NCBI GenBank assembly: GCA_963662465.1
Contig: OY759599.1
Coordinates: 3,584,001 to 3,648,000 of the forward strand
DNA: 64,000 nucleotides
Direction: 5' to 3'
Source of the DNA: Desulfatiglandales bacterium
Lineage (GTDB): Bacteria > Desulfobacterota > DSM-4660 > Desulfatiglandales > Desulfatiglandaceae
In this document: in pieces, positions 1-64,000 of the stretch
How the letters are laid out: each line of letters begins with the position of its first letter
Position numbering within the stretch: position 1 is the stretch's first letter
Notes under the pieces: model-generated
What the model was told of the DNA's origin: nothing
Databases searched by the model: none
What the model saw: the letters and a program-made list of their open reading frames with translations, nothing else
Made by a program: the position numbers and the translations under genes

Positions 1-92
1 TCTACTTGCAAGACTTATTATGCAGAACTACAAGTTGAAGGGCAAGTACGATTGTAACTATTTGATTTAACTGAAAAGTAAACCGGACAGCA

Positions 93-314
93 ATGAAGGC
101 AGATCTTTCAGGCCTGGATTTTCCTTTTGACAGACCGTATTTGAGTTTTTTCAACAGGTGTATGGTTGCTCTGCGAGCAATAGATGCATTTCTTCGCATT
201 CCTCCGAATGATAAGCATGTTGTGCGCATGATTCGTCGGCTTAGGAGGATCGCTTCGAAGGTTTCTTGTGAAGTGCCCTTTCGTCAAACTGTCAAACAGT
301 TGCACCGCCGTGCT
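93..314 (+). pseudogene. 5' part of a transposase-like gene interrupted by the IS21-family element
   Basis: Frame KADLSGLDFPFDRPY...QLHRRA continues in frame into 5047 (ALFDELRNQLRLAKE) once the element and one CCGTGCT copy are removed. Confidence 0.7.
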
Positions 315-575
315 CTTGGGCGCTAACCAAAATGGAACCAGTTTTGCTACTCCAAACGGAACCAGATATTGCGCACTGGTCTTTTCCTTTTAGAAGGGTT
401 TTCTTGTAAATTTGTTAGAGGTTGCATGAAAGAGTATATCAGATGGTATTTTAAAAATGCTGGTGAGACACGTAGCGTTCTGGTTGAAGAATCAGTGATG
501 AGGATACCATCAATATGGTGATGGCAGAGAAGAGGGGATTAGATTTTTCGGTTAAGGGCAATGCTTATTGAGGAA

Positions 576-773
576 CTATTTGTCTATGTCATAGTCGTCC
601 GGTAAATTCAGGAGGCCTCCCTTCGCCAATTGATCCTCAATCAAATATCCAATTTCCCCGTTTTTTTTCAGCTGTAGAATCATCCATTTGGGGAGACGAA
701 TGGTGAGCAGTTCACGTCTCAAATGTTCCGGTTTCTTTCTTCGGCCGGCGCCTACCCGTTTTCCACCTCTCAT
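576..773 (-). CDS. Small basic putative DNA-binding protein (passenger)
   Basis: GGKRVGAGRRKKP basic motif followed by a ribbon-helix-helix-like segment (TIRLPKW); start codon uncertain. Confidence 0.5.
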   Translation of the reverse strand: MRGGKRVGAGRRKKPEHLRRELLTIRLPKWMILQLKKNGEIGYLIEDQLAKGGLLNLPDDYDIDK

Positions 774-871
774 TTCAAGCTCCAAGACAAGGTAATTTCT
801 GATATTCGTGTAACGAGATTCAAACAGACCGGTGATATTCAGACCTCAAAACCGGCCCTTTGGCGAACATC

Positions 872-1591
872 TCATTTTCTGAGGGAAGGACCATCAATAT
901 GAATGTTGATGCAGCGATGGTTGAGACGATCCAGCAAGGCATCGACCATGTCCTTTGGTTCAAGCAGCGAATACCATTGTTCAGGTTGAAGATTGGTCGT
1001 AATAATTGTGGACCGACCGGCTTCATAGCGATCTTTCATGAGTTTAAAAAAGGCGTTCATCTGCTCTTTTTTGAGGGTCAGGTATCCCAGTTCATCGAGC
1101 AGAAGCAGGTCATATCTGCAAAGGGCATTGAGGAGTTTCGGGGTGGACCGATCTGCCAAAGACGCATAGAGCTGATCCAGCAAATCCTGAACATTATAAA
1201 AACGCCCCCGGTACCCGGCAATAATGGCTTGACGAAGGATCCCCACGGCCAATCCCGTTTTGCCGACGCCGGTTTTTCCATGGAACACGATGTTTTCTCT
1301 TCGGCTGATAAAGTCAAGGCCGGACAACGTCATGATCCGGCTCTTCTGTATTCCCGGCTGAAGATCAAACGGAAAGGAGTTGAGGGTCCATTCCCATGGA
1401 AGCTTTGCAATCTGGACCCGATAGATCATGCTGCGCTCCTGCCGGAAACGTAATTCCTCAGCCAGGAGATTGTAGATGACCTCGTGAATGGAAAAACCGT
1501 TCTTTTCAGCCGAAGCCAACTGTTCTTCGAGAGCCTTCAGCATGCCTTTAAACTTCAAATCAATGAGTAACTGTTCAATTTTCTTTTTCAT
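872..1591 (-). CDS. istB: IS21-family helper AAA+ ATPase IstB
   Basis: Walker A GKTGVGKT, Walker B LLLLDELGY, IITTN, ALLDRL; overlaps the istA stop. Confidence 0.95.
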   Translation of the reverse strand: MKKKIEQLLIDLKFKGMLKALEEQLASAEKNGFSIHEVIYNLLAEELRFRQERSMIYRVQIAKLPWEWTLNSFPFDLQPGIQKSRIMTLSGLDFISRRENIVFHGKTGVGKTGLAVGILRQAIIAGYRGRFYNVQDLLDQLYASLADRSTPKLLNALCRYDLLLLDELGYLTLKKEQMNAFFKLMKDRYEAGRSTIITTNLQPEQWYSLLEPKDMVDALLDRLNHRCINIHIDGPSLRK

Positions 1592-2970
1592 AGATCAAAA
1601 AAGTCTCCCGCGATATAATCGAGAATAATGTTTTCCAGACGCGACAAATCAAAAAGTCCATATTTAAGCGCCTGTGTTATGGCTTTCAAAAAAGGTTCCC
1701 CGGGATAAGTGCGTTTCAGATGAAGCAACCGACGTAACTTGACCACACCGCGACCGTGACTTCTTTTCTTCAGTTCAGCCACATACTCATCCAGGATGGC
1801 ATCCTCTCCCGTCAACAGCTGTTCTTCTTTTGAAGGGATTCGGGGATCTTTTTTTCTTCGAATGGGAACATGGTGACCGGGCAGGGTTGTTCGGGTGTTG
1901 CGTTTATCCAGTATGCGGTCATGTTCCGCCACTTTTGTGTTTTTGTCGTAAACGATGACCTTGAGCCAATGTTTCTGTACTTCCAGGGAGTTCCCAATCA
2001 GCGCTTCAGGGACTGAATAGCGGTTGGTGTCCAAGTGCACATATCCCTGAACATCGGCTACCCTGTGTTCTGCCACATAGACTGGCGGCTGGTATGCCGG
2101 TAAATCAATGAGATATGGCTTTTCAATGACATAGGCCTCATCCGGCGTCATCCCTAAAGCCCGTTTAAACTTTTTATCGCTTGTATTCCGGCACCAGTCG
2201 ATTGCCTGCCGGTTCAAATCCTGCCAGCTAACAAATGTTCTACCGGGAAGAAAATTGTTTTCCACAAAATGAAAAGGCCTTTCCACACGGGCACTTCGAT
2301 TGGCGTCTCCTACAGCATGGGCCTCAAACCGGGTTCCATACATATCGCCGAAGTATTTCATTTCAGGCGCAATCAATGCATCAGGCCCGGTGCCGCCGGC
2401 CACAATAACATTGGTGTTGTCAACCATGCACCGGGAACACACCCCGTCCATAAACTCGAATGCTTTTTTTAGGAAAACCTTGCACTCAAACCGGGTAAAA
2501 CAGGGGTAATACTGAATAAAAATCCTTCGGCAAAAGGCCAGGGTCAGGGACGCGCACTGGGTCGACATTTTTTTCCCATTAATGACAACCAGATGGGGTG
2601 ACGTATCATGCTGCATCTCCTGACCGGGTTTAAAATGGTATTGGCCCGCCCGTCTTTTTTTACGTTCCCGGATCTCGTACTTTCTCATAATCCAGGTCAG
2701 ACTCTGATAAGGGATTTTGATCTGTTGGCGGCTTTCCAGTTCCTCGGCTACTCGCACGGCATTTCCTTTACATTCCTTGAAAAGCTCGCGGATCAACGGG
2801 ACATGTTCTTCATACCGGGAGTTCCTTTGGGGTACCGCCTCTTCGTCATGATCATCTAAAACCTTCGTGACGGTATTGCGACCGGCCTTCAGGGTTTTGG
2901 CGATGTCGCGCAAACTCATGCCGGTTTTTTTCAATTCCACAATGGCATCTTTTTTGGATTGTCGGATCAT
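1588..2970 (-). CDS. istA: IS21-family DDE transposase IstA
   Basis: N-terminal HTH, PGQEMQHD, VDN, RVERPF catalytic segments, C-terminal NRYSVP. Confidence 0.95.
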   Translation of the reverse strand: MIRQSKKDAIVELKKTGMSLRDIAKTLKAGRNTVTKVLDDHDEEAVPQRNSRYEEHVPLIRELFKECKGNAVRVAEELESRQQIKIPYQSLTWIMRKYEIRERKKRRAGQYHFKPGQEMQHDTSPHLVVINGKKMSTQCASLTLAFCRRIFIQYYPCFTRFECKVFLKKAFEFMDGVCSRCMVDNTNVIVAGGTGPDALIAPEMKYFGDMYGTRFEAHAVGDANRSARVERPFHFVENNFLPGRTFVSWQDLNRQAIDWCRNTSDKKFKRALGMTPDEAYVIEKPYLIDLPAYQPPVYVAEHRVADVQGYVHLDTNRYSVPEALIGNSLEVQKHWLKVIVYDKNTKVAEHDRILDKRNTRTTLPGHHVPIRRKKDPRIPSKEEQLLTGEDAILDEYVAELKKRSHGRGVVKLRRLLHLKRTYPGEPFLKAITQALKYGLFDLSRLENIILDYIAGDFFDL

Positions 2971-3851
2971 AATTGGGTCGCTTTCTTGAGTTCCAGTGCT
3001 TGTTTTTCTATCTTTTTCACCCAGGTTTTGAGCGTTTGTTTCTTCAACTGATCGCTTTTTGGGTAATGGACATGCGAAACGGTTTTCACCAGACGTTTGA
3101 GAACCGCATATGCCATTTCAATATCCTTGAACCATTTGCCTTCCGGTCCATCATGAACTTCTTTGGCTTGTTTAGACTGGGTTCTTTGTTCGAGAACTTT
3201 TATGAAAAGGGATGGATTTTCCAGCATGTGGTCTCGAACAGACCGGTTGCTTTTCTGGTAATGTGCGTAGAAACGGGCCAGTTCCCTTGTGGATAGAGGT
3301 TCTTTTTCCAGGTGGGCCAACAGTTTTTGTGCGTCTTCACCGTTGGCGCGCGCCAACGGCGCCATGACACGGCCGGCAGCCCAGGTTGAAAGTGAGCCTG
3401 CAATCACGGTTCTCAAAATATTTTCCGGCAGGGCTTCAACCAGGTCCAGCCGCCGTTTTACAAAACTCTTGTCGCGCCCTATTCGGGTTGCAATATGGGA
3501 GAGGCTGCACCCAAAACGCCGATGTAATTCCTGAAGTAAAACAGACTGCTCAATGACTTCCCATTGCCGTTCATTGGCCTTGGTTAAAAGCGAAAACATG
3601 GCATTTTGTTCGTTTTCTTTTGAGAATTGGACACATATCCGGTCCTTTCCACAAGCACAAAGCGCTCGAACACGCAGGTAGCCATCAATCAGAATCAGTT
3701 TGTCTTTTTCTTCAATAGCCAGGGCCGGAACGATCTGCCCGTAAGTTTCGATGGAATCCCTCAATCGCTTTAAAGCCTGGTGATTCATTATCCGGCAATG
3801 AGCGTAACGCAACTCCAGCAAATGAATATCAACGGTTCGGATGGATTCCAT
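2967..3851 (-). CDS. ParB/Spo0J N-terminal domain protein with HTH
   Basis: SIETYGQIVP and LIDGYLRVRAL ParB-like boxes, HTH (LSHIATRIGRDKSFVKRRL); 4-nt overlap with the istA start. Confidence 0.85.
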   Translation of the reverse strand: MESIRTVDIHLLELRYAHCRIMNHQALKRLRDSIETYGQIVPALAIEEKDKLILIDGYLRVRALCACGKDRICVQFSKENEQNAMFSLLTKANERQWEVIEQSVLLQELHRRFGCSLSHIATRIGRDKSFVKRRLDLVEALPENILRTVIAGSLSTWAAGRVMAPLARANGEDAQKLLAHLEKEPLSTRELARFYAHYQKSNRSVRDHMLENPSLFIKVLEQRTQSKQAKEVHDGPEGKWFKDIEMAYAVLKRLVKTVSHVHYPKSDQLKKQTLKTWVKKIEKQALELKKATQL

Positions 3852-4248
3852 ACCCAGTCTCCCGAAAGATTTCCTCTATGGTTTCTCCAAGACTGACCCA
3901 ATTTCCTTGCCGGATCTCCTTTACCTGTTTCACAATCACAGGACGTCTGGGAAGCGAAAGAACCTGAAACAGACGGCCATCAAACCCAATCAGATCCTTG
4001 TCCAACAAGCCATCGCGGGCATCGATATATTGATCCAAATGCACCTTTAAAATCCGGCAGATTCTGTCGTAACCATAATAAGAGAGCCCGTTTTTGTCAG
4101 ATACCAACACCAGAAAAATGTAGAGCAGCAGCTCATGATGATTCAGGCTCTCCCAAAAGCCGTTTCTCAAAAAACGATGCTCCAGAAAGCCGAAGCTTCC
4201 ATTGATGACACGCACTCTTTCGGGAAAAAGGACTCTTTTTTTGATCAT
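3829..4248 (-). CDS. Putative winged-HTH protein
   Basis: 139-aa ORF (LLYIFLVLVSDKNGLSYYGYDRICRIL) overlapping the ParB start; resembles replication-type HTH proteins. Confidence 0.6.
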   Translation of the reverse strand: MIKKRVLFPERVRVINGSFGFLEHRFLRNGFWESLNHHELLLYIFLVLVSDKNGLSYYGYDRICRILKVHLDQYIDARDGLLDKDLIGFDGRLFQVLSLPRRPVIVKQVKEIRQGNWVSLGETIEEIFRETGYGIHPNR

Positions 4249-4260
4249 TTTTTTCTCCTG

Positions 4261-4704
4261 TCATGGATATGGGGTTTTCTCAAAGCCTGTTACATCTGAA
4301 AAAACCCTCCCTGCATAAGCACGGCGAGGAAAATGGTCCACAACAACCCCGATCGACCCGCAAAAAAGACAGCTGGGTCGGTTCCCCGACCGCTTTTTGG
4401 GTTCAATATCACAGTCTTTTTGAGGTGTTGAACTATCATCACCAGGGTTCAGTCCATTTTTTTTGGATTTTTTTGTTTTTTCGTACAAACGACGGCGCTC
4501 TTTCCCTTTTTTCGAATTGCGGTATTTCCCCTGAGCTTTCCGGTGCAGCTGTCTTTGGCGTATCCTGCGACATCGTTCCCCACAATAGGCCTGGCCACGC
4601 CAACACGACCGACAGACGTGAAAAAAGCAACCACAACATCGGCATTGAACCACTCTTAAAAGGACATCTCCCATCATTCCGGCCTTGCAATTGGCCGGAA
4701 ACAC
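4261..4704 (-). CDS. Cys-rich putative zinc-binding protein
   Basis: CRCC...CRSC...YCGERC and C-terminal CLFC motifs, basic central helix; first gene of the element operon; start uncertain. Confidence 0.6.
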   Translation of the reverse strand: MFPANCKAGMMGDVLLRVVQCRCCGCFFHVCRSCWRGQAYCGERCRRIRQRQLHRKAQGKYRNSKKGKERRRLYEKTKKSKKNGLNPGDDSSTPQKDCDIEPKKRSGNRPSCLFCGSIGVVVDHFPRRAYAGRVFSDVTGFEKTPYP

Positions 4705-5039
4705 ACTTATATAAAATTGGCGTGTGTGTGGCTTCCGGCTCTATCCGGTGGTCAAAAAAGAAGGCCCGAAGCGGCTACTTCGGGCCTTCACCATCCATTC
4801 TACAAAGTAAATCGCATTTCCACTTAACCAAGCCTCTGTCTTGGAAGAAGAAAACCAAATCCAAAGAAAATAGATTTTATAAAAATTTATTGAAAAGTAA
4901 ATCTACATCAACGACTCCTTTGCCGCCACTTATGGATCCCTCATCGTCCGCTATACCTGAGGGCCGTACTCACCGGCGGTGACAGCCAATGGTTCAATTT
5001 CCATTAGCAAACTTGGTTCAGTTTTGATTAGCGTTGAAG

Positions 5040-5697
5040 CCGTGCTGCTTTATTCGATGAGCTGCGAAATCAATTGCGGTTGGCAAAAGAACTCCCGGAT
5101 AAGGAATCAATAGAAGACCTTAACGAGATGCGGTATCAGTTTGAAACATGGACGACTGCCCTTAAAGATCGCCGGCCAAAACGAGGCCCGGGAAAAGATA
5201 TTCGGGAAGCTATTGATATTATAATCAAACATATTGACACGCATGGTGATAGTCTTTGGGGGCACAGCATATGTTTGCCGGAAAGAACAGGCGGCGGCAT
5301 ACGGCTTATGAGTCGAACCAACGAACTGCTCGAAAACTTCTTTGGAACAATGAAGCATGGAGAACGACGGCGCAGTGGACGGAAAAATCTTGGTCAGGAT
5401 CTGGAACATCTACCGGCAGAAGCGGCTCTGGCATATAATCTGGAACACGCCGATTACGTCAATATAGTTTGTGGATCGATCGATCAGCTTCCTCTTGCAT
5501 TCGCGCAATTAGATATGGAAAACCGGAATAGGAAGAATAAATGGCTGCCTTCCCAAGAAATTGTGAATCTTAAAAAAGAGCTTCAGCTTTCTACAGCATC
5601 TCTATCGACAGCAGATAGACGTTTGGTTAGGACGGATCAGATGAATCATCGCATCAAGAAAGCAGCCAGTAGCCGTGCTCCTCGCACATTGCAGTGA
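5040..5697 (+). pseudogene. 3' part of the interrupted transposase-like gene
   Basis: RTNELLENFFGTMKHGERRRSGRK resembles a DDE C-terminal catalytic helix; in frame with 93-314. Confidence 0.7.
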
Positions 5698-5776
5698 GGC
5701 TAAAGCTGCTGATGGATCCAACCGTATAATGACGCTTTAGAAAATGGGATATCCATAAGCAGGGGACTCAAATCCC

Positions 5777-6586
5777 CTATTCGATGATCTCTTTCAACAA
5801 ATCTCTGCTATCGAGCATCAACACCCATCCTTCGATTTCCCCATCGATTCTGAGGAGTGAAACCGTCATTTGAACAAAGGTGTTGTTCACGACAACCGCA
5901 AAGGATTTTCGTCTTAATTGCATGTTTTGCGCTACCGCTTTCAGCCCGAACAATATTTTCTTTTTTTCATTTGCCGGGAAAACCGTGGTGATGCGACGCG
6001 ACAGCAGATTTGAAAACGGTTGGTTCAGAATATCCAAACAGAGCGCATTCACAAAAACGATTCGGGCGTCTCTTTCAATGACGATGATGCCCATGCCCGC
6101 ACTTTCAACAATCCCCTGCTGGAAACTCAAAGACTCCAGCAAATCCACCGTCGCCTGCCTGCGAAAGACCTTCTCCTGATCAAACAGATCTCGATCCGTC
6201 AATGAAAGAAAGGGGGCGCCTTCAATGAATTCCATAAATCTGCCCACATAATCAGTCATTTTCTCAATGGGCTGTTTCTGAAAATAATAGTCCGCACCCA
6301 CATTTTTCTGCAACTCCCGCAGTTCGATAATGGAATCCGACATGCCAATAATGGAAAACTCGGCATCTGCATATTTCTCGCGAATAAAATGAATGAATTG
6401 TCTGCCGTCAATTCTGGGCATGAGAATATTGATGAAGATGTAATCCACCATTCGACTTTCCAACGCTGATATGCCCTGTTTGCCGTCATAGGCCTGAACG
6501 ACATCGTACCCCCGTTCCTTCAGCAACTCTCCAAGAAACTTCACAAAAAAGAAATCATTATCGACAATTAAGGCAGTTTCCGGCAT
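5777..6586 (-). CDS. Atypical response regulator (receiver + PAS)
   Basis: Receiver fold LIVDND...FINILMPRIDG (phospho-Asp position appears to be Asn); C-terminal PAS (IVFVN). Confidence 0.8.
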   Translation of the reverse strand: MPETALIVDNDFFFVKFLGELLKERGYDVVQAYDGKQGISALESRMVDYIFINILMPRIDGRQFIHFIREKYADAEFSIIGMSDSIIELRELQKNVGADYYFQKQPIEKMTDYVGRFMEFIEGAPFLSLTDRDLFDQEKVFRRQATVDLLESLSFQQGIVESAGMGIIVIERDARIVFVNALCLDILNQPFSNLLSRRITTVFPANEKKKILFGLKAVAQNMQLRRKSFAVVVNNTFVQMTVSLLRIDGEIEGWVLMLDSRDLLKEIIE

Positions 6587-6646
6587 ATTGAACCTCGGTT
6601 TAATCGGAACCTATTGATCCCTGCAATTTTCTACCGCATTTGCGTT

Positions 6647-8986
6647 TTAGCTAATGCAAACGCGACGCACCTCGCTGATATCCGTCAGCCCTTTAAAAAC
6701 CTTCGAAATGCCATCCTGCGTCAAGGTTGTCATCCCTTCCTTCAACGCCTGGGCTAAAAGGACATCCAGGGGCGCTCGCTCTTTTATCAGCTGCTTAATG
6801 GGGGGCGTACCCTCCATGAGTTCATGAATCACGATTCGCCCCTTGTACCCGGTTTGTGAACAATCTTCACAACCCACCGGTTTATAAAGTAAAAGATCTT
6901 CGGAATATTCAATTCCCGTCTCTTTAAAATATTCAAGACCGTAATCCTTGGCAATCTCCTCAAAGACTTCCCTGGAGGGATGATACGCCTTTCGGCAGGA
7001 GAGACACAACCTTCGAATCAACCGCTGGGCTAGAACGCACAGAAACGCGTCTGAAAAATTAAGGGTGTTCAACCCCATATCCAGCAATCTGGCGACGGTC
7101 TCCGGCGCGCTGTTGGTGTGCAATGTCGAGAACACCAGATGTCCCGTCAACGATGCCTCCACGGCAATGGATGCGGTCTCATAATCCCGCATTTCACCGA
7201 TCATAATCACATCGGGATCCGCTCGCAGAAAGGCACGCATGACCCGGGCAAAATCGAGACCAATTTTGGGTTTCACCTCCACCTGGCTCATACCCGGCTG
7301 GGTGATTTCAACGGGATCCTCAGCCGTCCATATTTTAATGCCCGGTTGATTGATGACCCCAAGCGCCGCATGCAGGGCGGTGGTTTTGCCGCTTCCCGTT
7401 GGGCCTGCCGCCAATATCAAGCCGTGGGGCTGATGGATGGTTTTTTTGAGGACCTGAAGGTTTCGGTCGTTGAGACCCATATCCTCCAACTTCATGGCGC
7501 CGGGATCGGCCAGTATCCGCAGTGCAGCGGACTCAAAACCGCCCGTGGTGGGAAGGGTGGCCAACCTCAATTCAAACGGACGAATGCCTTTCCGGTTGAA
7601 TTTTATTTTTCCATCCTGGGGCAGCCGTTTCTCCGCAATATCCAAACCCGCCATAATCTTGATCCGGGACAGCATTCCCCTGGCCATACTGATGGGCGCC
7701 TCGATATAATTTTGGCAAACCCCGTCCGTTCGAAAACGGATATGGGTCTTTTTTGAAATAGTGGAGGGTTCGATATGAATATCCGATGCGTTATTCCGAA
7801 AGGCAGTGACGAAAACCTGATCAATCAATTTAACGATTTTACTTGAAGACTCGTCAAGCGTATCCTCTACCTCTTCTTCCACCTCTTCCTCAAAGCTGAC
7901 AAAGGACATCATATCCAGCTCTTCGAGCATATCATCATCAGGCTTTTCAGGTTTATTTTCAAAAAAATGTTGAATAAATCGCTCAATATCCTCCCTGATA
8001 CCCACCGAAAACTCAATCCGGTTGGCTTTCATCAATCCGGTGACCTGATCGATTTTCCTGAGATCCCTGGGATCATCCATGAGAATTTCCAAGCCCTTTT
8101 TGCCCCAGCTCAGGGGAACCCATCCGGCGTGTAACAGATAGGGCTGTTTTAAATTGCTGATGATCTCGACCGGAACCGGTAAATCCGCATCAAAACTTCG
8201 AAAAGGGCAATCATAGAATTCCGAAAGGGATTTCCCGATGGCATCCCGGCTGATTTTGAAATGATCGATCAGCACGAATTCCACGCTTTTGTCCATTTTT
8301 TTGGAAAGGGTCAACGCCTGTTGAAGCTGGGAAATCGTTACAATCCGCTGTTTGAGAAGATAACTGTACCTCGACCCCGGAGCAACCGCCGACATGCCGA
8401 GTTTAAGTTTCTGTGCGATCTCCCGGTTGGCGGGGTCCAGCTTAGAAGCGGATTTGAATTGCGACAGCGCCAGGTCCTTGTGCCCTCCGTGTTCCAGTTG
8501 AAGCCCCAGCGAATAATGAATCTGGGCCAGCTGCGAACCCTGAAGGCCCAGCTTGTGGACGGCCTTAAAGACCCTTTCCACGGCCTTATCCGGAGAAACC
8601 AGATTCAGCAGGCATTCCACAAAATCCGGAATAATTTTGATCACCGGATAATCTGTTTCAAACAGCTTTTCATATTCAGAGATAGACTCATTCATCAGAC
8701 CCAGTTGCTTGAAGGCCAGTGCATTATCCAGTATGCCGCTTTGCCCATCCACGGCAATGGCTTCCTTGATGACCGAAATATCCTCCTGGGAAATCTCGGG
8801 GACGTACCTTTCCTGACTGCCCATTTCCTTCTTCAGAACCCGAACCGTTCCGAGGATAATTTCCATACGGTCGGGTGCAAGCTTCGGCAGCACCGCCAGA
8901 ATTTCATCGTAAACAATCAAGGATTCCTTAAGCAACCCCATGGACCGATAAATTTCAGCTTCTTTTATTCTGATATCAACATCCAT
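6647..8986 (-). CDS. GspE/PilB-family secretion ATPase with N-terminal TPR region
   Basis: ASDIHIEP, RLPQDGKI, Walker A GPTGSGKTT, RADPDVIMIGEMRD, CxxC zinc motifs; TPR-like N-terminus. Confidence 0.92.
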   Translation of the reverse strand: MDVDIRIKEAEIYRSMGLLKESLIVYDEILAVLPKLAPDRMEIILGTVRVLKKEMGSQERYVPEISQEDISVIKEAIAVDGQSGILDNALAFKQLGLMNESISEYEKLFETDYPVIKIIPDFVECLLNLVSPDKAVERVFKAVHKLGLQGSQLAQIHYSLGLQLEHGGHKDLALSQFKSASKLDPANREIAQKLKLGMSAVAPGSRYSYLLKQRIVTISQLQQALTLSKKMDKSVEFVLIDHFKISRDAIGKSLSEFYDCPFRSFDADLPVPVEIISNLKQPYLLHAGWVPLSWGKKGLEILMDDPRDLRKIDQVTGLMKANRIEFSVGIREDIERFIQHFFENKPEKPDDDMLEELDMMSFVSFEEEVEEEVEDTLDESSSKIVKLIDQVFVTAFRNNASDIHIEPSTISKKTHIRFRTDGVCQNYIEAPISMARGMLSRIKIMAGLDIAEKRLPQDGKIKFNRKGIRPFELRLATLPTTGGFESAALRILADPGAMKLEDMGLNDRNLQVLKKTIHQPHGLILAAGPTGSGKTTALHAALGVINQPGIKIWTAEDPVEITQPGMSQVEVKPKIGLDFARVMRAFLRADPDVIMIGEMRDYETASIAVEASLTGHLVFSTLHTNSAPETVARLLDMGLNTLNFSDAFLCVLAQRLIRRLCLSCRKAYHPSREVFEEIAKDYGLEYFKETGIEYSEDLLLYKPVGCEDCSQTGYKGRIVIHELMEGTPPIKQLIKERAPLDVLLAQALKEGMTTLTQDGISKVFKGLTDISEVRRVCIS

Positions 8987-9239
8987 TTTCCACTCTCACA
9001 AAATTCAAAACGATCAGCACACTGTGATGAGACTAAAAAAACCGCCAATCTGTGTCAAGATTTAAGTTCCGGCGATGCACTTTACAGAAGTTGCTTGACG
9101 AGCTTTGTTTTTTTTGCATATGCTTTTACCCGGATTCCGTGCCATACTTAGGTTTGGCACCAAACTTGCTTATTCAATACCAAAATTAAAAATATTATGA
9201 TATTCATTGATAAATTGAGAAAATTCGGAGTGCGATTAC

Positions 9240-9845
9240 ATGGCCAACCTTAACTTTAAAACCAAAGAGATGGAATGCAAAATCGTGTTCTATGGTCCCG
9301 GAAGGGGCGGAAAAACCACAAACCTGGAATATATTTTCAAAACCTACCGAAAACAAACCACCGGAGAAATGATTTCCATCAATACAAAGGGAGACCGTAC
9401 CCTCTTCTTTGATTTCCTCCCCCTGAAACTCGGGAAAATACGCGGGTACGACGTACGGGTGAAACTTTACACGGTTCCCGGACAAGTGCGGTATGATGCC
9501 ACCAGAAAAGTTGTTTTGAGAGGCGTTGATGGGTTGGTCTTTGTGGCCGATTCCATGCTTCTCAGGCGTGAACACAACATTTTATCTTTGCAGAACCTTC
9601 AAAAAAACCTTGGCGGATACGGCTTGAAAATTTCGCAAATCCCACTGGTTTTGCAATACAACAAAAGGGATCTGGCAAAAGACGGCATTCGCCTTTTGTC
9701 CGTTGAAACCCTGGAACAGGACCTGAACAGACAATTGAAAGTCCCCTCTTTTTCCGCCAGCGCCTTCAATGGTCAAGGCGTGGGCGCCACCCTGAAAGAG
9801 TGCCTGAAGCTAACCCTGGAATCCCTCCAAAACACACTGGCGTAG
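9240..9845 (+). CDS. mglA: MglA-like small GTPase
   Basis: KIVFYGPGRGGKTTN, RTLFFDFLPL, YTVPGQ, VFVADS, QYNKRD. Confidence 0.88.
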   Translation: MANLNFKTKEMECKIVFYGPGRGGKTTNLEYIFKTYRKQTTGEMISINTKGDRTLFFDFLPLKLGKIRGYDVRVKLYTVPGQVRYDATRKVVLRGVDGLVFVADSMLLRREHNILSLQNLQKNLGGYGLKISQIPLVLQYNKRDLAKDGIRLLSVETLEQDLNRQLKVPSFSASAFNGQGVGATLKECLKLTLESLQNTLA

Positions 9846-9860
9846 AGAGGAAACAATGGT

Positions 9861-11252
9861 TTGACCGAGCTGAATTTGTTTGATTTCATAATCATCGGAT
9901 TTTACCTGGCCATGGTACTCACCGTGGGACTGCGGGCGGGACGTCGCGTCGGAAGTTTTGAAGAATATGCGGTTGAGGGACGCTCCTATTCGTCGTTTGT
10001 GGTCTTCGCAACCCTGTCGGCTTCTTTCATCGGCGGTGGATTCACCATGGGCAACGCCGAGAAAGTCTTCATCCTGGGCGTTGTGAGCGTGGTGGCGCTC
10101 TGGGAATTCAGCCTCAAGGAAATTCTGGTGGCAAAACTCATCGCACCGCGGATCGGTGCATTTCCCAACGCCATTTCCGTAGGCGACATCATGGTCCGTG
10201 ATTACGGACGATTGGGGAAGATCATTACCGGCATCTTCTCGGTTCTTCTGTGCGCGGGGATTCTCGGCGCCCAGATCGGGGGCATGGGTTACATGTTCAA
10301 CCTCTTTTTGGGGCTTCCCGTCTGGGCCGGCATTCTCATCGGTATGGGCATCATCATCCTTTACGACACCATTGGGGGCATGCGGGCCATTGTGGCGACG
10401 GATGTCGTGCAGTTTGTGGTTCTGGCCATCGGTGTTCCCATTTGTCTGATCATGGGTATCCGCGCCGTGGGCGGCATCGATGCGATTATGACGGCAGCGC
10501 CGCCCGGTCATTTCCAACTGTTCGGTTCCATCACGCCCGTACAGTTTGTTTCCCTGTTCCTGACGTTTCTATTCGGTGAGACATTGGTGCCCCCCTACGT
10601 GCGTCGCCTGTTCATCAGCCGCGATACCCAACGGATCGTACGCGGCACCTTTTGGAGCGGGATTTTCTCCGTGCCTTTCTTCGCGGTTTCGAGCGGCATC
10701 GGTCTGGTGGCGCTGACCATGAATCCCGGCTTGAACCCCAACCTTTCGCTGCCATACATCATCCAGTCGGCGCTGCCCGTAGGGCTTCGAGGTCTCGTGA
10801 TCGCCGGCCTGATATCGGTGGTCATGTCCTCGGCCGATTCATTCCTCAACTCGGCATCCATTTCCCTCATCAACAACATCGTCAATCCGCTTCGGCGTAC
10901 GCCGCTAAGCGACCGTGAGGGTCTCCGCTGGGCACGCATCCGCCACCCTGCTGACCGGTTCCTTCGCAGTGGTTTTCGCACTCAGGATCCAAAGTTTGCC
11001 GGATATCCTGATCTATGCCTATAATTTTTGGGCCCCCATCATAATGGTCCCCCTGGCGGGGCACTTCTGGGGCTACGAGCCCCAAAAGCGGCGTTCATTG
11101 CCGGGGCCACCGCGGGAATTGCGGGCGTCGCCATATGGAACGGACTGCTGGGGTTTCCGGGCGGGTTCGACGGTCTGGTCGTCGGGGTTTTCACCAATGC
11201 CCTCGCCTTTACCTCGACATACCTGTTGCGGGGACGGATGAAGCGGGACTGA
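9861..11252 (+). pseudogene. Sodium:solute symporter with two apparent frameshifts
   Basis: SSF motifs (GGMRAIVATDVVQ, MSSADS); frame changes near 10940 and 11055. Confidence 0.75.
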
Positions 11253-11331
11253 ACATTTCCATTTTTCGAGATCGACTCACGGTGGAAGTTGAAACATTTT
11301 GCAGATGAGCAAAGGAAAACCGAGCGTGGGT

Positions 11332-11477
11332 ATGAAAGAAAAAAAGCTACTGATCCGCAACAGTACGGCGGAGTTTCTCATTTTCACCGGTCAGGCGGGC
11401 GGCCAAAGCATTGAGGCCCGGTACGAAGACGAAACCATCTGGCTGACCCAGAAGCTGATGTCAACTCTTTTTGAGAA
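11332..11477 (+). pseudogene. N-terminal fragment of a RhuM-like protein
   Basis: IRNSTAEFLIFT...YEDETIWLTQKLMSTLFE, then an abrupt junction with the DGR target remnant. Confidence 0.65.
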
Positions 11478-11684
11478 GAAAAGTAGGCGTAGGGACTACT
11501 CGAACAGTAATTGGACGAGCGACACTCCGGAAAATACGTCGTATCAATGCTGGGATTCACCGCCCGCATCATAACACTTCTCTATCCCCGTATCCGGTAA
11601 TTTGTAATCCCCGGCCACCACGCCGCCCCACAGACCCGTCAACAGCACCAGGCAACACCCCATCTCCACCACAACCTTTTTCAT
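11478..11684 (-). pseudogene. Decayed third DGR target gene (DUF1566) with partial VR
   Basis: Same RBS and signal peptide as 21599-22171 (MKKVVV...LPDTG), an internal deletion of roughly 265 bp, then PSIDTTYFPECRSSNYCSSSPYAYF; truncated at 11478. Confidence 0.88.
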
Positions 11685-11726
11685 TGCGTACCTCCTGTTT
11701 CTCATTCTGCCTTCCATAGGTGCTAC

Positions 11727-11804
11727 TGTAGGTGCGGCTTTAGCCGCACAGCCAAACCCCCAAACGACCCCGATCCCCACTGTGCGGCTAAAGCCGCACC
11801 TACA
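11727..11804. repeat. GTAG-type REP doublet (REPIN-like)
   Basis: GTAGGTGCGGCTTTAGCCGCACA (11728-11750) and its exact reverse complement (11781-11803); each is internally palindromic. Confidence 0.85.
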
Positions 11805-11823
11805 ATCGCACTTGCTGCTTCCC

Positions 11824-12759
11824 CTATTGCGCCTCAGCCAACCGTTTCTCATCCGCCCATCGGCGCATCTCATCCAGGCTCTCCGCATCAAGAAACCGTT
11901 CCCCCAATTCCTCTATGGCGTCGGCATTCAAACCCTCGAACATGGGTTTGGCCATATCAGCGCCAACTCGAAAACGTTTAGCAATCAGCCGGCATAAAAG
12001 CGATATGCTCCCATCTTCTCTCCCAATTCTCTCGACACTCGTCACGTAAGGCATCTTTTTTCCCTCCTCATACTTTGACAATTCTTTCCAAAACAACCGT
12101 TCATGAGCTGCTGGAAGAGCCATCAGCCAATCAATGAACCGAAATAATTTGACGATATCCGCGCGGCTGTAACCGGCTGTATAGAGCTCTTTCACCAAAG
12201 CAAATTTGCGCTTGAAAAGTTCATCAGGGTCCTTCCCGCTTTCCAAAACCGACAAATGGGCGCGAACCACCACAACAAATGGATTCCCTTCTGCATCCGA
12301 CAAAAGCTCGGGCTTTGCCTGGTAATCCAGAAGCTTGACAACCGGGTAACGAAACCGCATTTCGCAGCCCCATAGGCTATAGGTGAACGCCTCGGGACGC
12401 CATTTCTTCGAATCATCCGCCAGAACCGCAAGGCTTACGACCCGCCGGTGGTACCGATCAAAAATCCGGTAATGGTAAACAAACATCCTTTCTTCAAAAT
12501 CCGTGTCCACCTGAGCCTGCACCTCGATATGCACCAGTATCCAGGCCTCCAGACCATCCAGAAGCCATATTTTCACCAGTTTATCCACAGTGCGCCTGCC
12601 CACCTCCGCATCGCGGGTAATCTGCCGAAGTTCCTTCTCCAGAAACGCATAGCCCCTTTCCCAATCGATCTGTTGGTGGGCCTCTGGGAAAAACAGCGAC
12701 ATGAACGGCTCGAAATAAACTTCCAGGATTTCTTTCCAGGGCGAATCAAAATCAGTCAT
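11824..12759 (-). CDS. Rpn-family PD-(D/E)xK protein, copy 1 (311 aa)
   Basis: DSPWKEIL, VDKLVK, ILVHIEVQ, ERMFVYHYRI; near-identical to the copies at 23097 and 24253. Confidence 0.85.
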   Translation of the reverse strand: MTDFDSPWKEILEVYFEPFMSLFFPEAHQQIDWERGYAFLEKELRQITRDAEVGRRTVDKLVKIWLLDGLEAWILVHIEVQAQVDTDFEERMFVYHYRIFDRYHRRVVSLAVLADDSKKWRPEAFTYSLWGCEMRFRYPVVKLLDYQAKPELLSDAEGNPFVVVVRAHLSVLESGKDPDELFKRKFALVKELYTAGYSRADIVKLFRFIDWLMALPAAHERLFWKELSKYEEGKKMPYVTSVERIGREDGSISLLCRLIAKRFRVGADMAKPMFEGLNADAIEELGERFLDAESLDEMRRWADEKRLAEAQ

Positions 12760-13023
12760 GTTGAAATACCTCTTAAAAGCAGTCCGATTGTTGGCTTATG
12801 CTTGTTTTTAGGCTGGAGAAACCGTTCCCTGCTGTTTGATCTGCATGAAAAAAGCCTCATGTATAGTAACTTTTAATACTTTACTTTCTATCAGATCATT
12901 TCCAAAAGTCAATGGAGCTTTTTCGGGGGGTTCGGAATAAAGTGAGAAGAGGGGTTTTCAGCCTCGACCGGTACAGAGAGACCGAAAGACCCATGGAAAA
13001 ACCGACAAAACCAATGTGCAGGG

Positions 13024-13117
13024 TAAAAGACATCCTAGCGACATCCCTTTGCGCAATTTAGGCTGGCCCCCGTCCCTACCGGCTTTCTTTTCTCCATAAA
13101 AGCCCTCGCTCCTCCCT
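13024..13117 (-). repeat. Diverged duplicate of the enoyl-CoA hydratase 3' end and its downstream spacer
   Basis: Aligns by eye to about 25359-25466; encodes GARAFMEKRKPV. Confidence 0.8.
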
Positions 13118-13232
13118 GTGATCATCCAATTCCCGGAATATGGCAGCGAGTGCTTCCTTATGTTGACCTAAATCACATGACAAGGGGGTCTATTATCCCC
13201 TCTCTCCCCTTCCCACTATCTCCGAAACCTCC

Positions 13233-16200
13233 CTACTGACTCATCTTCACAACCGACCCTTCCCTGGCTTCCATCTTGCTCTTAACCACGATATCGCTCG
13301 ATTTAAAGGTGGCCCGCGCCCCGCTTTCAATCACCACATTGGGACCTACGGTAAGCGATGTCGTGCCCGTACAGGTGCAGTCGGTGCCAGTCTTGAAGGT
13401 CTCGTCATGGACCGTCGGGTTGGCGCCGGAGCAATCGGGGCAACCGGCGGTGGTGAGCGTCTTGAAGGAACGGTTTTCCCCGTAGGCAGTGCCTGCGCTG
13501 TTGGTGGCGTAGGCACGGACGTAGTAAGTGGTCTCCTCGCTCAGTCCTGTGATGGCACAGGTAAACGCACCCGTACCCGATCCCGATGGGACCGGATGGT
13601 CACTGACAGTGGGATCTGTTGACGTACTCCAGCAGACGCCTCTGGCCGTCACCTCCGGAGCCCCTTCTTCCGTTGAAACGGTGCCGCCCCCGGTGGCGCT
13701 GGTGGAAGCGATGTCCGTGGGGGCCTTGGTGGTCACAGTGGGAAGGCTCTCTCCAGCTTCTTTCAACAGTACGGTCGAGGTATTATTCTCCTTGCTGTAT
13801 TCGGGGGTTTCATCATTTGCATTGACCACCAGATAGATGCTGGTAGCAGCGGTCACATTCTCCACAAACAACTCCCCTTCCATAGATACGCCCACCGCCA
13901 GGGCTGAAATATCCACGGTTTTGAGGATCTCCCCATCGACGGTGTTTTTGCGAAACACCAGGTGGGTGGCGCCCGACGGCAGGACCCCGGTGTTTCGCAC
14001 CCCGGCCTTGACAGAAAACTCTGTATCGGACACCCGGGTTTTGGAAACGGAAACCAGGCCCAAATCCGGAAGGGTCATCACCCGGCTCGCCTTGTTGTTG
14101 GTCCGGTCCCCGTCTTCAAAGGTGTTATCGGGGTCCACGATCACGTACAGGGTCAAAGGGGATGCCGTGGCCGCGGGAACCGTCCAGGTCAATTGAACCT
14201 GTTCGCTTGCGCCCGGCTCCAGGGTCTGGGCCGTTTGCGTGCGACCGATCTCGGTACCGCCGGTCGCCGGATCTCCATTGTAGAAGGCCGCAGGAATACT
14301 GTTTTCAGGGATATCGCCGGCATTCACCACATTGACCGTAAGGAGTACCGAATTCCCGGGGGCAGGATTCCCCGGTGCCGCCAGGAAAGTGCCTGCACCC
14401 ACGCTCAGATCGCCGGTCATGGCATATTGGGCCATATACAGGTCCGTCTGGATGAGGACAGGCTGTTCGTAGGAAACGGTTGCGCCGTAAGCCGTCCGTC
14501 GGCTCATCTGTTCCACCTGCACCACGGTTCGGTCATAGACCACCATAAGGGTCTTTTCCGCGGAAAAGGCTGCGGTCATTTGCTGTTCCGTCTCCGGGTC
14601 ATTCGTTAACTGCCGAGGGGCTCCCCACATGTCAAAGAGCGGGTCGTAGAACACCGCAAACAGGTCCGAACTGAATTCCAACGGCTCGGCCCATACCAGG
14701 GCCATGCGGCCGTCGGGCGTGTGGGCCATGGAAAAATCCGCCAGATTGCTGGAATATTCGCCTTCCAGAATGGTGGTCACCGCGTTTGATTGAAAATTCT
14801 TCTCGCTTACCAGGTCGCCGCCCCGCAGCCAGGCCATAATGAAATCCCCGCTGGGATCGATGGCCAGTTTCGGGTTTTCATCGGGCACGCTGTCATTGGT
14901 CAACCGTTCGAGAGCGCCCCAGGCGCCGGAGGAATAGGTCATGGAAAACAATTCCCGATCATCCACGGTTTCCGGATCATTATCCGCATCCAGGCTCAGC
15001 ACCGCATACCCGGTTGTACCGTCGTAAGCCAGGTCGTATTTGATCATGCCGTAGGGAATTTCCCCTGCCTGCCGCGGGTCGGTCCAGGAAGTGCCATTCC
15101 AGCGGGACCACCACAAGGTGTTGGGGGCTTCGGCATCACCCCGAATATCGTTTGCCGTATTAGCGATCCATACCAAAAGCACATCATCGGATGTGGGACC
15201 TGACAGTCTCGGGCTTCGGTCCAGGTAGTTGTTTTGGGTCAATTTTGAAATGTCCGTCCAGCCGGCGCCGGCATCATAGCGGGCCACGGAGATCTCCAGG
15301 TATTTCACCATATCTTCAAACTGCGCGTCATCGGGCATGACCTGCCCCTCATTTTCCCAGGCCAGGAGGCTGTTGCCGTCTGAATAGGCTTCCAGATCGG
15401 AGTTGAAATCCGCCGTGCCGTCATCTGAAACCGCCGCATACTCGCTCCAGTTGGCGCCGTTCCAGGCTGAGGATACCAGGACGGTGCGGTTGAGGGCAGT
15501 GCGGGTCGGATCGTCATAGAGCCATGTGAGCCGGACATTTCCGGTGGCGGCCGAGAGACACGATTCCGAATAGGGAAAGACCTCTCGCTGTACCGAGGAA
15601 AGCCTGGCAGCTCCTGCCTGGCGCGTGATGATTCTGCCGGCTGTGAAATCGCCGTATTCGGTGCTTTCCAGGTAGTTTCGCGAGGTCCATCGGGGTGTAA
15701 CGGGGTTGTTTTGAACAGAAAACATCATACTGTCGGCATCGCCGCCGTACTCCCAGTCCCAGCGGAGCAGCTCGTTTTCCCAGCTCCACAAAAAAAGGTA
15801 AGCGCTGTACCCGCCGTTCAGGTATATGGTCAGATCGGCAAGGGTGGGCTCTTGAGGAAACTGAAGACCAAAGTCGGCGCCGCCCCCAATCCAGCCCTCC
15901 ACCGCAATGACCGAATCGGCCCCAACTCCAAGGGAACCCCTGGCGTATGGTGAAACGCCAAATATGCCATTGATTTTGAAGGGACTCAAATCCACAATCC
16001 CCAGAGACGCATCAACACTTGCATTCACTGAAGCCTTGCCGTACATGGGGATCAACACGGGACCTACCGCCACAACAAAAGGCCAGGATTCCTTGGCCTC
16101 TCCCGAGCCCTTAATAGTCAGATATCCTTCCCAGTCCCAGGCGCATGAAGAACTGAAGTATTCCGCCTCAGCATCGAGGGCCACCTTGAACTCGACTTTC

Positions 16201-17747
16201 TTGCCCATAATTTTGAACTCCGCCAGCTTGCCGGTCTCAAGAGATGCCTCGCAGGTTCCGTGGCTGTCCACCTTGGCGCTGATGCGAGGCAGCCATTCCA
16301 GTTTGAATGCCTTATCACCGAACAGAGGAATCTCTGCGGGAATCACGCCCACGTCAACACCTGCCTTAATTCCATCGCTGTTAAAACCCATTTCAGTTTG
16401 GTAGAAAAACCCATCGCCCAAATCCAGTCCTTTTAACATCACGGGAAAGGGCTTGCCCGCCACCACCAGAGGCGCTTGCTTTTCAGCGGAAACGGCCCCA
16501 TCCGAGGAAACGGCCTTCACCTTCAAGCCGTTGCAGTTCCCGAATTCAGAGCCCATATTGAAGGTTTTGGATGCGGTCGTTCCGCCGGTGGCCACTTCAT
16601 GGGTGGTTGTGGGGGTAATGAAAAGTACCTTCTGCGGTGTGTGTCCGCCCCAGTCCACATTGGCGGTGTAGGTGGCATTGTAGTCCACCCCGTCAAGGTA
16701 AACCACATCCCCGTCATAGCGGGAAGTGATGTCCGTCACCACGATGCCGCCCGAAGAAGCGGTTTGCAATCGAAAATCCTGACGGACGGTTGCGCCGGAA
16801 GGGAGATACACGGACTGCACCGTATCCGCATAACCGGATTTCTTGACAGTAACGGTGTGATCCCCCGACGAAAGGCCTTGAACCGTATACCGGCCACTGC
16901 CGTCGGTGGTGGTTGAAAACCCGGTGCCGCTGACGGTGGCGATGGAAAGGGCGCTGTTGTCGGATTTGTCGTACACATACCCTTCCAGGGTTGCCGTACC
17001 TCCGCCGGTGCTGGTAATTTCATAAGTGACTACATTGCTTTTCCCGCCCGTTCCGCCGTCAATGGCCCACCATTCATACTGCCCTGCCGGGCGATCCCAG
17101 GGCACGGTGTAGGAGATTTCAAACCGGCCGTAAGCATTCACCCCCACCTCCTGGGTGGGGAATTCGGAGCCATCCGGCTTTTGGAAATGCAAAACAGCAA
17201 CCGTATAAGGGGTGAACCCCATACCCCACTGGGTCAGAACACCGCTGGGAGATGCGGACAACGGGGATTGGCCGATCAAATAATCAAATGATCCAGATGG
17301 TCCGGCGCGCACACAACGAACATAGTAGTGGTTGGCCTTATTGTTGAAGTCCACGTAGCCGTAGTAGAAAAAGACGGACCACGCGTAGTACGAATAGTTG
17401 GCGTAGGGACTACTCGACCAGTAAACGGACGAGCGACACTCCGGAAAATACGTCGTATCGATGGCGGGATTATAACGGTCCCAGGCAACCAGCGTCTCCA
17501 GCTCCCGCACATTGGGCAGTCGCCAGTCCGAATGTCCGCCCGGGGAAAGGTTCTCGCAATAGTCCAGGGCTTCCTCCCAGGTGCGGGTCATCCCATCGTC
17601 GCTCTGCTGCCACATCAGGCCGGTCACGGAATCGGAAACCGTGCCGTTGCCGTTGTCGTTGAACGCGGCAAACACGGTTCCGCCGCTGTACAGCAGAATG
17701 CTTGCCAGCAAAACACACGCGCACGCCAAAGTTCTTTTTCTTCTCAT
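13233..17747 (-). CDS. Giant secreted multidomain protein with N-terminal DUF1566/Lcl domain; DGR target 2
   Basis: Signal peptide; DNGNGTVSDSVTGLMWQQ...WRLPNVREL...YVRCVR; then carboxypeptidase-regulatory/Ig-like, propeller-like, CARDB-like and FN3-like (YYVRAYATNSAGTAYG) regions and a Cys-rich tail. Confidence 0.9.
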   Translation of the reverse strand: MRRKRTLACACVLLASILLYSGGTVFAAFNDNGNGTVSDSVTGLMWQQSDDGMTRTWEEALDYCENLSPGGHSDWRLPNVRELETLVAWDRYNPAIDTTYFPECRSSVYWSSSPYANYSYYAWSVFFYYGYVDFNNKANHYYVRCVRAGPSGSFDYLIGQSPLSASPSGVLTQWGMGFTPYTVAVLHFQKPDGSEFPTQEVGVNAYGRFEISYTVPWDRPAGQYEWWAIDGGTGGKSNVVTYEITSTGGGTATLEGYVYDKSDNSALSIATVSGTGFSTTTDGSGRYTVQGLSSGDHTVTVKKSGYADTVQSVYLPSGATVRQDFRLQTASSGGIVVTDITSRYDGDVVYLDGVDYNATYTANVDWGGHTPQKVLFITPTTTHEVATGGTTASKTFNMGSEFGNCNGLKVKAVSSDGAVSAEKQAPLVVAGKPFPVMLKGLDLGDGFFYQTEMGFNSDGIKAGVDVGVIPAEIPLFGDKAFKLEWLPRISAKVDSHGTCEASLETGKLAEFKIMGKKVEFKVALDAEAEYFSSSCAWDWEGYLTIKGSGEAKESWPFVVAVGPVLIPMYGKASVNASVDASLGIVDLSPFKINGIFGVSPYARGSLGVGADSVIAVEGWIGGGADFGLQFPQEPTLADLTIYLNGGYSAYLFLWSWENELLRWDWEYGGDADSMMFSVQNNPVTPRWTSRNYLESTEYGDFTAGRIITRQAGAARLSSVQREVFPYSESCLSAATGNVRLTWLYDDPTRTALNRTVLVSSAWNGANWSEYAAVSDDGTADFNSDLEAYSDGNSLLAWENEGQVMPDDAQFEDMVKYLEISVARYDAGAGWTDISKLTQNNYLDRSPRLSGPTSDDVLLVWIANTANDIRGDAEAPNTLWWSRWNGTSWTDPRQAGEIPYGMIKYDLAYDGTTGYAVLSLDADNDPETVDDRELFSMTYSSGAWGALERLTNDSVPDENPKLAIDPSGDFIMAWLRGGDLVSEKNFQSNAVTTILEGEYSSNLADFSMAHTPDGRMALVWAEPLEFSSDLFAVFYDPLFDMWGAPRQLTNDPETEQQMTAAFSAEKTLMVVYDRTVVQVEQMSRRTAYGATVSYEQPVLIQTDLYMAQYAMTGDLSVGAGTFLAAPGNPAPGNSVLLTVNVVNAGDIPENSIPAAFYNGDPATGGTEIGRTQTAQTLEPGASEQVQLTWTVPAATASPLTLYVIVDPDNTFEDGDRTNNKASRVMTLPDLGLVSVSKTRVSDTEFSVKAGVRNTGVLPSGATHLVFRKNTVDGEILKTVDISALAVGVSMEGELFVENVTAATSIYLVVNANDETPEYSKENNTSTVLLKEAGESLPTVTTKAPTDIASTSATGGGTVSTEEGAPEVTARGVCWSTSTDPTVSDHPVPSGSGTGAFTCAITGLSEETTYYVRAYATNSAGTAYGENRSFKTLTTAGCPDCSGANPTVHDETFKTGTDCTCTGTTSLTVGPNVVIESGARATFKSSDIVVKSKMEAREGSVVKMSQ
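17299..17440 (-). repeat. DGR variable region VR of target 2
   Basis: 17336-17440 aligns without gaps to the TR with 16 mismatches, all at TR adenines. Confidence 0.97.
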
Positions 17748-17750
17748 CTT

Positions 17751-19071
17751 TCAAACCTCCCGGCAATTTTTCATCTGTTCCAATCCACAAATCATTTTCC
17801 CCCGAAAAAGCTTCACCAGCCTGCGATGCACCATCCCATCCAGCGTCTTTTCCGCTCGAATCAGGGCAACATGATACCCGGCATTCAAAGCCTTCATCAG
17901 AAAACGGCCCAGCCACCGCCGATGGAAGCCGCACCCATACCGAAATCCTCGAAGACCCAAAACCGGTTTGAGACCCAAAACATTCCGGGCCAGCCACGCC
18001 TGATAACCATAAAACTCATAAAAGAGGCCGACCGGGAAAAAAATCAGCGCTTTTGTTTCAAAACCTCCCCCGGTCCACAGCGGATAAAAATGCCCCCGGA
18101 CTCCGGGCGCGACCGCGCTTCCCTTTTCAGGCGCCCACCAGCGATAGGCAGCCCGGAAGGTCGCATTTTTTCCCGGCGGCGCATACCTCGGAATAAGCCG
18201 CCCGTCGTCCAGGATAAAAGCGGCCCTCAACACCGCATGTTTTTCAAAAAGCTTCAGTACAAGACCATGCGTATCCGCCCACGAAAAATGCCCGAGATAA
18301 GAGGCTGTCACGGCGCGCAAGGCGTCCATGGTCAAAACAGGGTACTGCCAGGCTCTGATTTCCCGCCCCCTGCCGCTTACAGGAACCGGCTCCGCCAAGC
18401 ATTTTTCAAAATTCGCCAGTTTCTCCTTAAAATGGTTCACCACCCGCCGCCGGGCCAGCACATAACGTCGGCGAACAATATAACCCAAAAAATCAATCCC
18501 CGATGAGACCGGACGGAGGCGGTCCTGCTGCACGTTGGGCCGAAGCAACAGTTCTTCCCTCAAAAACCCTTCAATGGTCTCCCGCCATCTCATCAGCTTT
18601 TGAGGGGACGGATCCAGCAGCAAAAAGTCATCGCAATACCGGATATAATACTTGCATTTCAGCCGATGTTTCACAAACTGATCCAGCTCATTCAAATACA
18701 CATTGGCAAAAAACTGCGAACTGAGGTTTCCGATGGGAAGCCCCTTGCCGGAAGGCACCTTAAAAAGAGTCTTGTGCGGCGGTATGCGCTCCAACAACCG
18801 TTCATTACCCTTGAACCGGTAATCCACGGTGCAATCGTGAAATATCATCACCTGCGTCAGCCACAGCGCATCCTCCCGTTTGATTTTCTTTTTGATGAGC
18901 CGGCAGAGAATCTCCTTGTCCACGTTCATGAAAAACCCGGCCACATCGGCCTTCAAATAGGAGATCCGTTGGGTTCCGTTTTTCGTGGCGCGGTTCAAAA
19001 ACTCCCGGAGCCGAGAAACGCGGCGTGGACGCCCTTCCCTTTCCGGCATGCATAGGAATCATAAATAAACA
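17751..19071 (-). pseudogene. DGR reverse transcriptase, N-terminally truncated, with C-terminal MutS-I-like domain
   Basis: LKADVAGFF, GLPIGNLSSQFFANVYL, YIRYCDD (18627-18638), GIDFLGY; begins abruptly at MFIYDSYACRKGKG with a 1-nt frameshift near 19020. Confidence 0.93.
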
Positions 19072-19080
19072 TCTTATTGT

Positions 19081-20878
19081 CAGCAATTCCCGCTTAGATT
19101 CTAAAGGCGCTAGGACAGTACCTTTTGGCATTTCCTTTTCGTAAAGCTTTACGTTGAATGAATAGCCTGAAAAGGCTTTTTTCTCCAATTTTTAAAATAA
19201 AACAGGAATTTTTTTGGCAATTCTCAGAAAAAGCTGGACTTTCAGATCAACTTGGCCGATGATTACTGCCTATGGGAATCAGAAGCCAAAAAGGAAGAAA
19301 AGAGAGAGGCAAGATTGGAGTTCGCAAGCATCTTAATGCAGATGCAATTTTCAAGCGTCTGCATAAAGATTTTTCTGAAGTCTCTGACTGCCGTGAGGAT
19401 CCCGATATTACTATTGCGGATGCCTTGATGTCCGGGTTTGCAATGTTTTCGCTCAAGGAGCCATCGTTGCTTGCCTTTGATGAAAGAAGAAAAACCGATA
19501 GTAATCTTGGGAACATATACCATATTGGAAAGATCCCATGTGACAGTACGATGCGCACCATTCTTGATGAAGTGCTCGCAGAAGAACTTCGGAAACCGTA
19601 TAGGAATATCTTCTGGGAACTGCAAAGGGGAAAGGTGCTTGAACGTATGGTATTTTTCGAAGGTTGTTATCTTCTATCTTTGGATGGAACGGGTTTCTTC
19701 TCATCGAAGAAACTTTCCTCTGATAGTTGTTTGGTAAAAGTATCGAAAAAAACCGGCGAAAAAACCTATTATCAGCAGATGTTGGGGGCAGCAATTGTCC
19801 ATCCGGATTTCAAAGAGGTCATTCCGCTTGCTCCGGAATTCATAGTCAAGCAGGATGGCCAAAGCAAGAACGACTGTGAGCGTAATGCCGCGAAACGTTT
19901 CTTGCAAAAGCTAAAAGAGGAGCATCCCCATCTGCCTATCATTATAACAGAGGACGCGTTAAGTTCGGATGCACCCCACATTGAAGAAATACAAAAGCAA
20001 AATTTTCATTATATTCTGGGAGTTAAAAAAGGAGATCACCATTTCTTGTTTAATCACGTCGAACAAGCGCGGATAAATGGTGACGTCACTGAATTCGAAT
20101 TGGTCGATAAAGAGGATCCGGAAAAAATACATCGTTTCCGATTTATTAACCAGGTACCTCTCAATGCCTCTAACAAGAATATGCTGGTTAACTTTCTGGA
20201 ATATTGGGAAATTACACCGAAAAAAACAAAACATTTTAGTTGGGTGACAGATTTTTTAATAGGAAAGGACAATGCATACCAGCTAATGCGAGGCGGCCGT
20301 GCGAGATGGAAGATCGAAAATGAAACCTTCAATACTCTTAAGAACCAAGGATATCATTTTGAACACAACTACGGGCTCGGCAAGAAGAATCTGAGTGTTG
20401 TTTTTGCGATGCTCATGATGCTGGCATTCTTGGTGGATCAAACTCAACAGCTTTGTTGCCCTCTATTTATAGCCGCATGGCATAAACTCGGCTCAAAAAG
20501 GGAATTGTGGGAACGGATGAGAGCTTTGTTTAGAGATTTTGAATTCAAATCGATGAGGATGCTCTATGAAGCCCTCTATTATGGCGTAAAGTTTCAAGCG
20601 CCAGTTATTCTATATAACAGTGGTTAAATTTGTCATGCCCAAGTTCGCATACAAAAATGCTCTCATTAATAAAAAACTGGAGATTCCGGAAATGGATATC
20701 TCTGCCCTAACTCGTGCTTTTATGCTCTTACTCTTGTCAAAGAAGCTCAACCTGCAAGAAATCGAGGGAGGTAATAGTGGATTTAATACAATTTTTCTGA
20801 AAAGGATCTGATCTCAGGGTTTGTTTTTGAAATATGTTTTTCAAACTCTGTGAGTAAATTCTTGACCGGGAATTGCTG
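19081..20878 (+). mobile_element. Insertion sequence (ISNCY-like), 1798 bp
   Basis: 12-bp perfect terminal IR CAGCAATTCCCG; 9-bp direct repeat TCTTATTGT at 19072-19080 and 20879-20887. Confidence 0.92.
19272..20627 (+). CDS. DDE transposase
   Basis: LSLDGTG, ITEDAL, GRARWKIENETFNTLKNQGY. Confidence 0.92.
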   Translation: MGIRSQKGRKERGKIGVRKHLNADAIFKRLHKDFSEVSDCREDPDITIADALMSGFAMFSLKEPSLLAFDERRKTDSNLGNIYHIGKIPCDSTMRTILDEVLAEELRKPYRNIFWELQRGKVLERMVFFEGCYLLSLDGTGFFSSKKLSSDSCLVKVSKKTGEKTYYQQMLGAAIVHPDFKEVIPLAPEFIVKQDGQSKNDCERNAAKRFLQKLKEEHPHLPIIITEDALSSDAPHIEEIQKQNFHYILGVKKGDHHFLFNHVEQARINGDVTEFELVDKEDPEKIHRFRFINQVPLNASNKNMLVNFLEYWEITPKKTKHFSWVTDFLIGKDNAYQLMRGGRARWKIENETFNTLKNQGYHFEHNYGLGKKNLSVVFAMLMMLAFLVDQTQQLCCPLFIAAWHKLGSKRELWERMRALFRDFEFKSMRMLYEALYYGVKFQAPVILYNSG

Positions 20879-20983
20879 TCTTATTGTTGTTGTTCACGTT
20901 GCCGTTGTTGAAATTGACGTTCCACGCGTTGTTCGAATTGTTGGCGTTGGGACTACTCGACCAGTAAACGGACGAGCGACATT
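20879..20983 (-). ncRNA. DGR template repeat (TR), 3'-truncated
   Basis: 105 nt with 14 AAC/AAT triplets; matches both VRs except at adenines; lies between avd and RT. Confidence 0.96.
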
Positions 20984-21151
20984 GTCCATCCACTTTATGG
21001 CCCGGTAACATCCGGGCCCCACTGCTTTCCGGGACCGTTTAAAACGGCTGCGAAAAGCTGTATGCATCATGCCCCCAAATCGCATGAGGGCGGGACGGAC
21101 GCACCATGAAAAAAGCACGCTTCCTCATCCCGCGGGATGGGAATTCAGGCC

Positions 21152-21544
21152 TTACCGCCGATTGTTCGAACGCTTTACAACCATGCTGCCGGGCTTATTT
21201 CCGCCCGCACTTTTTAACCACCCCTCATTTTGCCGAGACACATTGACCACCTTCTCGGCAAGCTGCAAAAATGTTTTCGGTTTATTGAATGCCTTCACCT
21301 CCCTGGCAATTACCAGGTGGATCTTAATCCTTTCCAGTAATACGCGTAATCTCAAAAGCGCCGGTGTTTTATCTACCAGCGAATTGGCTTCCATAATCAA
21401 GCCCAGCGCATCGTGACACATGCTTCTCAATTCGGTCCCGATGGTGTACTTGTGGTAGCGGGAAAAAAATTTGACCGTATTTTCCACCAGCACCGTCTCT
21501 TCCATCATGGCTTTGAATATGGGGAGATGATCGTAATTCGCCAT
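21152..21544 (-). CDS. avd: Avd-like four-helix-bundle accessory protein
   Basis: 130-aa basic helical protein (HLPIFK...KYTIGTELR...GWLK) immediately upstream of the TR. Confidence 0.85.
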   Translation of the reverse strand: MANYDHLPIFKAMMEETVLVENTVKFFSRYHKYTIGTELRSMCHDALGLIMEANSLVDKTPALLRLRVLLERIKIHLVIAREVKAFNKPKTFLQLAEKVVNVSRQNEGWLKSAGGNKPGSMVVKRSNNRR

Positions 21545-21598
21545 ATAACCCTTTAGCCCGAAACGCTTAAATAACCAAAGAAAAAAATAATCCAATAT

Positions 21599-22171
21599 TC
21601 AAGGTCCGGCGCGCACACAACGAACATAGTAGTGGCTGGCCTTACCGTAGCCGCCCACGCGGCCGTAGCTGAAATGGACGAGCCACGCGTAGTCCGAACC
21701 GTCGGCGAGGGGACTACTCGACCAGTAAACGGACGAGCGACATTCCGGAAAATACGTCGTATCAATGCTGGGATACACCCGCCCAAAATCCACAATAGAC
21801 ATTAGTTCCCGCCGATCCGGCAGGCGCCAGTCCGAGTACCCCCCCGATGGAAAGGTCAGGGCCGCACAATAATCAATGGCCTCCTGCCAGGTGCGGGTGG
21901 TTCCGTCATCGGCTTGCTGCCACATCAACCCGGTGTTCAGGTCGGTCACGGTCCCGTTCCCGTTGTCCCGGTAGGCGGGTTGGGGCCCGTCGTATTGCGC
22001 ATCCTGGCCGTAAAACGGCGCCCCGGACTGGGGACAGGGAATTTCTTTACCCGCATCGTAACATTTGTGAATGCCCGTATCGGGTAATTGGTAGTCCTCG
22101 GCCACCGCACCGCTCCACAGGCCCGCCAGCAACCCCAGCCAACACCCCATCGCCACCACAACCTTTTTCAT
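21599..22171 (-). CDS. Secreted DUF1566/Lcl protein; DGR target 1
   Basis: Signal peptide, LPDTG, YGQDAQY, DNGNGTVTDLNTGLMWQQ, WRLP, C-terminal YVRCVRAGP. Confidence 0.95.
   Translation of the reverse strand: MKKVVVAMGCWLGLLAGLWSGAVAEDYQLPDTGIHKCYDAGKEIPCPQSGAPFYGQDAQYDGPQPAYRDNGNGTVTDLNTGLMWQQADDGTTRTWQEAIDYCAALTFPSGGYSDWRLPDRRELMSIVDFGRVYPSIDTTYFPECRSSVYWSSSPLADGSDYAWLVHFSYGRVGGYGKASHYYVRCVRAGP
21603..21744 (-). repeat. DGR variable region VR of target 1
   Basis: 21640-21744 aligns without gaps to the TR with 22 mismatches, all at TR adenines. Confidence 0.97.
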
Positions 22172-22652
22172 TGCGTACCTCCTGTTTTCTTATTCCACCT
22201 TCCATGGGTACACCTACAACACAAAAATCACGCAGATGCGGCCCGACAAAAAAACATCACCAGCATAACCCCTTCAGACCCACACTGCAACCCACAACGG
22301 ATAATCCCCGATTTTTTCCATAATACCGGCCCGGATGGGGTTGGCAACAATTGTAAGAATTTATATTTAACGGCATTTTTTGAACCGCAGAATATCGAAG
22401 AAGGAATAACGGCAATCGTTCACGGATTTATCGCGTCCTTCGGGATGCCGTTGTGTCGGGGTGGAAGGGGGACGGTTTGCAGTGCCCGTGAGGGCATTGC
22501 CGGGAAAAACGCCTCACGGCGTCACTACGAACGTCGCAACAGGGCTCATTAACCCCATACAAATCACACTTTCGCTGCCGAATAACCTTAGAACAATGAA
22601 CACTGAACCCGTGAAAGGTTACCAATAACCAGTGTCGAAGGAAAACTTCATA

Positions 22653-22701
22653 ATTCGACATTCCTTGTTCGATATTCGATATTCGTTATATTCGATATTC
22701 G
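22653..22701. repeat. Short heptamer tandem repeats (ATTCGAT)
   Basis: ...GTTCGATATTCGATATTCGTTATATTCGATATTCG. Confidence 0.7.
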
Positions 22702-23096
22702 TTTTAAAAATTTCAAATATCTTTGGATAGAACTCCGAAAACCGGAGCGCGCCCTGCCGCAACCGCAGTCACCATGTAGCATCGGCCCGATTCATTCCAC
22801 CGACCGCGCCGAAGGGCGCCGTAGCCGGGGTGGGTATTCGGAAGCGTCTTTTTGCATCATCAATACCATGCTTTCGATAACAGGGGCAATGGCGTTTTTG
22901 AAACAATCGGGTGCAACCCTCAAAATAACCGGCAGGCGCCAATTCGCCGGCAGACTTACGCCCATATTAGCCCCGTTGCAGGTGCGGCTGAAGCCAACAC
23001 CTCTTAAAAGCGGCTAATGTCGGCAACCTTCAGGCGCACAAAAATGCACCCTGAAACATCAATCCCAATGGGTCTCTCGGTAGGTGCGGCTTCCCC

Positions 23097-24056
23097 CTAT
23101 TGCGCCTTGGTCAACCGTTTCTCGTCCGCCCATCGGCGCATTTCGTCCAAACTCTCCGCATCAAGGAACCGCTTCCCCAATTCCTCAATGGCCTCGACAT
23201 TCAAGCCCTCAAACATGGGTTTGGCCGTATCAACGTCAACTCGAAAACGCTTGGCGATCATCTGGCATAAAAGCGACAGGCTTCCCTGCAGCATGCCCTG
23301 CTGCATCCCATCTTCTCTCCCAATTCTCTCGACACTCGTCACGTAAGGCATCTTTTTTCCCTCCTCATACTTTGACAATTCTTTCCAAAACAACCGTTCA
23401 TGAGCTGCTGGAAGAGCCATCAGCCAATCAATGAACCGAAATAATTTGACGATATCCGCGCGGCTGTAACCGGCTGTATAGAGCTCTTTCACCAAAGCAA
23501 ATTTGCGCTTGAAAAGTTCATCAGGGTCCTTCCTGCTTTCCAAAACCGACAAATGGGCGCGAACCACCACAACAAATGGATTCCCTTCGGCATCCGACAA
23601 AAGCTCGGGCTTTGCCTGATAGTCCAGAAGCTTGACAACCGGATAACGAAACCGCATCTCGCAACCCCACAGGCTATAGGAAAACTCCTCGGGACGCCAT
23701 TTCTTCGAATCATCCGCCAGAACCGCAAGGCTTACCACCCGCCGGTGATACCGATCAAAAATTCGGTAATGGTAAACAAACATCCTTTCTTCAAAATCCG
23801 GGTCCACTTGCGCCTGCACCTCGATATGCACCAGTATCCAGGTCTCCCGGCCATCCAATAGCCATACTTTCACCAATTTGTCCACGGTGCGCCTGCCCAC
23901 CTCCGCATCCCGGGTGATCTGCCGAAGTTCCTTCTCCAGAAACGCATAGCCCCTTTCCCAATCAATCTGTTGGTGGGCCTCTGGAAAAAACAGGGACATG
24001 AACGGCTCGAAGTACACCTCCAGGATTTCTTTCCAGGGAGAATCAAAATCAGTCAT
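23097..24056 (-). CDS. Rpn-family protein, copy 2 (319 aa)
   Basis: Near-identical to copy 1; start assigned at MTDFDSPW. Confidence 0.85.
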   Translation of the reverse strand: MTDFDSPWKEILEVYFEPFMSLFFPEAHQQIDWERGYAFLEKELRQITRDAEVGRRTVDKLVKVWLLDGRETWILVHIEVQAQVDPDFEERMFVYHYRIFDRYHRRVVSLAVLADDSKKWRPEEFSYSLWGCEMRFRYPVVKLLDYQAKPELLSDAEGNPFVVVVRAHLSVLESRKDPDELFKRKFALVKELYTAGYSRADIVKLFRFIDWLMALPAAHERLFWKELSKYEEGKKMPYVTSVERIGREDGMQQGMLQGSLSLLCQMIAKRFRVDVDTAKPMFEGLNVEAIEELGKRFLDAESLDEMRRWADEKRLTKAQ

Positions 24057-24145
24057 GTTGAAACACCTCTTAAAAACGGTTAATGTCGGCAACCTTCAGC
24101 TACACAAAAAAGCCCCCTGAAACATCAATCCCAATGGGTCCCTCA

Positions 24146-24220
24146 GTAGGTGCGGCTTCAGCCGCGCAGCCAAACCCTCGGACAGCCTCAATCCCATCGT
24201 GCGGCTAAAGCCGCACCTAC
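24146..24220. repeat. GTAG-type REP doublet
   Basis: GTAGGTGCGGCTTCAGCCGCGCA ... GTGCGGCTAAAGCCGCACCTAC; same family as 11727-11804. Confidence 0.8.
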
Positions 24221-24252
24221 AATCGCACCTACAACCGCATTTGCAGTTTCCC

Positions 24253-25200
24253 CTATTGCGCCTCAGCCAACCGTTTCTCATCCGCCCATCGACGCATTTC
24301 ATCCAGACTCTCCGCATCGAGAAACCTCTCCCCCAATTCCTCTATGGCTTCGGCATTCAAACCCTCGAACATGGGTTTGGCCATATCAGCGCCAACTCGA
24401 AAACGTTTAGCAATCTGCCGGCATAAAAGCGACAGGCTTCCCTGCTGCATCCCATCTTCTCTCCCAATTCTCTCGACACTCGTCACGTAAGGCATCTTTT
24501 TTCCCTCCTCATACTTTGACAATTCTTTCCAAAACAACCGTTCATGAGCTGCTGGAAGAGCCATCAGCCAATCAATGAACCGAAATAATTTGACGATATC
24601 CGCGCGGCTGTAACCGGCTGTATAGAGCTCTTTCACCAAAGCAAATTTGCGCTTGAAAAGTTCATCAGGGTCCTTCCCGCTTTCCAAAACCGACAAATGG
24701 GCGCGAACCACAACAACAAATGGATTCCGACCGGCGTCCGACAAAAGCTCGGGCTTTGCCTGATAATCCAGAAGCTTGACAACCGGGTAACGAAACCGCA
24801 TTTCGCAGCCCCATAGGCTATAGGTGAACTCCTCGGGACGCCATTTCTTCGAATCATCCGCCAGAACCGCAAGGCTTACGACCCGCCGGTGGTACCGATC
24901 AAAAATCCGGTAATGGTAAACAAACATCCTTTCTTCAAAATCCGTGTCCACCTGAGCCTGCACCTCGATATGCACCAGTATCCAGGCCTCCAGACCATCC
25001 AGAAGCCATATTTTCACCAGTTTATCCACAGTGCGCCTGCCCACCTCCGCATCGCGGGTAATCTGCCGAAGTTCCTTCTCCAGAAACGCATAGCCCCTTT
25101 CCCAATCGATCTGTTGGTGGGCCTCTGGGAAAAACAGCGACATGAACGGCTCGAAATAAACTTCCAGGATTTCTTTCCAGGGCGAATCAAAATCAGTCAT
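24253..25200 (-). CDS. Rpn-family protein, copy 3 (315 aa)
   Basis: Near-identical to copy 1. Confidence 0.85.
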   Translation of the reverse strand: MTDFDSPWKEILEVYFEPFMSLFFPEAHQQIDWERGYAFLEKELRQITRDAEVGRRTVDKLVKIWLLDGLEAWILVHIEVQAQVDTDFEERMFVYHYRIFDRYHRRVVSLAVLADDSKKWRPEEFTYSLWGCEMRFRYPVVKLLDYQAKPELLSDAGRNPFVVVVRAHLSVLESGKDPDELFKRKFALVKELYTAGYSRADIVKLFRFIDWLMALPAAHERLFWKELSKYEEGKKMPYVTSVERIGREDGMQQGSLSLLCRQIAKRFRVGADMAKPMFEGLNAEAIEELGERFLDAESLDEMRRWADEKRLAEAQ

Positions 25201-25410
25201 GTTGAAATACCTCTTAAAAGCAGTCCGATTTATTGGGTTACGCTTTTGCATTGCATCTTTTTCAATACTTTACTTTCTATCAGATCATTTTCAAAAGTCA
25301 ATAGGGGCTTTTCATGGGGATATGCTCATTCATAGGGGGCTTTTCGGGGGGTTCTAAATAAAAGACATCATGGCAACATTCCTTTGCTCAGTTGAGGCTG
25401 GCCCCCATCC

Positions 25411-26193
25411 CTAATAACCCCTGTAAACCGGCTTTCTTTTTTCCATAAACGCCCTTGCCCCTTCCTTCATGTCCTCGGTGGCCGTCAGGTTGGCCCAGTA
25501 ATCGCTTTCCAGCGCCAAACCCGAAGGCAGCCCCATATCCTTTGTACGGTTCAGCACTTTTTTGGCGGCAGCCACCCCCAATGGCCCCCGCCGAGCGATC
25601 TTATCCGCCAGGGCCAGGGCCGCATTCATGACCTCTCCTTCGGGGGTCATTTTCTCAACCAGACCCAATCGCAGGGATTCCGGTGCATCGATCATATCAC
25701 CCGAATAGATCAGCTCCTTAACCTTTCCCAGCGGCACATGATAAAGGGCTCTTTTTGTCCCGCCGTTTCCCGGAAAAATCGAGAGCCTGACCTCGGGAAA
25801 ACCCAATCGAGCGCTTTCATCCGCATACCGGATGTCGCAGCAGAGGGCCAATTCAAGACCCGCCCCCAGACAGAATCCATGTATGGCCGCAATGACCGGC
25901 CATTCGAAATTTTCAATCATGCCGTAAATCTCGTGACTCCGTGCAAGGCGACGTTGGGCCGTATCCGGCCTCAATTCCAAAAATGTTTTGATATCGGCCC
26001 CAGCGGCGAAAGCCTTTTCCCCGGCCCCCCGCAGGATCACCGCCCGAATTTCCGCTCTGCGATCATCCAATTCCCGAAACACGTCAGCGAGCGCTTCCTT
26101 GGTGGGCACATCCAGTGCGTTCATGGGGGGATGGTCGATGGTGACAACGGCAGTCAGGTCTTCAATATCGTAGTACGCAAGTCCTCTGCCCAT
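25411..26193 (-). CDS. Enoyl-CoA hydratase/isomerase
   Basis: AFAAGADI, GAGLELALCCD, FPEVRL. Confidence 0.93.
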   Translation of the reverse strand: MGRGLAYYDIEDLTAVVTIDHPPMNALDVPTKEALADVFRELDDRRAEIRAVILRGAGEKAFAAGADIKTFLELRPDTAQRRLARSHEIYGMIENFEWPVIAAIHGFCLGAGLELALCCDIRYADESARLGFPEVRLSIFPGNGGTKRALYHVPLGKVKELIYSGDMIDAPESLRLGLVEKMTPEGEVMNAALALADKIARRGPLGVAAAKKVLNRTKDMGLPSGLALESDYWANLTATEDMKEGARAFMEKRKPVYRGY

Positions 26194-26196
26194 GTT

Positions 26197-27072
26197 TCAT
26201 CCTCCCTGTTTGGTACTGTCTTCCCCATAGCAATACCATCCCCGACCGGTCTTGCGGCCCAACTGCCCCGCCTCCACCTTGCGCCGCAACAGCTGCGGGG
26301 GATAATAACGCATATCCTTGCTGTCTTCATAAATGGCCGTAAGCGCCCCACAAGAAACATCCAGGCCCACCATATCGCCGGTTTCAAAGGGCCCCATTTT
26401 TCTGCCGAAGGCAAGTTTCACCCCTTTGTCGATGTCCTCAACGGTTCCGATACCCTGCTCCAGCAGACGAATGGCCTCCACATAACTGATGAGATTGATA
26501 CGATTGAGCAGAAAACCGGGTACATCGCTTTTTACATGAATGGGCGTTTTACCCAATCGCTTCACAAAGACTGTACCCGTCTCAATAGTGCCATCTGAAG
26601 AACCAATACCCCGGACCACCTCCACCACATGGCTCATGGGGACGGGACTGAAAAAGTGGAGCCCCAACACCCGGTCAGGGTGTTGGGTCACAGATCCGAG
26701 GGACGTAATGGGAATGGCGGAGGTATTACTGGCCAGCACCGCATGGGGCCGACACACTTCATCCAGTTTTCGAAATACTTCCTGCTTTAGTTTTAGGTTC
26801 TCAGGCACCACCTCAATGGCCAGATCCGCATCCGCCCCTCGGGAAAAATCCGTCGTCCCTTCAATCCTGGCAAGGATGGCGTCTTTTGTTTCCGACAGTT
26901 TTCCTTTCTCAATGAATTTTCCCACCGACCAGGCAATGCCTTGAAGCCCCTTGTCTATCACCCCCTGACTCACATCATTCAAAATGACCTGAATGCCCGC
27001 CTGGGCGCATACCTGGGCGATCCCGCTGCCCATCAACCCGGCGCCTACAATGAAGATACGGTTTATTTCCAT
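26197..27072 (-). CDS. 3-hydroxyacyl-CoA dehydrogenase
   Basis: GAGLMGSGIA, ASNTS, GLHFFSP, GRKTGRGWY. Confidence 0.95.
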   Translation of the reverse strand: MEINRIFIVGAGLMGSGIAQVCAQAGIQVILNDVSQGVIDKGLQGIAWSVGKFIEKGKLSETKDAILARIEGTTDFSRGADADLAIEVVPENLKLKQEVFRKLDEVCRPHAVLASNTSAIPITSLGSVTQHPDRVLGLHFFSPVPMSHVVEVVRGIGSSDGTIETGTVFVKRLGKTPIHVKSDVPGFLLNRINLISYVEAIRLLEQGIGTVEDIDKGVKLAFGRKMGPFETGDMVGLDVSCGALTAIYEDSKDMRYYPPQLLRRKVEAGQLGRKTGRGWYCYGEDSTKQGG

Positions 27073-27162
27073 GGCTTATCCGCTCCTTATGTTTGTGTGT
27101 AAGGTCTTTAAAAAGATGAAATAAAAAAAACGTTTCGGATGCTATTCCATTTTTTTAAATGC

Positions 27163-27207
27163 GTCAAACAAATAGTTTGACATTTATATGTCAGTTCATT
27201 ATACATT
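27163..27207. promoter_or_regulatory. Divergent promoter/operator region
   Basis: Overlapping palindromes GTCAAAC-N5-GTTTGAC (27163-27181) and TGACAT-N4-ATGTCA (27178-27193), with TTGACA at 27177. Confidence 0.45.
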
Positions 27208-27259
27208 TGCACAATCAAACTGAAGATGCTCATTTTTCCTCTCAGGAACGGATGCCGCC

Positions 27260-27997
27260 ATGTTTACCAAAATAAAACAGAATCGAATGTCGGAAGATAT
27301 TGTAAACCAGGTGCTGGAAGCGATCTCCCGGGGGGATCTGGCCCCCGACGATAAGCTTCCCTCCGAAAAAGAACTGGGAGATATCTTCGGGGTAAGCCGC
27401 GTTACCATCCGGGAAGCCATCCGATCACTGGAACAGTTCGGCGTCATCGTGGTCCGACAGGGGAGCCGCGGGGGCGCCTACGTCAAAAAGATGGATCAGG
27501 AGGCTGTGGTCAATCAGATCGGCAATGTCTTGAAGATGGCCAACGTAACCTTTCCCCATCTGGCCATGGCCAGGGCCTCCATCGAAAGGGAAATACTCGT
27601 TGAACTGATTCCATCAAAAATAACGCCCGCGGACTGCGACAGACTCACCCAAAACATCGATCTGGCCGAGGCCCATTATCGAGACAGGGAAAGTACGGAA
27701 AGGCTTCACACCAACTTCGGCTTTCACACCACCCTGGCCCGGATTACGGAAAACCCGGTGATTATTCTCATGCACAAGGTCATCGTGGATCTCTCCAGCC
27801 ATTTTTTTGAAAATGTGGAGGCTACCACCCCCATGGTGGAAAAGACCTTTGCCCAGCACCGGGAGATTGTGGAATTGTTAAGAAAGGGGCAATTCCAGGA
27901 AGCGGGAGAGGTCTGTTTTCACCATATCGCGGACGTTAGCAAAACCATCGTGGACAAATCCAAGCAACAATCACTACTGGTCTCAAGGAGAATTTGA
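27260..27997 (+). CDS. GntR/FadR-family regulator
   Basis: LPSEKELGDIFGVSRVTIREA plus FCD domain. Confidence 0.93.
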   Translation: MFTKIKQNRMSEDIVNQVLEAISRGDLAPDDKLPSEKELGDIFGVSRVTIREAIRSLEQFGVIVVRQGSRGGAYVKKMDQEAVVNQIGNVLKMANVTFPHLAMARASIEREILVELIPSKITPADCDRLTQNIDLAEAHYRDRESTERLHTNFGFHTTLARITENPVIILMHKVIVDLSSHFFENVEATTPMVEKTFAQHREIVELLRKGQFQEAGEVCFHHIADVSKTIVDKSKQQSLLVSRRI

Positions 27998-27998
27998 T

Positions 27999-29372
27999 TT
28001 GGAAAAAAATTTTTATCTGGTTCCTGAATTGAACCGGATGTCCCAGGAAGAAATCCGTCGATATCAGGAGAAAAAACTCACCCGCCAACTGGCATACTGC
28101 TATAAGGCCTCGGAATTCTACCGGCGGAAGTTCGACGACATCGGCGCAAAGCCCGAAGACATTAAAACCATTGAAGATTTGCGCAAACTGCCCATTTTCA
28201 TGCTCAAGGACGATGAAAGAAAAAGCGCCGAGGATTCCCTGAAACAACAGGGGCACCCCTTCGGTCTTCATCTTTGCGCGCCGGTGGAGGATCTCTACCT
28301 CACCGGCACCACCTCCGGCACCACGGGAACTCCCACCTTCAGCTACACCTTTACGGAAAAGGACATCAATTTCGTGGGGCGTCATCTGGGCCACAGGCTG
28401 TCGCTTGCGGGCATCGGCAAGGGAGACCGGGTGGTCTTCTTTTTTGCCCTGGGCATTTACGCCACTACCATGACCCTTTGGGGACTCAGGCATCTGGGGG
28501 CACTTCCCATTGATATCGACGCCAGGGCCGGGACCGATTTACTGCTCCAATTCATTGAACTGACCCGTCCCACCTATTTGGCCTGCACCCCGTCCCTGGC
28601 GGAGTTTCTGGTTTACAAATCGCCCAAAGTCTTAAACAAGTCGGTGGGTGAATTCGGTCTCAAGGGACTGCTGACGACGGGAGAAGTGGGCATTGCCTTA
28701 CCTGAAATCAAAAACCGCCTTGAAACCGCCTATGGGTGCCGGGCCTGGGACTATTGGGCGCCCTGCGGCAACTGCATGGGCATTTCCTGCGACTCGGATG
28801 AATATTACGGCCTTCATGGGGTATCCCCCGATGTCTGCACCAGTTATGACGATCTGGTGGATCCCATTACCAAGGAACCGGTGGATTCCGATGTGGACGG
28901 GGCCGTGGGAGAAATGGTCATCACGAGCCTGGAACGGGAAGCCGCTCCAGCCATCAAATATGCCTACGGCGACGTGGTGGAGATTTCCACCAAAGAATGC
29001 CCGGCCTGCGGGTTCAAAGGGAAACGAGCCCGGCTCATTGGCCGGGCCGACGACATGCTGATTGTCAAGGGGGTCAATGTCTATCCCGTGGCGGTCAAGG
29101 ACATTATCTGCGGCTTTGCGCCGGCGGTCACGGGAGAGATGCGGGTGGTATTAACGGAAAAACCCCCTCGGGTAACACCGCCCCTGCACCTGAAAATTGA
29201 ACACGGCAACCATATCGGCCAATCCGACCTGCCGGATCTCGAAAAAAGAATCATCAACGCCCTTCATGATAAAATAAAGATCAGACCTCAAATTCAATTT
29301 GTGGCACCCGGGGAACTCCCCAGAGAAACGCGCAAAACACCCATCTTTGAAAAGCAATACGAGCATCGGTAA
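27999..29372 (+). CDS. Phenylacetate-CoA ligase-like acyl-CoA synthetase
   Basis: TSGTTGTP, GRADDMLIVKGVNVYP. Confidence 0.9.
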   Translation: MEKNFYLVPELNRMSQEEIRRYQEKKLTRQLAYCYKASEFYRRKFDDIGAKPEDIKTIEDLRKLPIFMLKDDERKSAEDSLKQQGHPFGLHLCAPVEDLYLTGTTSGTTGTPTFSYTFTEKDINFVGRHLGHRLSLAGIGKGDRVVFFFALGIYATTMTLWGLRHLGALPIDIDARAGTDLLLQFIELTRPTYLACTPSLAEFLVYKSPKVLNKSVGEFGLKGLLTTGEVGIALPEIKNRLETAYGCRAWDYWAPCGNCMGISCDSDEYYGLHGVSPDVCTSYDDLVDPITKEPVDSDVDGAVGEMVITSLEREAAPAIKYAYGDVVEISTKECPACGFKGKRARLIGRADDMLIVKGVNVYPVAVKDIICGFAPAVTGEMRVVLTEKPPRVTPPLHLKIEHGNHIGQSDLPDLEKRIINALHDKIKIRPQIQFVAPGELPRETRKTPIFEKQYEHR

Positions 29373-29509
29373 TAGGTAACGGCTCTTTTTATATGGCGAT
29401 TTTCATGGTCTCAAAGTGTTTACCCCAATCCGGAAAGGAGGTGAAAGTTCAAACAGCGACCGATTCAGAAACGATTTGAAACATCACCCGAAAACAAAGG
29501 AGAAACCGC

Positions 29510-30577
29510 ATGAAAACCAGATCCTTATTCTTCAAAATGATCCTGCCAATGGCTTGTTTGGGGCTGGCTTTTTTACTGCCCGGCGCGGCAGCGGCCAAGA
29601 AGGCCCCGAAACTGTTGAGCTGCACCACCTATTCAGTGGGCTCAACGGGCTATGCCACATCCATGGGGCTCATGGAAGCCATCAAGAAAAACGAGGGCAT
29701 CAAAGTCAAGGTGGTGCCCGCGGGAACCGACAAAAGCAAGATCATGCCCCTTAAAAACGGAATGATGCAATTGAGCCTGTTCACCGGCGCCGGTCAATAC
29801 TATGCCCTCATGGGCCTGGGCGACTTTGCCGCCAAGGACTGGGGCCCCCAGCCCCTGCGTCTGGTGTATGGTTGCCCCGAAGGATCCATCGCGGGCATGA
29901 TGGTTCGGGAAGATTCCGGCATCAAGACTTTGTCCGACCTCAAGGGAAAGAAAGTCGCCATGATCCCGGCAAGCCCCGCCTGCAAGGCCCTGCATGAAGG
30001 GTATCTAGCCTTTGGGGGACTGGGCCCGGACGATGTAACGGTGGTTCCCGTTTCCAGTTGGGGGGCGGCATGGAAAGCGGTGATCGATGGTTCGGCGGAC
30101 ACGGCCCATTGCCTGGTGGCATCGAGCAAGGCCGTTGAACTGGCCGCATCTCCCCATGGCATCCACTGGCTCCCGGCGCCTCCCGAAGACAAGGAAGGCT
30201 GGGCCAAACTGAATTCATTCTGTCCCTACCTGCGTCCATACAATGCCGTCAAAGGGGCCGGCGTATCACCTGAAAAACCCGCTCAAGTGGCGTCCTATTA
30301 CTATGGGCTCGTCGCCTACCCGGACCTGGACGAAGAAGTGGTTTACAAACTGACCAAGGGCATATGGAACGGCTATGATATTTACAGCCCCATGCACCCA
30401 TCCCTCAAACTATGGACCCGGAAAGGCGCCCTCGAAACAGACCGTTTTCTGAGCCCCTATCATCCCGGCGCCGTGAAGTTTTTCAAGGAAGTGGGCGTAT
30501 GGACCCCGGCCCATGAAAAACGACAAGCCGAACTGCTGGCCGGGGAGCAGGAAAGAATCAAGAAGTTCAATAAATGA
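29510..30577 (+). CDS. TAXI-family TRAP solute receptor
   Basis: Signal peptide, DLKGKKVA, PYHPGAVKFFKE. Confidence 0.88.
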   Translation: MKTRSLFFKMILPMACLGLAFLLPGAAAAKKAPKLLSCTTYSVGSTGYATSMGLMEAIKKNEGIKVKVVPAGTDKSKIMPLKNGMMQLSLFTGAGQYYALMGLGDFAAKDWGPQPLRLVYGCPEGSIAGMMVREDSGIKTLSDLKGKKVAMIPASPACKALHEGYLAFGGLGPDDVTVVPVSSWGAAWKAVIDGSADTAHCLVASSKAVELAASPHGIHWLPAPPEDKEGWAKLNSFCPYLRPYNAVKGAGVSPEKPAQVASYYYGLVAYPDLDEEVVYKLTKGIWNGYDIYSPMHPSLKLWTRKGALETDRFLSPYHPGAVKFFKEVGVWTPAHEKRQAELLAGEQERIKKFNK

Positions 30578-30608
30578 CGGCATCGGTTCAGGGAGGGGAA
30601 AAATAAAC

Positions 30609-32561
30609 ATGGCCAAAACGGATAATCTCAAACCATCCTCCGATAGATATCGGACGCTTACAGGGCCCCTGCGATGGATCTTCATCCTGTTTTCACTTGC
30701 GGGGATTCTTGTGGCGATCTACCAGTTGTTTCATTTCAGTTTTCTGGGCGTCATGGTGGGGGATGCATATTATTACCTTTTGATCACCCTGTTTCTTCCC
30801 CTCCTTTTTCTCATTTCACCCATAAAGAAAAGCCTGAACCGTCAAAAGGTGCCCTGGTACGACCTTTTGTTTGCTCTGTTGAGCTTCATGGGTCCTCTGT
30901 ATCTTTTTCTACATTCATACCAAATCATCCAGAACGGCTGGGAGATCGTTCCGCCCATTGAGGCCTATGTCCTGGGCGTCCTCCTCATGATGATGGTCCT
31001 GGAGGGGGCCCGCCGGGCCGGGGGCTCAGGCTTTGCGCTCATCTGCCTCTTTTTTGTGACCTACGCCCTCTATGCCGAACATATGCCGGGGCTCCTTGAG
31101 GGGTACGGATGCGACCTCAGGCGACTGGTAGGCTTTTTCACCATGGGCACGGAAGGGGTCACCGGACTCCCCATGAAAGTGGTGGGGAATATCCTCATCG
31201 GATACATGGTCTTTGCCGTGGCGCTTCAAGCCACGGGAGGCGGCAAATTTTTCATGGATCTGGCAACCTCCCTTCTGGGAACCTACCGGGGCGGACCCGC
31301 AAAGATGTCCATCGTGGCCAGCGCATTCTTCGGAAGCATCAGCGGCAGCTCCATCTCCAATGTGCTGACCACGGGGGCGCTGACCATCCCCACCATGAAG
31401 CGCACGGGCTATCCGCCCCACTACGCCGGCGCCATTGAAGCGGCCGCCTCCACCGGCGGCGTTCTCATGCCCCCCATCATGGGGGTCACGGCCTTTGTCA
31501 TGGCGGAATTTCTGGCCGTCCCCTATTCCACCATCTGCATTGCGGCCGTCGTTCCATCGTTTCTCTATTTTAGCGGGCTGTTTCTACAGATCGACGCCTA
31601 TGCCGCCAAGGCGGGTTTGAAGGGGCTCCCCAAATCGGAACTGCCATCCGCTAAGAAGACCCTGGCGGCGGGCTGGTTCTATATCGTGGGCATGGCCTTT
31701 CTGGTCTATGCATTATTGTACCTGCACTGGGAAACCCTGGCGCCCTTCTGGGCCAGTCTCCTCTTGCTCGTGACCTGCAACATTCGAAAGGAAACTCGGC
31801 TCAACTGGGCTAAATTCGTCAATTTTATTGAATCCACGGGAAAAGTATTGACCGAACTGGTGACGCTGCTCTGCGCCATCGGCAGCATTATCGGCGCCCT
31901 GTCCCTCACGGGCGTTGCCCATTCCTTTTCCAGCGACATCATCGCCCTGGCCGGCGGGAATATCGCACTCTTGTTGATTCTAGGGGCCTTTACCAGTTTT
32001 ATTCTGGGAATGGGCATGACCATCACCGCCTGTTATGTGTTTCTGGCCCTCATCCTGGCCCCGGCCCTGGTCAAGAGCGGTCTTTATCCCCTGTCCGTAC
32101 ACCTGTTTATCATGTACTGGGGCATGGCTTCCTACATTACCCCTCCCGTGGCCCTATCGGCCTTTGCGGGCGCGGGGCTTGCCGGGGCCGACCCCATGAA
32201 AACGGCCTTCAAAGCCATGCAATTCGGGTTCGTCAAGTATTTCATCCCCTTTTTCTTTGTTTTGAACCCCGCCATTCTCCTTCACGGATCCGCCTGGAAT
32301 ATTCTGACAAGCTTCATCCTGGTCTGCTGTTCCGTAATCTGCATCAGCTACTCCCTTGAAGGGTACGTACCCAAATACGGGCTTGCGCCCCGATGGATGC
32401 GGGTGGCCCTGTTTGCCGGTGGGATGTGCCTGGGGCTCCCCTGGTGGAATATCAGATCCGTGGGGGGAATCCTGGCCCTGGTGGTGTTGATTTTCGGCTT
32501 TGGTTTTCACAAAGGCAAAAGCCCCATCACTGAAATCGTAAAAAAACCCATGATGGGTTAA
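30609..32561 (+). CDS. TRAP fused permease (4TM/12TM)
   Basis: GGPAKMSIVAS, AASTGGVLMPPIMG, ITPPVAL. Confidence 0.92.
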   Translation: MAKTDNLKPSSDRYRTLTGPLRWIFILFSLAGILVAIYQLFHFSFLGVMVGDAYYYLLITLFLPLLFLISPIKKSLNRQKVPWYDLLFALLSFMGPLYLFLHSYQIIQNGWEIVPPIEAYVLGVLLMMMVLEGARRAGGSGFALICLFFVTYALYAEHMPGLLEGYGCDLRRLVGFFTMGTEGVTGLPMKVVGNILIGYMVFAVALQATGGGKFFMDLATSLLGTYRGGPAKMSIVASAFFGSISGSSISNVLTTGALTIPTMKRTGYPPHYAGAIEAAASTGGVLMPPIMGVTAFVMAEFLAVPYSTICIAAVVPSFLYFSGLFLQIDAYAAKAGLKGLPKSELPSAKKTLAAGWFYIVGMAFLVYALLYLHWETLAPFWASLLLLVTCNIRKETRLNWAKFVNFIESTGKVLTELVTLLCAIGSIIGALSLTGVAHSFSSDIIALAGGNIALLLILGAFTSFILGMGMTITACYVFLALILAPALVKSGLYPLSVHLFIMYWGMASYITPPVALSAFAGAGLAGADPMKTAFKAMQFGFVKYFIPFFFVLNPAILLHGSAWNILTSFILVCCSVICISYSLEGYVPKYGLAPRWMRVALFAGGMCLGLPWWNIRSVGGILALVVLIFGFGFHKGKSPITEIVKKPMMG

Positions 32562-32575
32562 GGACGCTTTAAAAA

Positions 32576-34123
32576 ATGGACCTTGACAAGACCCTTCAGC
32601 AACTGGACATAAAGCGGCAAAAAGCCCTTCAAATGGGAGGCGAAGATCGGATTCGAAAGCAACATGCCAAGGGGAAGCTTTCGGCCAGGGAACGCATCCG
32701 TAAACTGCTGGATGGGGGATCCTTTTTTGAAATGGGTCTGTTGGCCCATTCGGCAATGCCGGGCATGGCGGATCAGACCCCGGCGGACGGCGTGATCTGC
32801 GGATACGGGACCATAGGGGGCAGGCGGGTGGCGATCATTGCCAATGATTTTACCGTCCTGGCCTCAACCAATGCCGAGACAAACCTGAAAAAAACGCTCC
32901 AATTCAAAACCCAGATCAAAAAAAAGGGCGGCATGCCCCTCATCTGGCTGGGGGAGTCCGGCGGCGCGCGAATGCCCGACTGCCAGGGGGCAAGAGAGTT
33001 CTGCACCCTTTCCGGCGGCGGCATGGACACCCTGGCGCCGGCTTACACCCATCTTCGAACACACCCCTTCATCTTTGCCGCCATGGGGGAATGCTACGGC
33101 ATTCCTGATTTTCAGGCGGCCCTGGCCGATTTTGTGATTCAGGTGAAGGGGAGCGTTCTTTCCGTGTCAGGTCCTCGGGCCCTGGCCAGGGCCGTGGGGC
33201 AGACGCACTCCGGCGAAGAGATGGGGGGCTGGAAAGTCCACTCCCGAATCACCGGCATGACGGACCGGGTGGTGGAAAACGAGGAGGAATGTTTTCATAT
33301 GATCCGGACCTTTCTGGATTATATACCCGACAACCGCGATGAACTTCCCCCATCACGGCCGATCCCCGAACCACCCCAAAATCCCGCGGCCCGAATTCTC
33401 GATCATTTTACCGCCAATCGAAAAAAACCCTACGACATGCACCCGATTCTGGAGTGTCTTTCGGACGGGGAAAAATACCTGGAACTGAAACCCGAATACG
33501 GCGCCATGCTCCTGACCGCTCTATCGCGAATTCAAGGAGAGGTGGTGGGCTTTATCGCCAACAACCCAGCCATCAACGCAGGCGCCATGGACGTGAACGG
33601 TTTGGACAAACTGACGGGATTCATCTGCTTATGCGATTCGTTCAACATTCCCATGATCTTTCTTCACGATACCCCCGGACATTTGGTGGGAAAAGCGGCG
33701 GAGCAAAAAAAGGTAGGCGCCAAGGTGGTCCAAGCCCAACAGGCCCTGTTTCAAGCCACCGTTCCCAAAATCAGCATCATCATTCGCAAAAGTTATGGAA
33801 AGGCCTGCACCAACATGTGCGGACCGGGCGCGGGGTATGATTTTATCGCCGCATGGCCCACCGCGGAGATCGGTTTCATGGATCCGGAGATTGCCGCAGA
33901 CATTGTTTACGGTAATTTTTCCGAACAGGAGCGCAACACTTCCCTTCTAAAAATGATCGGGGATCTTTCCCCCTACCCGGCGGCAGGGTCCTACCATATT
34001 CAGGATATCATTGATCCCAAAGAGACCAGGGCCTATCTGATCAATGCCCTTGGGGTAATACGGGACTGGAAAAACAAAGGGATGGGTCAACATCATCTCG
34101 CCAACTGGCCTACGAAGTTCTAA
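32576..34123 (+). CDS. Acyl-CoA carboxyltransferase/decarboxylase subunit 1
   Basis: GKLSARERI, DGVICGYG, ESGGARM, CDSFNIP. Confidence 0.9.
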   Translation: MDLDKTLQQLDIKRQKALQMGGEDRIRKQHAKGKLSARERIRKLLDGGSFFEMGLLAHSAMPGMADQTPADGVICGYGTIGGRRVAIIANDFTVLASTNAETNLKKTLQFKTQIKKKGGMPLIWLGESGGARMPDCQGAREFCTLSGGGMDTLAPAYTHLRTHPFIFAAMGECYGIPDFQAALADFVIQVKGSVLSVSGPRALARAVGQTHSGEEMGGWKVHSRITGMTDRVVENEEECFHMIRTFLDYIPDNRDELPPSRPIPEPPQNPAARILDHFTANRKKPYDMHPILECLSDGEKYLELKPEYGAMLLTALSRIQGEVVGFIANNPAINAGAMDVNGLDKLTGFICLCDSFNIPMIFLHDTPGHLVGKAAEQKKVGAKVVQAQQALFQATVPKISIIIRKSYGKACTNMCGPGAGYDFIAAWPTAEIGFMDPEIAADIVYGNFSEQERNTSLLKMIGDLSPYPAAGSYHIQDIIDPKETRAYLINALGVIRDWKNKGMGQHHLANWPTKF

Positions 34124-34142
34124 TACGGAGACGCAAAACAAT

Positions 34143-35705
34143 ATGTGGAAAAATGAGCTGGACGAACTGAAAAAAAGAAAAAAAATCGCCTATGGACTGG
34201 GGGGTGAAAAAAATATCGCCAAACAACATGCCCACGGGAAAATGACCGTTCGGGAACGAATCAACGTTCTGTGCGACGACGAAACCTTTCTCGAAAGGGG
34301 CATTCTGGCGGGGGCCCCCACGTACGATGACCATGACCCGAACAAGCTAAAAAGTTTGACGCCCTGCCCTTTTGTCATGGGCATCGGAAAGATTGACAGC
34401 AGACGGGTTGCCATTCACGGCGACGACTTCACCGTCAAAGGGGCGTCCGTGGGAAGGATGTACAAGGCCAAGGGCGCCTATTTTGTGAAGATGGCTCGCT
34501 CCATGAGGCTGCCCATGGTACGATTGGTGGAAGGGGCCGGGGGATCCATCAAGGAGATCCTGGAGATCGGCCACACCGAACTACCCAGCTCCGGGGATGA
34601 GTGCGCCCAGGATCGGGTGGAGGTCATGTCCGAAATACCGGTGGTGGCAGCCGGTTTTGGGTCCGTGGCGGGGCTTGGGGCCCTTTACATGGTGCAAAGC
34701 CATTTTTCCGTGATGGTTCAAAACATGTGCCATGTGTTTGTGGGTGGGCCGCCCCTGGTAAAATCCGCTTTCGGAGAAGAATTCACCAAGGAAGAGCTGG
34801 GGGGCTACAAGCTGCATACGCGCCTCACGGGCGTCATTGACAATGACGCGGTGGATGAACAGGACGCCCTTGATCAGATAAAACGGTTTTTGTCCTATAT
34901 GCCTTCCAATGTGTGGGAAATACCCCAACGGCAGAAAGCGGATCAGGACGACCCGGAACGTCGGGAAGAAGATCTCATTAACATCATCCCCCGGGACAAC
35001 CGAAAACCCTACGACGTGCGACGGATGTTGAATCTGGTGTTGGACAGGGATTCCATCTTCGAAATCGGAAAATACCAGGGCCGTCCCCAAATTACAGCGC
35101 TAGCCCGCCTGAACGGCTACCCCGTGGGAGTGCTGTCCAATGACCCTATTTTTCTAGGGGGGTCCTTCAACTATGATGTGGCGGAAAAATTTCAACGGTT
35201 TATCGACATGTGCGACACCTTTCATATTCCCATTGTCAACTTTTCCGACCAACCGGGTTTCACCATCGGACTACAGAGCGAACTCCACGGCACCATCCGA
35301 AAGGGGGTCAGGGCCAGTTTTGCCATCATACAGGCCACAGTCCCCATTGCTGTCATTTACCTACGCAAATGCTTTGGCGTGGCGGGGGGCGCCCAAAAAA
35401 GCGGCCTGCGATTGAGCTGGCGGTATGCCTGGCCTTCGGCGGTGTGGGGAAATATTCCCGTTGAAGGGGGTGTTTACGCAGCCCATCGAAAAGAGATTGA
35501 GCAAGCGGAAGATCCGGACTATCTTGAGAAACTGCAGGAAACCTACCGGGGTGTGGCATCGCCGTTTAAGACCGCCGAGGCATTCGGCATCGAGGATATT
35601 ATCGATCCAAGGGACACCAGGTCCCTTCTATGCGAGTGGGTGGAAATGGCCTACGACGTGGAAAAAAACAACCTGGGGCCCAAGAAACGGGGGATGCGGT
35701 GTTAA
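34143..35705 (+). CDS. Acyl-CoA carboxyltransferase/decarboxylase subunit 2
   Basis: GKMTVRERI, DDFTVKG, GGPPLVK, CDTFHIP, IIDPRDTR. Confidence 0.9.
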   Translation: MWKNELDELKKRKKIAYGLGGEKNIAKQHAHGKMTVRERINVLCDDETFLERGILAGAPTYDDHDPNKLKSLTPCPFVMGIGKIDSRRVAIHGDDFTVKGASVGRMYKAKGAYFVKMARSMRLPMVRLVEGAGGSIKEILEIGHTELPSSGDECAQDRVEVMSEIPVVAAGFGSVAGLGALYMVQSHFSVMVQNMCHVFVGGPPLVKSAFGEEFTKEELGGYKLHTRLTGVIDNDAVDEQDALDQIKRFLSYMPSNVWEIPQRQKADQDDPERREEDLINIIPRDNRKPYDVRRMLNLVLDRDSIFEIGKYQGRPQITALARLNGYPVGVLSNDPIFLGGSFNYDVAEKFQRFIDMCDTFHIPIVNFSDQPGFTIGLQSELHGTIRKGVRASFAIIQATVPIAVIYLRKCFGVAGGAQKSGLRLSWRYAWPSAVWGNIPVEGGVYAAHRKEIEQAEDPDYLEKLQETYRGVASPFKTAEAFGIEDIIDPRDTRSLLCEWVEMAYDVEKNNLGPKKRGMRC

Positions 35706-35924
35706 AGCGCAATCGCATAAACCCAATCCGGATGATTTGTTTGTCGCGTCTTTATTTCTCTTGACCCAAAACCGGAATTTCAATACAGTCTTTAATCAAA
35801 AGGCAGCTTTTTATCAGATCGTCTTCCTAAATGGCGCTTATGTCACCATCGTAACCCCAACCTAAAACCACAATTGGGGAGGAATTGGTATGAAAATTTC
35901 CAAGTGGCTCTCGGGAACTAAAAC

Positions 35925-36230
35925 ACTGGGGCATATTCATAGGACCCCACGAACAATCCAGACAACCCTGCATGAACAGATCCCGATTCGGCGGTTACGG
36001 AATCTGAAGCAAGGCAAAAGCATCAGAGGAACAAGGGATGTTGAGCGGTTGGGATCCACTGATTGGGATCGCCGTATTTCCAACACCGCCCAAAAACGGA
36101 CATCCCGGAAACATCGCTAGAAAACGATCTTTTGCTAAGGAGATAAACCACTTCAGCATTGCTGCCCTGGGCGTCGCGCGCCCAGTAGAACAATTCCGGA
36201 CCATACCAGGCCGGAAGCTCCCAGGCGACA
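35925..36230 (-). ncRNA. Candidate structured non-coding RNA (unassigned)
   Basis: Multiple nested inverted repeats in an intergenic region; internal mismatches become G-U pairs on the minus strand. Confidence 0.35.
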
Positions 36231-36274
36231 TGTAGAAAGTCAATGGTTTTTCGTAGATTGCTCACAATAGAACG

Positions 36275-38116
36275 TCATCGGTTCATGCGGCGCATCTGCC
36301 TTTCAATGACGTCAATGACCTCATCTTTTTTGATGGGTTTGGTCACATAATCATCCATGCCGCTTTCTATGCATTTCCGACGGTATCCTTTCATGGCGTG
36401 GGCCGTCATGGCCACAATGGGTAAATGGTCGAAACCCGCGGCCCGGATGGCCGCCGTCGCTTCAAAACCATCCATTACCGGCATTTGAATATCCATAAAA
36501 ACAAGATCGAAATCCTTTGGCCTTTTCCGCAATGTATTGACCGCCTCTTGTCCATCGGAGGCAATATCCACTTTAAACCCGGCCTTGGTGAGCATCATTT
36601 TGACCAGTTTCTGGTTGACCTTGTTGTCTTCCGCAATCAATATCCGCACGGGGCTTACGCTCGGGTCGCCATCCTCAACGAGCAGTTGCTTAGCGGCTGG
36701 GAAATCAGAGGGATATCGGTTGACCTCCTTTTCCTCGGCCTTAAAAAACCATGCCGTAAAATGAAATGTACTCCCTTCGGAAACTTTGCTTTCAGCCCAG
36801 ACATCTCCTCCCATCATATTGGATATCCGTTTGCAGATGGACAATCCCAGGCCCGTCCCCCCGTATTTTCGCGTGGTGGATCCGTCCGCCTGATGAAAGG
36901 GCTCAAAAATGGTTTCCAGTTTTTCAGCGGGTATGCCGATGCCCGTATCCCGAATGGACGCATGGATCAGAACCCGTTCAGATGTTTCCTGATCCACACA
37001 AAGTTGCAAGGCGATCTCACCGGAATCCGTGAATTTGGGGGCATTCCCCATGAGGTTGACCAACACCTGGCGAAATCGCATCTCATCCCCTTTTACGCGG
37101 GAGTACATGTTCTCCGAAATGTTGCAAACCATTTTCACGGGCTTATGGCCGATACGCGGCCGAATCAGGTCACACACCTCATGAGCCGTCAGTTCCGGTG
37201 AAAAAACAATCTCTTCCAAATCGAATTCACCGGCTTCAATCTTGGAAAAATCCAGGATATCATTGATGAGCGTCAGCAGTGATTGGCCGCTGCGTTTAAT
37301 GGTCCCCACAAAATCTTTCTGGGTGTCATCCAAACGGGTTTCCACCAGCATGTCGGTAAAACCGATCACGGCGTTCATGGGCGTCCGAATTTCATGGCTC
37401 ATATTGGCCAGAAACTGACTCTTGGCCTGGTTGGCCTCATCGGCCCGGGTTGCGAGTTCATTGGCATGCCGGATGGCATTGCTCAACTCTTTGTTGATGC
37501 GAACGATATCTTCGGTACGCGCCAGGACCAGGTCATCCAGATGGTCCCGGTGGCATTTTAATTCTTCAGCCGTCCGTTCTTTTTCCGCAATCTCAACTTT
37601 GAGGGCTTCATTGCGCTCTTGAATTTGCCGGGCCAACTCCTCATTGCGCTCGTACACCCATGAAAACCGCCTGATGAGATTATTTTTTTCGTCCAAATGA
37701 CCACTTTTCTCGTCGAGTTCCAGGGTCAGTTCATCAATTTTTTGGAAAATTAGGGACAGGGCGTGACACCACGGTTCCCAGGTCCGGGGCAGTTTGTGAA
37801 CTTGGGGAAATTGATCGCCCCGGCTCCGTGCAACGAGGTAACTGATAAAATATTCCGAGGGAAAAATAAACCGCGTGACCACCAGATGCGCGACCGCGCC
37901 CAGGATAACCGCCAGGCCCATCAACAGGAGGACTGTCCCCATCGCCCCGCCGAGCCACGGGGATGGGGCCGGCATTGTCAGAATCAGGAACCCCAGGACC
38001 GCGAATACAAAGACGATGATCCCCAAAAACAACCGCTGATCCTTCCTGAGGAAATGCAGAACCGAGCCCATGCGCTTAAGGGGAGTGGGTAATATATGGG
38101 TTTTACGATCATTCAT
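36275..38116 (-). CDS. Membrane hybrid sensor histidine kinase
   Basis: Two TM helices, [22 protein letters not shown]-terminal receiver VFMDIQMP. Confidence 0.95.
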
Positions 38117-38118
38117 AC

Positions 38119-38850
38119 TCAGGCATCGTCAGGAGAATCAACGGACTGGAAATGAAACTGGAGTTTGGTGGAACCAATCTCAATCACGTCGAATTCGTTC
38201 AACACGACCTCCTCTTTCACTGCCTGGTAATTCACCTTCGGTCTGGTAAATCCTTCGGACGGCGCCAATCGGAATTCCTCACCAACCCGGCGGATGACAG
38301 CAGCGGTTTTGCCGGCAAAAAAACCTTTGATCTGAATATGGTTTTCAGGCGCTTTTCCGATTTTGATGGGGAATGTTGTCATCGGGAAACTGCGATTGGA
38401 GCCATCCATATAAGACAGGACGGCGATGGTCTGTTTGGGGTGGCCATCATCGGCCAGATGAGAAACGCTGCGGGCCAGTTTGGATCGATGCTGCAGGGTA
38501 TCCAGGGTCATGGTCCTGCATGCGCTGAAAATTTCGGTATCCGAGGGAATGGTCTCTCCCTCTTCATAGGAAAATTCCAGAACATGTTCACCCACAGTGA
38601 TGATATCTCCCTGGGTGAGAACCCGGGAGATGATGAATTCGTCGTTGATAAAGGTGCCGTTTCGGCTCTGCTGGTCCGTAATATAAAAAAGGCCGCCTTC
38701 GGCTTCTATCTCGGCGTGATGTCTGGAAACAGCCGGATCATCAATTACCAGGTCATTATTCGGCAACTTTCCGATGGACAGGGGTTTACCCTTGTCAAAG
38801 GAAACGCGCTCTATAATCGATGCTCCTGATTTCAGTGTTAGTAACGGCAT
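38119..38850 (-). CDS. Double FHA-domain protein
   Basis: SIGK...VSRHHA...SRNGTFIN, plus a second degenerate FHA; start probably MPLLTLK. Confidence 0.88.
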
Positions 38851-39105
38851 TGCGCCCCCTCCCAATCCGATAAAATCCAACCGGCCCCCGATTGCATATC
38901 CGATAGCGGCACTATATCGGAAATTTCCGACGCTGTCGATGGTTTCCATAAATGGTCGATTTCTTTTTTATGAGAATTTTTTCGTTTTACCGTTTAAGTT
39001 ATAAGATTAAAGTGATAGATATCACAATAAATGATCAATCCCGCCGGACAAGGCTTCAGGCGGGACTAAACCGTAAAATGCAATACTCAAAACATTGGAA
39101 AAAAA

Positions 39106-41049
39106 ATGAACCATCCACCGGATTCCAATCACATCGTTCACTTTTTCCTGGATCTTTACCGGCTTCAAGTGGGACTCCCCGAACCGGATCTCCGTCTCAT
39201 GAGCGCACATGCCCTGACGGACCCCCAAAAATCCAGGGAAATAACCTATGAACTGAACGTCACCCACAGGGGGAAAGGCCATTCTCGTCGAATGAGCCTT
39301 TGCCAACTGGGCGATGACGCGGCAAGCAAGAGCACCTGTTATAAGATCATTTATGACGATCTCCTGGTACTGAAAATTCCGCCCCAACCGGTGGTTGATT
39401 TCGACCGATACCTGCAAAACATCGAATGGGAAAGACGAATATCCAGTCAACTGGCCCCGGAGGTCGCCTGCGTCAACCCCAGCCTCGGCGCAATCCTGAA
39501 GAAATTCCCTGAATTTCAAAATGACAACGAATTATCCCAAACGGCATCCGAAAAAATCATCACGCGTCGGCTGAAAGAATCTCCGGATCTTCAACGATAT
39601 TTGAAAATACGGGGAACCTTTGTTCTGTTCATGAATCTTTCCAAGCACCTGTTCTTTGACCAGGTGATCGGCAAAATGCACCAACAGGGGGATCAGCTCA
39701 GCGATACGATTGCCGGCAGTCTCGATATTATGGGCGACATACAGGCTTTCGAAGCCACCTTTGGGAAAGGCAACGATGCAATTTTTTTCAATTTTGCAAA
39801 TCTTCAGAATACCTCCTACCTGAGGGAGATGGACCGACTGCTTCAGCAGCATGGCAAAGACAGCCATGAGGTACCGGAATACCGAAAGCGACAGTGGATG
39901 TTCGATCAGCTGGCGGGAAAAGACATCGACAATGAACGGGATCAACTGCCGGAAGCGTTCATCCTGAACCGAAAACGAATCGGCGCTCGAATTTTTTCCC
40001 GGGAAAAGAAAGCCATTGCCCAATTTTTTCAACTGATACGATCCGAAATCCGAAAAACCACAGACATTCGGAACCGCAACATCGCCGGTGGCATCATTTC
40101 CAATCTAATGGAAATGCTGTTTCACCTCAGGGAAAAAGATACCGCCATCCGCGATCTGAAACCGGACAATATGTTTTTGGCGGGAAATTCCGACAATCCG
40201 GATTTTTTCCTGACATCAGCAGATCAATACGCACTGGGACTCATCGATCTGGAAACCTCCGTCAATTTTGATAAAACCAAAGCCCTGGAACAGCCGATCC
40301 TGGCCGGAACGCCTTTTTTCGCCACACCCTCTCACCTTTTCGAAAACCGGTATCTGGCAGAGGTCTTCCATGACGTCCCCAAAACCCTTTATTTGCAGGA
40401 CTGGTTTGCCGCCGTTGGGATTATCTATAACGTCGTAACCGGCAAAACCCTATTTGAAAAAACCGGCCAGCTGCTGCCGGAAGTGTTCCGGGTGCGCTCC
40501 AAAGCCATCGCGAAGGGTGAACCACCGGCAGACGTCCTGAAACATGCCGGCTGGGCCTTTTGGCACACGGCCTGCGCTGAATTCAGGAAGGCCATGGTTA
40601 CAAATCAGGCAATTTTCAAAAGCATTTTCCTGTCCCTTGGGGAAAGGGAAAAGGAAATGCTGCTGGCGGAAACCCTTGGGGCGGAATGTCTTCTGCTGAA
40701 TCAGATAAAGCGATCCATTCTGAATCAATCTTTTTTCAAGGGAGATCAAGTCCGCAAAAACATGGTCATGGCCAGTGCGGAAAAAATAGCCGACCTTGAG
40801 AAAAACTGGCCCACCGGTAAGGATGCACAAAAGGCATCACCAGAACTCAACAGCGAAATCATGGCTTTTTTGCGTTGTCTCGCCCATTTGAAAAAAAGCC
40901 GCGCAACCGTGTTGCAACTGCGCCCCTTGTTCGAAAAAGAAAGTTCCAGCATGACCGCCCAGCACCTCGTTTTTCAGTTGTTCCGGCTGGTATTTTTCTT
41001 CATGTACCGCCCGGAATGGACCCCCCGGAAACACCCGGAACCCGTTTGA
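39106..41049 (+). CDS. Divergent Ser/Thr protein kinase-like protein
   Basis: LVLKIP, AIRDLKPDN, LIDLET, AGTPFFATP, QDWFAAVG. Confidence 0.75.
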   Translation: MNHPPDSNHIVHFFLDLYRLQVGLPEPDLRLMSAHALTDPQKSREITYELNVTHRGKGHSRRMSLCQLGDDAASKSTCYKIIYDDLLVLKIPPQPVVDFDRYLQNIEWERRISSQLAPEVACVNPSLGAILKKFPEFQNDNELSQTASEKIITRRLKESPDLQRYLKIRGTFVLFMNLSKHLFFDQVIGKMHQQGDQLSDTIAGSLDIMGDIQAFEATFGKGNDAIFFNFANLQNTSYLREMDRLLQQHGKDSHEVPEYRKRQWMFDQLAGKDIDNERDQLPEAFILNRKRIGARIFSREKKAIAQFFQLIRSEIRKTTDIRNRNIAGGIISNLMEMLFHLREKDTAIRDLKPDNMFLAGNSDNPDFFLTSADQYALGLIDLETSVNFDKTKALEQPILAGTPFFATPSHLFENRYLAEVFHDVPKTLYLQDWFAAVGIIYNVVTGKTLFEKTGQLLPEVFRVRSKAIAKGEPPADVLKHAGWAFWHTACAEFRKAMVTNQAIFKSIFLSLGEREKEMLLAETLGAECLLLNQIKRSILNQSFFKGDQVRKNMVMASAEKIADLEKNWPTGKDAQKASPELNSEIMAFLRCLAHLKKSRATVLQLRPLFEKESSSMTAQHLVFQLFRLVFFFMYRPEWTPRKHPEPV

Positions 41050-41197
41050 TCATTCCGCCGACAGGTCCTTTTTGAAAAGCTGTTTATTTCAAAACAAGCA
41101 TTGCCGCCGCCACAAATTTATTGCGAGGTCAACGGACAGTCTGATAGAATTGTCTCGAAACGCGGCACATTTACGGAAATATGAAAAGGGAGGCATC

Positions 41198-42535
41198 ATG
41201 ATCGAAAAAGTGATCATCATGGGCGCGGCTGGACGTGATTTCCATAATTTCAACGTTTACTTCAGGAATAACCCACGATACCGAGTGGTGGCCTTTACAG
41301 CGGCCCAGATTCCCGACATCGAAAACCGCATCTATCCCGTTGAACTGGCGGGAGAAAGCTATCCTGAAGGCGTGCCCATATTCCCCGAAGATCAACTGGC
41401 GGCGCTCATTATCGAACATCAGGTGGACCTGGTGGCCTTTTCCTACAGCGACGTCCCCCACATGGAGGTGATGCATAAAGCCTCCCTCGTCATGAGCAAG
41501 GGGGCTGATTTCATCCTCATCGGGGCGCCCTACACCATGCTGAAATCTTCAAAACCTGTGGTTTCCGTATGCGCCGTCCGAACGGGGTGCGGGAAATCCC
41601 AGACCACCCGGGAGGTCTGCCGAATCCTCCACAAGATCCGCAAAAAGATCGTGGTGATCCGTCACCCCATGCCGTACGGAGACCTCAGAACCCAGGCGGT
41701 TCAACGATTCTCCGCTTACGGGGATTTTGAAAAACATCGGTGCACCCTTGAAGAACGGGAGGAATACGAACCGCTGGTGGAAATGGGCATCGTGGTCTAT
41801 GCCGGCGTTGACTACGGGAAAATTCTGGCGGCGGCGGAAAAGGAGGCGGACATCATTGTGTGGGACGGCGGCAACAATGACACCCCCTTTTATAAGCCCG
41901 ATATTCACATCGTGCTCTTCGATCCACACCGGGCGGGTCATGAACGGCTCTATTACCCGGGGGAAACCAACATGCTCATGGCGGATATTGCCCTGATCAA
42001 CAAGGTGGATACCGCGCCCCCCGGCAAGGTGGATGAGGTCATGAACAATATTCAGCAGTACGCATCCGGCGCCCGGATCGTAAAGGCCCGGTCGCCCGTC
42101 CTCGTCAGCAACCCCGGGCGCATCAAGAACAAGCGGGTGCTGGTGGTGGAAGACGGTCCCACCCTCACCCACGGTGAAATGTCTTTTGGCGCGGGGGTCA
42201 TTGCCGCCAAAAAATACGGCGCAGCAAACATCATCGACCCCCGTCCCTATGCGGAAGGGAGCATCAAGGCGGTTTTTTCCCGTTATCCCCACATGGGTCC
42301 GGTACTCCCCGCCATGGGTTACGGCGCAAAACAGCTCGGGGATCTGGAGCATACCATCAACCGTGTGGATTGCGATCTTGTGCTCTTTGCCACCCCCATT
42401 CACCTGACCCGAATTCTCAACATCGAGAAACCCGCCATTCGCGTCCGTTACCGCTATGAAAACCATGACCAACCGTTTCTGGAGGACATCCTGCTCAAAA
42501 GGATCCGCAACATTTTTCAGGACGAGTCGCCATGA
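41198..42535 (+). CDS. cDPGS-like P-loop protein, putative arginine synthetase
   Basis: MGAAGRDFHNFN, AVRTGCGKSQT, RHPMPYG, EEREEYEP, WDGGNND, EDGPTLTHG; overlaps carbamate kinase. Confidence 0.75.
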   Translation: MIEKVIIMGAAGRDFHNFNVYFRNNPRYRVVAFTAAQIPDIENRIYPVELAGESYPEGVPIFPEDQLAALIIEHQVDLVAFSYSDVPHMEVMHKASLVMSKGADFILIGAPYTMLKSSKPVVSVCAVRTGCGKSQTTREVCRILHKIRKKIVVIRHPMPYGDLRTQAVQRFSAYGDFEKHRCTLEEREEYEPLVEMGIVVYAGVDYGKILAAAEKEADIIVWDGGNNDTPFYKPDIHIVLFDPHRAGHERLYYPGETNMLMADIALINKVDTAPPGKVDEVMNNIQQYASGARIVKARSPVLVSNPGRIKNKRVLVVEDGPTLTHGEMSFGAGVIAAKKYGAANIIDPRPYAEGSIKAVFSRYPHMGPVLPAMGYGAKQLGDLEHTINRVDCDLVLFATPIHLTRILNIEKPAIRVRYRYENHDQPFLEDILLKRIRNIFQDESP

Positions 42536-43467
42536 AAACAAAGAAAGAGATCCTGCTCGTTGCCCTTGGCGGCAATGCACTGGTGGGGAAAAACCAGGAA
42601 GGCACCACGGAAGAACAGCTGGAAAACCTGAAAACCCCCGTAAAACAAATTGCCGCCCTTTCCAGCCGATACAGAATCATCATCACCCATGGAAACGCCC
42701 CCCAGGTGGGGAACCTGCTGCTCCAGCAGGAGTGTTGCCATACCGCCCCCCGGCTTCCCCTGGAAATACTGGTGGCCCAAACCCAGGGACAAATCGGCTA
42801 TATGATCGAATCGACGCTGGACGCCGCCCTCATGGAAACCGGGCACGATACCCGCACCTATTTCGTAAGCCTTCTCAGCTACGTTGTGGTGGACCCGCAT
42901 GATCCTGCTTTCCTGAACCCCACCAAACCCATCGGCCCCATCTATTCGAAAGAGAAGGCAGCTGCCCTTCCCTTCCCCACAAAAAAGACGGCCAAGGGAT
43001 ATCGGCGGGTGGTCGCCTCCCCCGCTCCAGTCACCATCGTAGAAAAACGCGAGATCAAAAAACTGATGGACATGGATTTTATGGTCATCTGCTGTGGCGG
43101 AGGGGGTATTCCCGTCATCCGGGAGGAAAGGAGTTTCTGTGGTGTTGACGCGGTCATCGATAAGGACCTGGCGAGCGCCAAGCTGGCGGAAGAGGTGGGC
43201 GTCGACATTTTTCTCATGGCAACGGATGTGGAAGGAGCGGCCCTTCGGTATGGACGCAAGGACCAGGCGTTCCTGCGCACCCTCACCGTGAAAGAGGCCG
43301 AATGGCGGCAAAAACAAGGGCATTTTCCGCCCGGTTCCATGGGACCCAAAGTAGAAGCCGCCGTTCAATTTGTCAAAAAAACGGGGAAAAGAGCGGTCAT
43401 TACCTCCGTAAGGAACATTGCGAAAGCTGTGACAGGAGATATGGGAACAGAAGTGATTTCGGATTAA
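42532..43467 (+). CDS. arcC: Carbamate kinase
   Basis: ALGGNAL, THGNAPQVG, PTKPIGP, GGGGIPV, AVIDKD, GSMGPKV. Confidence 0.95.
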   Translation: MKTKKEILLVALGGNALVGKNQEGTTEEQLENLKTPVKQIAALSSRYRIIITHGNAPQVGNLLLQQECCHTAPRLPLEILVAQTQGQIGYMIESTLDAALMETGHDTRTYFVSLLSYVVVDPHDPAFLNPTKPIGPIYSKEKAAALPFPTKKTAKGYRRVVASPAPVTIVEKREIKKLMDMDFMVICCGGGGIPVIREERSFCGVDAVIDKDLASAKLAEEVGVDIFLMATDVEGAALRYGRKDQAFLRTLTVKEAEWRQKQGHFPPGSMGPKVEAAVQFVKKTGKRAVITSVRNIAKAVTGDMGTEVISD

Positions 43468-43725
43468 AAAAAACCTTTTATGTTCCCAATAACCCTTATT
43501 CCCGTCTGCTCATGTACATGCCGGCTCGGGTAAAAGCGTCCTTTTCAAAAATTCAAACCTCTTTTCCCGTCATGGCGCCATAATTTATGTTATTTAATCC
43601 AAAATTTTTCTCTTGACAGATAAACAATGATGTTTATTTTTTTGAAAATACGCAATATCTGCGTAACTTTCTGTTTTAATTAACCTATTTTTCATATGGA
43701 GTTTTTTTGGAAGGAGGGTTGAATT

Positions 43726-44190
43726 ATGATTTTCAGAAGGATGAACAGTTGGCCAACATGGCATTTTGGAGATCAATGGGATCAAACGGATCGACTGAGA
43801 AAAGCGTTAAATACCCTCACCGAAAGTCTATCCGGCAGGGATTTTGGAGAACCTTCAGCGGGCGTCTTTCCATTGATGAATGTGACCGAAGATACAAACC
43901 ATTTCTATATTCGCGCCGAGCTTCCGGGAATAAAAGCCAACGAACTGAACATTTCCGTCACCGGCGACAGTTTTTCTATTTCAGGGGAGAGGAAAACGCC
44001 CCAAGAGCAGGAAAATTCGAAATACCACCGAAGAGAACGGGAATTCGGCAAGTTCAGTAGAATCATGAATTTACCGTCGCAGGTGGACACCAACAAGGTT
44101 GAAGCCGCCATGGTGAACGGCATTCTTAAAGTTACATTGGCCAAAAGCGAAGCGGCAAAACCAAAGCAGATTACGGTAGCAGGCGTGTAG
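43726..44190 (+). CDS. Hsp20 small heat-shock protein
   Basis: AELPG, ISGERK, NGILKVTL. Confidence 0.93.
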   Translation: MIFRRMNSWPTWHFGDQWDQTDRLRKALNTLTESLSGRDFGEPSAGVFPLMNVTEDTNHFYIRAELPGIKANELNISVTGDSFSISGERKTPQEQENSKYHRREREFGKFSRIMNLPSQVDTNKVEAAMVNGILKVTLAKSEAAKPKQITVAGV

Positions 44191-44222
44191 GAAATATTTA
44201 TCAAGGAAAGGGGGTCGTAAAA

Positions 44223-44633
44223 ATGACGGATACGGAAAGCAAAGCCTTACAGGCAAAAGAGAAATCAGAACTGAGATCCACCGCCGAAGAAACAAAACCG
44301 GGCCCCATCTTTACCCCGGCCGTGGATATCTTTGAAACGGAGAAGGCCCTTACGCTGCTGGCGGACATGCCGGGTATTCAGGCGAAGGATCTGAGCATTG
44401 ACCTAAGAGAAGGTGTTCTGGCGCTTTCGACCCATGTGCCGTTAGAGGGAACGTCTGAAGAGATGGACTTGCTGAGGGAATACCAGACCGGAAACTACTA
44501 CCGAAAATTCAATTTGTCCGATATAATTGATCAGTCCAGAATTGAAGCCAAATTAACTGACGGTGTTTTGAGGTTGACGTTGCCCAAAATTGAGGCGGCG
44601 GCACCTCGAAGGATTGAAGTAAAGACCGGATAG
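44223..44633 (+). CDS. Hsp20 small heat-shock protein
   Basis: PAVDIFET, ADMPG, DGVLRLTLPK. Confidence 0.93.
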   Translation: MTDTESKALQAKEKSELRSTAEETKPGPIFTPAVDIFETEKALTLLADMPGIQAKDLSIDLREGVLALSTHVPLEGTSEEMDLLREYQTGNYYRKFNLSDIIDQSRIEAKLTDGVLRLTLPKIEAAAPRRIEVKTG

Positions 44634-44664
44634 CCTTTCATCCACATAACCCGAAAAATCGTAT

Positions 44665-44700
44665 AAAACCCCGGTGGGGAGATAATGCCCGTCGGGGTTT
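44665..44700. terminator. Probable bidirectional intrinsic terminator
   Basis: AAACCCCG...CGGGGTTT stem between convergent genes. Confidence 0.55.
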
Positions 44701-44717
44701 CATTAAAAAATTCAAGA

Positions 44718-45417
44718 TCAATCACTTCGGGAACGCACCGCAAAAACCCGCTCATTGCAGGAATTGCCGCGAAAAATATACCCCCTGTAACCGTGGCCGA
44801 AGGAAAAGCTCCTCGCCTCGGCTGAACCCTCAAGTTCTCCTGACCAAACCCACCATCCTCGGGTCTTCAAATGGGGCGTCATATTCCGCAAACCCGTCCC
44901 TTTTTTGTAAAGACTTTCCAGTTCATCCAAGGTCGGCATTCTCCAACCGCCGCCGTCGATGTCGAGACTTTGCACCCAGGAGTTTGCTTCATCCCAAGTT
45001 GTGTTCTTATCAGGACCGGCAAGCCACTCAAGACCCATACGGGTGTCCCGTACGATCCCATTGGCGAAAACCAAATAAACCCCATCCCGATTGGCGGGAT
45101 TGGACCTGAAGGTAGGTGGTACGCGTATTTTATAGTCATCCCTTTTTGCAGTTGTGCTAACATGACTTGATTCGTCATTAGCAAAAAAAGAACGGCAATA
45201 AAAATAATGGCTTTCATTGTCTTCATAAAGACTTTCCGGCATAAACCCCATCCCGATTGGCGGGATTGGACCTGAAGGTAGGTGGTACGCGTATTTTATA
45301 GTCATCCCTTTTTGCAGTTGTCAATGAATCTTGATTTTCTGCTTGTGCTAACATGACTTGATTCGTCATTAGCAAAAAAAGAACGGCAATAAAAATAATG
45401 GCTTTCATTGTCTTCAT
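44718..45417 (-). pseudogene. Secreted DUF1566/Lcl-like gene disrupted by a 5' tandem duplication
   Basis: 45075-45226 repeats 45241-45417 minus 25 nt; C-terminal GLEW...WRMPTLDEL...VWS...AVR. Confidence 0.75.
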
Positions 45418-45894
45418 GGCATTCCTCCATTGTCTTGGGCTTTGATCATAATGGCATCACATCCTACGAGACAAAATCCCCCCGAGACCTTTAAAAAAGA
45501 TAATTGACCAAATAGGTTGGAATGGATCATAGTGTAAAATTGTTTGAAGGAAAACATAAAATAGATGAAAAGTAAAGTGCGTAGAGAGGAATTTTAACTG
45601 GATATTGCCAATAAAGGAGACCCTCGGCTTATTTGTCCTGGATCGTCTGGGGATTGGGCGCCACTTTTAACCGACCACATTTGGGATGATGAAAAGAGAC
45701 GGTTGAAGCATTTATAAAAACGTGTTGGAATATTTTTTTTCATCGGAATCAAAAACACATTGACCTATGGTATGACTTTCAGGCAAAATAGAGATTAACT
45801 GTATTTTCAGAGTAGGGTTGTAACCGTGCTATTGATGTTGAGTAGGCGGTCAAAACATAAATGGGCTTTTGGCTCAAAATTCTAAGGAGGAAGA

Positions 45895-47079
45895 ATGATG
45901 AAAAGAAACAGCTATTGGAAGGTTCTCTTGTTTGGCTTAATGGGTTTACTTCTGGCCGCCTGCGCCACGACAAAACCCGTGGCGCCATTCAACGCGCTTG
46001 ATCTTAACCCCATGTTGCAGAGCGGGGACTATGTGCTCAAGGCTAATAATTTCATGGTCATCCTTGATAAATCCGGATCCATGGGGGAAATGTACAAAGG
46101 AAACCTCAAACTGGATTGTGCCAAAGACTTGGCAAGCGGCTTCAGCCATACCGTTCCCAACGCTAATATCACCGGCGCCCTCAGAACGTTTGGTAAAAAA
46201 GAAAATATGAGTTCCGTAATGACGGAACTTCTGTGGGGACCGGCAACCCAAAACAACGCCGCATTTGACGCCGGTCTGAACAAAATCGGATTCAGTAACG
46301 GCGAAAGCCCCTTGAACCTTGCACTGGATGCAGCAGCTCAAGATTTCAAATCCGCTCAAGGCAATGTCGCGCTTGTCATTTTTACGGATGCCAACGAGGA
46401 CGTCATGAACTATGACGCCGTGAAAAAATCCGTTATGGCTCTGAAAAGTCAGTATGGCGACAGGCTTTGCATCTATCCCGTACTCATCGGCGACGACAAA
46501 GAAGCCGCAAAGTTCCTGGGACAGGTTGCGGAAGATGGGAAATGCGGATTCATGGTCAAGGGCGATGATATCGCCTCCAGCAAAGGCATGGCCGATTTCG
46601 TGGCAAACGTCTTCTTGCAGCAGGCGCCGCCGGCAGTCGTGGAAGAAGTGGTGATCATTCTGGATTCCGACGGCGACGGCGTGCCCGACAACCTGGACAA
46701 ATGTCCGGGAACCCCTAAAGGCGCCAAGGTCAACGAGTTTGGATGCTGGGTATTGGGAGAAATCCTGTTTGACTTTGACAAATACAACATCAAACCCGAA
46801 TATTACGGCTTCCTGGACGATGCCACCAAGGTGTTCGAAATGAATCCCTCCATGAGAGTAGAGGTTCAAGGAAACACAGACAATATCGGAACCAAGAAAT
46901 ACAACAAGAAGCTCTCCATGGAGCGTGCAAATGCCGTGTTGCAGTATCTGGTCAAAAAAGGCATCGCTCAAAGCCGATTGACCGCCAGGGGCTTCGGTTT
47001 TTCACGTCCCGTAGCCACCAATGACACAGCTGAAGGACGCGCCCTGAACAGAAGGGTTGAGCTGACACCTATGCCGTAA
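45895..47079 (+). CDS. OmpA-family lipoprotein with vWA domain
   Basis: Lipobox LAAC, DKSGSM, DSDGDGVPD, FDFDK, NRRVE. Confidence 0.92.
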   Translation: MMKRNSYWKVLLFGLMGLLLAACATTKPVAPFNALDLNPMLQSGDYVLKANNFMVILDKSGSMGEMYKGNLKLDCAKDLASGFSHTVPNANITGALRTFGKKENMSSVMTELLWGPATQNNAAFDAGLNKIGFSNGESPLNLALDAAAQDFKSAQGNVALVIFTDANEDVMNYDAVKKSVMALKSQYGDRLCIYPVLIGDDKEAAKFLGQVAEDGKCGFMVKGDDIASSKGMADFVANVFLQQAPPAVVEEVVIILDSDGDGVPDNLDKCPGTPKGAKVNEFGCWVLGEILFDFDKYNIKPEYYGFLDDATKVFEMNPSMRVEVQGNTDNIGTKKYNKKLSMERANAVLQYLVKKGIAQSRLTARGFGFSRPVATNDTAEGRALNRRVELTPMP

Positions 47080-47112
47080 AATCGGTTAGGACACTTTAAA
47101 CCATTAACCACA

Positions 47113-47163
47113 AACATGGGGATCGGGTACTCTGTTATGTACCCGGTCCCCATGTTATTTTTT
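47113..47163. terminator. Intrinsic terminator
   Basis: AACATGGGGATCGGGTAC ... GTACCCGGTCCCCATGTT followed by a T-tract. Confidence 0.8.
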
Positions 47164-47195
47164 ATTCACCGTAAACTGCAAATCACAACAGGTTG

Positions 47196-48104
47196 TTATT
47201 CTTTCGGCCGTACCGAGAGAACTGGACAGGGCGCCTGCCGGACAACGCGGTCCGTGGTTGACCCCACCAGAAGCGACTCCATAACGCTGTGCCCTCGAAC
47301 CCCCAGCACAATCAAATCCACCTCATTCACCACAGCATACTTGGTAAGCTCATCGGAAGGGTGTCCCGCCAGAAGCAGTGTTTCCGGGATACACCACTGT
47401 TTTGCATCCTCGGGTACCATATCTTCAAGCTTTTGGGTCAACTTCTCTCTCAATCCTTCCCGACCGGAATCGGACGCCCCCGCCGTCGAGGACAACATGT
47501 CTTTATAAATCCTCGGCTCCAGCACATGCGCCAGATACAATTCCGCTTGAAATTCCTGGGCCAGACTGAGCCCATACTTCACCGCCAGATCGGAATCGGC
47601 GGAAAAGTCACACCCCACCAGAATCCTTTTGAGTTTTATCTCTGCCGTAACAGGCGCCGCCGGCTCCCGTTCCAAACTCCGCACAATATACATGGGACAG
47701 GGGAGTGTTCGCATTAAGCGCTCCGTCACGGATCCCAGGATCAGCCGCTTCAATCCGGAACGGCCGTGGGTAGCGGAAACCACTAGATCGGCGCCCTTTT
47801 CTTTGGCAATCATAGCAATTTCATCGGCCGTATGCCCCACGGAGGTCAGTGATTCCCAAATGATATCCGTATCTCCAATCAAATCTTCCAGATGCTTGTG
47901 CGCATAATCGGTAATTTTGGATTCCAGCATCAAAGGATCCGAGAATCCCTCCCCGTACATGGCAACAGAAGACAAATCAATTACATGACACAAATAGAGC
48001 TTGGCGCCGAACTCCTTGGCCAGGGCAACGCCAAAAGGGACGGCGCGGTTTGAAAAATCTGAAAAATCAGTGGTACAAACAATTGTTTTAATATCAATTT
48101 TCAT
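47196..48104 (-). CDS. Tandem universal stress protein
   Basis: Two USP domains (THGRSG...GSVTE; VRGHS...GSTTD). Confidence 0.93.
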   Translation of the reverse strand: MKIDIKTIVCTTDFSDFSNRAVPFGVALAKEFGAKLYLCHVIDLSSVAMYGEGFSDPLMLESKITDYAHKHLEDLIGDTDIIWESLTSVGHTADEIAMIAKEKGADLVVSATHGRSGLKRLILGSVTERLMRTLPCPMYIVRSLEREPAAPVTAEIKLKRILVGCDFSADSDLAVKYGLSLAQEFQAELYLAHVLEPRIYKDMLSSTAGASDSGREGLREKLTQKLEDMVPEDAKQWCIPETLLLAGHPSDELTKYAVVNEVDLIVLGVRGHSVMESLLVGSTTDRVVRQAPCPVLSVRPKE

Positions 48105-48299
48105 AGCTCAATACCTCCTTTCTCGTTGTTTCTCATAACAGAATTTCTTTAAACTAAAAAACCCCGCAAAAATCTAAGCAACCGACAATTCTCCATTCGG
48201 GAACCACCGGTTGCCGAAGCCACCCTTAACTGAAAAAACATTCATTTGCCTAAAAGCAACCCTTTGCCCGCAACAACACAGATCCCATGGCCGCAGGCG

Positions 48300-48593
48300 C
48301 TACATTTCATGATAAACCGGTTTTTTCATTTCTGAAAAAGGGAAATTATAAAAGACATTATGCCCATCATAATCCATTACCCGTAAATCATCTGACTGTT
48401 TGAGATCGCCCATGACCACCTCAAAATGCTTGCCGTATTTTTTCTTGACACTTTCGATCGGAACCTCGGAGGCAATAAATTTCTTAATCCCCTTGGCCGC
48501 TAGTTTTCCCACAAATTTTTCATCGTCAAAAGATGCATAACTGGTTAAAATCAGTATCGGACCTGTTCCTCCAAAAATAATACCCGCTATCAT
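48300..48593 (-). CDS. Hypothetical protein
   Basis: RBS GGAGG and a 97-aa ORF; no recognised motif. Confidence 0.6.
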   Translation of the reverse strand: MIAGIIFGGTGPILILTSYASFDDEKFVGKLAAKGIKKFIASEVPIESVKKKYGKHFEVVMGDLKQSDDLRVMDYDGHNVFYNFPFSEMKKPVYHEM

Positions 48594-48736
48594 GACAATT
48601 CCTCCTTTCAATAGTTAAGGGCGGCGGTTTCCCGTATCTTTTCGTGGACGGCTTTAATCCAACAGCCTTCCGAATATCCGGTTTCAGCGAAGATCCTACC
48701 ACAAAATCCAGAATTGCACTTATATAGAGCATCCCA

Positions 48737-48905
48737 TCAGGGAATGAGGGCCAGCCAGAGGATAAATGTCCCCGAGGAAATGATGGTGCAAAGAGAAATG
48801 GCCGCATTGGCAAAATCCGGATCCCCCTTCATTTCCTTTGCCATTACATAAGTGACGGTAGCAGTGGGGGATGCCAGCAGAATAATCCCCGGCAAATAAT
48901 CCACG
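48737..48905 (-). pseudogene. C-terminal fragment of an AEC-family transporter
   Basis: PGIILLASPTATVTYVMAKEMKGDPDFANAAIS with no upstream gene body. Confidence 0.6.
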
Positions 48906-49037
48906 GCTATTGACTAAAGACATGATCTGAAGTATAAAAACGGATTTTATTCATTCTGTTCAAGGGTGTATTTTTAGCGGTTTTATTCAGCCATAACAGG
49001 TCTACATCACTAAGGGACCGGAAACAGTCAGGGGATT

Positions 49038-51211
49038 TTGATGACTTGGAAAGAAAGGGCATATTGCGGCGCGTTGACCGCTTTAGATGCAGGGAAATCA
49101 GTGCTGCTCATGGGCTGGGTCGATGCCATACGGGACCATGGCAACATTCTTTTTTTTCATATGAGGGATGTGCGCGGCATTGTTCAGGTGGTTTTTGATC
49201 CGAAAGAAGACAGCGCGTTTATAATGCAGCATCCCTGATACGCGAAGAGTATGTGATTGAGGTGCGAGGCCGGGTGACCCTGAGGCGAAAAGACGCCCTG
49301 AACCCCGCCCTGCCGACGGGTCAAATTGAAGTATTGGCCACGGGGTTGAGAATATTGGCAAAATCAAAAACCATGCCCTTTCAGATCAGTGAAAAGGCCA
49401 TGGTATTCGGCGAGGAGATTCAAGCCGGCCCCGAGAATGTGGATGAAGAAATAAGGCTCAGATACCGATACCTGGATCTTCGCAGGCCTTCCGTACAGGA
49501 CACCTTTATTAAACGATACCGGATCATCAAATGTATTCGAGATTTCCTGGATCCCTTAAACTTCATTGAAATCGAAACCCCTTTTCTGACCCGAAGCACC
49601 CCTGAAGGGGCAAGGGATTACCTGGTTCCCAGTCGGGTTCATCACGGAAAGTTTTATGCCCTGCCCCAATCGCCGCAACTGTTTAAACAACTGCTCATGA
49701 TCGGCGGCATGGACCGATATTTTCAGATTGCACGATGCTTTCGCGATGAAGACCTGCGGCCCAATCGACAACCGGAGTTTACCCAACTGGACCTGGAGGC
49801 TTCCTTTATTGACGAAGAATTCATCTATGAAACCATTGAAGCATTGATCGTCCAAATGTTTGCCATCGGCGACATAGCACTTCAAAGGCCCTTTCCCAGG
49901 ATGACTTACGAGACAGCCATGAATCTTTATGGAACGGACCGGCCGGACCTCCGTTTTGGTATGGCTTTTGTGGATGTAACGAATATTTTTCAGAACACCG
50001 ACTACGCCATATTCCGACAAATCATCGACAAGGGAGGAGAAATCAGAGGATTCTCCGTCAAAGACCCGACTGGCGCCCTCAGCAAAAATATCCTGCAAAA
50101 TGATTATGCAAAAACCATCGTGCCCCGATTCGGCGCAAAGGGATTGAGCTGGATGAAGGTATTTGACGGAAAACTGCAATCCAATATCGTCCAGTTTTTC
50201 AGTCCCGGGGAACAGGAAGGACTGATGGAATGTTTCGGGGCCCAGGACGGAGATGTCCTCATGATGATTGCCGATGAATCCGGCGACCTGGTCAAAAAAG
50301 TACTCGGAAGACTTCGACGCCATGTGGCTGAACGACTGAACCTGATTCCCGAAGACCAATGGCGACCCCTTTGGGTCACGGATTTTCCCCTCTTTGAATT
50401 GAAGGACGGCCAAATCGGAAGCCAGCATCATCCCTTTACCATGCCCGACAAAACGGATTTTGATCCCGATAATATGGCAGCGCTTCAGGCCCTTAATTCA
50501 AGGGCGTATGATCTGGTCATGAACGGCGAGGAACTGGGCGGCGGCAGCATCCGTATCCACAGCATGGATATTCAGAAAAAGATCTTTCACGCCCTGGGAC
50601 TGAGCCGGGAAGAAACCACGGCCAAATTCGGTTTTTTCCTTAAAGCCCTGGAATACGGCGCCCCACCCCATGCGGGCCTGGCCCTTGGACTGGATCGCGT
50701 CATTGCCATGATACTCCGTACACCCTCCATTCGGGATGTCATCGCATTCCCCAAAAACCGTAAAGCCTTCTGCCCCTTGACCGAGGCCCCTTCCACGGCG
50801 GATAATCTCCAGCTTGAAGAGTTGGGCCTGAATATTTTCTCAGGCGTTGAGACGGAAGAATCCTTGAAAAGCTCGGGAAGATCCGCCAAAGAAACAACAC
50901 CCCCAGGCAACGTAAAAACCGAAAAAATATCCAGGGAAGAGGTCAATCACGTGGCCAAACTGGCGCGACTGAAACTTTCAGATCAAGAGACCGATTTTTT
51001 CCAAAAAGACCTCAATTCCATACTGGATTACGTGGAAACCTTAAAAGAACTCGATACGGACCACGTTTCCCCCATGAGCCACGTTCTGAACATGGACAAC
51101 GTCTGGCGGGAAGACCGGCCTGAAGCGTTCAAGGAAACGGAACCCTTGCTTCAAAACGCCCCCATGAAAGAAAAGGGCTACTACAAAGTGCCCAAAATAT
51201 TGGAAGGTTAG
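49038..51211 (+). CDS. aspS: Aspartyl-tRNA synthetase fused to GatC (apparent frameshift near 49220)
   Basis: GWVDAIRDHG, RYRYLDLRR, STPEGARDY, FRDEDLR, GLDR, IAFPK, then VNHVAKLARL...YKVPKIL (GatC). Confidence 0.9.
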
Positions 51212-51215
51212 AATT

Positions 51216-52676
51216 TTGGAAAGTCAAACCACAAAACTGTGCGACCTAAGCGCCATGGAACTGGCCCGAATGCTGAGGAAGGGGGAAATCAGCGCAAGGG
51301 AAATCACCGAATCGGTTTTCAAAAGAATTGATGAGCGGGAAGACACCATCAATGCCTTTATCACCACAACCCGGGAAACCGCTTTCACCCAAGCCGATGA
51401 AGCTGACGCAAAATTCAAGCGAGGCGGCGATATTCCCCCTTTAACCGGCATCCCCATTGCGGTCAAAGACCTCCTGTGTACGAAAGGCGCCAAAACCACC
51501 TGCGGCTCCAGAATCCTTAAGGACTTTGTCCCCACCTACAATGCCACCGCCGTGAAGAAAGTTCTTGACGCCGGCGCCGTTCTGGTAGGCAAAACCAACA
51601 TGGATGAGTTCGGCATGGGATCTTCCACGGAAAACAGCATTATCGGCCCCACCCGGAACCCCGTGGACCCGGAACGGGTAGCAGGGGGCTCCAGCGGCGG
51701 TTCGGCGGCAGCCGTCGGCTCGGGCGAAAGCATTCTGGCCCTGGGCACGGATACGGGCGGGTCCATCCGTCAACCCTCAGCCTTTTGCGGCGTCACCGGC
51801 ATTAAACCCACCTACGGCAGGGTTTCCCGCTACGGCTTGATCGCCTATGCCTCGTCGCTGGATCAAATCGGCGCCATCGGAAAAACTGTTGCGGATTGTG
51901 CCATGCTGCTGAACGTCATCTGCGGCCATGACCCACGGGATACCACCTCCGCCAATGTGGCGACACCAAATTTTCTGGAAACCCCGCAACAGGATATCGA
52001 GGGCATCCGAATCGGAATTCCCGAAGAATTCTTTGCGGAAGGACTGGACTTACGCATCAAAGAGACGGTCCTTAAGGCTGTCGGTCTCCTTGAGAAGAAC
52101 GGCGCACAAATTGTTCCCATCAACCTGCCGCACAGTCCCTATGCGGTCAGCGCTTACTATCTGATCGCCACGGCTGAAGCGAGCAGCAATCTGGCGCGAT
52201 ATGACGGCGTCAAGTATGGTTTCAGAAATGAAGGGGATATGGCCGACTGCATGGAAATGTATGAAAAAACCCGAACCACCGGCTTCGGCATGGAGGTCAA
52301 ACGGAGGATCATGCTCGGCGCCTATGTTCTCTCAGCAGGCTATTACGACGCCTATTACCTGAAAGCCCAGAAAGCCAGGACATTGATCAAGCAGGATTTT
52401 GATAAAGCCTTCCAAAAGGTGGATTGCATCATGACCCCGGTTTCCCCTTGTCTGCCCTTTGCCCTGGGTGAAAAGATGACCGACCCCCTGCAGATGTATC
52501 TGGTGGACATCTACACCGTTTCCCTCAACCTGGCGGGACTCCCCGGCATGAGCCTTCCCTGCGGCAGGGTAGACAACCTGCCGGTGGGACTTCAAATCGT
52601 GGGAAAACACTTTGATGAAGAAACGGTCCTTCAGGTGGGGGCCGCCTACGAGCGAATGTATGGAACAAAGCAATAA
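51216..52676 (+). CDS. gatA: Asp/Glu-tRNA amidotransferase subunit A
   Basis: GGSSGGSAAAV, GTDTGGSIRQP, SSNLARYDGV. Confidence 0.97.
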   Translation: MESQTTKLCDLSAMELARMLRKGEISAREITESVFKRIDEREDTINAFITTTRETAFTQADEADAKFKRGGDIPPLTGIPIAVKDLLCTKGAKTTCGSRILKDFVPTYNATAVKKVLDAGAVLVGKTNMDEFGMGSSTENSIIGPTRNPVDPERVAGGSSGGSAAAVGSGESILALGTDTGGSIRQPSAFCGVTGIKPTYGRVSRYGLIAYASSLDQIGAIGKTVADCAMLLNVICGHDPRDTTSANVATPNFLETPQQDIEGIRIGIPEEFFAEGLDLRIKETVLKAVGLLEKNGAQIVPINLPHSPYAVSAYYLIATAEASSNLARYDGVKYGFRNEGDMADCMEMYEKTRTTGFGMEVKRRIMLGAYVLSAGYYDAYYLKAQKARTLIKQDFDKAFQKVDCIMTPVSPCLPFALGEKMTDPLQMYLVDIYTVSLNLAGLPGMSLPCGRVDNLPVGLQIVGKHFDEETVLQVGAAYERMYGTKQ

Positions 52677-53208
52677 AATCATTTTGTTTCAGGATCGAAA
52701 AATACGCAGGATATGGCTCGAAGATGATTGGCACTTTTCTGTTATTGATATTGTCGGGATTCTGACTGATTCTACAAACCCTCGTGATTATTGGTACAAA
52801 ATGAAAATTCGTGTTAAGGCTGAAGATGGTTTTGAACCGTCGACAGTCTGTCGACAGTTCAAGATGGAAGCGCCTGACGGCAAACAGAGGAAAACGGACT
52901 GTGCCAATACAGAAGGAATTTTACGCATAATCCAATCTATCCCATCGCCAAAAGCCGAACCTTTCAAACGCTGGTTGGCAAAAGTGGGCTATGAGCGAGT
53001 AGGCGAAAAAGTAACCACGGAAATATCAGAGCAGGAAAAACCAGACACTTTTACCGACAATAAAAAAGTCGCTAAGCGTGGCGGCGCCGTTGCGGGTAAT
53101 GCTAGAAAAGACACGGAAAAAGAATTGGGAAGAAGTATTGTTTCTGAAGAAAATTATTTGTCGGATCAATTACCTAATAATAGGCAAAATAAGCTGAGCA
53201 ACAAGTGA
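52660..53208 (+). pseudogene. Bro-N domain protein, probably internally deleted
   Basis: IRRIW...FSVIDIV...SIPSPKAEPFKRWLA; joins directly to the C-terminal GEKVTTEIS segment. Confidence 0.65.
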
Positions 53209-53242
53209 ACGCTACGAAGCTGAGCAACAAGTGAACGCTACG
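53191..53242 (+). repeat. 26-bp perfect tandem duplication
   Basis: AAGCTGAGCAACAAGTGAACGCTACG twice. Confidence 0.9.
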
Positions 53243-53297
53243 ATTATGAACTTGCCTGGTTTCCATACTCCGGTGTGGGCGCCCATAGATATGTACG

Positions 53298-53325
53298 CAT
53301 TCCCACGCTAGAGCGTGGGAACGAG
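53298..53325. repeat. REP-like palindrome
   Basis: CATTCCCACGCTAGAGCGTGGGAACGAG. Confidence 0.65.
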
Positions 53326-53360
53326 AAAAGCTAACGGCTAAAATCTCAGGAATAACAACC

Positions 53361-54815
53361 ATGGAATACGATGCCATTATTTGCTTTGAAACACACGTTG
53401 AACTGAAAACCAAAACGAAACTGTTCTGCGGTTGCCGGGTGGCTTACGACATCCCTCCCAACACCGAAATCTGTCCGGTTTGTACGGGACAACCGGGCGC
53501 CCTTCCCGTTCTCAACAAAAAGGCCGTGGAATACGCCGTTCGTGCGGGCCTGGCCCTTGATTGCAGCATCAACCGGCGATCGCGGTTTGCCCGAAAGAAC
53601 TATTTCTATCCCGATTTGCCCAAAGGGTATCAAATCTCCCAGTATGAACTGCCCTTTTGTGAAAACGGGCATCTTGAAATCACGGGAGACGATGGAAAGC
53701 CCTACCCCGTCGGCATCAAACGAATTCATTTGGAGGAGGATGCCGGGAAACTGGTGCATTCATCTGATTCCTTTGACGACGCCGACTACAGCCTGGTGGA
53801 CTATAATCGCAGCAGCGTACCGCTCCTTGAGATCGTGGGAGACCATGAACGAAATCCCCTACGTTCCATTCCGGAAGCCCGGGCTTATCTGGATAAGTTG
53901 AAACAGATTCTCCGATACATCGGCATCAGCGACTGCAAAATGGAAAAGGGACAGCTTCGTTGCGACGTAAACCTCTCCATGCGCCCCGTGGGGAGCCGAG
54001 AATTCGGCAACCGGACCGAAGTCAAAAACATGTCCTCCTTCCGATTCATGATGGAAGCGCTGGAATACGAAATGAAGCGGCAGGTGGAAATCCTGGAATC
54101 CGGCGGCGCCATTGACCAGGAAACCCTCCTTTTTGATGAAATAAAACGCATCACCCGTCCCATGCGAAGCAAGGAAAATGCTCCGGACTATCGCTATTTC
54201 CCAGACCCGGACCTGCTGGAGGTAAATCTCGAAGCCCCATTTATTCAAGACATTGAAAAGGCGCTGCCTGAACTGCCGCACCAGAGGATCAAGCGGATCA
54301 TGGATGAACATGGCATTCCCAAGGACGATGCCTTGATCCTGACCAAGGACAAAGGGACATCGGACTATTTTTCCGCCTGCGTTCCCCATTGCCGGAATAC
54401 CAGGAAGCTGAGTCATTGGATCATCAAGGAGCTTTTCCGCCTTCTCAAAGAAGCATCCCGCACCATGGAAGAATGTCCGGTCCAACCGAAAGACTGCGCA
54501 CAACTGGTCAACCTGGTGGATCAAGGAGAAGTAACCCCTGGAATCGGCAGAGAAATCCTGGACGACATGTTTAAGACCGGACAAGATCCCAAAACCATCA
54601 TTGATCAAAAGGGTTTGAAACCCATCCAGGACGACGACCGGCTGGAAACCTTTCTGGATGAAGCCATAAACGAAAATCCCAAGGTGGTTTCCCAAATCAA
54701 GGAAGGGAATCTAAAACCCATTGACTTTCTGGTGGGTCAGGTCATGAGAAAAAGCAAAGGCAAAGCCAATCCCAAGTCGGTCATCCAATTGATTCACCGG
54801 AAGCTGGACGTATAA
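53361..54815 (+). CDS. gatB: Asp/Glu-tRNA amidotransferase subunit B
   Basis: RKNYFYPDLPKGYQISQ, HLEEDAGK, DYRYFPDPDL. Confidence 0.97.
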   Translation: MEYDAIICFETHVELKTKTKLFCGCRVAYDIPPNTEICPVCTGQPGALPVLNKKAVEYAVRAGLALDCSINRRSRFARKNYFYPDLPKGYQISQYELPFCENGHLEITGDDGKPYPVGIKRIHLEEDAGKLVHSSDSFDDADYSLVDYNRSSVPLLEIVGDHERNPLRSIPEARAYLDKLKQILRYIGISDCKMEKGQLRCDVNLSMRPVGSREFGNRTEVKNMSSFRFMMEALEYEMKRQVEILESGGAIDQETLLFDEIKRITRPMRSKENAPDYRYFPDPDLLEVNLEAPFIQDIEKALPELPHQRIKRIMDEHGIPKDDALILTKDKGTSDYFSACVPHCRNTRKLSHWIIKELFRLLKEASRTMEECPVQPKDCAQLVNLVDQGEVTPGIGREILDDMFKTGQDPKTIIDQKGLKPIQDDDRLETFLDEAINENPKVVSQIKEGNLKPIDFLVGQVMRKSKGKANPKSVIQLIHRKLDV

Positions 54816-54841
54816 AACGGTTTACAGTTACCGGTTCACGG

Positions 54842-55762
54842 TTGAAAATGCGAAACCCCCGCCCCAACCGAGCCCTTTCCAAGACCATCAGATATGGGGG
54901 CTATCTCCTTATCCTTCTCTTCATGGTGTTAACAAACGCCTGCATCGACAAGGATGAAATTCTCCGGGAAGGCGCCCGCATCAGTATTCCCGGGGACGAC
55001 ATCGTAATGTCCGGCATTCTCTATAGCCCCGATGATCCCGGCAAAAGTGATCCTGCCATCGTGGTTCTCCATGGCTGGCTGGAGCCCGAGGAAAACGGCG
55101 CGGAAATCGTCAGCATCGTGGCCTGGCACCTGGCCAGGGAAGGTTATGTAACACTGGCCCTTTCCATGCGTGGATGGCCCGACACGGGGGACAAAGACGA
55201 TTGCGGTGGAAAACAACCCGTTGATGTAGTCGAGGCGGTCCGGTGGCTTTCCCGACAACCCGGCGTCAATCCCAACCGCATCGGTCTGCTGGGGTTTTCC
55301 CAAGGGGGACAGGTAGCCCTTCTAGCAGCAGCCCTTACCCGGGAAATCAAAGCCGTTGTGGCCTTTTTTCCCGTCGCCGATCTTAACCGCTGGGCCCAAA
55401 CCACCCAAACCCCAGGCATCAAAGAGGGATATATTCCCAACGTCTGCGCCAAAGGACTGGGATTGAAAGCGAAATCCCCCATAACCGCTGCCTGCGCCAT
55501 TGACGCACCCACATTGCTGATCCACGGGGACCAAGACACGCGGGTTCCCATGGATCAGAGCCTCGAAATGGCAAAAGTCATGCTGGATTGCGGCGGAAAG
55601 GTTCAGCTTCAACTGGTTAAGGGTGGCGAACATATGCTCAAGAAAGGGCACGAGGGATGGATTGAGGCTTGGGAGCAAGCAAAAGCGTTCTTAGGAGAAC
55701 ACCTCAAACAAATGCCGCCTCAAAAACCGATAAAAGCTGATGGTAAGGGAGCGGACAGGTGA
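54842..55762 (+). CDS. Alpha/beta hydrolase (S9-like), possible lipoprotein
   Basis: GFSQG nucleophile motif, HGDQD, GEH. Confidence 0.85.
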   Translation: MKMRNPRPNRALSKTIRYGGYLLILLFMVLTNACIDKDEILREGARISIPGDDIVMSGILYSPDDPGKSDPAIVVLHGWLEPEENGAEIVSIVAWHLAREGYVTLALSMRGWPDTGDKDDCGGKQPVDVVEAVRWLSRQPGVNPNRIGLLGFSQGGQVALLAAALTREIKAVVAFFPVADLNRWAQTTQTPGIKEGYIPNVCAKGLGLKAKSPITAACAIDAPTLLIHGDQDTRVPMDQSLEMAKVMLDCGGKVQLQLVKGGEHMLKKGHEGWIEAWEQAKAFLGEHLKQMPPQKPIKADGKGADR

Positions 55763-55773
55763 AGTGCCGCATT

Positions 55774-56700
55774 TCATGAGGATGCGACGTTGGCCATCCG
55801 GTCCAATACCAGAACCACCAAAAAACCAACCCCCACCAGGCAAAGCGCGTAACCCACCTCCAGGCTCCATTGGGTGGGAAGGATATTGTGTTGGACAAGG
55901 GGTACGACCTTTCCCCCACTGCCCACGAAACTTTCCACGGTTTCCTTAAAGGGCCAGATCTTTCGCAGGGACCCCAGCATCAATCCAGTCAGGAAAGCCA
56001 CCATATAATCGTGGTATTTTGTCAGCAACCAGCCCAACAGGCGGGAAAAAAGGGCGAGACCCACGCATGCCCCCGCCGCCACAATCAAAAGGACCAGCAG
56101 GTTCCTTTCATTGACCGCGTTAAGGATATACTGATATTTTCCCATCAGCACCAGGATAAAAGAACCGGAAATACCAGGCAGAATCATGGCGCAAATGGCA
56201 ACGGCCCCGGAGATAAAAAGGAACCACGGATCATTGGGCGTGGCGCCGGGCATTAATCCCACCAGGACATAAATGCCCACCAGTCCGCCCAGCAAACTGC
56301 ACCAGGTAAGGGGCTTCCAGATTTTAACCCGCTTTACGACCGTCAATACCGAAGCCAGAATCAACCCGAGAAAAAAAGACCAGATCAGCACGGGCCGGTT
56401 CTCAAGCAACCAGGACAAGACTTTTGAAAGACTGAAAATCGCCAGGAGAATGCCGCATCCCAGCGCCAGAAGAAAAGGCCATTTTGTACGGTTCAAGAGG
56501 TCCCGAATTCTAAGGGTCGCCATCAACTTGAGACTTTCCAAATCAAAGGACCGTATGGCATTGATGAGTTCTTCGTAAATACCCAGGATAAATGCCATGG
56601 TGCCGCCGGAAACGCCCGGCACCACATCCGCCGCGCCCATGCAGAACCCCTTGGCGGTCAGGAGCAGATAATCCCTGAAAGATCTGTCGTCAGATTGCAT
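55774..56700 (-). CDS. DUF368 membrane protein (putative undecaprenyl-phosphate translocase)
   Basis: ADVVPGVSGGT and AMILPGISGS repeats. Confidence 0.9.
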   Translation of the reverse strand: MQSDDRSFRDYLLLTAKGFCMGAADVVPGVSGGTMAFILGIYEELINAIRSFDLESLKLMATLRIRDLLNRTKWPFLLALGCGILLAIFSLSKVLSWLLENRPVLIWSFFLGLILASVLTVVKRVKIWKPLTWCSLLGGLVGIYVLVGLMPGATPNDPWFLFISGAVAICAMILPGISGSFILVLMGKYQYILNAVNERNLLVLLIVAAGACVGLALFSRLLGWLLTKYHDYMVAFLTGLMLGSLRKIWPFKETVESFVGSGGKVVPLVQHNILPTQWSLEVGYALCLVGVGFLVVLVLDRMANVASS

Positions 56701-56739
56701 TATATTTCCAAATTCAAAAGTTGTCCGGTTTTCCCGGGA

Positions 56740-57543
56740 TCAGGAAAGGATGAGGGTCAAGGCGCCCACGACCCAGCAATAGGGCGCAAAATAATAAAAA
56801 TGTCCCTTCTTGACCATGCCCATCAGCAGTTTCAAAGCAAAAAAGCCCACCACTGCCGATGAAACAAAGCCCACCGTCAGGGGCATCACACCGACCCTCG
56901 CGATGGCATCCGTCTCCAACTGGAGACCTACGGCCCCGATAATGGCCGGAATAGAGAGCAAAAAAGAGAACCGGCCCGCGGTTTCCCGCTTCAATCCCAG
57001 CAGAAGGGCGCATACAATGGTGGACCCTGAACGGGAAATACCGGGAATTATCGCCAACCCCTGAACGGTCCCAATAGCAAGGGCCATCCAGACCCCCACC
57101 TGATCCCATTTGCCGTGGTTTTGGGAAATGAATTTGGTAACCCCCACAATCAAACCGGTCGCCAACAGCATAACCCCCACGGTGGCGACCGAGCCAAACA
57201 GCGCCTCAAGAGGATCCTTGAAAATCAGACCGATGAAAGCCGTGGGGATGGACCCCACCACCACCATCAATGCGAGCAAAGCATGAGACCCAAGCCCAGC
57301 CCCGCTCTTACTTCCCGGCGTCAGCCAGGCCCACAGTTCCTGAATCATTTTTTTGAGATCCGACCGAAAATAAATACATACGGCCAACAAGGTTCCCAGA
57401 TGCAGGGAAGCGTCCAAGAGAATTTCAGGCTCCTTGAAACCCAGCAGATTCTCAAATATGACCAAATGACCCGAACTGCTGACCGGCAGGAACTCCGTCA
57501 ACCCCTGAACAACCCCCAGGAATATGGTTTCAAGATTGGTCAT
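56740..57543 (-). CDS. uppP: Undecaprenyl-diphosphate phosphatase
   Basis: QGLTEFLPVSSSGH, PGISRSGST. Confidence 0.96.
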   Translation of the reverse strand: MTNLETIFLGVVQGLTEFLPVSSSGHLVIFENLLGFKEPEILLDASLHLGTLLAVCIYFRSDLKKMIQELWAWLTPGSKSGAGLGSHALLALMVVVGSIPTAFIGLIFKDPLEALFGSVATVGVMLLATGLIVGVTKFISQNHGKWDQVGVWMALAIGTVQGLAIIPGISRSGSTIVCALLLGLKRETAGRFSFLLSIPAIIGAVGLQLETDAIARVGVMPLTVGFVSSAVVGFFALKLLMGMVKKGHFYYFAPYCWVVGALTLILS

Positions 57544-57723
57544 TAAATCATCTCCTTGGCTTTATGAATACACTGCAAAAACGAATAAAATTAGCGATTA
57601 CTATGTTATTATAAGGCCTTACTGGTATTGTCAACTGATTTATGAAACCGATGTTGAATTATGGGGCCGAAGCTGTTAGGCTGTCTTCAATATCTCATTC
57701 ATTCACAAGGAGGGTCAAAAAGA

Positions 57724-58233
57724 ATGGTTATCGCGAATATACTGGTGGGCCTTGCACTCTTAATCCTTGGCAAAAAACTCTTCTGGCTCTTTGTAGGCGC
57801 CATCGGCTTCATCGGCGCAAGCGATATGGCCACCCGGTATTTCAGCGGTTTGCCCGATTGGCAAATTCTGATTATCGCCCTTGCAGCAGGGCTCCTGGGC
57901 ACTTTGCTGGCCGTCTTTTTTCAAAAAGCAGCCATCCTTCTGGTGGGGTTTTATGCCGGAGGATACCTGGTAGTTTCCCTGTTCAGCATGCTGAGCATGG
58001 CGCCGCCACCTGCCCTGCCCTTTATACCGTTCGTTGTCGGCGGTATTCTGGGCGCCGTATCGCTGTATCTCCTTTTCGACTGGACACTCATTGTTCTGTC
58101 GTCTTTTGCCGGCGCCGCCTATATTTCCCAAACAATTCAAACGAGTGCCGTCTCTTCCGAAATACTCCTGGCGGCGCTGTTTCCGGCAGGGGTCATCATT
58201 CAGGGCATCATGCTGAAAAAGGGAAAAACTTGA
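57724..58233 (+). CDS. DUF4203-like membrane protein
   Basis: RBS AGGAGG; multi-TM Gly-rich ORF. Confidence 0.65.
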   Translation: MVIANILVGLALLILGKKLFWLFVGAIGFIGASDMATRYFSGLPDWQILIIALAAGLLGTLLAVFFQKAAILLVGFYAGGYLVVSLFSMLSMAPPPALPFIPFVVGGILGAVSLYLLFDWTLIVLSSFAGAAYISQTIQTSAVSSEILLAALFPAGVIIQGIMLKKGKT

Positions 58234-58458
58234 ACATGATTCCTGAAAAAATGGTTTGATTTTTAAAAAATATGCCACTACAATTTGGGCATTGGCAGCA
58301 TTTACCTGAAGCCCTGTTTCTCCGTTAATTGGAAACTCCGCAACCCTTGACATAACCTGAATCGTTTCCATCGTACCTGCGAAGGGAGATTTATGTCCTC
58401 AAAGCATTAAGCGTCTTTTCGTTTTTAAACCCTAAAAAAACCGCGAGGAGGTCTATTC

Positions 58459-59661
58459 ATGAAACGACTGGCAAAGGCAACATGTATTTTTTCAATTTTG
58501 GTGTTTCTGGGAACGATGGCAACAGGTCCCGTAATGGCGGAGGACAGCATCAAAGTGGGGGTGGTTCTTCCCCTGACCGGAAAACTGGCTAAATTCGGGG
58601 AAATTGAAAACAAGTCCTTCCTGATGGCCGTGGATGAGATCAATGCGGCAGGCGGCGTTAACGGAAAGAAAATCGAACTCATCATTGAAGATACCACCGG
58701 AAAACCGGACGTGGGCCGCTCGGCCATCGAAAAGCTCATCAGCCGGGACAAAGTCATCGTGTTGGGCGGCGGGTACTCCAGTTCCGTAACCTGGGCCACC
58801 GTCGCCGTAGCACAGCAGCGGAAAGTCCCCTTTCTGGTCAACACGGGCTCCGCCGACCGGATCACGGAACAGGGATGGCAATATATCTTCAGACTCAACC
58901 CCCCCGTGAGTGAATACCCCAAGGCCTTTGGCTCTTTTCTTGAAACCGTGGCCAAGGATGTTAAAACCGTTGTCATTCTTCATGAAAACTCACTTTTCGG
59001 TCAGTCGGGATCCAAGAAATTTGCAAAAACGTGCAAAGAAATGGGGCTTAAAGTTCTCATGAAAGAAGGATATGAAGCGGGCGCCATTGACTTCAAGCCT
59101 CTTCTCGTCAAGGTCAAGGACAAAAATCCGGACCTGGTCTACATGATCAGCTATATCATGGACGCATCTCTTCTCATGCGACAATCCAAGGAACTCAATT
59201 TTAACCCCAAACTTTTTGTGGGGGGAGCAGCCGGATTCACCCTGCCCGAATTCCGGAAAAATGCCGGGGCCGCCTCTGATTTTGTGTTCTCCGCAACCCT
59301 CTGGACCCCCTCCGTCCCCTACCCAGGCGCCAAGGAATACTATGACAAATTCGTAGCCAAATACAATACCCCCACCGAATACCATGGCGCCGAAGCCTAT
59401 GCCGCCATGTATGTACTGGCGGATGCTTTAAAACGGGCCAAGACGCTGACGCCCGAGGGCGTAAGAGAAGCCCTGGCCACAACCCATATGATGACCGCAT
59501 TCGGTCCTGTAAAATTCATTTCCTATGGGAAGATGACCCAGCAAAACAGTCTTCCCACCTTTCTCGTCCAATGGATCAACGGCAAGCTGGAAACGGTCTG
59601 GCCGAAAGACGTCTCTACCCATCAATACGTCTACCCAACACCCGAATGGAATAAGCGATAA
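58459..59661 (+). CDS. livK: Branched-chain amino acid-type ABC substrate-binding protein
   Basis: IKVGVVLPLTG, INAAGGVNG. Confidence 0.9.
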   Translation: MKRLAKATCIFSILVFLGTMATGPVMAEDSIKVGVVLPLTGKLAKFGEIENKSFLMAVDEINAAGGVNGKKIELIIEDTTGKPDVGRSAIEKLISRDKVIVLGGGYSSSVTWATVAVAQQRKVPFLVNTGSADRITEQGWQYIFRLNPPVSEYPKAFGSFLETVAKDVKTVVILHENSLFGQSGSKKFAKTCKEMGLKVLMKEGYEAGAIDFKPLLVKVKDKNPDLVYMISYIMDASLLMRQSKELNFNPKLFVGGAAGFTLPEFRKNAGAASDFVFSATLWTPSVPYPGAKEYYDKFVAKYNTPTEYHGAEAYAAMYVLADALKRAKTLTPEGVREALATTHMMTAFGPVKFISYGKMTQQNSLPTFLVQWINGKLETVWPKDVSTHQYVYPTPEWNKR

Positions 59662-59666
59662 AACAA

Positions 59667-59694
59667 ATAAGGGCGGGGGTTTTCCCGCCCTTAT
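59667..59694. terminator. Intercistronic stem-loop
   Basis: ATAAGGGCGGG-GGTTTT-CCCGCCCTTAT. Confidence 0.6.
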
Positions 59695-59715
59695 AAAACA
59701 AACACGGGGGAGATT

Positions 59716-60591
59716 ATGGAGGTTTTTCTGCAAACCCTGGTAGCCGGCATCCTTAAGGGCGGCCTTTACAGCCTGATCGGTATCGGAATGACTTTGATTA
59801 TGGGCGTCATGGGGATCATCAACCTGGCCCACGGGCAACTCATGATGGTGGCCATGTATGTGACCTTTGTGTGTTTTCACTATCTGGGAATCGACCCCTA
59901 CATCACATTGCTGGTCAGTATGCCGACGCTGTTTTTTTTGGGCATGGCCATTCAGAAATTCGCGCTTAATCCCCTGATGGAGGTCGAATCGATCCTTCCG
60001 GAAAACCAGGTGTTGATGACCGTGGGCGTCGGGATGGTGTTGACCGAAATCGCCCGGTTTATCTTTACATCGGATTATAAATCCGTGAGTACCAAATACA
60101 GTAACGCCACTTTCTTCATTGGGAATATTTCGTTCAGCGTCGCCCTGACCATCGCCTTTTTTATTGCCATCCTTTTCACCTTTTTGATGTTCTGGTTCCT
60201 GGTCAAAACGGACCTGGGCAGATCTATCCGAGCAACGGCCCAAGACAAGGACGCCGCCCTGTTAATGGGGGTCAATTCCAAGCGGATCACCACCATGACT
60301 TTCGGCATCGGTTCCGCACTGGTGGCCGCCGCCGGAACCCTGCTCATGCCCATCTACTATCTGTTTCCCGATATTGGCGGGCCATTTACCCGGAAGGCGT
60401 TCGTCATTACCATTCTGGGGGGCCTGGGTTCGACGGTGGGCGCTATTTTCGGCGGGGTGACCCTGGGATTGGCTGAGGCTTTCGGCGCCACTTATATTGG
60501 TATGGCCTTTGACGATATGGTCGGCCTCTTGATCTTCATACTGGTACTCCTCTTCCTGCCCGGCGGATTCAAACGACTAACCAAGATCTAA
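59716..60591 (+). CDS. livH: ABC permease LivH
   Basis: INLAHG, GRSIRATAQD. Confidence 0.9.
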   Translation: MEVFLQTLVAGILKGGLYSLIGIGMTLIMGVMGIINLAHGQLMMVAMYVTFVCFHYLGIDPYITLLVSMPTLFFLGMAIQKFALNPLMEVESILPENQVLMTVGVGMVLTEIARFIFTSDYKSVSTKYSNATFFIGNISFSVALTIAFFIAILFTFLMFWFLVKTDLGRSIRATAQDKDAALLMGVNSKRITTMTFGIGSALVAAAGTLLMPIYYLFPDIGGPFTRKAFVITILGGLGSTVGAIFGGVTLGLAEAFGATYIGMAFDDMVGLLIFILVLLFLPGGFKRLTKI

Positions 60592-60603
60592 GGAGAGCGA
60601 ACC

Positions 60604-61614
60604 ATGAGAAAAATTGCACCGTTAATTTTGCTCGCTGTCCTGCTGGTCTTCCCGCTTCTGGTTCGAGACCATTATTATCAGCACCTGATGATCCTGGTCC
60701 TCATGTGGGTCGTTATCGGGTCGGGATGGAATATTATCGCGGGGTATACGGGGCAGGTATCCTTTGGGGATGCGGCTTTTTTCGGTACCGGCGCCTATAC
60801 AGCGGGACTATTCGCCACCAAACTGGGGATCTCTCCCTGGTGGGGCATGGCTTTCGGCGGAGTAGCCGCCATGGCGGTGGCCTTCCCCTTCGGCTGGATT
60901 ACCTTTCGACTGAGAGGCGCTTATTTTGCGCTCGCCACCCTGGCCCTCAACGAAGTAATGCGGCATATCGCCACCATCTGGGAATCCCTCACGGACGGCA
61001 TGGTAGGCATCCTGATCATCCAGACATTTGTCAGCAAGGTCCCCTATTACTACATTGCGCTGGGGCTGGCCGTTGTATCCGTTCTGAGCATTCAGATCAT
61101 TATGGACTCCCGCTGGGGCTATTATTTTATTTCCATTCGGGAAGACCAGGACGCAGCGGAAAGTCTCGGCATCAATACCCACTACTACAAAATGGTCTCC
61201 TTGAATATCGCCGCTTTCCTCACCGGCATGGCCGGGGCGCTCTATATGAATTACATGGGATTTATCGATCCCGAAGTGGTGTTTTCCCTTCACGACATCT
61301 CCATCATGGCCATCCTGGTGGGTATTGTGGGCGGTGTCGGCACCATCTACGGTCCCGTCATCGGCGCCTTTCTCATGGTGGCCGTCCATGAGTTTTTCAG
61401 GACCGGCTTCTTCGGGTTCTTCAAGGGGCTTGCCGCCATAACAGGATCTAATGCCGTCACTGTTTTTGCCAAGTATGTGAGCCAAGCCCATGTCCTGGGG
61501 TTTGGCATTCTGGTGGTGCTGGTAATCCTTCTACTTCCCAACGGAATTGTGGGGGATTGGCACAAAATCATCTCAAAGCTGTCGCCTTTCAAAAGAAAGG
61601 AGGTCGTGAGTTGA
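60604..61614 (+). CDS. livM: ABC permease LivM
   Basis: GYTGQVSFG, LRGAYFALAT, IREDQDAA. Confidence 0.9.
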   Translation: MRKIAPLILLAVLLVFPLLVRDHYYQHLMILVLMWVVIGSGWNIIAGYTGQVSFGDAAFFGTGAYTAGLFATKLGISPWWGMAFGGVAAMAVAFPFGWITFRLRGAYFALATLALNEVMRHIATIWESLTDGMVGILIIQTFVSKVPYYYIALGLAVVSVLSIQIIMDSRWGYYFISIREDQDAAESLGINTHYYKMVSLNIAAFLTGMAGALYMNYMGFIDPEVVFSLHDISIMAILVGIVGGVGTIYGPVIGAFLMVAVHEFFRTGFFGFFKGLAAITGSNAVTVFAKYVSQAHVLGFGILVVLVILLLPNGIVGDWHKIISKLSPFKRKEVVS

Positions 61615-62336
61615 GCTTTTTCAAGATACAGCATCTGGTAAAATATTTTGGAGGCCTGGCCGCCGTAAACGGTGTCAGTTTTGAAGTGAAACAGGGGGAA
61701 ATATTTGGTCTCATCGGGCCCAACGGCTCAGGCAAAACCACCCTGTTCAACATGATCAGCAATTTTCATCAGCCCACATCCGGGGGCATTTTTTTCAAGG
61801 ACCGGGAAATAACCGGTCTCAAAACCTACAAAATCTGTCGTCTGGGAATCGGCAGAACCTTTCAGGTAGTAAAGCCCCTGGGTCGAATGACGGTGGAAGA
61901 CAATGTCATTGCCGCTGCATTTTCGAGGGTCAAATCCAAACGCGGGGCCCGGGATCTGGCTTTGGAAACCCTTGAGTTCTGCGAATTGGCCCATCGAAAA
62001 AATGTACTGGCCAAAAGCCTTCCCATAGGGGAAAGGAAACGGCTGGAAATCACCCGGGCCATGGCCACCCGACCGCAGTTGCTGCTTCTGGACGAAACCG
62101 CTGCCGGGCTCAACCCTTCCGAAGTGGACGATGCCATCGAACTCATCAAAAAAATCCGTGAGAATGGCACCACCATCATCATCGTGGAGCATATCATGAA
62201 GGTGATCATGACTATTTCGGACCGAATTCACGCTATCAATTTCGGGCAGACCATAGCGGAAGGACCCCCTGGGGAAGTTGCCAACAACAAGAAAGTCATT
62301 GAAGCCTATCTCGGAGAGGAATATGCTCAAGGTTAA
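61611..62336 (+). CDS. livG: ABC ATPase LivG
   Basis: GPNGSGKTT, GRTFQ, LLLDE; probable TTG start. Confidence 0.9.
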   Translation: MSFFKIQHLVKYFGGLAAVNGVSFEVKQGEIFGLIGPNGSGKTTLFNMISNFHQPTSGGIFFKDREITGLKTYKICRLGIGRTFQVVKPLGRMTVEDNVIAAAFSRVKSKRGARDLALETLEFCELAHRKNVLAKSLPIGERKRLEITRAMATRPQLLLLDETAAGLNPSEVDDAIELIKKIRENGTTIIIVEHIMKVIMTISDRIHAINFGQTIAEGPPGEVANNKKVIEAYLGEEYAQG

Positions 62337-63030
62337 CGACATTGATGTCTTTTACGGAGACCTTCAGGTCCTCTGGGATGTGTCTTTTGAGGTGAAAGAA
62401 AAAGAAATCCTCGTGTTGATCGGCGCCAACGGCGCGGGAAAATCGACCACCATCAGAACCATTTCTTCCTTGCTGAGACCCACAAAAGGGAGTATTAAAT
62501 TTAACGGGACCCTCATCAATGGGTCGCCGCCACACAAAATCATCGAACACGGCATTGTTCACGTACCGGAGGGAAGACGCCTGTTTTCCGAAATGAGCGT
62601 GGAGGAAAACCTGATTATGGGCTCCCTGGCAAAGAAGGCCAAACAACACCGCCAGAAAACCATGCAGCATGTATTTGAGCTTTTTCCAAGAATGAAGGAA
62701 AGGCGGAAGCAGTCTGCAGGCACCCTTTCAGGGGGCGAACAGCAGATGCTCGCCATCGGTCGGGGCCTCATGAGTCTGCCCAAGCTGATGATGTTCGATG
62801 AACCCTCCCTGGGTCTAGCGCCCATCCTGGTCCATGATATTTTTGAGATGATCAAGCGGATCAATCGCGAGGAAGGGGTCACCATCCTTCTGGTGGAGCA
62901 GAATGTCAGGCAGACCCTTGCCATGTGCCATCGCGCCTATGCCCTTGAAAACGGTCGGGTCGTGCTGGAAGGCTCGGGGAAAGAACTGTTGGCGAATAAA
63001 CACGTAAAAGAAGCGTATCTGGGAATTTAG
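62323..63030 (+). CDS. livF: ABC ATPase LivF
   Basis: GANGAGKST, VPEGRR, LSGGEQQMLA, DEPSLGL. Confidence 0.92.
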   Translation: MLKVNDIDVFYGDLQVLWDVSFEVKEKEILVLIGANGAGKSTTIRTISSLLRPTKGSIKFNGTLINGSPPHKIIEHGIVHVPEGRRLFSEMSVEENLIMGSLAKKAKQHRQKTMQHVFELFPRMKERRKQSAGTLSGGEQQMLAIGRGLMSLPKLMMFDEPSLGLAPILVHDIFEMIKRINREEGVTILLVEQNVRQTLAMCHRAYALENGRVVLEGSGKELLANKHVKEAYLGI

Positions 63031-63043
63031 GGGAGAATATAAA

Positions 63044-64000
63044 ATGAAAAAAGCGTTTGTTTTGAAAATTTTCCGTCACCATGTCGCTGCCATGCTAACC
63101 CTTTTGTTGATTATTTTGGCAGCCGGTTGCGGCAATGATTCTTCCGAACCCTCTTCAGAGTCGAAGCTGCCATTGGTGATCATTTCTGATGTTCATTTTA
63201 CGCCTTTTTACGATACAACCATTTTTGATGATCTGTTCAATGCACCTGTTGAGGACTGGGTTCATATTTTTGAGAACTCAAGTGTAACCGATCTTTCATC
63301 ATGGGGGCAGGAAACCAATTATCCCCTTTTGAAACAGACTTTGGAGGCCGCGGGCCAAAGTGGGAGGACGGGTCAGGCGGTTATATTTTTAGGTGACATC
63401 CTGGCCCACAAATTTCCTGAAACCTTCTTTCAACTCTATGGCGAAGAAGACCATGAAGCATTGCGTTCTTTCGTCTATAAGAGCGTGGTCTTTTTCGCAG
63501 CCCAGGTACGTGAACGATTGGGCAATGTTCCGGTGATGTTTACCCTGGGCAACAATGATTCCTACGCGGGCGACTACCTGCTGGTTTCCGGCGGGGCATT
63601 TCTGGCCGACACGGCCGAGCCATTTTACAATACATTGCTTCTCGGCCAGGCGGATTGGGAAACTTATTTCAGCACCTATTCCACCGGTGGATATTTTGTC
63701 GCGGAACCTCCCGACGCAAAGGTTCTGTTTGTGTGCTTGAACAGTGTGCTTTTTTCAAACCACAGGAGCGAAGAGTGTACGGATGACGCCGACAATGTCC
63801 CCGGGGCGCAACTTGACTGGCTGGAACAAGTCCTGGAAAAAGCTCGTGAGGACGGAAAGAAAGTCTTTCTGGTCACCCATATTCCCACCGGAATGAGCAT
63901 TTACAGTACGGTTAAAACCTATATGGACGCGAGCGGAAAAATTTCCGATGCCGACGTATTTTGGAAGGAATCCTGTCAAAGTCGATTTCTCGATATATGC
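63044..64000 (+). CDS. Metallophosphoesterase lipoprotein (acid-sphingomyelinase-like), runs off the window
   Basis: Manual translation: lipobox LAAGC, SDVH, GDILAH, GNND, THIP; no stop before 64000, so absent from the ORF track. Confidence 0.75.
   Translation, partial: MKKAFVLKIFRHHVAAMLTLLLIILAAGCGNDSSEPSSESKLPLVIISDVHFTPFYDTTIFDDLFNAPVEDWVHIFENSSVTDLSSWGQETNYPLLKQTLEAAGQSGRTGQAVIFLGDILAHKFPETFFQLYGEEDHEALRSFVYKSVVFFAAQVRERLGNVPVMFTLGNNDSYAGDYLLVSGGAFLADTAEPFYNTLLLGQADWETYFSTYSTGGYFVAEPPDAKVLFVCLNSVLFSNHRSEECTDDADNVPGAQLDWLEQVLEKAREDGKKVFLVTHIPTGMSIYSTVKTYMDASGKISDADVFWKESCQSRFLDIC

What the first reader, a model, noticed from the sequence alone, without database searches (positions are those of the whole stretch)
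13233..22171. Multi-target diversity-generating retroelement: one TR, two intact targets and one relic
Seen: minus-strand order target 1 (DUF1566), avd-like gene, AAC-rich repeat (20879-20983), RT (YCDD; GNLSSQ), target 2. The repeat aligns without gaps to 21640-21744 (22 mismatches) and 17336-17440 (16 mismatches), and every mismatch is at a TR adenine. The two VRs share a nearly identical 3' end (TATGTTCGTTGTGTGCGCGCCGGACC, candidate IMH). Known: adenine-specific mutagenic retrohoming defines DGRs (Bordetella BPP-1 type). Inference: a chromosomal DGR with no phage genes in the window diversified secreted CLec-fold ligand-binding domains.
Basis: partly seen in the sequence, partly recalled or inferred. 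Interest (0 to 1): 0.9.

Follow-up and report, generated by a model that had tools for sequence, protein, structure and literature searches.

The report
Broken two-target diversity-generating retroelement
This is a genuine diversity-generating retroelement that once rewrote two surface lectin-like proteins, but a deletion and a jumping gene have since removed part of its template and its enzyme, so it is an ordinary, recently dead member of a known kind.

Summary
The 105-nt AAC-rich repeat (20879-20983, minus strand) aligns without gaps to 21640-21744 (22 mismatches) and 17336-17440 (16 mismatches). All 38 mismatches fall on template adenines. The genes are as described: Lcl_C/DUF1566 target, Avd-like gene, TR, RT, and a second 1504-aa target.

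- A 1798-bp IS (19081-20878) with a perfect 9-bp target duplication lies between TR and RT.
- The TR lacks the ~38-nt 3' end that both VRs share, so it has no IMH counterpart.
- The RT lacks about 100 N-terminal residues. It starts at the DSYACR motif, and roughly 316 bp are missing compared with a paralogous DGR elsewhere in the genome.

A frameshift in the RT at 19019 is probably an assembly error, because a short-read contig carries the missing base.

The RT has a C-terminal MutS domain I. The layout target-avd-TR-RT(MutS_I)-target with DUF1566 targets is already catalogued (Wu et al. 2018, Table S1).

Verdict: a real but recently inactivated DGR, a new member of a known kind, of modest interest.

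The parts
21599..22171 (-). Target gene 1 (190 aa): signal-peptide-like N-terminus followed by an Lcl_C/DUF1566 domain that carries VR1 at its C-terminus.
   Evidence: Intact ORF. Pfam Lcl_C E 3.5e-37, residues 73-187.
21603..21744 (-). VR1. The core 21640-21744 aligns to the surviving TR. The block 21603-21639 is the 3' end shared with VR2 (candidate IMH region) and has no TR counterpart left.
   Evidence: 22 mismatches, all at TR adenines. The 3' block is identical to VR2's over 37 nt except one A/G site.
21152..21595 (-). Avd-like accessory gene. The ORF is 147 aa from a TTG; a more likely start is the ATG at 21544, giving 130 aa.
   Evidence: Pfam bAvd E 8.7e-7, 29.8 bits, below the 40-bit cut-off, covering profile 17-106 of 107. 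NCBIfam DivGenRetAVD E 9.3e-6, 25.9 bits, below the 80-bit cut-off, covering profile 3-104 of 104. pI 10.0, and a 42%-identical paralog at the same position in the second DGR. No PDB Avd hit by phmmer.
20879..20983 (-). Template repeat remnant (105 nt; 11 AAC and 3 AAT codons). It is truncated at its 3' end, and its last 9 nt are also the right-hand copy of the IS target-site duplication.
19081..20878 (+). Insertion sequence (1798 bp) with 12-bp terminal inverted repeats CAGCAATTCCCG and a DDE transposase ORF at 19272-20627 (+). It is flanked by the 9-bp direct repeat TCTTATTGT (19072-19080 and 20879-20887).
   Evidence: Pfam DDE_Tnp_1 E 8.4e-5, and a weak IS4-family hit. There are 11 copies at 99.9% identity or more in the genome. 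10 of the 11 have a perfect 9-bp duplication. GC is 40% against 56% for the DGR. The RT-IS junction is also present in a short-read contig of run X1 (record 2, 17430-19108).
17751..19071 (-). Reverse transcriptase remnant. It begins inside the gene at the FIYDSYACRKGKG motif and lacks about 100 N-terminal residues. The longest ORF in the assembly is 17751-19049 (432 aa). The assembly lacks 1 nt at 19019.
   Evidence: tblastn with the paralog RT2 matches only RT2 residues 129-145 (frame -1) and 146-570 (frame -3). Nothing matches residues 1-128 in 17000-22300 or at this locus genome-wide. Pfam RVT_1 covers profile positions 56-204 only. ORF residue 25 aligns to residue 128 of 8ub7_A. The X1 contig has an extra G behind 19019 at depth 34.1 of 34.1.
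17808..18056 (-). MutS domain I (mismatch-recognition domain) fused to the C-terminus of the RT. The G-x-F-x-E motif is present.
   Evidence: Pfam MutS_I E 2.1e-6, 28.4 bits, above the 20.6-bit cut-off, residues 332-414. The paralog's domain aligns to Taq MutS residues 13-97 at E 3e-5.
13233..17747 (-). Target gene 2 (1504 aa): signal-peptide-like start, an N-terminal Lcl_C/DUF1566 domain carrying VR2, then CarboxypepD_reg, CARDB and fn3-like domains.
   Evidence: Intact ORF. Pfam Lcl_C E 3.3e-36 at residues 35-147, CARDB 6.6e-15, CarboxypepD_reg 6.2e-13.
17299..17440 (-). VR2. The core 17336-17440 aligns to the TR, and 17299-17335 is the shared 3' block. It lies near the N-terminus of target 2.
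   Evidence: 16 mismatches, all at TR adenines. Shared block.
11478..11700 (-). Relic of a third target. The block 11563-11700 is 86% identical to the start of target 1. It is joined directly to 11478-11561, which is 88% identical to the region entering VR1, and is cut off mid-VR.
   Evidence: Repeat families D3 and D4. Across the stretch that aligns to the TR, the differences fall on non-adenines (3) as well as adenines (read by eye from the alignment).

Best explanation
This is a chromosomal diversity-generating retroelement with the layout target-avd-TR-RT(MutS_I)-target. It used adenine-mutagenic reverse transcription of the TR to rewrite the ligand-binding Lcl_C/DUF1566 domains of two secreted or surface proteins. 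One VR is C-terminal in a 190-aa protein. The other is N-terminal in a 1504-aa protein.

The element can no longer run on its own. About 316 bp are missing: the TR 3' end (the counterpart of the VRs' shared 3' block), any TR-RT spacer, and the first ~100 codons of the RT, which hold finger motifs 1-2. A 1798-bp IS sits exactly at that junction.

Shown: the adenine-only pattern, the truncations, the IS and its duplication. Inferred: past retrohoming, present inactivity, and that inactivation was recent. The recency rests on there being no non-adenine TR/VR differences and on the IS copies being 99.9% identical or more.
For: TR/VR pattern:
- 38 of 38 mismatches are at TR adenines, and 35 of 36 TR adenines are in codon positions 1 or 2.

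RT identity:
- The RT is nearest to 8ub7_A (E 2.6e-22), ahead of group II intron and retron RTs at E 1e-7 or weaker.
- My identification of 8ub7 as the Bordetella phage DGR RT is recalled; the entry title says only 'Reverse transcriptase'.

Other components:
- Avd-like gene.
- Lcl_C targets.

TR truncation:
- After ...AACAATAAG, TR/VR similarity stops, while VR1 and VR2 stay identical to each other for 37 more nt with one A/G site.
- The paralogous DGR keeps this 3' block in its TR.

RT truncation:
-.

IS:
- The IS has intact 9-bp duplications here and in 10 of 11 genome copies. The join of TR to mid-RT is therefore not a collapsed-repeat assembly artefact.
- The junction is among the most AT-rich 31-mers of the element (rank 50 of 7104). 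The IS duplications average 33% GC.

No remote copies:
- No further TR 3' end or RT 5' end exists in the 8.16-Mb genome.
Against: No direct measure of activity exists. Only contigs, not reads, could be laid, so ongoing low-level VR variation cannot be excluded.

The assembly has at least one indel error in this gene, at 19019, so its accuracy here is imperfect. The TR-side junction was not seen in the contig pieces listed; only the RT-side one was.

The IS lands within 4 nt or less of the deletion junction. That is a coincidence I can only partly explain by AT preference, and the order of deletion and insertion is not resolved.

The Avd match is below both curated cut-offs.
Confidence: 0.85

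Rival explanations
1. The element is intact and active, with the 432-aa ORF a working RT and the 105-nt repeat the complete TR.
For: Both targets are intact ORFs and the TR/VR pattern is perfect. The catalytic YCDD and IGNLSSQ motifs are present.
Against: The ORF covers only RVT_1 profile positions 56-204. It aligns from residue ~128 of the 328-aa 8ub7_A chain. It lacks the counterpart of RT2 residues 1-128. The TR has no counterpart of the VRs' shared 3' block, whereas the paralogous DGR has one. A 1.8-kb IS in the opposite orientation separates TR from RT.
Confidence: 0.03
2. The locus is disabled in cis but its VRs are still diversified in trans by the paralogous DGR at genome 402-411 kb. 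That DGR has a full TR and a full-length RT-MutS_I.
For: The second DGR acts at a distance on at least one remote target about 187 kb away, with 23 of 23 mismatches at its TR adenines. The two systems are homologous: RT 40-55% identity, Avd 42%.
Against: The VRs here match this locus's TR, not TR2. TR1 and TR2 differ throughout, and the 3' blocks that should guide homing are different sequences. The surviving TR lacks its 3' end and downstream RNA. From recalled knowledge of the Bordetella system, priming of cDNA synthesis needs that downstream RNA. The second DGR's own avd has an in-frame stop.
Confidence: 0.05
3. The truncation is an assembly artefact, and the real genome has a complete TR-RT here.
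For: One indel error in this very gene is shown by a short-read contig. IS copies are classic sites of misassembly.
Against: The 9-bp duplication flanking the IS is perfect. That would not be expected if two different IS copies had been collapsed. A short-read contig of run X1 spans 17430-19108 with 0 other letters and 1 gap, so it confirms the RT-IS join. No joint that skips the IS was seen, apart from one weak 21-nt-sided joint at depth 3.5.
Confidence: 0.05

Closest known systems
DGRs with RT-MutS_I fusion, architecture B1 (TG-AVD-TR-RT-TG), CLec2 VR class, DUF1566 targets. Wu et al. 2018, Nucleic Acids Res 46:11, Table S1: FR695874.1 (uncultured Desulfobacterium sp.) and AMWB01060384.1 (bioreactor metagenome). 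I saw passages of the paper and supplement rows.
   Same: Same gene order, same DUF1566/Lcl_C targets, two adjacent targets, an avd gene present, and a MutS_I motif in the RT's C-terminal extension.
   Different: Here the second target carries the VR at its N-terminus, with about 1350 further residues behind it; the two catalogued cases are listed as 'C,C'. This copy is also truncated in TR and RT and carries an IS.
Bordetella phage BPP-1 DGR (mtd-avd-TR-brt), the reference system.
   Same: Adenine-specific TR-to-VR differences, AAC-rich TR, Avd-like accessory protein, a C-type-lectin-fold variable domain, and an RT most similar to chain 8ub7_A (its identity as bRT is recalled).
   Different: This element is chromosomal rather than phage-borne. 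It has two targets, an RT with a fused MutS domain I, and no working TR 3' end or RT N-terminus.
Transposon-eroded DGR loci of Thiohalocapsa PB-PSB1 (bioRxiv 10.1101/2023.09.22.558884; passages seen).
   Same: IS or MITE elements inside DGR loci, duplicated partial systems, loss of RT or TR in some copies, and the open question of whether such loci are active or remnants.
   Different: A different RT clade and different target types (STAND NTPase and vWA sensors there; secreted Lcl_C proteins here).
Msl (MutS-like) stand-alone DGR accessory proteins (Wu et al. 2018; Bacteroides DGRs, bioRxiv 10.1101/2024.11.15.621889, passages).
   Same: [quoted passage not shown]
   Different: Here the domain is fused to the RT's C-terminus instead of being a separate small gene.

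Membership tests
Diversity-generating retroelement | TR/VR repeat pair whose differences are confined to TR adenines | tested here: met
   22 of 22 and 16 of 16 mismatches are at TR adenines over 105 nt with no gaps. Chance is 1.6e-13 and 2.3e-9.
Diversity-generating retroelement | RT of the DGR clade, not a group II intron or retron RT | tested here: met
   The best PDB hit is 8ub7_A at E 2.6e-22, against a group II maturase at 1.3e-7 and retron RTs at 5.6e-6 or weaker. The IGNLSSQ motif is present. No tree was built. The identity of 8ub7 as bRT is recalled.
Diversity-generating retroelement | Complete RT (finger motifs 1-2 through the thumb) | tested here: not met
   There is no counterpart of RT2 residues 1-128. 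Only RVT_1 profile positions 56-204 are covered.
Diversity-generating retroelement | TR 3' end matching the VR 3' end (IMH*/IMH pair) | tested here: not met
   The VRs share a 37-nt 3' block. The TR diverges after AACAATAAG into the IS. The paralogous DGR keeps the block in its TR.
Diversity-generating retroelement | Avd accessory protein | tested here: inconclusive
   Near-full-length matches to Pfam bAvd (29.8 bits, cut-off 40) and NCBIfam DivGenRetAVD (25.9 bits, cut-off 80). pI 10.0, correct position, and a paralog in the second DGR. No PDB hit.
Diversity-generating retroelement | VR inside a C-type-lectin-fold (DUF1566/Lcl_C) ligand-binding domain of the target | tested here: met
   Pfam Lcl_C at E 3.5e-37 and 3.3e-36. 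The VRs lie at the C-terminal end of that domain in both targets.
Diversity-generating retroelement | Ongoing diversification (population-level adenine-site polymorphism in the VR) | not testable with these tools
   Only Logan contigs were available for the four runs laid. Contigs drop rare variants.
RT-MutS_I fusion DGR lineage (Wu et al. 2018) | MutS domain I in the RT's C-terminal extension | tested here: met
   Pfam MutS_I at 28.4 bits here and 44.9 bits in the paralog, cut-off 20.6. Alignment to Taq MutS residues 13-97. 69 of the 150 best cluster representatives hit by the domain also carry RT sequence.
IS4-like DDE insertion sequence | Terminal inverted repeats, DDE transposase, fixed-length target duplication, multiple copies | tested here: met
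   12-bp inverted repeats and a 9-bp duplication. DDE_Tnp_1 at E 8.4e-5, 22.9 bits, just below the 23-bit cut-off. 11 copies. Family assignment is weak: IS4_2 at 22 bits against a cut-off of 152.

The most novel reading that the evidence does not exclude
[quoted passage not shown] I propose that it acts on the densely mismatched cDNA:VR heteroduplex, for example by occupying the mismatches so that host MutS cannot restore the parental VR. That would make escape from mismatch repair a built-in function of the retroelement. The two paralogous copies in this genome, one dead and one with a complete TR and RT, would be a natural test bed.
Probability: 0.2. Interest if true: 0.6.

Novelty: new member of a known kind. 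Interest (0 to 1): 0.3.

Why it matters
For annotation, this locus should be recorded as a DGR remnant, not an active hypermutation system. An automatic DGR caller that sees a perfect adenine-only TR/VR pair next to an RT ORF would overcall it. The two target proteins are frozen in their last diversified state.

More broadly, it is a clean example of how DGRs die. The A-rich template is one of the most AT-rich spots in the element, and it was hit by an AT-seeking IS.

The lineage (RT fused to a MutS mismatch-binding domain, VR at the N-terminus of a giant surface protein) is rare but already catalogued. Host MutS lowers DGR mutagenesis 5- to 10-fold in Bacteroides, so the fused domain is a testable candidate for a counter-repair function.

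Tried and rejected
- Orthologs in relatives: 9 of 41 genomes, G000 included, matched the RT at E 0.001 or better. The best foreign hits were only 36-45% identical, so there was no intact ortholog to reconstruct the lost part.
- Genome-contig scan: 42 loci, all 45% identity or less (best-ranked match 43%), mostly Patescibacteria and archaeal MAGs; no close relative.
- Remote targets of this TR: the BLAST hits at genome 6760429-6760541 and 5920451-5920533 have mismatches spread over all four bases. They are ordinary DUF1566 paralogs.
- RT frameshift at 19019: I first counted it as a second lesion. I rejected this after the X1 short-read contig showed the missing base.
- Read laying: no IS-free joint was found. 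Runs X3, X4 and X11 cover the stretch only in pieces. VR variation cannot be judged from contigs, and the one variant at 21743 equals the VR2/relic base, so it is likely cross-placement.
- PDB search with the Avd-like protein: no Avd chain was found, only a chance hit at E 0.4.
- Third RT in the genome (L056 5289-6293, RVT_1): no TR/VR-like repeat of 50 nt or more within 12 kb; not pursued.
- Paper search for '8UB7': 0 papers.
- The search of earlier findings: nothing for this genome.
- The order of deletion and IS insertion could not be resolved. IS-mediated adjacent deletion and recombination between two IS copies were both rejected, because each would destroy the matching 9-bp duplication.
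Full report
**Observation**

On the minus strand the window holds, in order:
- a 190-aa ORF (21599-22171)
- a 147-aa ORF (21152-21595)
- an AAC-rich 105-nt stretch (20879-20983)
- a 432-aa ORF (17751-19049)
- a 1504-aa ORF (13233-17747)

The 105-nt stretch aligns without gaps to 21640-21744 and 17336-17440. There are 22 and 16 mismatches, and every one lies at an adenine of the 20879-20983 copy. That copy has 36 A in 105 nt. The chance that all mismatches fall on A is 1.6e-13 and 2.3e-9.

Read in the frame of the two targets, the template holds 11 AAC and 3 AAT codons, and 35 of its 36 adenines are in codon positions 1 or 2. This is the textbook design of a DGR template repeat.

**Components**

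- Both flanking ORFs carry an Lcl_C (formerly DUF1566) domain, at E 3.5e-37 and 3.3e-36. The variable stretch lies at the end of that domain.
- In the small protein this is the C-terminus. In the 1504-aa protein it is near the N-terminus (residues 35-147), followed by CarboxypepD_reg, CARDB and fn3-like domains.
- The 147-aa ORF matches Pfam bAvd and NCBIfam DivGenRetAVD over nearly their whole lengths, but below the curated cut-offs. It has pI 10.0 and a 42%-identical paralog at the same position in a second DGR of the genome. I accept it as Avd-like. A phmmer search of the PDB did not find Avd.
- The 432-aa ORF is nearest to chain 8ub7_A at E 2.6e-22. I recall this chain as the Bordetella phage DGR RT; the entry title says only 'Reverse transcriptase'. 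It is far ahead of group II intron maturases (1.3e-7) and retron RTs.
- The ORF also has a Pfam MutS_I domain at residues 332-414, scoring 28.4 bits against a cut-off of 20.6.

IS insertion:
- Between the template and the RT lies a 1798-bp insertion sequence (19081-20878).
- It has 12-bp terminal inverted repeats and a DDE transposase on the plus strand (19272-20627). Its GC is 40%, against 56% for the rest of the element.
- The genome holds 11 copies at 99.9% identity or more. Ten of the 11, including this one, are flanked by a perfect 9-bp duplication. This is therefore a simple insertion, not a collapsed repeat.

Truncated template:
- After ...AACAATAAG its similarity to the VRs stops. VR1 and VR2 continue to match each other for 37 more nt, with one A/G site that looks like one more diversified adenine.
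- The proposed IMH therefore has no counterpart in the template.
- In the paralogous DGR the template does contain this 3' block.

Truncated RT:
- tblastn with the paralog RT (577-aa ORF) matches only its residues 129-145 and 146-570. Nothing corresponds to residues 1-128 at this locus.
- Elsewhere in the genome only distant RTs (28-29% identical) and TR/VR-derived stretches match them.
- Pfam RVT_1 is covered from profile position 56 only. ORF residue 25 aligns to residue 128 of the 328-residue 8ub7_A chain.
- The coding sequence starts directly at FIYDSYACRKGKG, next to the IS duplication.
- By comparison with the paralog, about 316 bp are missing between the template's AATAAG and this point.

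**The frameshift is probably not real**

In the assembly, the 17 codons FIYDSYA...HAA are in a different frame from the 432-aa ORF, with the switch at 19019. A short-read contig of run X1 covers 17430-19108. It has one extra G behind 19019 at full depth (34.1 of 34.1) and no other difference. That base puts the two parts in one frame. I therefore treat the frameshift as an assembly indel and do not count it as a lesion. The same contig confirms the RT-IS junction independently of the assembly.

**Order of events**

The 9-bp duplication is intact. The sequence before the insertion therefore already had the template joined to mid-RT, or else a later deletion started exactly at the edge of the duplication. 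Either way, the junction and the insertion site coincide within 4 nt or less.

Part of this coincidence is explained by target choice. The ten duplications average 33% GC in a 49.5% GC genome. The junction is among the most AT-rich 31-mers of the element, at rank 50 of 7104. I cannot decide the order.

IS-mediated adjacent deletion and recombination between two IS copies are both unlikely, because each would leave unmatched flanks.

**Recency**

There are no non-adenine differences between the template and either VR, and the IS copies are nearly identical to each other. Both point to recent inactivation. The relic at 11478-11700 is older. It has an internal ~270-bp deletion, it is cut off mid-VR where a different sequence begins, and it differs from the template at three non-adenines as well as at adenines (counts read by eye from the alignment).

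**Genome context**

No phage capsid, tail, portal or terminase family was hit in 52 of 54 window ORFs scanned. The two not scanned are 11544-11891 and 48526-48813. The neighbours are IS21, metabolic, transport and regulatory genes.

A second DGR lies at genome 402-411 kb (locus L001) and has the same layout:
- a CHAP+Lcl_C target with a C-terminal VR
- an avd homolog
- a complete 137-140-nt template
- an RT-MutS_I ORF (577 aa) that opens inside the template
- a 1091-aa target with an N-terminal VR

Within the repeat proper, this second template differs from its two adjacent VRs at adenines only, apart from one G-to-C change in the first VR. A further VR lies about 187 kb away, with 23 of 23 mismatches at adenines (ORF in L057). 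The avd homolog of this second DGR has an in-frame stop.

The two systems have different templates and different VR 3' blocks. Trans-rescue of the broken locus is therefore unlikely.

No other target of the broken locus's template exists in the genome.

**The MutS_I fusion**

- The paralog's C-terminal domain aligns to Taq MutS residues 13-97 at E 3e-5.
- A full HMMER scan of 1.84 billion cluster representatives found 241 proteins at E 0.001 or better.
- Of the best 150, 69 also contain RT sequence, 77 are RT-less proteins of 600 residues or fewer (fragments or stand-alone MutS-like proteins), and 4 exceed 600 residues. Three of those four carry the domain at their N-terminus, as MutS does.
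- In an alignment of 140 domain sequences (138 of the hits plus the two RTs of this genome), the aromatic residue and the glutamate of G-x-[F/Y]-x-E are kept in 119 and 131 sequences. The RT in this window has F-Y-E.
- That this motif is the mismatch-contacting Phe-X-Glu of MutS is recalled knowledge.

The fusion is not new. Wu et al. 2018 (PMC5758913; passages, Table S1 rows) list three DGR RTs with a MutS_I motif. Two of them have the cassette order TG-AVD-TR-RT-TG, DUF1566 targets and VR class CLec2. The same paper reports three DGRs with an N-terminal VR.

Host MutS lowers DGR mutagenesis 5- to 10-fold in Bacteroides (bioRxiv 10.1101/2024.11.15.621889, passages). That makes a counter-repair role for the fused domain a reasonable but untested idea.

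IS- and MITE-driven erosion of DGR loci has also been described (bioRxiv 10.1101/2023.09.22.558884, passages).

**Verdict**

This is a recently inactivated copy with a truncated template, a truncated RT and an IS at the break. It is a new member of a catalogued lineage.

Interest is modest (0.3). Its value is as an annotation correction, as an example of DGR decay, and as a pointer to the RT-MutS_I lineage.

Noticed in passing
L001:4403-12789 (genome 402.4-410.8 kb): A second, paralogous DGR with the same layout and a complete template and RT-MutS_I. Its RT ORF opens inside the template repeat. Its avd homolog (L001 about 5479-5886) contains an in-frame stop codon.
   Followed up: partly
L057:3520-4131 (genome ~591.5-592.1 kb): A 203-aa Lcl_C protein whose C-terminal 137 nt differ from the second DGR's template at 23 positions, all template adenines. 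It is a remote target about 187 kb from that DGR.
   Followed up: partly
window 19019: The assembly lacks one G that a short-read contig of run X1 carries at full depth. This is a probable assembly indel that creates a false frameshift in the RT remnant. Other split ORFs in the window may have the same cause, for example the sodium:solute symporter at 9861-11252, which is read as overlapping ORFs.
   Followed up: partly
window 11824-12759, 23097-24092, 24253-25251 (all minus strand): Three highly similar 311-332-aa paralogs with a C-terminal DUF4351 domain flank the DGR. One lies next to the target relic and two lie upstream of target 1. This suggests segmental duplication or recombination shaped the region.
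   Followed up: no
genome-wide; window copy 19081-20878: The IS is present in 11 near-identical copies plus several ~85%-identical relatives. One copy (genome 2835440-2837234) lacks matching 9-bp flanks, which hints at a rearrangement there.
   Followed up: no
window 44718-45305 (-): A further 195-aa Lcl_C-domain protein (E 3.1e-11) that shows no similarity to the template repeat in BLAST. It is an undiversified paralog.
   Followed up: no
window 52612-53208 (+): A Bro-N domain ORF wedged between the gatA-like amidase gene and gatB. It is the only phage-associated family seen in the window.
   Followed up: no
window 11299-11478 (+) abutting the relic: A short ORF fragment (no Pfam hit) starts where the VR relic is cut off. 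From memory its N-terminus resembles RhuM-family proteins; this was not tested.
   Followed up: no
L001:3900-9300: Many copies of a ~22-nt palindromic unit (GTAGGTGCGACTTCAGTCGCAC-like) surround the second DGR. A similar inverted repeat lies in the window at 11720-11811. They look like REP-type elements. The 159-aa ORF at L001 8317-8796 between RT and target 2 may be their transposase; this is recalled resemblance and was not scanned.
   Followed up: no
L056:5289-6293 (genome ~1.133 Mb): A third RT (334 aa, RVT_1), 38% identical to part of the DGR RT, with no TR/VR-like repeat of 50 nt or more within 12 kb.
   Followed up: partly

Follow-up and report, generated by a model that had tools for sequence, protein, structure and literature searches.

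An inactive DGR locus in a Desulfatiglandales bacterium with a reverse transcriptase fused to a MutS domain I-like module, a possible mismatch decoy

The window analyzed here, a stretch of 64,000 nucleotides from a Desulfatiglandales bacterium, contains a chromosomal diversity-generating retroelement (DGR) with the layout target - avd - TR - RT - target, in which the targets are DUF1566/Lcl_C proteins (features lie on the minus strand unless stated otherwise). Target gene 1 (13233..17747) encodes a protein of 1504 aa with a signal-peptide-like start and an N-terminal Lcl_C domain containing VR1 (17337..17438), beyond which Pfam recognizes CarboxypepD_reg, CARDB, and fn3-like domains. Target gene 2 (21599..22171) encodes a protein of 190 aa of the Lcl_C/DUF1566 type (Lcl_C 127.7 bits) with VR2 (21641..21742) at its C-terminus, and the remnant of a third target gene (11478..11891) has an N-terminus like that of target 2 and a piece of 79 nt that matches the 5′ portion of the VR region with 90% identity. 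The avd-like accessory gene (21152..21595) matches bAvd-like PF22296 with an E-value of 8.7e-7 and 29.8 bits, against a cut-off of 40, and it fits in position and size with the bAvd-like genes that are found upstream in 21 of the 24 loci that have an RT fused to a MutS_I domain and a testable upstream ORF. The TR remnant (20879..20981), which contains 33 A in 102 nt, has lost its 3′ end. Over 102 nt all differences between TR and VR fall at TR adenines, 14 of 14 for VR1 and 21 of 21 for VR2, and it is by TR/VR pairs that differ only at TR adenines that a DGR is recognized. The two VRs are a record of past DGR activity. The RT remnant (17751..19049) that adjoins the TR belongs to the DGR clade by its RVT_1 match and by the context of its relatives, as the nearest RT homologues are of the DGR type and are flanked by avd, TR-like Lcl_C fragments, and Lcl_C targets.

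The RT remnant is an ORF of 432 aa that has the RT motifs from the palm onward, a thumb, and a MutS_I-like tail, and the part beyond the thumb comprises its last 149 aa. The MutS domain I-like module in this tail (17802..18164, ORF residues ~296-416) was characterized by Pfam, a structure model, fold comparison, column counts, and comparison with the MutS of the host, and it consists of an N-terminal helix, an inserted loop, and a beta-alpha core with G341, F343, E345, G374, F375, and R409. Pfam assigns RVT_1 to residues 17-191 and MutS_I (PF01624) to residues 332-414, the latter with 28.4 bits when the whole ORF is searched and 31.1 bits (E 2.9e-7) when the last 149 aa are searched alone, where the curated cut-off is 20.6 bits. 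A whole-genome profile scan places the Pfam core at 17808..18056 with 31.2 bits, which is within the interval (17790..18060) for which a sequence-only reading had proposed a fused MutS domain I-like module with its Phe-X-Glu motif. According to Pfam genome scans the host genome has three MutS_I matches, one in a canonical MutS of 873 aa and two in RT tails. MutS domains II-V (connector, lever, clamp, and ABC ATPase) are absent from the ORF, in which Pfam finds RVT_1 and MutS_I only; a like scan of a true MutS (P0151) recovers the full set of five MutS domains.

The relationship of the module to MutS is clearest when profiles are used. The alignment of the family (64 sequences) against the N-terminus of the 873-aa host MutS gives a probability of 97.2% with hhalign (E 4.6e-11, 100 columns) and pairs the FYE of the module with the FYE of host MutS, and with BLASTP the two sequences match one another at an E-value of 7e-9. 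A phmmer search with the 149 aa against 1.84 billion representative proteins retrieves 53 relatives at E ≤ 0.001, with an identity of 75% between the MutS_I part and its closest homologue. A single-sequence phmmer search against PDB sequences reaches MSH6, with F343-Y-E345 paired with its FYE, only at an E-value of 0.13 that is level with those of unrelated acetyltransferases. Since such single-sequence searches are weak, profiles and fold are required to establish the module.

For the 149 aa AlphaFold2 gives a model with a pLDDT of 84.1 and a pTM of 0.80, in which each 10-residue block from residue 51 to 130 averages at least 92. With Foldseek the model has 49 matches in the PDB at E ≤ 0.001 (best E 2.2e-5), and among those listed all are MutS/MSH chains, with E38 mutants named in PDB titles. 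When compared by VIA-align with 48,161 chains, the top four are again MutS/MSH (Z 11.4, 11.2, 10.2, and 9.8, with 96-101 residues aligned at an rmsd of 2.1-3.3) and the following match has a Z of 5.5, the XPB damage-recognition and UvsW N-terminal domains being distant fold relatives (Z 4.6-5.5). The model superposes over the range 13..136 on residues 14..117 of Taq MutS. Phe-X-Glu is the mismatch-contact motif of MutS, and both the G-x-(F/Y)-x-E motif and the G-F-P turn are retained in the module. Among 64 aligned relatives, fused and short, G341, E345, and G374 are present in every sequence (64/64 each) and F375 and R409 in 61 each, while position 343 is F in 58 and Y in six and hence aromatic in all 64. 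The C-terminal module is therefore confirmed as a genuine homologue of MutS domain I with a Phe-X-Glu motif, and in both respects the original proposal holds, by the Pfam score, by the profile alignment, and by the predicted fold. The domain is also strongly basic, with a pI of 10.5 ± 0.7 (n = 64). In the model of a full-length homologue, P0007 (pLDDT 90.4, pTM 0.83), the blocks over residues 401-430 average a pLDDT of 50-62, and the RT thumb and the module are accordingly predicted to be joined by a poorly ordered linker of ~25-30 residues. A role in binding or shielding a heteroduplex, as the sequence-only reading envisaged, would fit with this pattern of conservation.

The fusion is a family-wide feature. 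Among the 119 best homologues in the database, from which the window's own entry is excluded, 91 have PF01624 as a precomputed Pfam domain, and in a set of 79 genome loci that spans many phyla 28 have MutS_I in the RT ORF, two (L039 and L045) have it in a separate MSL ORF of 112-139 aa upstream of avd in the order MSL-avd-RT, and 49 have none. The same genome has a second RT-MutS_I gene that is full-length (577 aa), and with these three lines of evidence a sequencing or assembly artefact is ruled out as the origin of the fusion. The flanks of the loci were scanned over 5 kb with an MSL HMM built mainly from fused domains, so that distant free MSL genes may be missed in the 49 loci scored as having none; in Pfam scans of the genomes of these loci, G024 alone has an additional short MutS_I frame (188 aa). 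Fused RTs cluster on the RT-core tree, where the state changes nine times compared to 23.6 times when the labels are shuffled, and the RTs of the two split loci are sisters nested among fused RTs. On this tree, fused and free forms interconvert within one RT lineage. Also nested among the fused RTs is a clade without the module (L038, L048, L051, L058, L059, and L062) whose hosts have MutS, which means that the module is dispensable in MutS-positive hosts.

The copy in the window has decayed. Its RVT_1 match covers profile positions 56-204 only, full-length homologues are 490-560 aa long, and ~100 N-terminal alignment positions are missing from the window RT, with the in-frame match to homologue P0002 beginning at P0002 residue 103. 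An RT-homologous stretch in a frame other than that of the ORF (19019..19078) matches P0002 residues 92-110 (14 of 19 identical, E 1e-9); a one-base frameshift lies at about 19020, and the first ~10 codons of the ORF are not in the RT frame. About 91 N-terminal RT codons are lost (homologue residues 1-91 are absent), and the TR is short at its 3′ end by about 40 nt that both VRs keep. Between the TR and RT remnants is an IS element of 1798 bp (19081..20878, plus strand) with terminal inverted repeats CAGCAATTCCC and a DDE transposase ORF (19272..20627, plus strand) that scores 22.9 bits with DDE_Tnp_1, slightly below the cut-off of 23. The genome has 11 copies of this IS, including that in the window, with 100% identity and common boundaries. 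The window copy is flanked by a 9-bp target-site duplication (left, 19072..19080, TCTTATTGT on the plus strand; right, 20879..20887), and 9-bp duplications also flank three other copies (L012-L014). The IS inserted at the deletion junction is a recently active element. The idea that the N-terminus of the RT lies beyond the IS was ruled out by the clean IS ends and the 9-bp duplication and because the far side is the TR itself, and for the same reasons the loss of the RT N-terminus is older than the IS insertion. An older deletion took roughly the first 91 RT codons together with the 3′ end of the TR, a frameshift of one base follows, and the IS was then inserted at the junction. An active element has an intact RT and a complete TR, and the window has neither. 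The RT-MutS_I copy in the window is by its sequence an inactive, dead gene with no functional consequence of its own, and a direct assay in this window is impossible because the gene cannot make an active RT. This decayed state was underplayed in the sequence-only reading.

We propose that in intact members of this family the module is of importance after the cDNA has been made. Copying of the TR RNA by the RT would place random bases opposite adenines, the resulting cDNA would pair with the VR to give a heteroduplex that is dense in mismatches, and the tethered MutS_I-like domain would bind these mismatches through its Phe/Glu motif. As the module cannot signal to MutL, it could serve as a decoy that bars host MutS from restoring the parental VR. 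That a tethered mismatch binder of this kind keeps host MutS off the mutagenized VR heteroduplex is a reading that we advance tentatively, as plausible but short of probable. With somewhat more confidence, and on balance in its favor, we put forward the overall explanation of a DGR RT lineage with a MutS_I module, a mismatch decoy role for that module, and an inactive local copy. More doubtful is the general form of the proposal, in which the MutS-like module, fused or free, would be an anti-repair decoy on cDNA/VR mismatches that is kept only together with canonical MutS and is shed in hosts that lack MutS, such as many CPR bacteria.

The distribution of host MutS bears on this proposal. A canonical MutS is present in the hosts of 30 of 31 MSL-bearing DGRs versus 27 of 46 MSL-less relatives (Fisher p 1.3e-4, kinship ignored), but phylogenetically independent contrasts of MSL and host MutS on well-supported branches come to two pairs only, with which a sign test has no power, and the raw Fisher p is no ground for concluding that the two have co-evolved. 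The genomes that lack MutS are mostly small MAGs, from CPR or Omnitrophota, that may be incomplete. In a Bacteroides DGR, VR mutagenesis rose about 5- to 10-fold when host mutS was deleted, as reported in a recent preprint (bioRxiv 10.1101/2024.11.15.621889). In a reconstituted E. coli DGR, mutS deletion is described as without effect on one reporter, the 18-nt insertion of which is, as pointed out by the authors, no MutS substrate (PMC12875486). No functional experiments on MSL or on the fused domain were found in the literature searched, although the supplements of preprints may hold data on Msl mutants.

A different role, which we consider rather unlikely, is that the domain acts during cDNA synthesis. 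It would then hold on to the growing RNA:cDNA hybrid where bases have been misincorporated opposite template adenines and would stabilize mispaired primer ends, allowing the RT to continue beyond them or to remain template-bound. The RNA:cDNA hybrid is where mismatches first arise in a DGR cycle, the link to the RT is covalent and by way of a short flexible linker in the P0007 model, and the domain with its invariant mismatch-contact motif is very basic (n = 64). MutS domain I, however, reads DNA:DNA mismatches, and nothing on its use of RNA:DNA hybrids was found in the literature searched. Many DGR RTs, including that of Bordetella, mutagenize adenines with no such module, as would those of the 49 of 79 loci that lack it. 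Moreover, the module is separate in other DGRs, both in the two split loci described above and in the 16 MSL genes given in PMC5758913, and hence tight coupling to the polymerase is not required. Reuse of the fold as a general binder of nucleic acid or protein (TR RNA, cDNA, or Avd) with no mismatch specificity is distinctly unlikely. The pI of 10.5, a fold family that includes the XPB and UvsW domains, and the constant company of avd, both in PMC5758913 and upstream in 21 of 24 fused loci, are what such a binder would predict, but it is hard to explain a Glu in 64/64 and an aromatic residue in 64/64 without a MutS-like contact, and the similarity to MutS far exceeds that to the other fold relatives (Z about 10-11 vs 5.5).

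It is highly improbable that the domain recruits or redirects host mismatch repair in order that the cDNA strand is copied into the VR, as the module has neither the connector nor the ATPase domain, which are the parts of MutS that contact MutL. The near restriction of MSL-bearing elements to hosts with MutS (30/31) would be expected of such recruitment, and a possible involvement of MMR was speculated upon by Wu et al. (PMC5758913), but host MutS lowered DGR output in Bacteroides, as reported in the preprint (bioRxiv 10.1101/2024.11.15.621889). Finally, it is barely credible that the truncated ORF is still expressed, starting from a fortuitous ATG (19049), and yields a free MutS-like protein that could serve, for instance, the second DGR of the genome (C1:404393-405985), in spite of the open 432-codon frame and the 75% identity of its MutS_I part to the closest homologue. 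The second RT already has its own fused MutS_I domain, recent decay would leave a frame open (the copies of the IS show 100% identity), and the ATG is in the frame created by the frameshift.

Of the steps of the DGR cycle, the least understood is how the mutagenized cDNA persists in the target gene, and the putative mismatch-binding module found in so many DGRs, whether fused or free, is the obvious candidate for a counter-measure to host MutS. To this the present window adds that the mismatch-contact residues are essentially invariant and that the carriers are almost always MutS-positive hosts. If the decoy reading is true, the module would be a natural and portable inhibitor of mismatch repair that could replace dominant-negative MutL in engineered DGR or retron editing.

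The module can be compared with several known systems. With domain I of the MutS/MSH proteins (E. coli MutS 1e3m, Taq MutS 1fw6, and human MSH6 2o8b) it has a common fold (Z 9.8-11.4), the G-x-F-Y-E motif, and the G-(I/F)-P turn, but it lacks domains II-V and the ATPase, has a loop of ~25 residues inserted after the first helix, and is about 20-29% identical to MutS. The DGR of Bordetella phage BPP-1 (mtd-avd-TR-brt) has in common with the window the adenine-specific transfer from TR to VR and the avd and RT core parts; its target has a C-type lectin fold, of a class related to the DUF1566/Lcl_C fold of the window. Neither a MutS-like extension of brt nor an MSL is known from BPP-1.

The RT-MutS_I fusion is not new. 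It was first reported in 2018 by Wu et al. (NAR 46:11; PMC5758913), who list in Supplementary Table S1 three DGR RTs that bear a MutS_I motif at the C-terminus, from Ca. Magnetobacterium bavaricum (FP929063.1), an uncultured Desulfobacterium sp. (FR695874.1), and a bioreactor metagenome (AMWB01060384.1). Present in 91 of the 119 nearest homologues and in 28 of the 79 loci, which are counted at species level, the fusion is far commoner than these three cases. Like that of the window, the published RTs extend at the C-terminus by as much as about 150 aa and have MutS_I in the extension, all three have DUF1566 (Lcl_C) targets of VR class CLec2, where the window likewise has DUF1566 targets, and two of the three have the TG-AVD-TR-RT-TG layout of the window. 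To judge from architecture and taxonomy only, the window RT would be kin to these three. The window copy, unlike them, is a pseudogene, with an N-terminal deletion, a frameshift, an IS, and a truncated TR.

The closest parallel to the tail itself is provided by the MSL (MutS-like) accessory proteins, which form Architecture D of Wu et al. with 16 MSL genes in that survey (PMC5758913), and Msl is also present in Bacteroides DGRs according to the preprint (bioRxiv 10.1101/2024.11.15.621889). Like the window RT, the MSL proteins described there contain the MutS domain I module and always occur together with avd. They are free-standing in those elements, whereas in the window the module is fused to the RT thumb and so is part of the RT ORF rather than a free-standing ORF of 112-283 aa, by which an MSL accessory gene is defined. 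Whole MSL proteins are reported to have a near-neutral pI of 7.2 (PMC5758913), in contrast to the strongly basic fused domain and its short relatives (10.5). The tail of the window RT is the module that other DGRs encode as a free-standing MSL accessory protein.

The RT ORF at 17751..19049 (minus strand, 432 aa) continues for 149 aa downstream of the thumb, and the residues that the sequence-only reading had likened to MutS domain I are indeed found in this tail. The Pfam MutS_I profile (PF01624) matches residues 332-414 with 28.4 bits (31.1 bits for the tail alone; cut-off 20.6), and a Pfam scan of the RT ORF gave no MutS domain beyond MutS_I. In the whole 8.16-Mb genome the same family has exactly three matches, which are the 873-aa canonical MutS, the window tail (17808..18056) and the tail of the RT of a second DGR. 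Single-sequence comparison of the tail with PDB sequences is weak (E 0.13), a pairwise BLASTP against the host MutS gives E 7e-9, and an alignment that combines the tail with its relatives (64 sequences) matches the N-terminus of the host MutS by hhalign with a probability of 97.2% (E 4.6e-11), with the G-x-F-Y-E segments of the two superposed. The AlphaFold2 model of the tail (pLDDT 84.1, each 10-residue block from 51 to 130 averaging at least 92) also resembles MutS and MSH proteins, which account for all of the chains listed among the 49 that Foldseek finds in the PDB at E <= 0.001. When 48,161 chains were scanned independently of Foldseek, MutSbeta, Taq MutS and two MutSalpha entries took the top ranks (Z 11.4 to 9.8), the next fold having a Z of 5.5. 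The assignment of the tail as MutS domain I is sound. The nearest folds after MutS/MSH are the N-terminal domains of the archaeal XPB and phage T4 UvsW helicases (Z 4.6-5.5; ranks 5, 6 and 8), a likeness that represents distant fold kinship among domains sensing DNA lesions or structure.

The Phe-X-Glu motif attributed to the tail is conserved, as the Glu is present in 64/64 aligned relatives and the Phe position is aromatic in all of them (F in 58, Y in 6). The same alignment shows no substitution of G341 or G374, F375 and R409 persist in 61/64 sequences each, and the domain has a mean pI of 10.5. In the model of P0007, a full-length homologue with 58% identity to the window ORF (pLDDT 90.4, pTM 0.83), pLDDT falls to block averages of 50-62 over residues 401-430, which connect the thumb to the MutS-like core, and we read this segment as a probable flexible tether.

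The fusion is real and widespread, and a sequencing artefact can be dismissed. PF01624 is present in 92 of the best 120 matches to the ORF in a collection of 5.8 billion proteins, or 91/119 without the window's own entry, and absent in 28; full-length members of the RT family span 490-560 aa. With one genome searched per species, 576 relatives were found, and a module HMM run against the six-frame ORFs of the best 79 loci (E <= 1e-3) located the module in the RT ORF in 28, in a separate small ORF in 2 and nowhere in 49. Fused RTs occur in Thermodesulfobacteriota, Nitrospirota, Nitrospinota, Pseudomonadota, Bacillota, Deferribacterota, Planctomycetota, Myxococcota, Elusimicrobiota, Spirochaetota, Chloroflexota and Binatota. 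On an RT-core tree (79 rows; MutS-like columns excluded, the short rows L049 and L063 dropped) the fused state changes 9 times, compared with 23.6 times when labels are shuffled, and well-supported branches force at least two changes. The two loci with a separate MutS-like (MSL) ORF, L039 and L045 (order MSL-avd-RT), form a sister pair surrounded by fused loci, and hence the fused and free forms are one module that was joined or split within the lineage. Of the 24 fused loci with a testable ORF upstream of the RT, 21 have a bAvd-like gene there and three (L018, L026 and L076) do not; four other loci lack such an ORF. One Desulfobacteraceae genome carries two RT-MutS_I genes within 5 kb (L019 4881..6161 and 9256..10731), and it has five MutS_I matches genome-wide, with a TGA inside three.

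The window element is a genuine DGR that was active in the past. On the minus strand, from high to low coordinates, it comprises target gene 2 (21599..22171; Lcl_C/DUF1566, 127.7 bits), an avd-like gene (21152..21595; bAvd-like, E 8.7e-7, with a score under Pfam's cut-off), an adenine-rich TR remnant (about 20879..20981), an IS element (19081..20878), the RT ORF and target gene 1 (13233..17747; 1504 aa, with an Lcl_C domain at the N-terminus). A 102-nt comparison of the TR with the two VRs gives 14 differences for VR1 (17337..17438) and 21 for VR2 (21641..21742), and 35/35 of these are at TR adenines. The usual place of a VR is the C-terminal end, to which target 2 conforms. The variable Lcl_C domain of target gene 1 (residues 35-147) forms the N-terminal part of a surface-type protein that also contains CarboxypepD_reg, CARDB and fn3-like domains.

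The window copy of the RT-MutS_I gene is, to judge from its sequence, decayed and dead. Aligned with its homologues, the ORF is missing the initial ~100 positions, and its in-frame match to the closest of these, P0002, begins at residue 103. Just upstream, a stretch in another frame matches P0002 residues 92-110 (14/19 identical), which indicates a one-base frameshift near 19020, and the ATG of the ORF is a by-product of that frameshift. RT homology ends with this stretch at P0002 residue 92, and the adjoining base is already part of the 1798-bp IS, which encodes a 451-aa DDE transposase and has perfect terminal inverted repeats (CAGCAATTCCC) and a 9-bp target duplication. The TR lies on the far side of the IS and ends about 40 nt short of the common end of both VRs. 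The intact 9-bp duplication shows that the truncated TR was already joined to RT codon ~92 when the IS inserted. The loss of the TR 3' end, the spacer and about 91 RT codons, finger motifs among them, is therefore due to an older deletion. The IS appears to have been recently active: the genome has 11 copies that are 100% identical, counting that in the window, and about five more that are diverged or partial (84-86% identity), and 9-bp duplications are also present at the three other copies checked. A third target gene (11478..11891, minus strand) is likewise a remnant, with an N-terminus like that of target 2 and a 79-nt piece that matches the beginning of the VR region at 90% identity, everything else having been deleted; a 311-aa ORF (11824..12759, minus strand) lies between it and target 1.

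The second DGR of the genome (L001; C1:402893-407182) has the order Lcl_C target, avd, TR and a 577-aa RT-MutS_I in which an Ala/Gly-rich insertion separates the thumb region from the MutS-like tail. Its avd gene (L001 620..1000) has an in-frame TAG past codon 97, and homology to the window's Avd runs about 35 codons past this stop; this DGR may also be impaired.

We tentatively favor, at somewhat less than even confidence, a role for the module as a decoy that keeps MutS off the cDNA/VR heteroduplex, where it would bind mismatches arising from adenine mutagenesis. What the analysis itself shows is a MutS domain I fold, a conserved mismatch-contact motif, a strongly basic surface, the absence of signalling domains, an RT tether and a MutS-positive host. 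In a 2024 preprint (10.1101/2024.11.15.621889), which notes Msl in three Bacteroides DGRs, deletion of host mutS is reported to raise VR mutagenesis about 5- to 10-fold in an all-or-nothing pattern. The rival readings are that the module acts at the RNA:cDNA stage, that it is a non-specific binder, or that it recruits repair. The decoy reading predicts canonical MutS in carrier genomes, and with 130 bits or more against PF01624 as the criterion it is present in 30/31 genomes with the module, the exception being the 2.8-Mb MAG of L023, versus 27/46 without it (Fisher p 1.3e-4, with kinship ignored; a few clades carry the pattern, chiefly small MAGs of CPR and Omnitrophota whose completeness is unknown). 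Canonical matches scored 131.8-168.1 bits and others at most 55.6, except for 76.7 bits in a 1841-aa frame of the genome G071; the count leaves out L075 (from the genome already represented by L074), the second copy in the window's own genome, and the ambiguous L064 and L073. One MutS-positive clade is without the module (L038, L048, L051, L058, L059 and L062), and supported branches offer only two independent contrasts, so that a kinship-independent test has no power. The pattern fits the decoy reading.

No functional test of either MSL or the fused domain turned up in full-text literature searches. In E. coli DGR reconstitutions, mismatch repair was removed or suppressed for practical reasons (PMC12875486; 10.64898/2026.07.21.739853), and in the first of these mutS had no effect on a reporter that, according to the authors, is no MutS substrate. 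A 2021 review does no more than list MSL (PMC8632793). The observation of an RT-MutS fusion was correct, and genes of this kind were described in 2018, the window gene being another, decayed member. Wu et al. (2018; PMC5758913) put the share of DGR RTs with a C-terminal extension (up to ~150 aa) at about 20%, note weak identity to MutS_I in three related ones, and define the free MSL accessory gene, found in 16/372 DGRs and always alongside avd. All three MutS_I RTs named in their Supplementary Table S1 have DUF1566 targets, and two of the three share with the window DGR the layout TG-AVD-TR-RT-TG.
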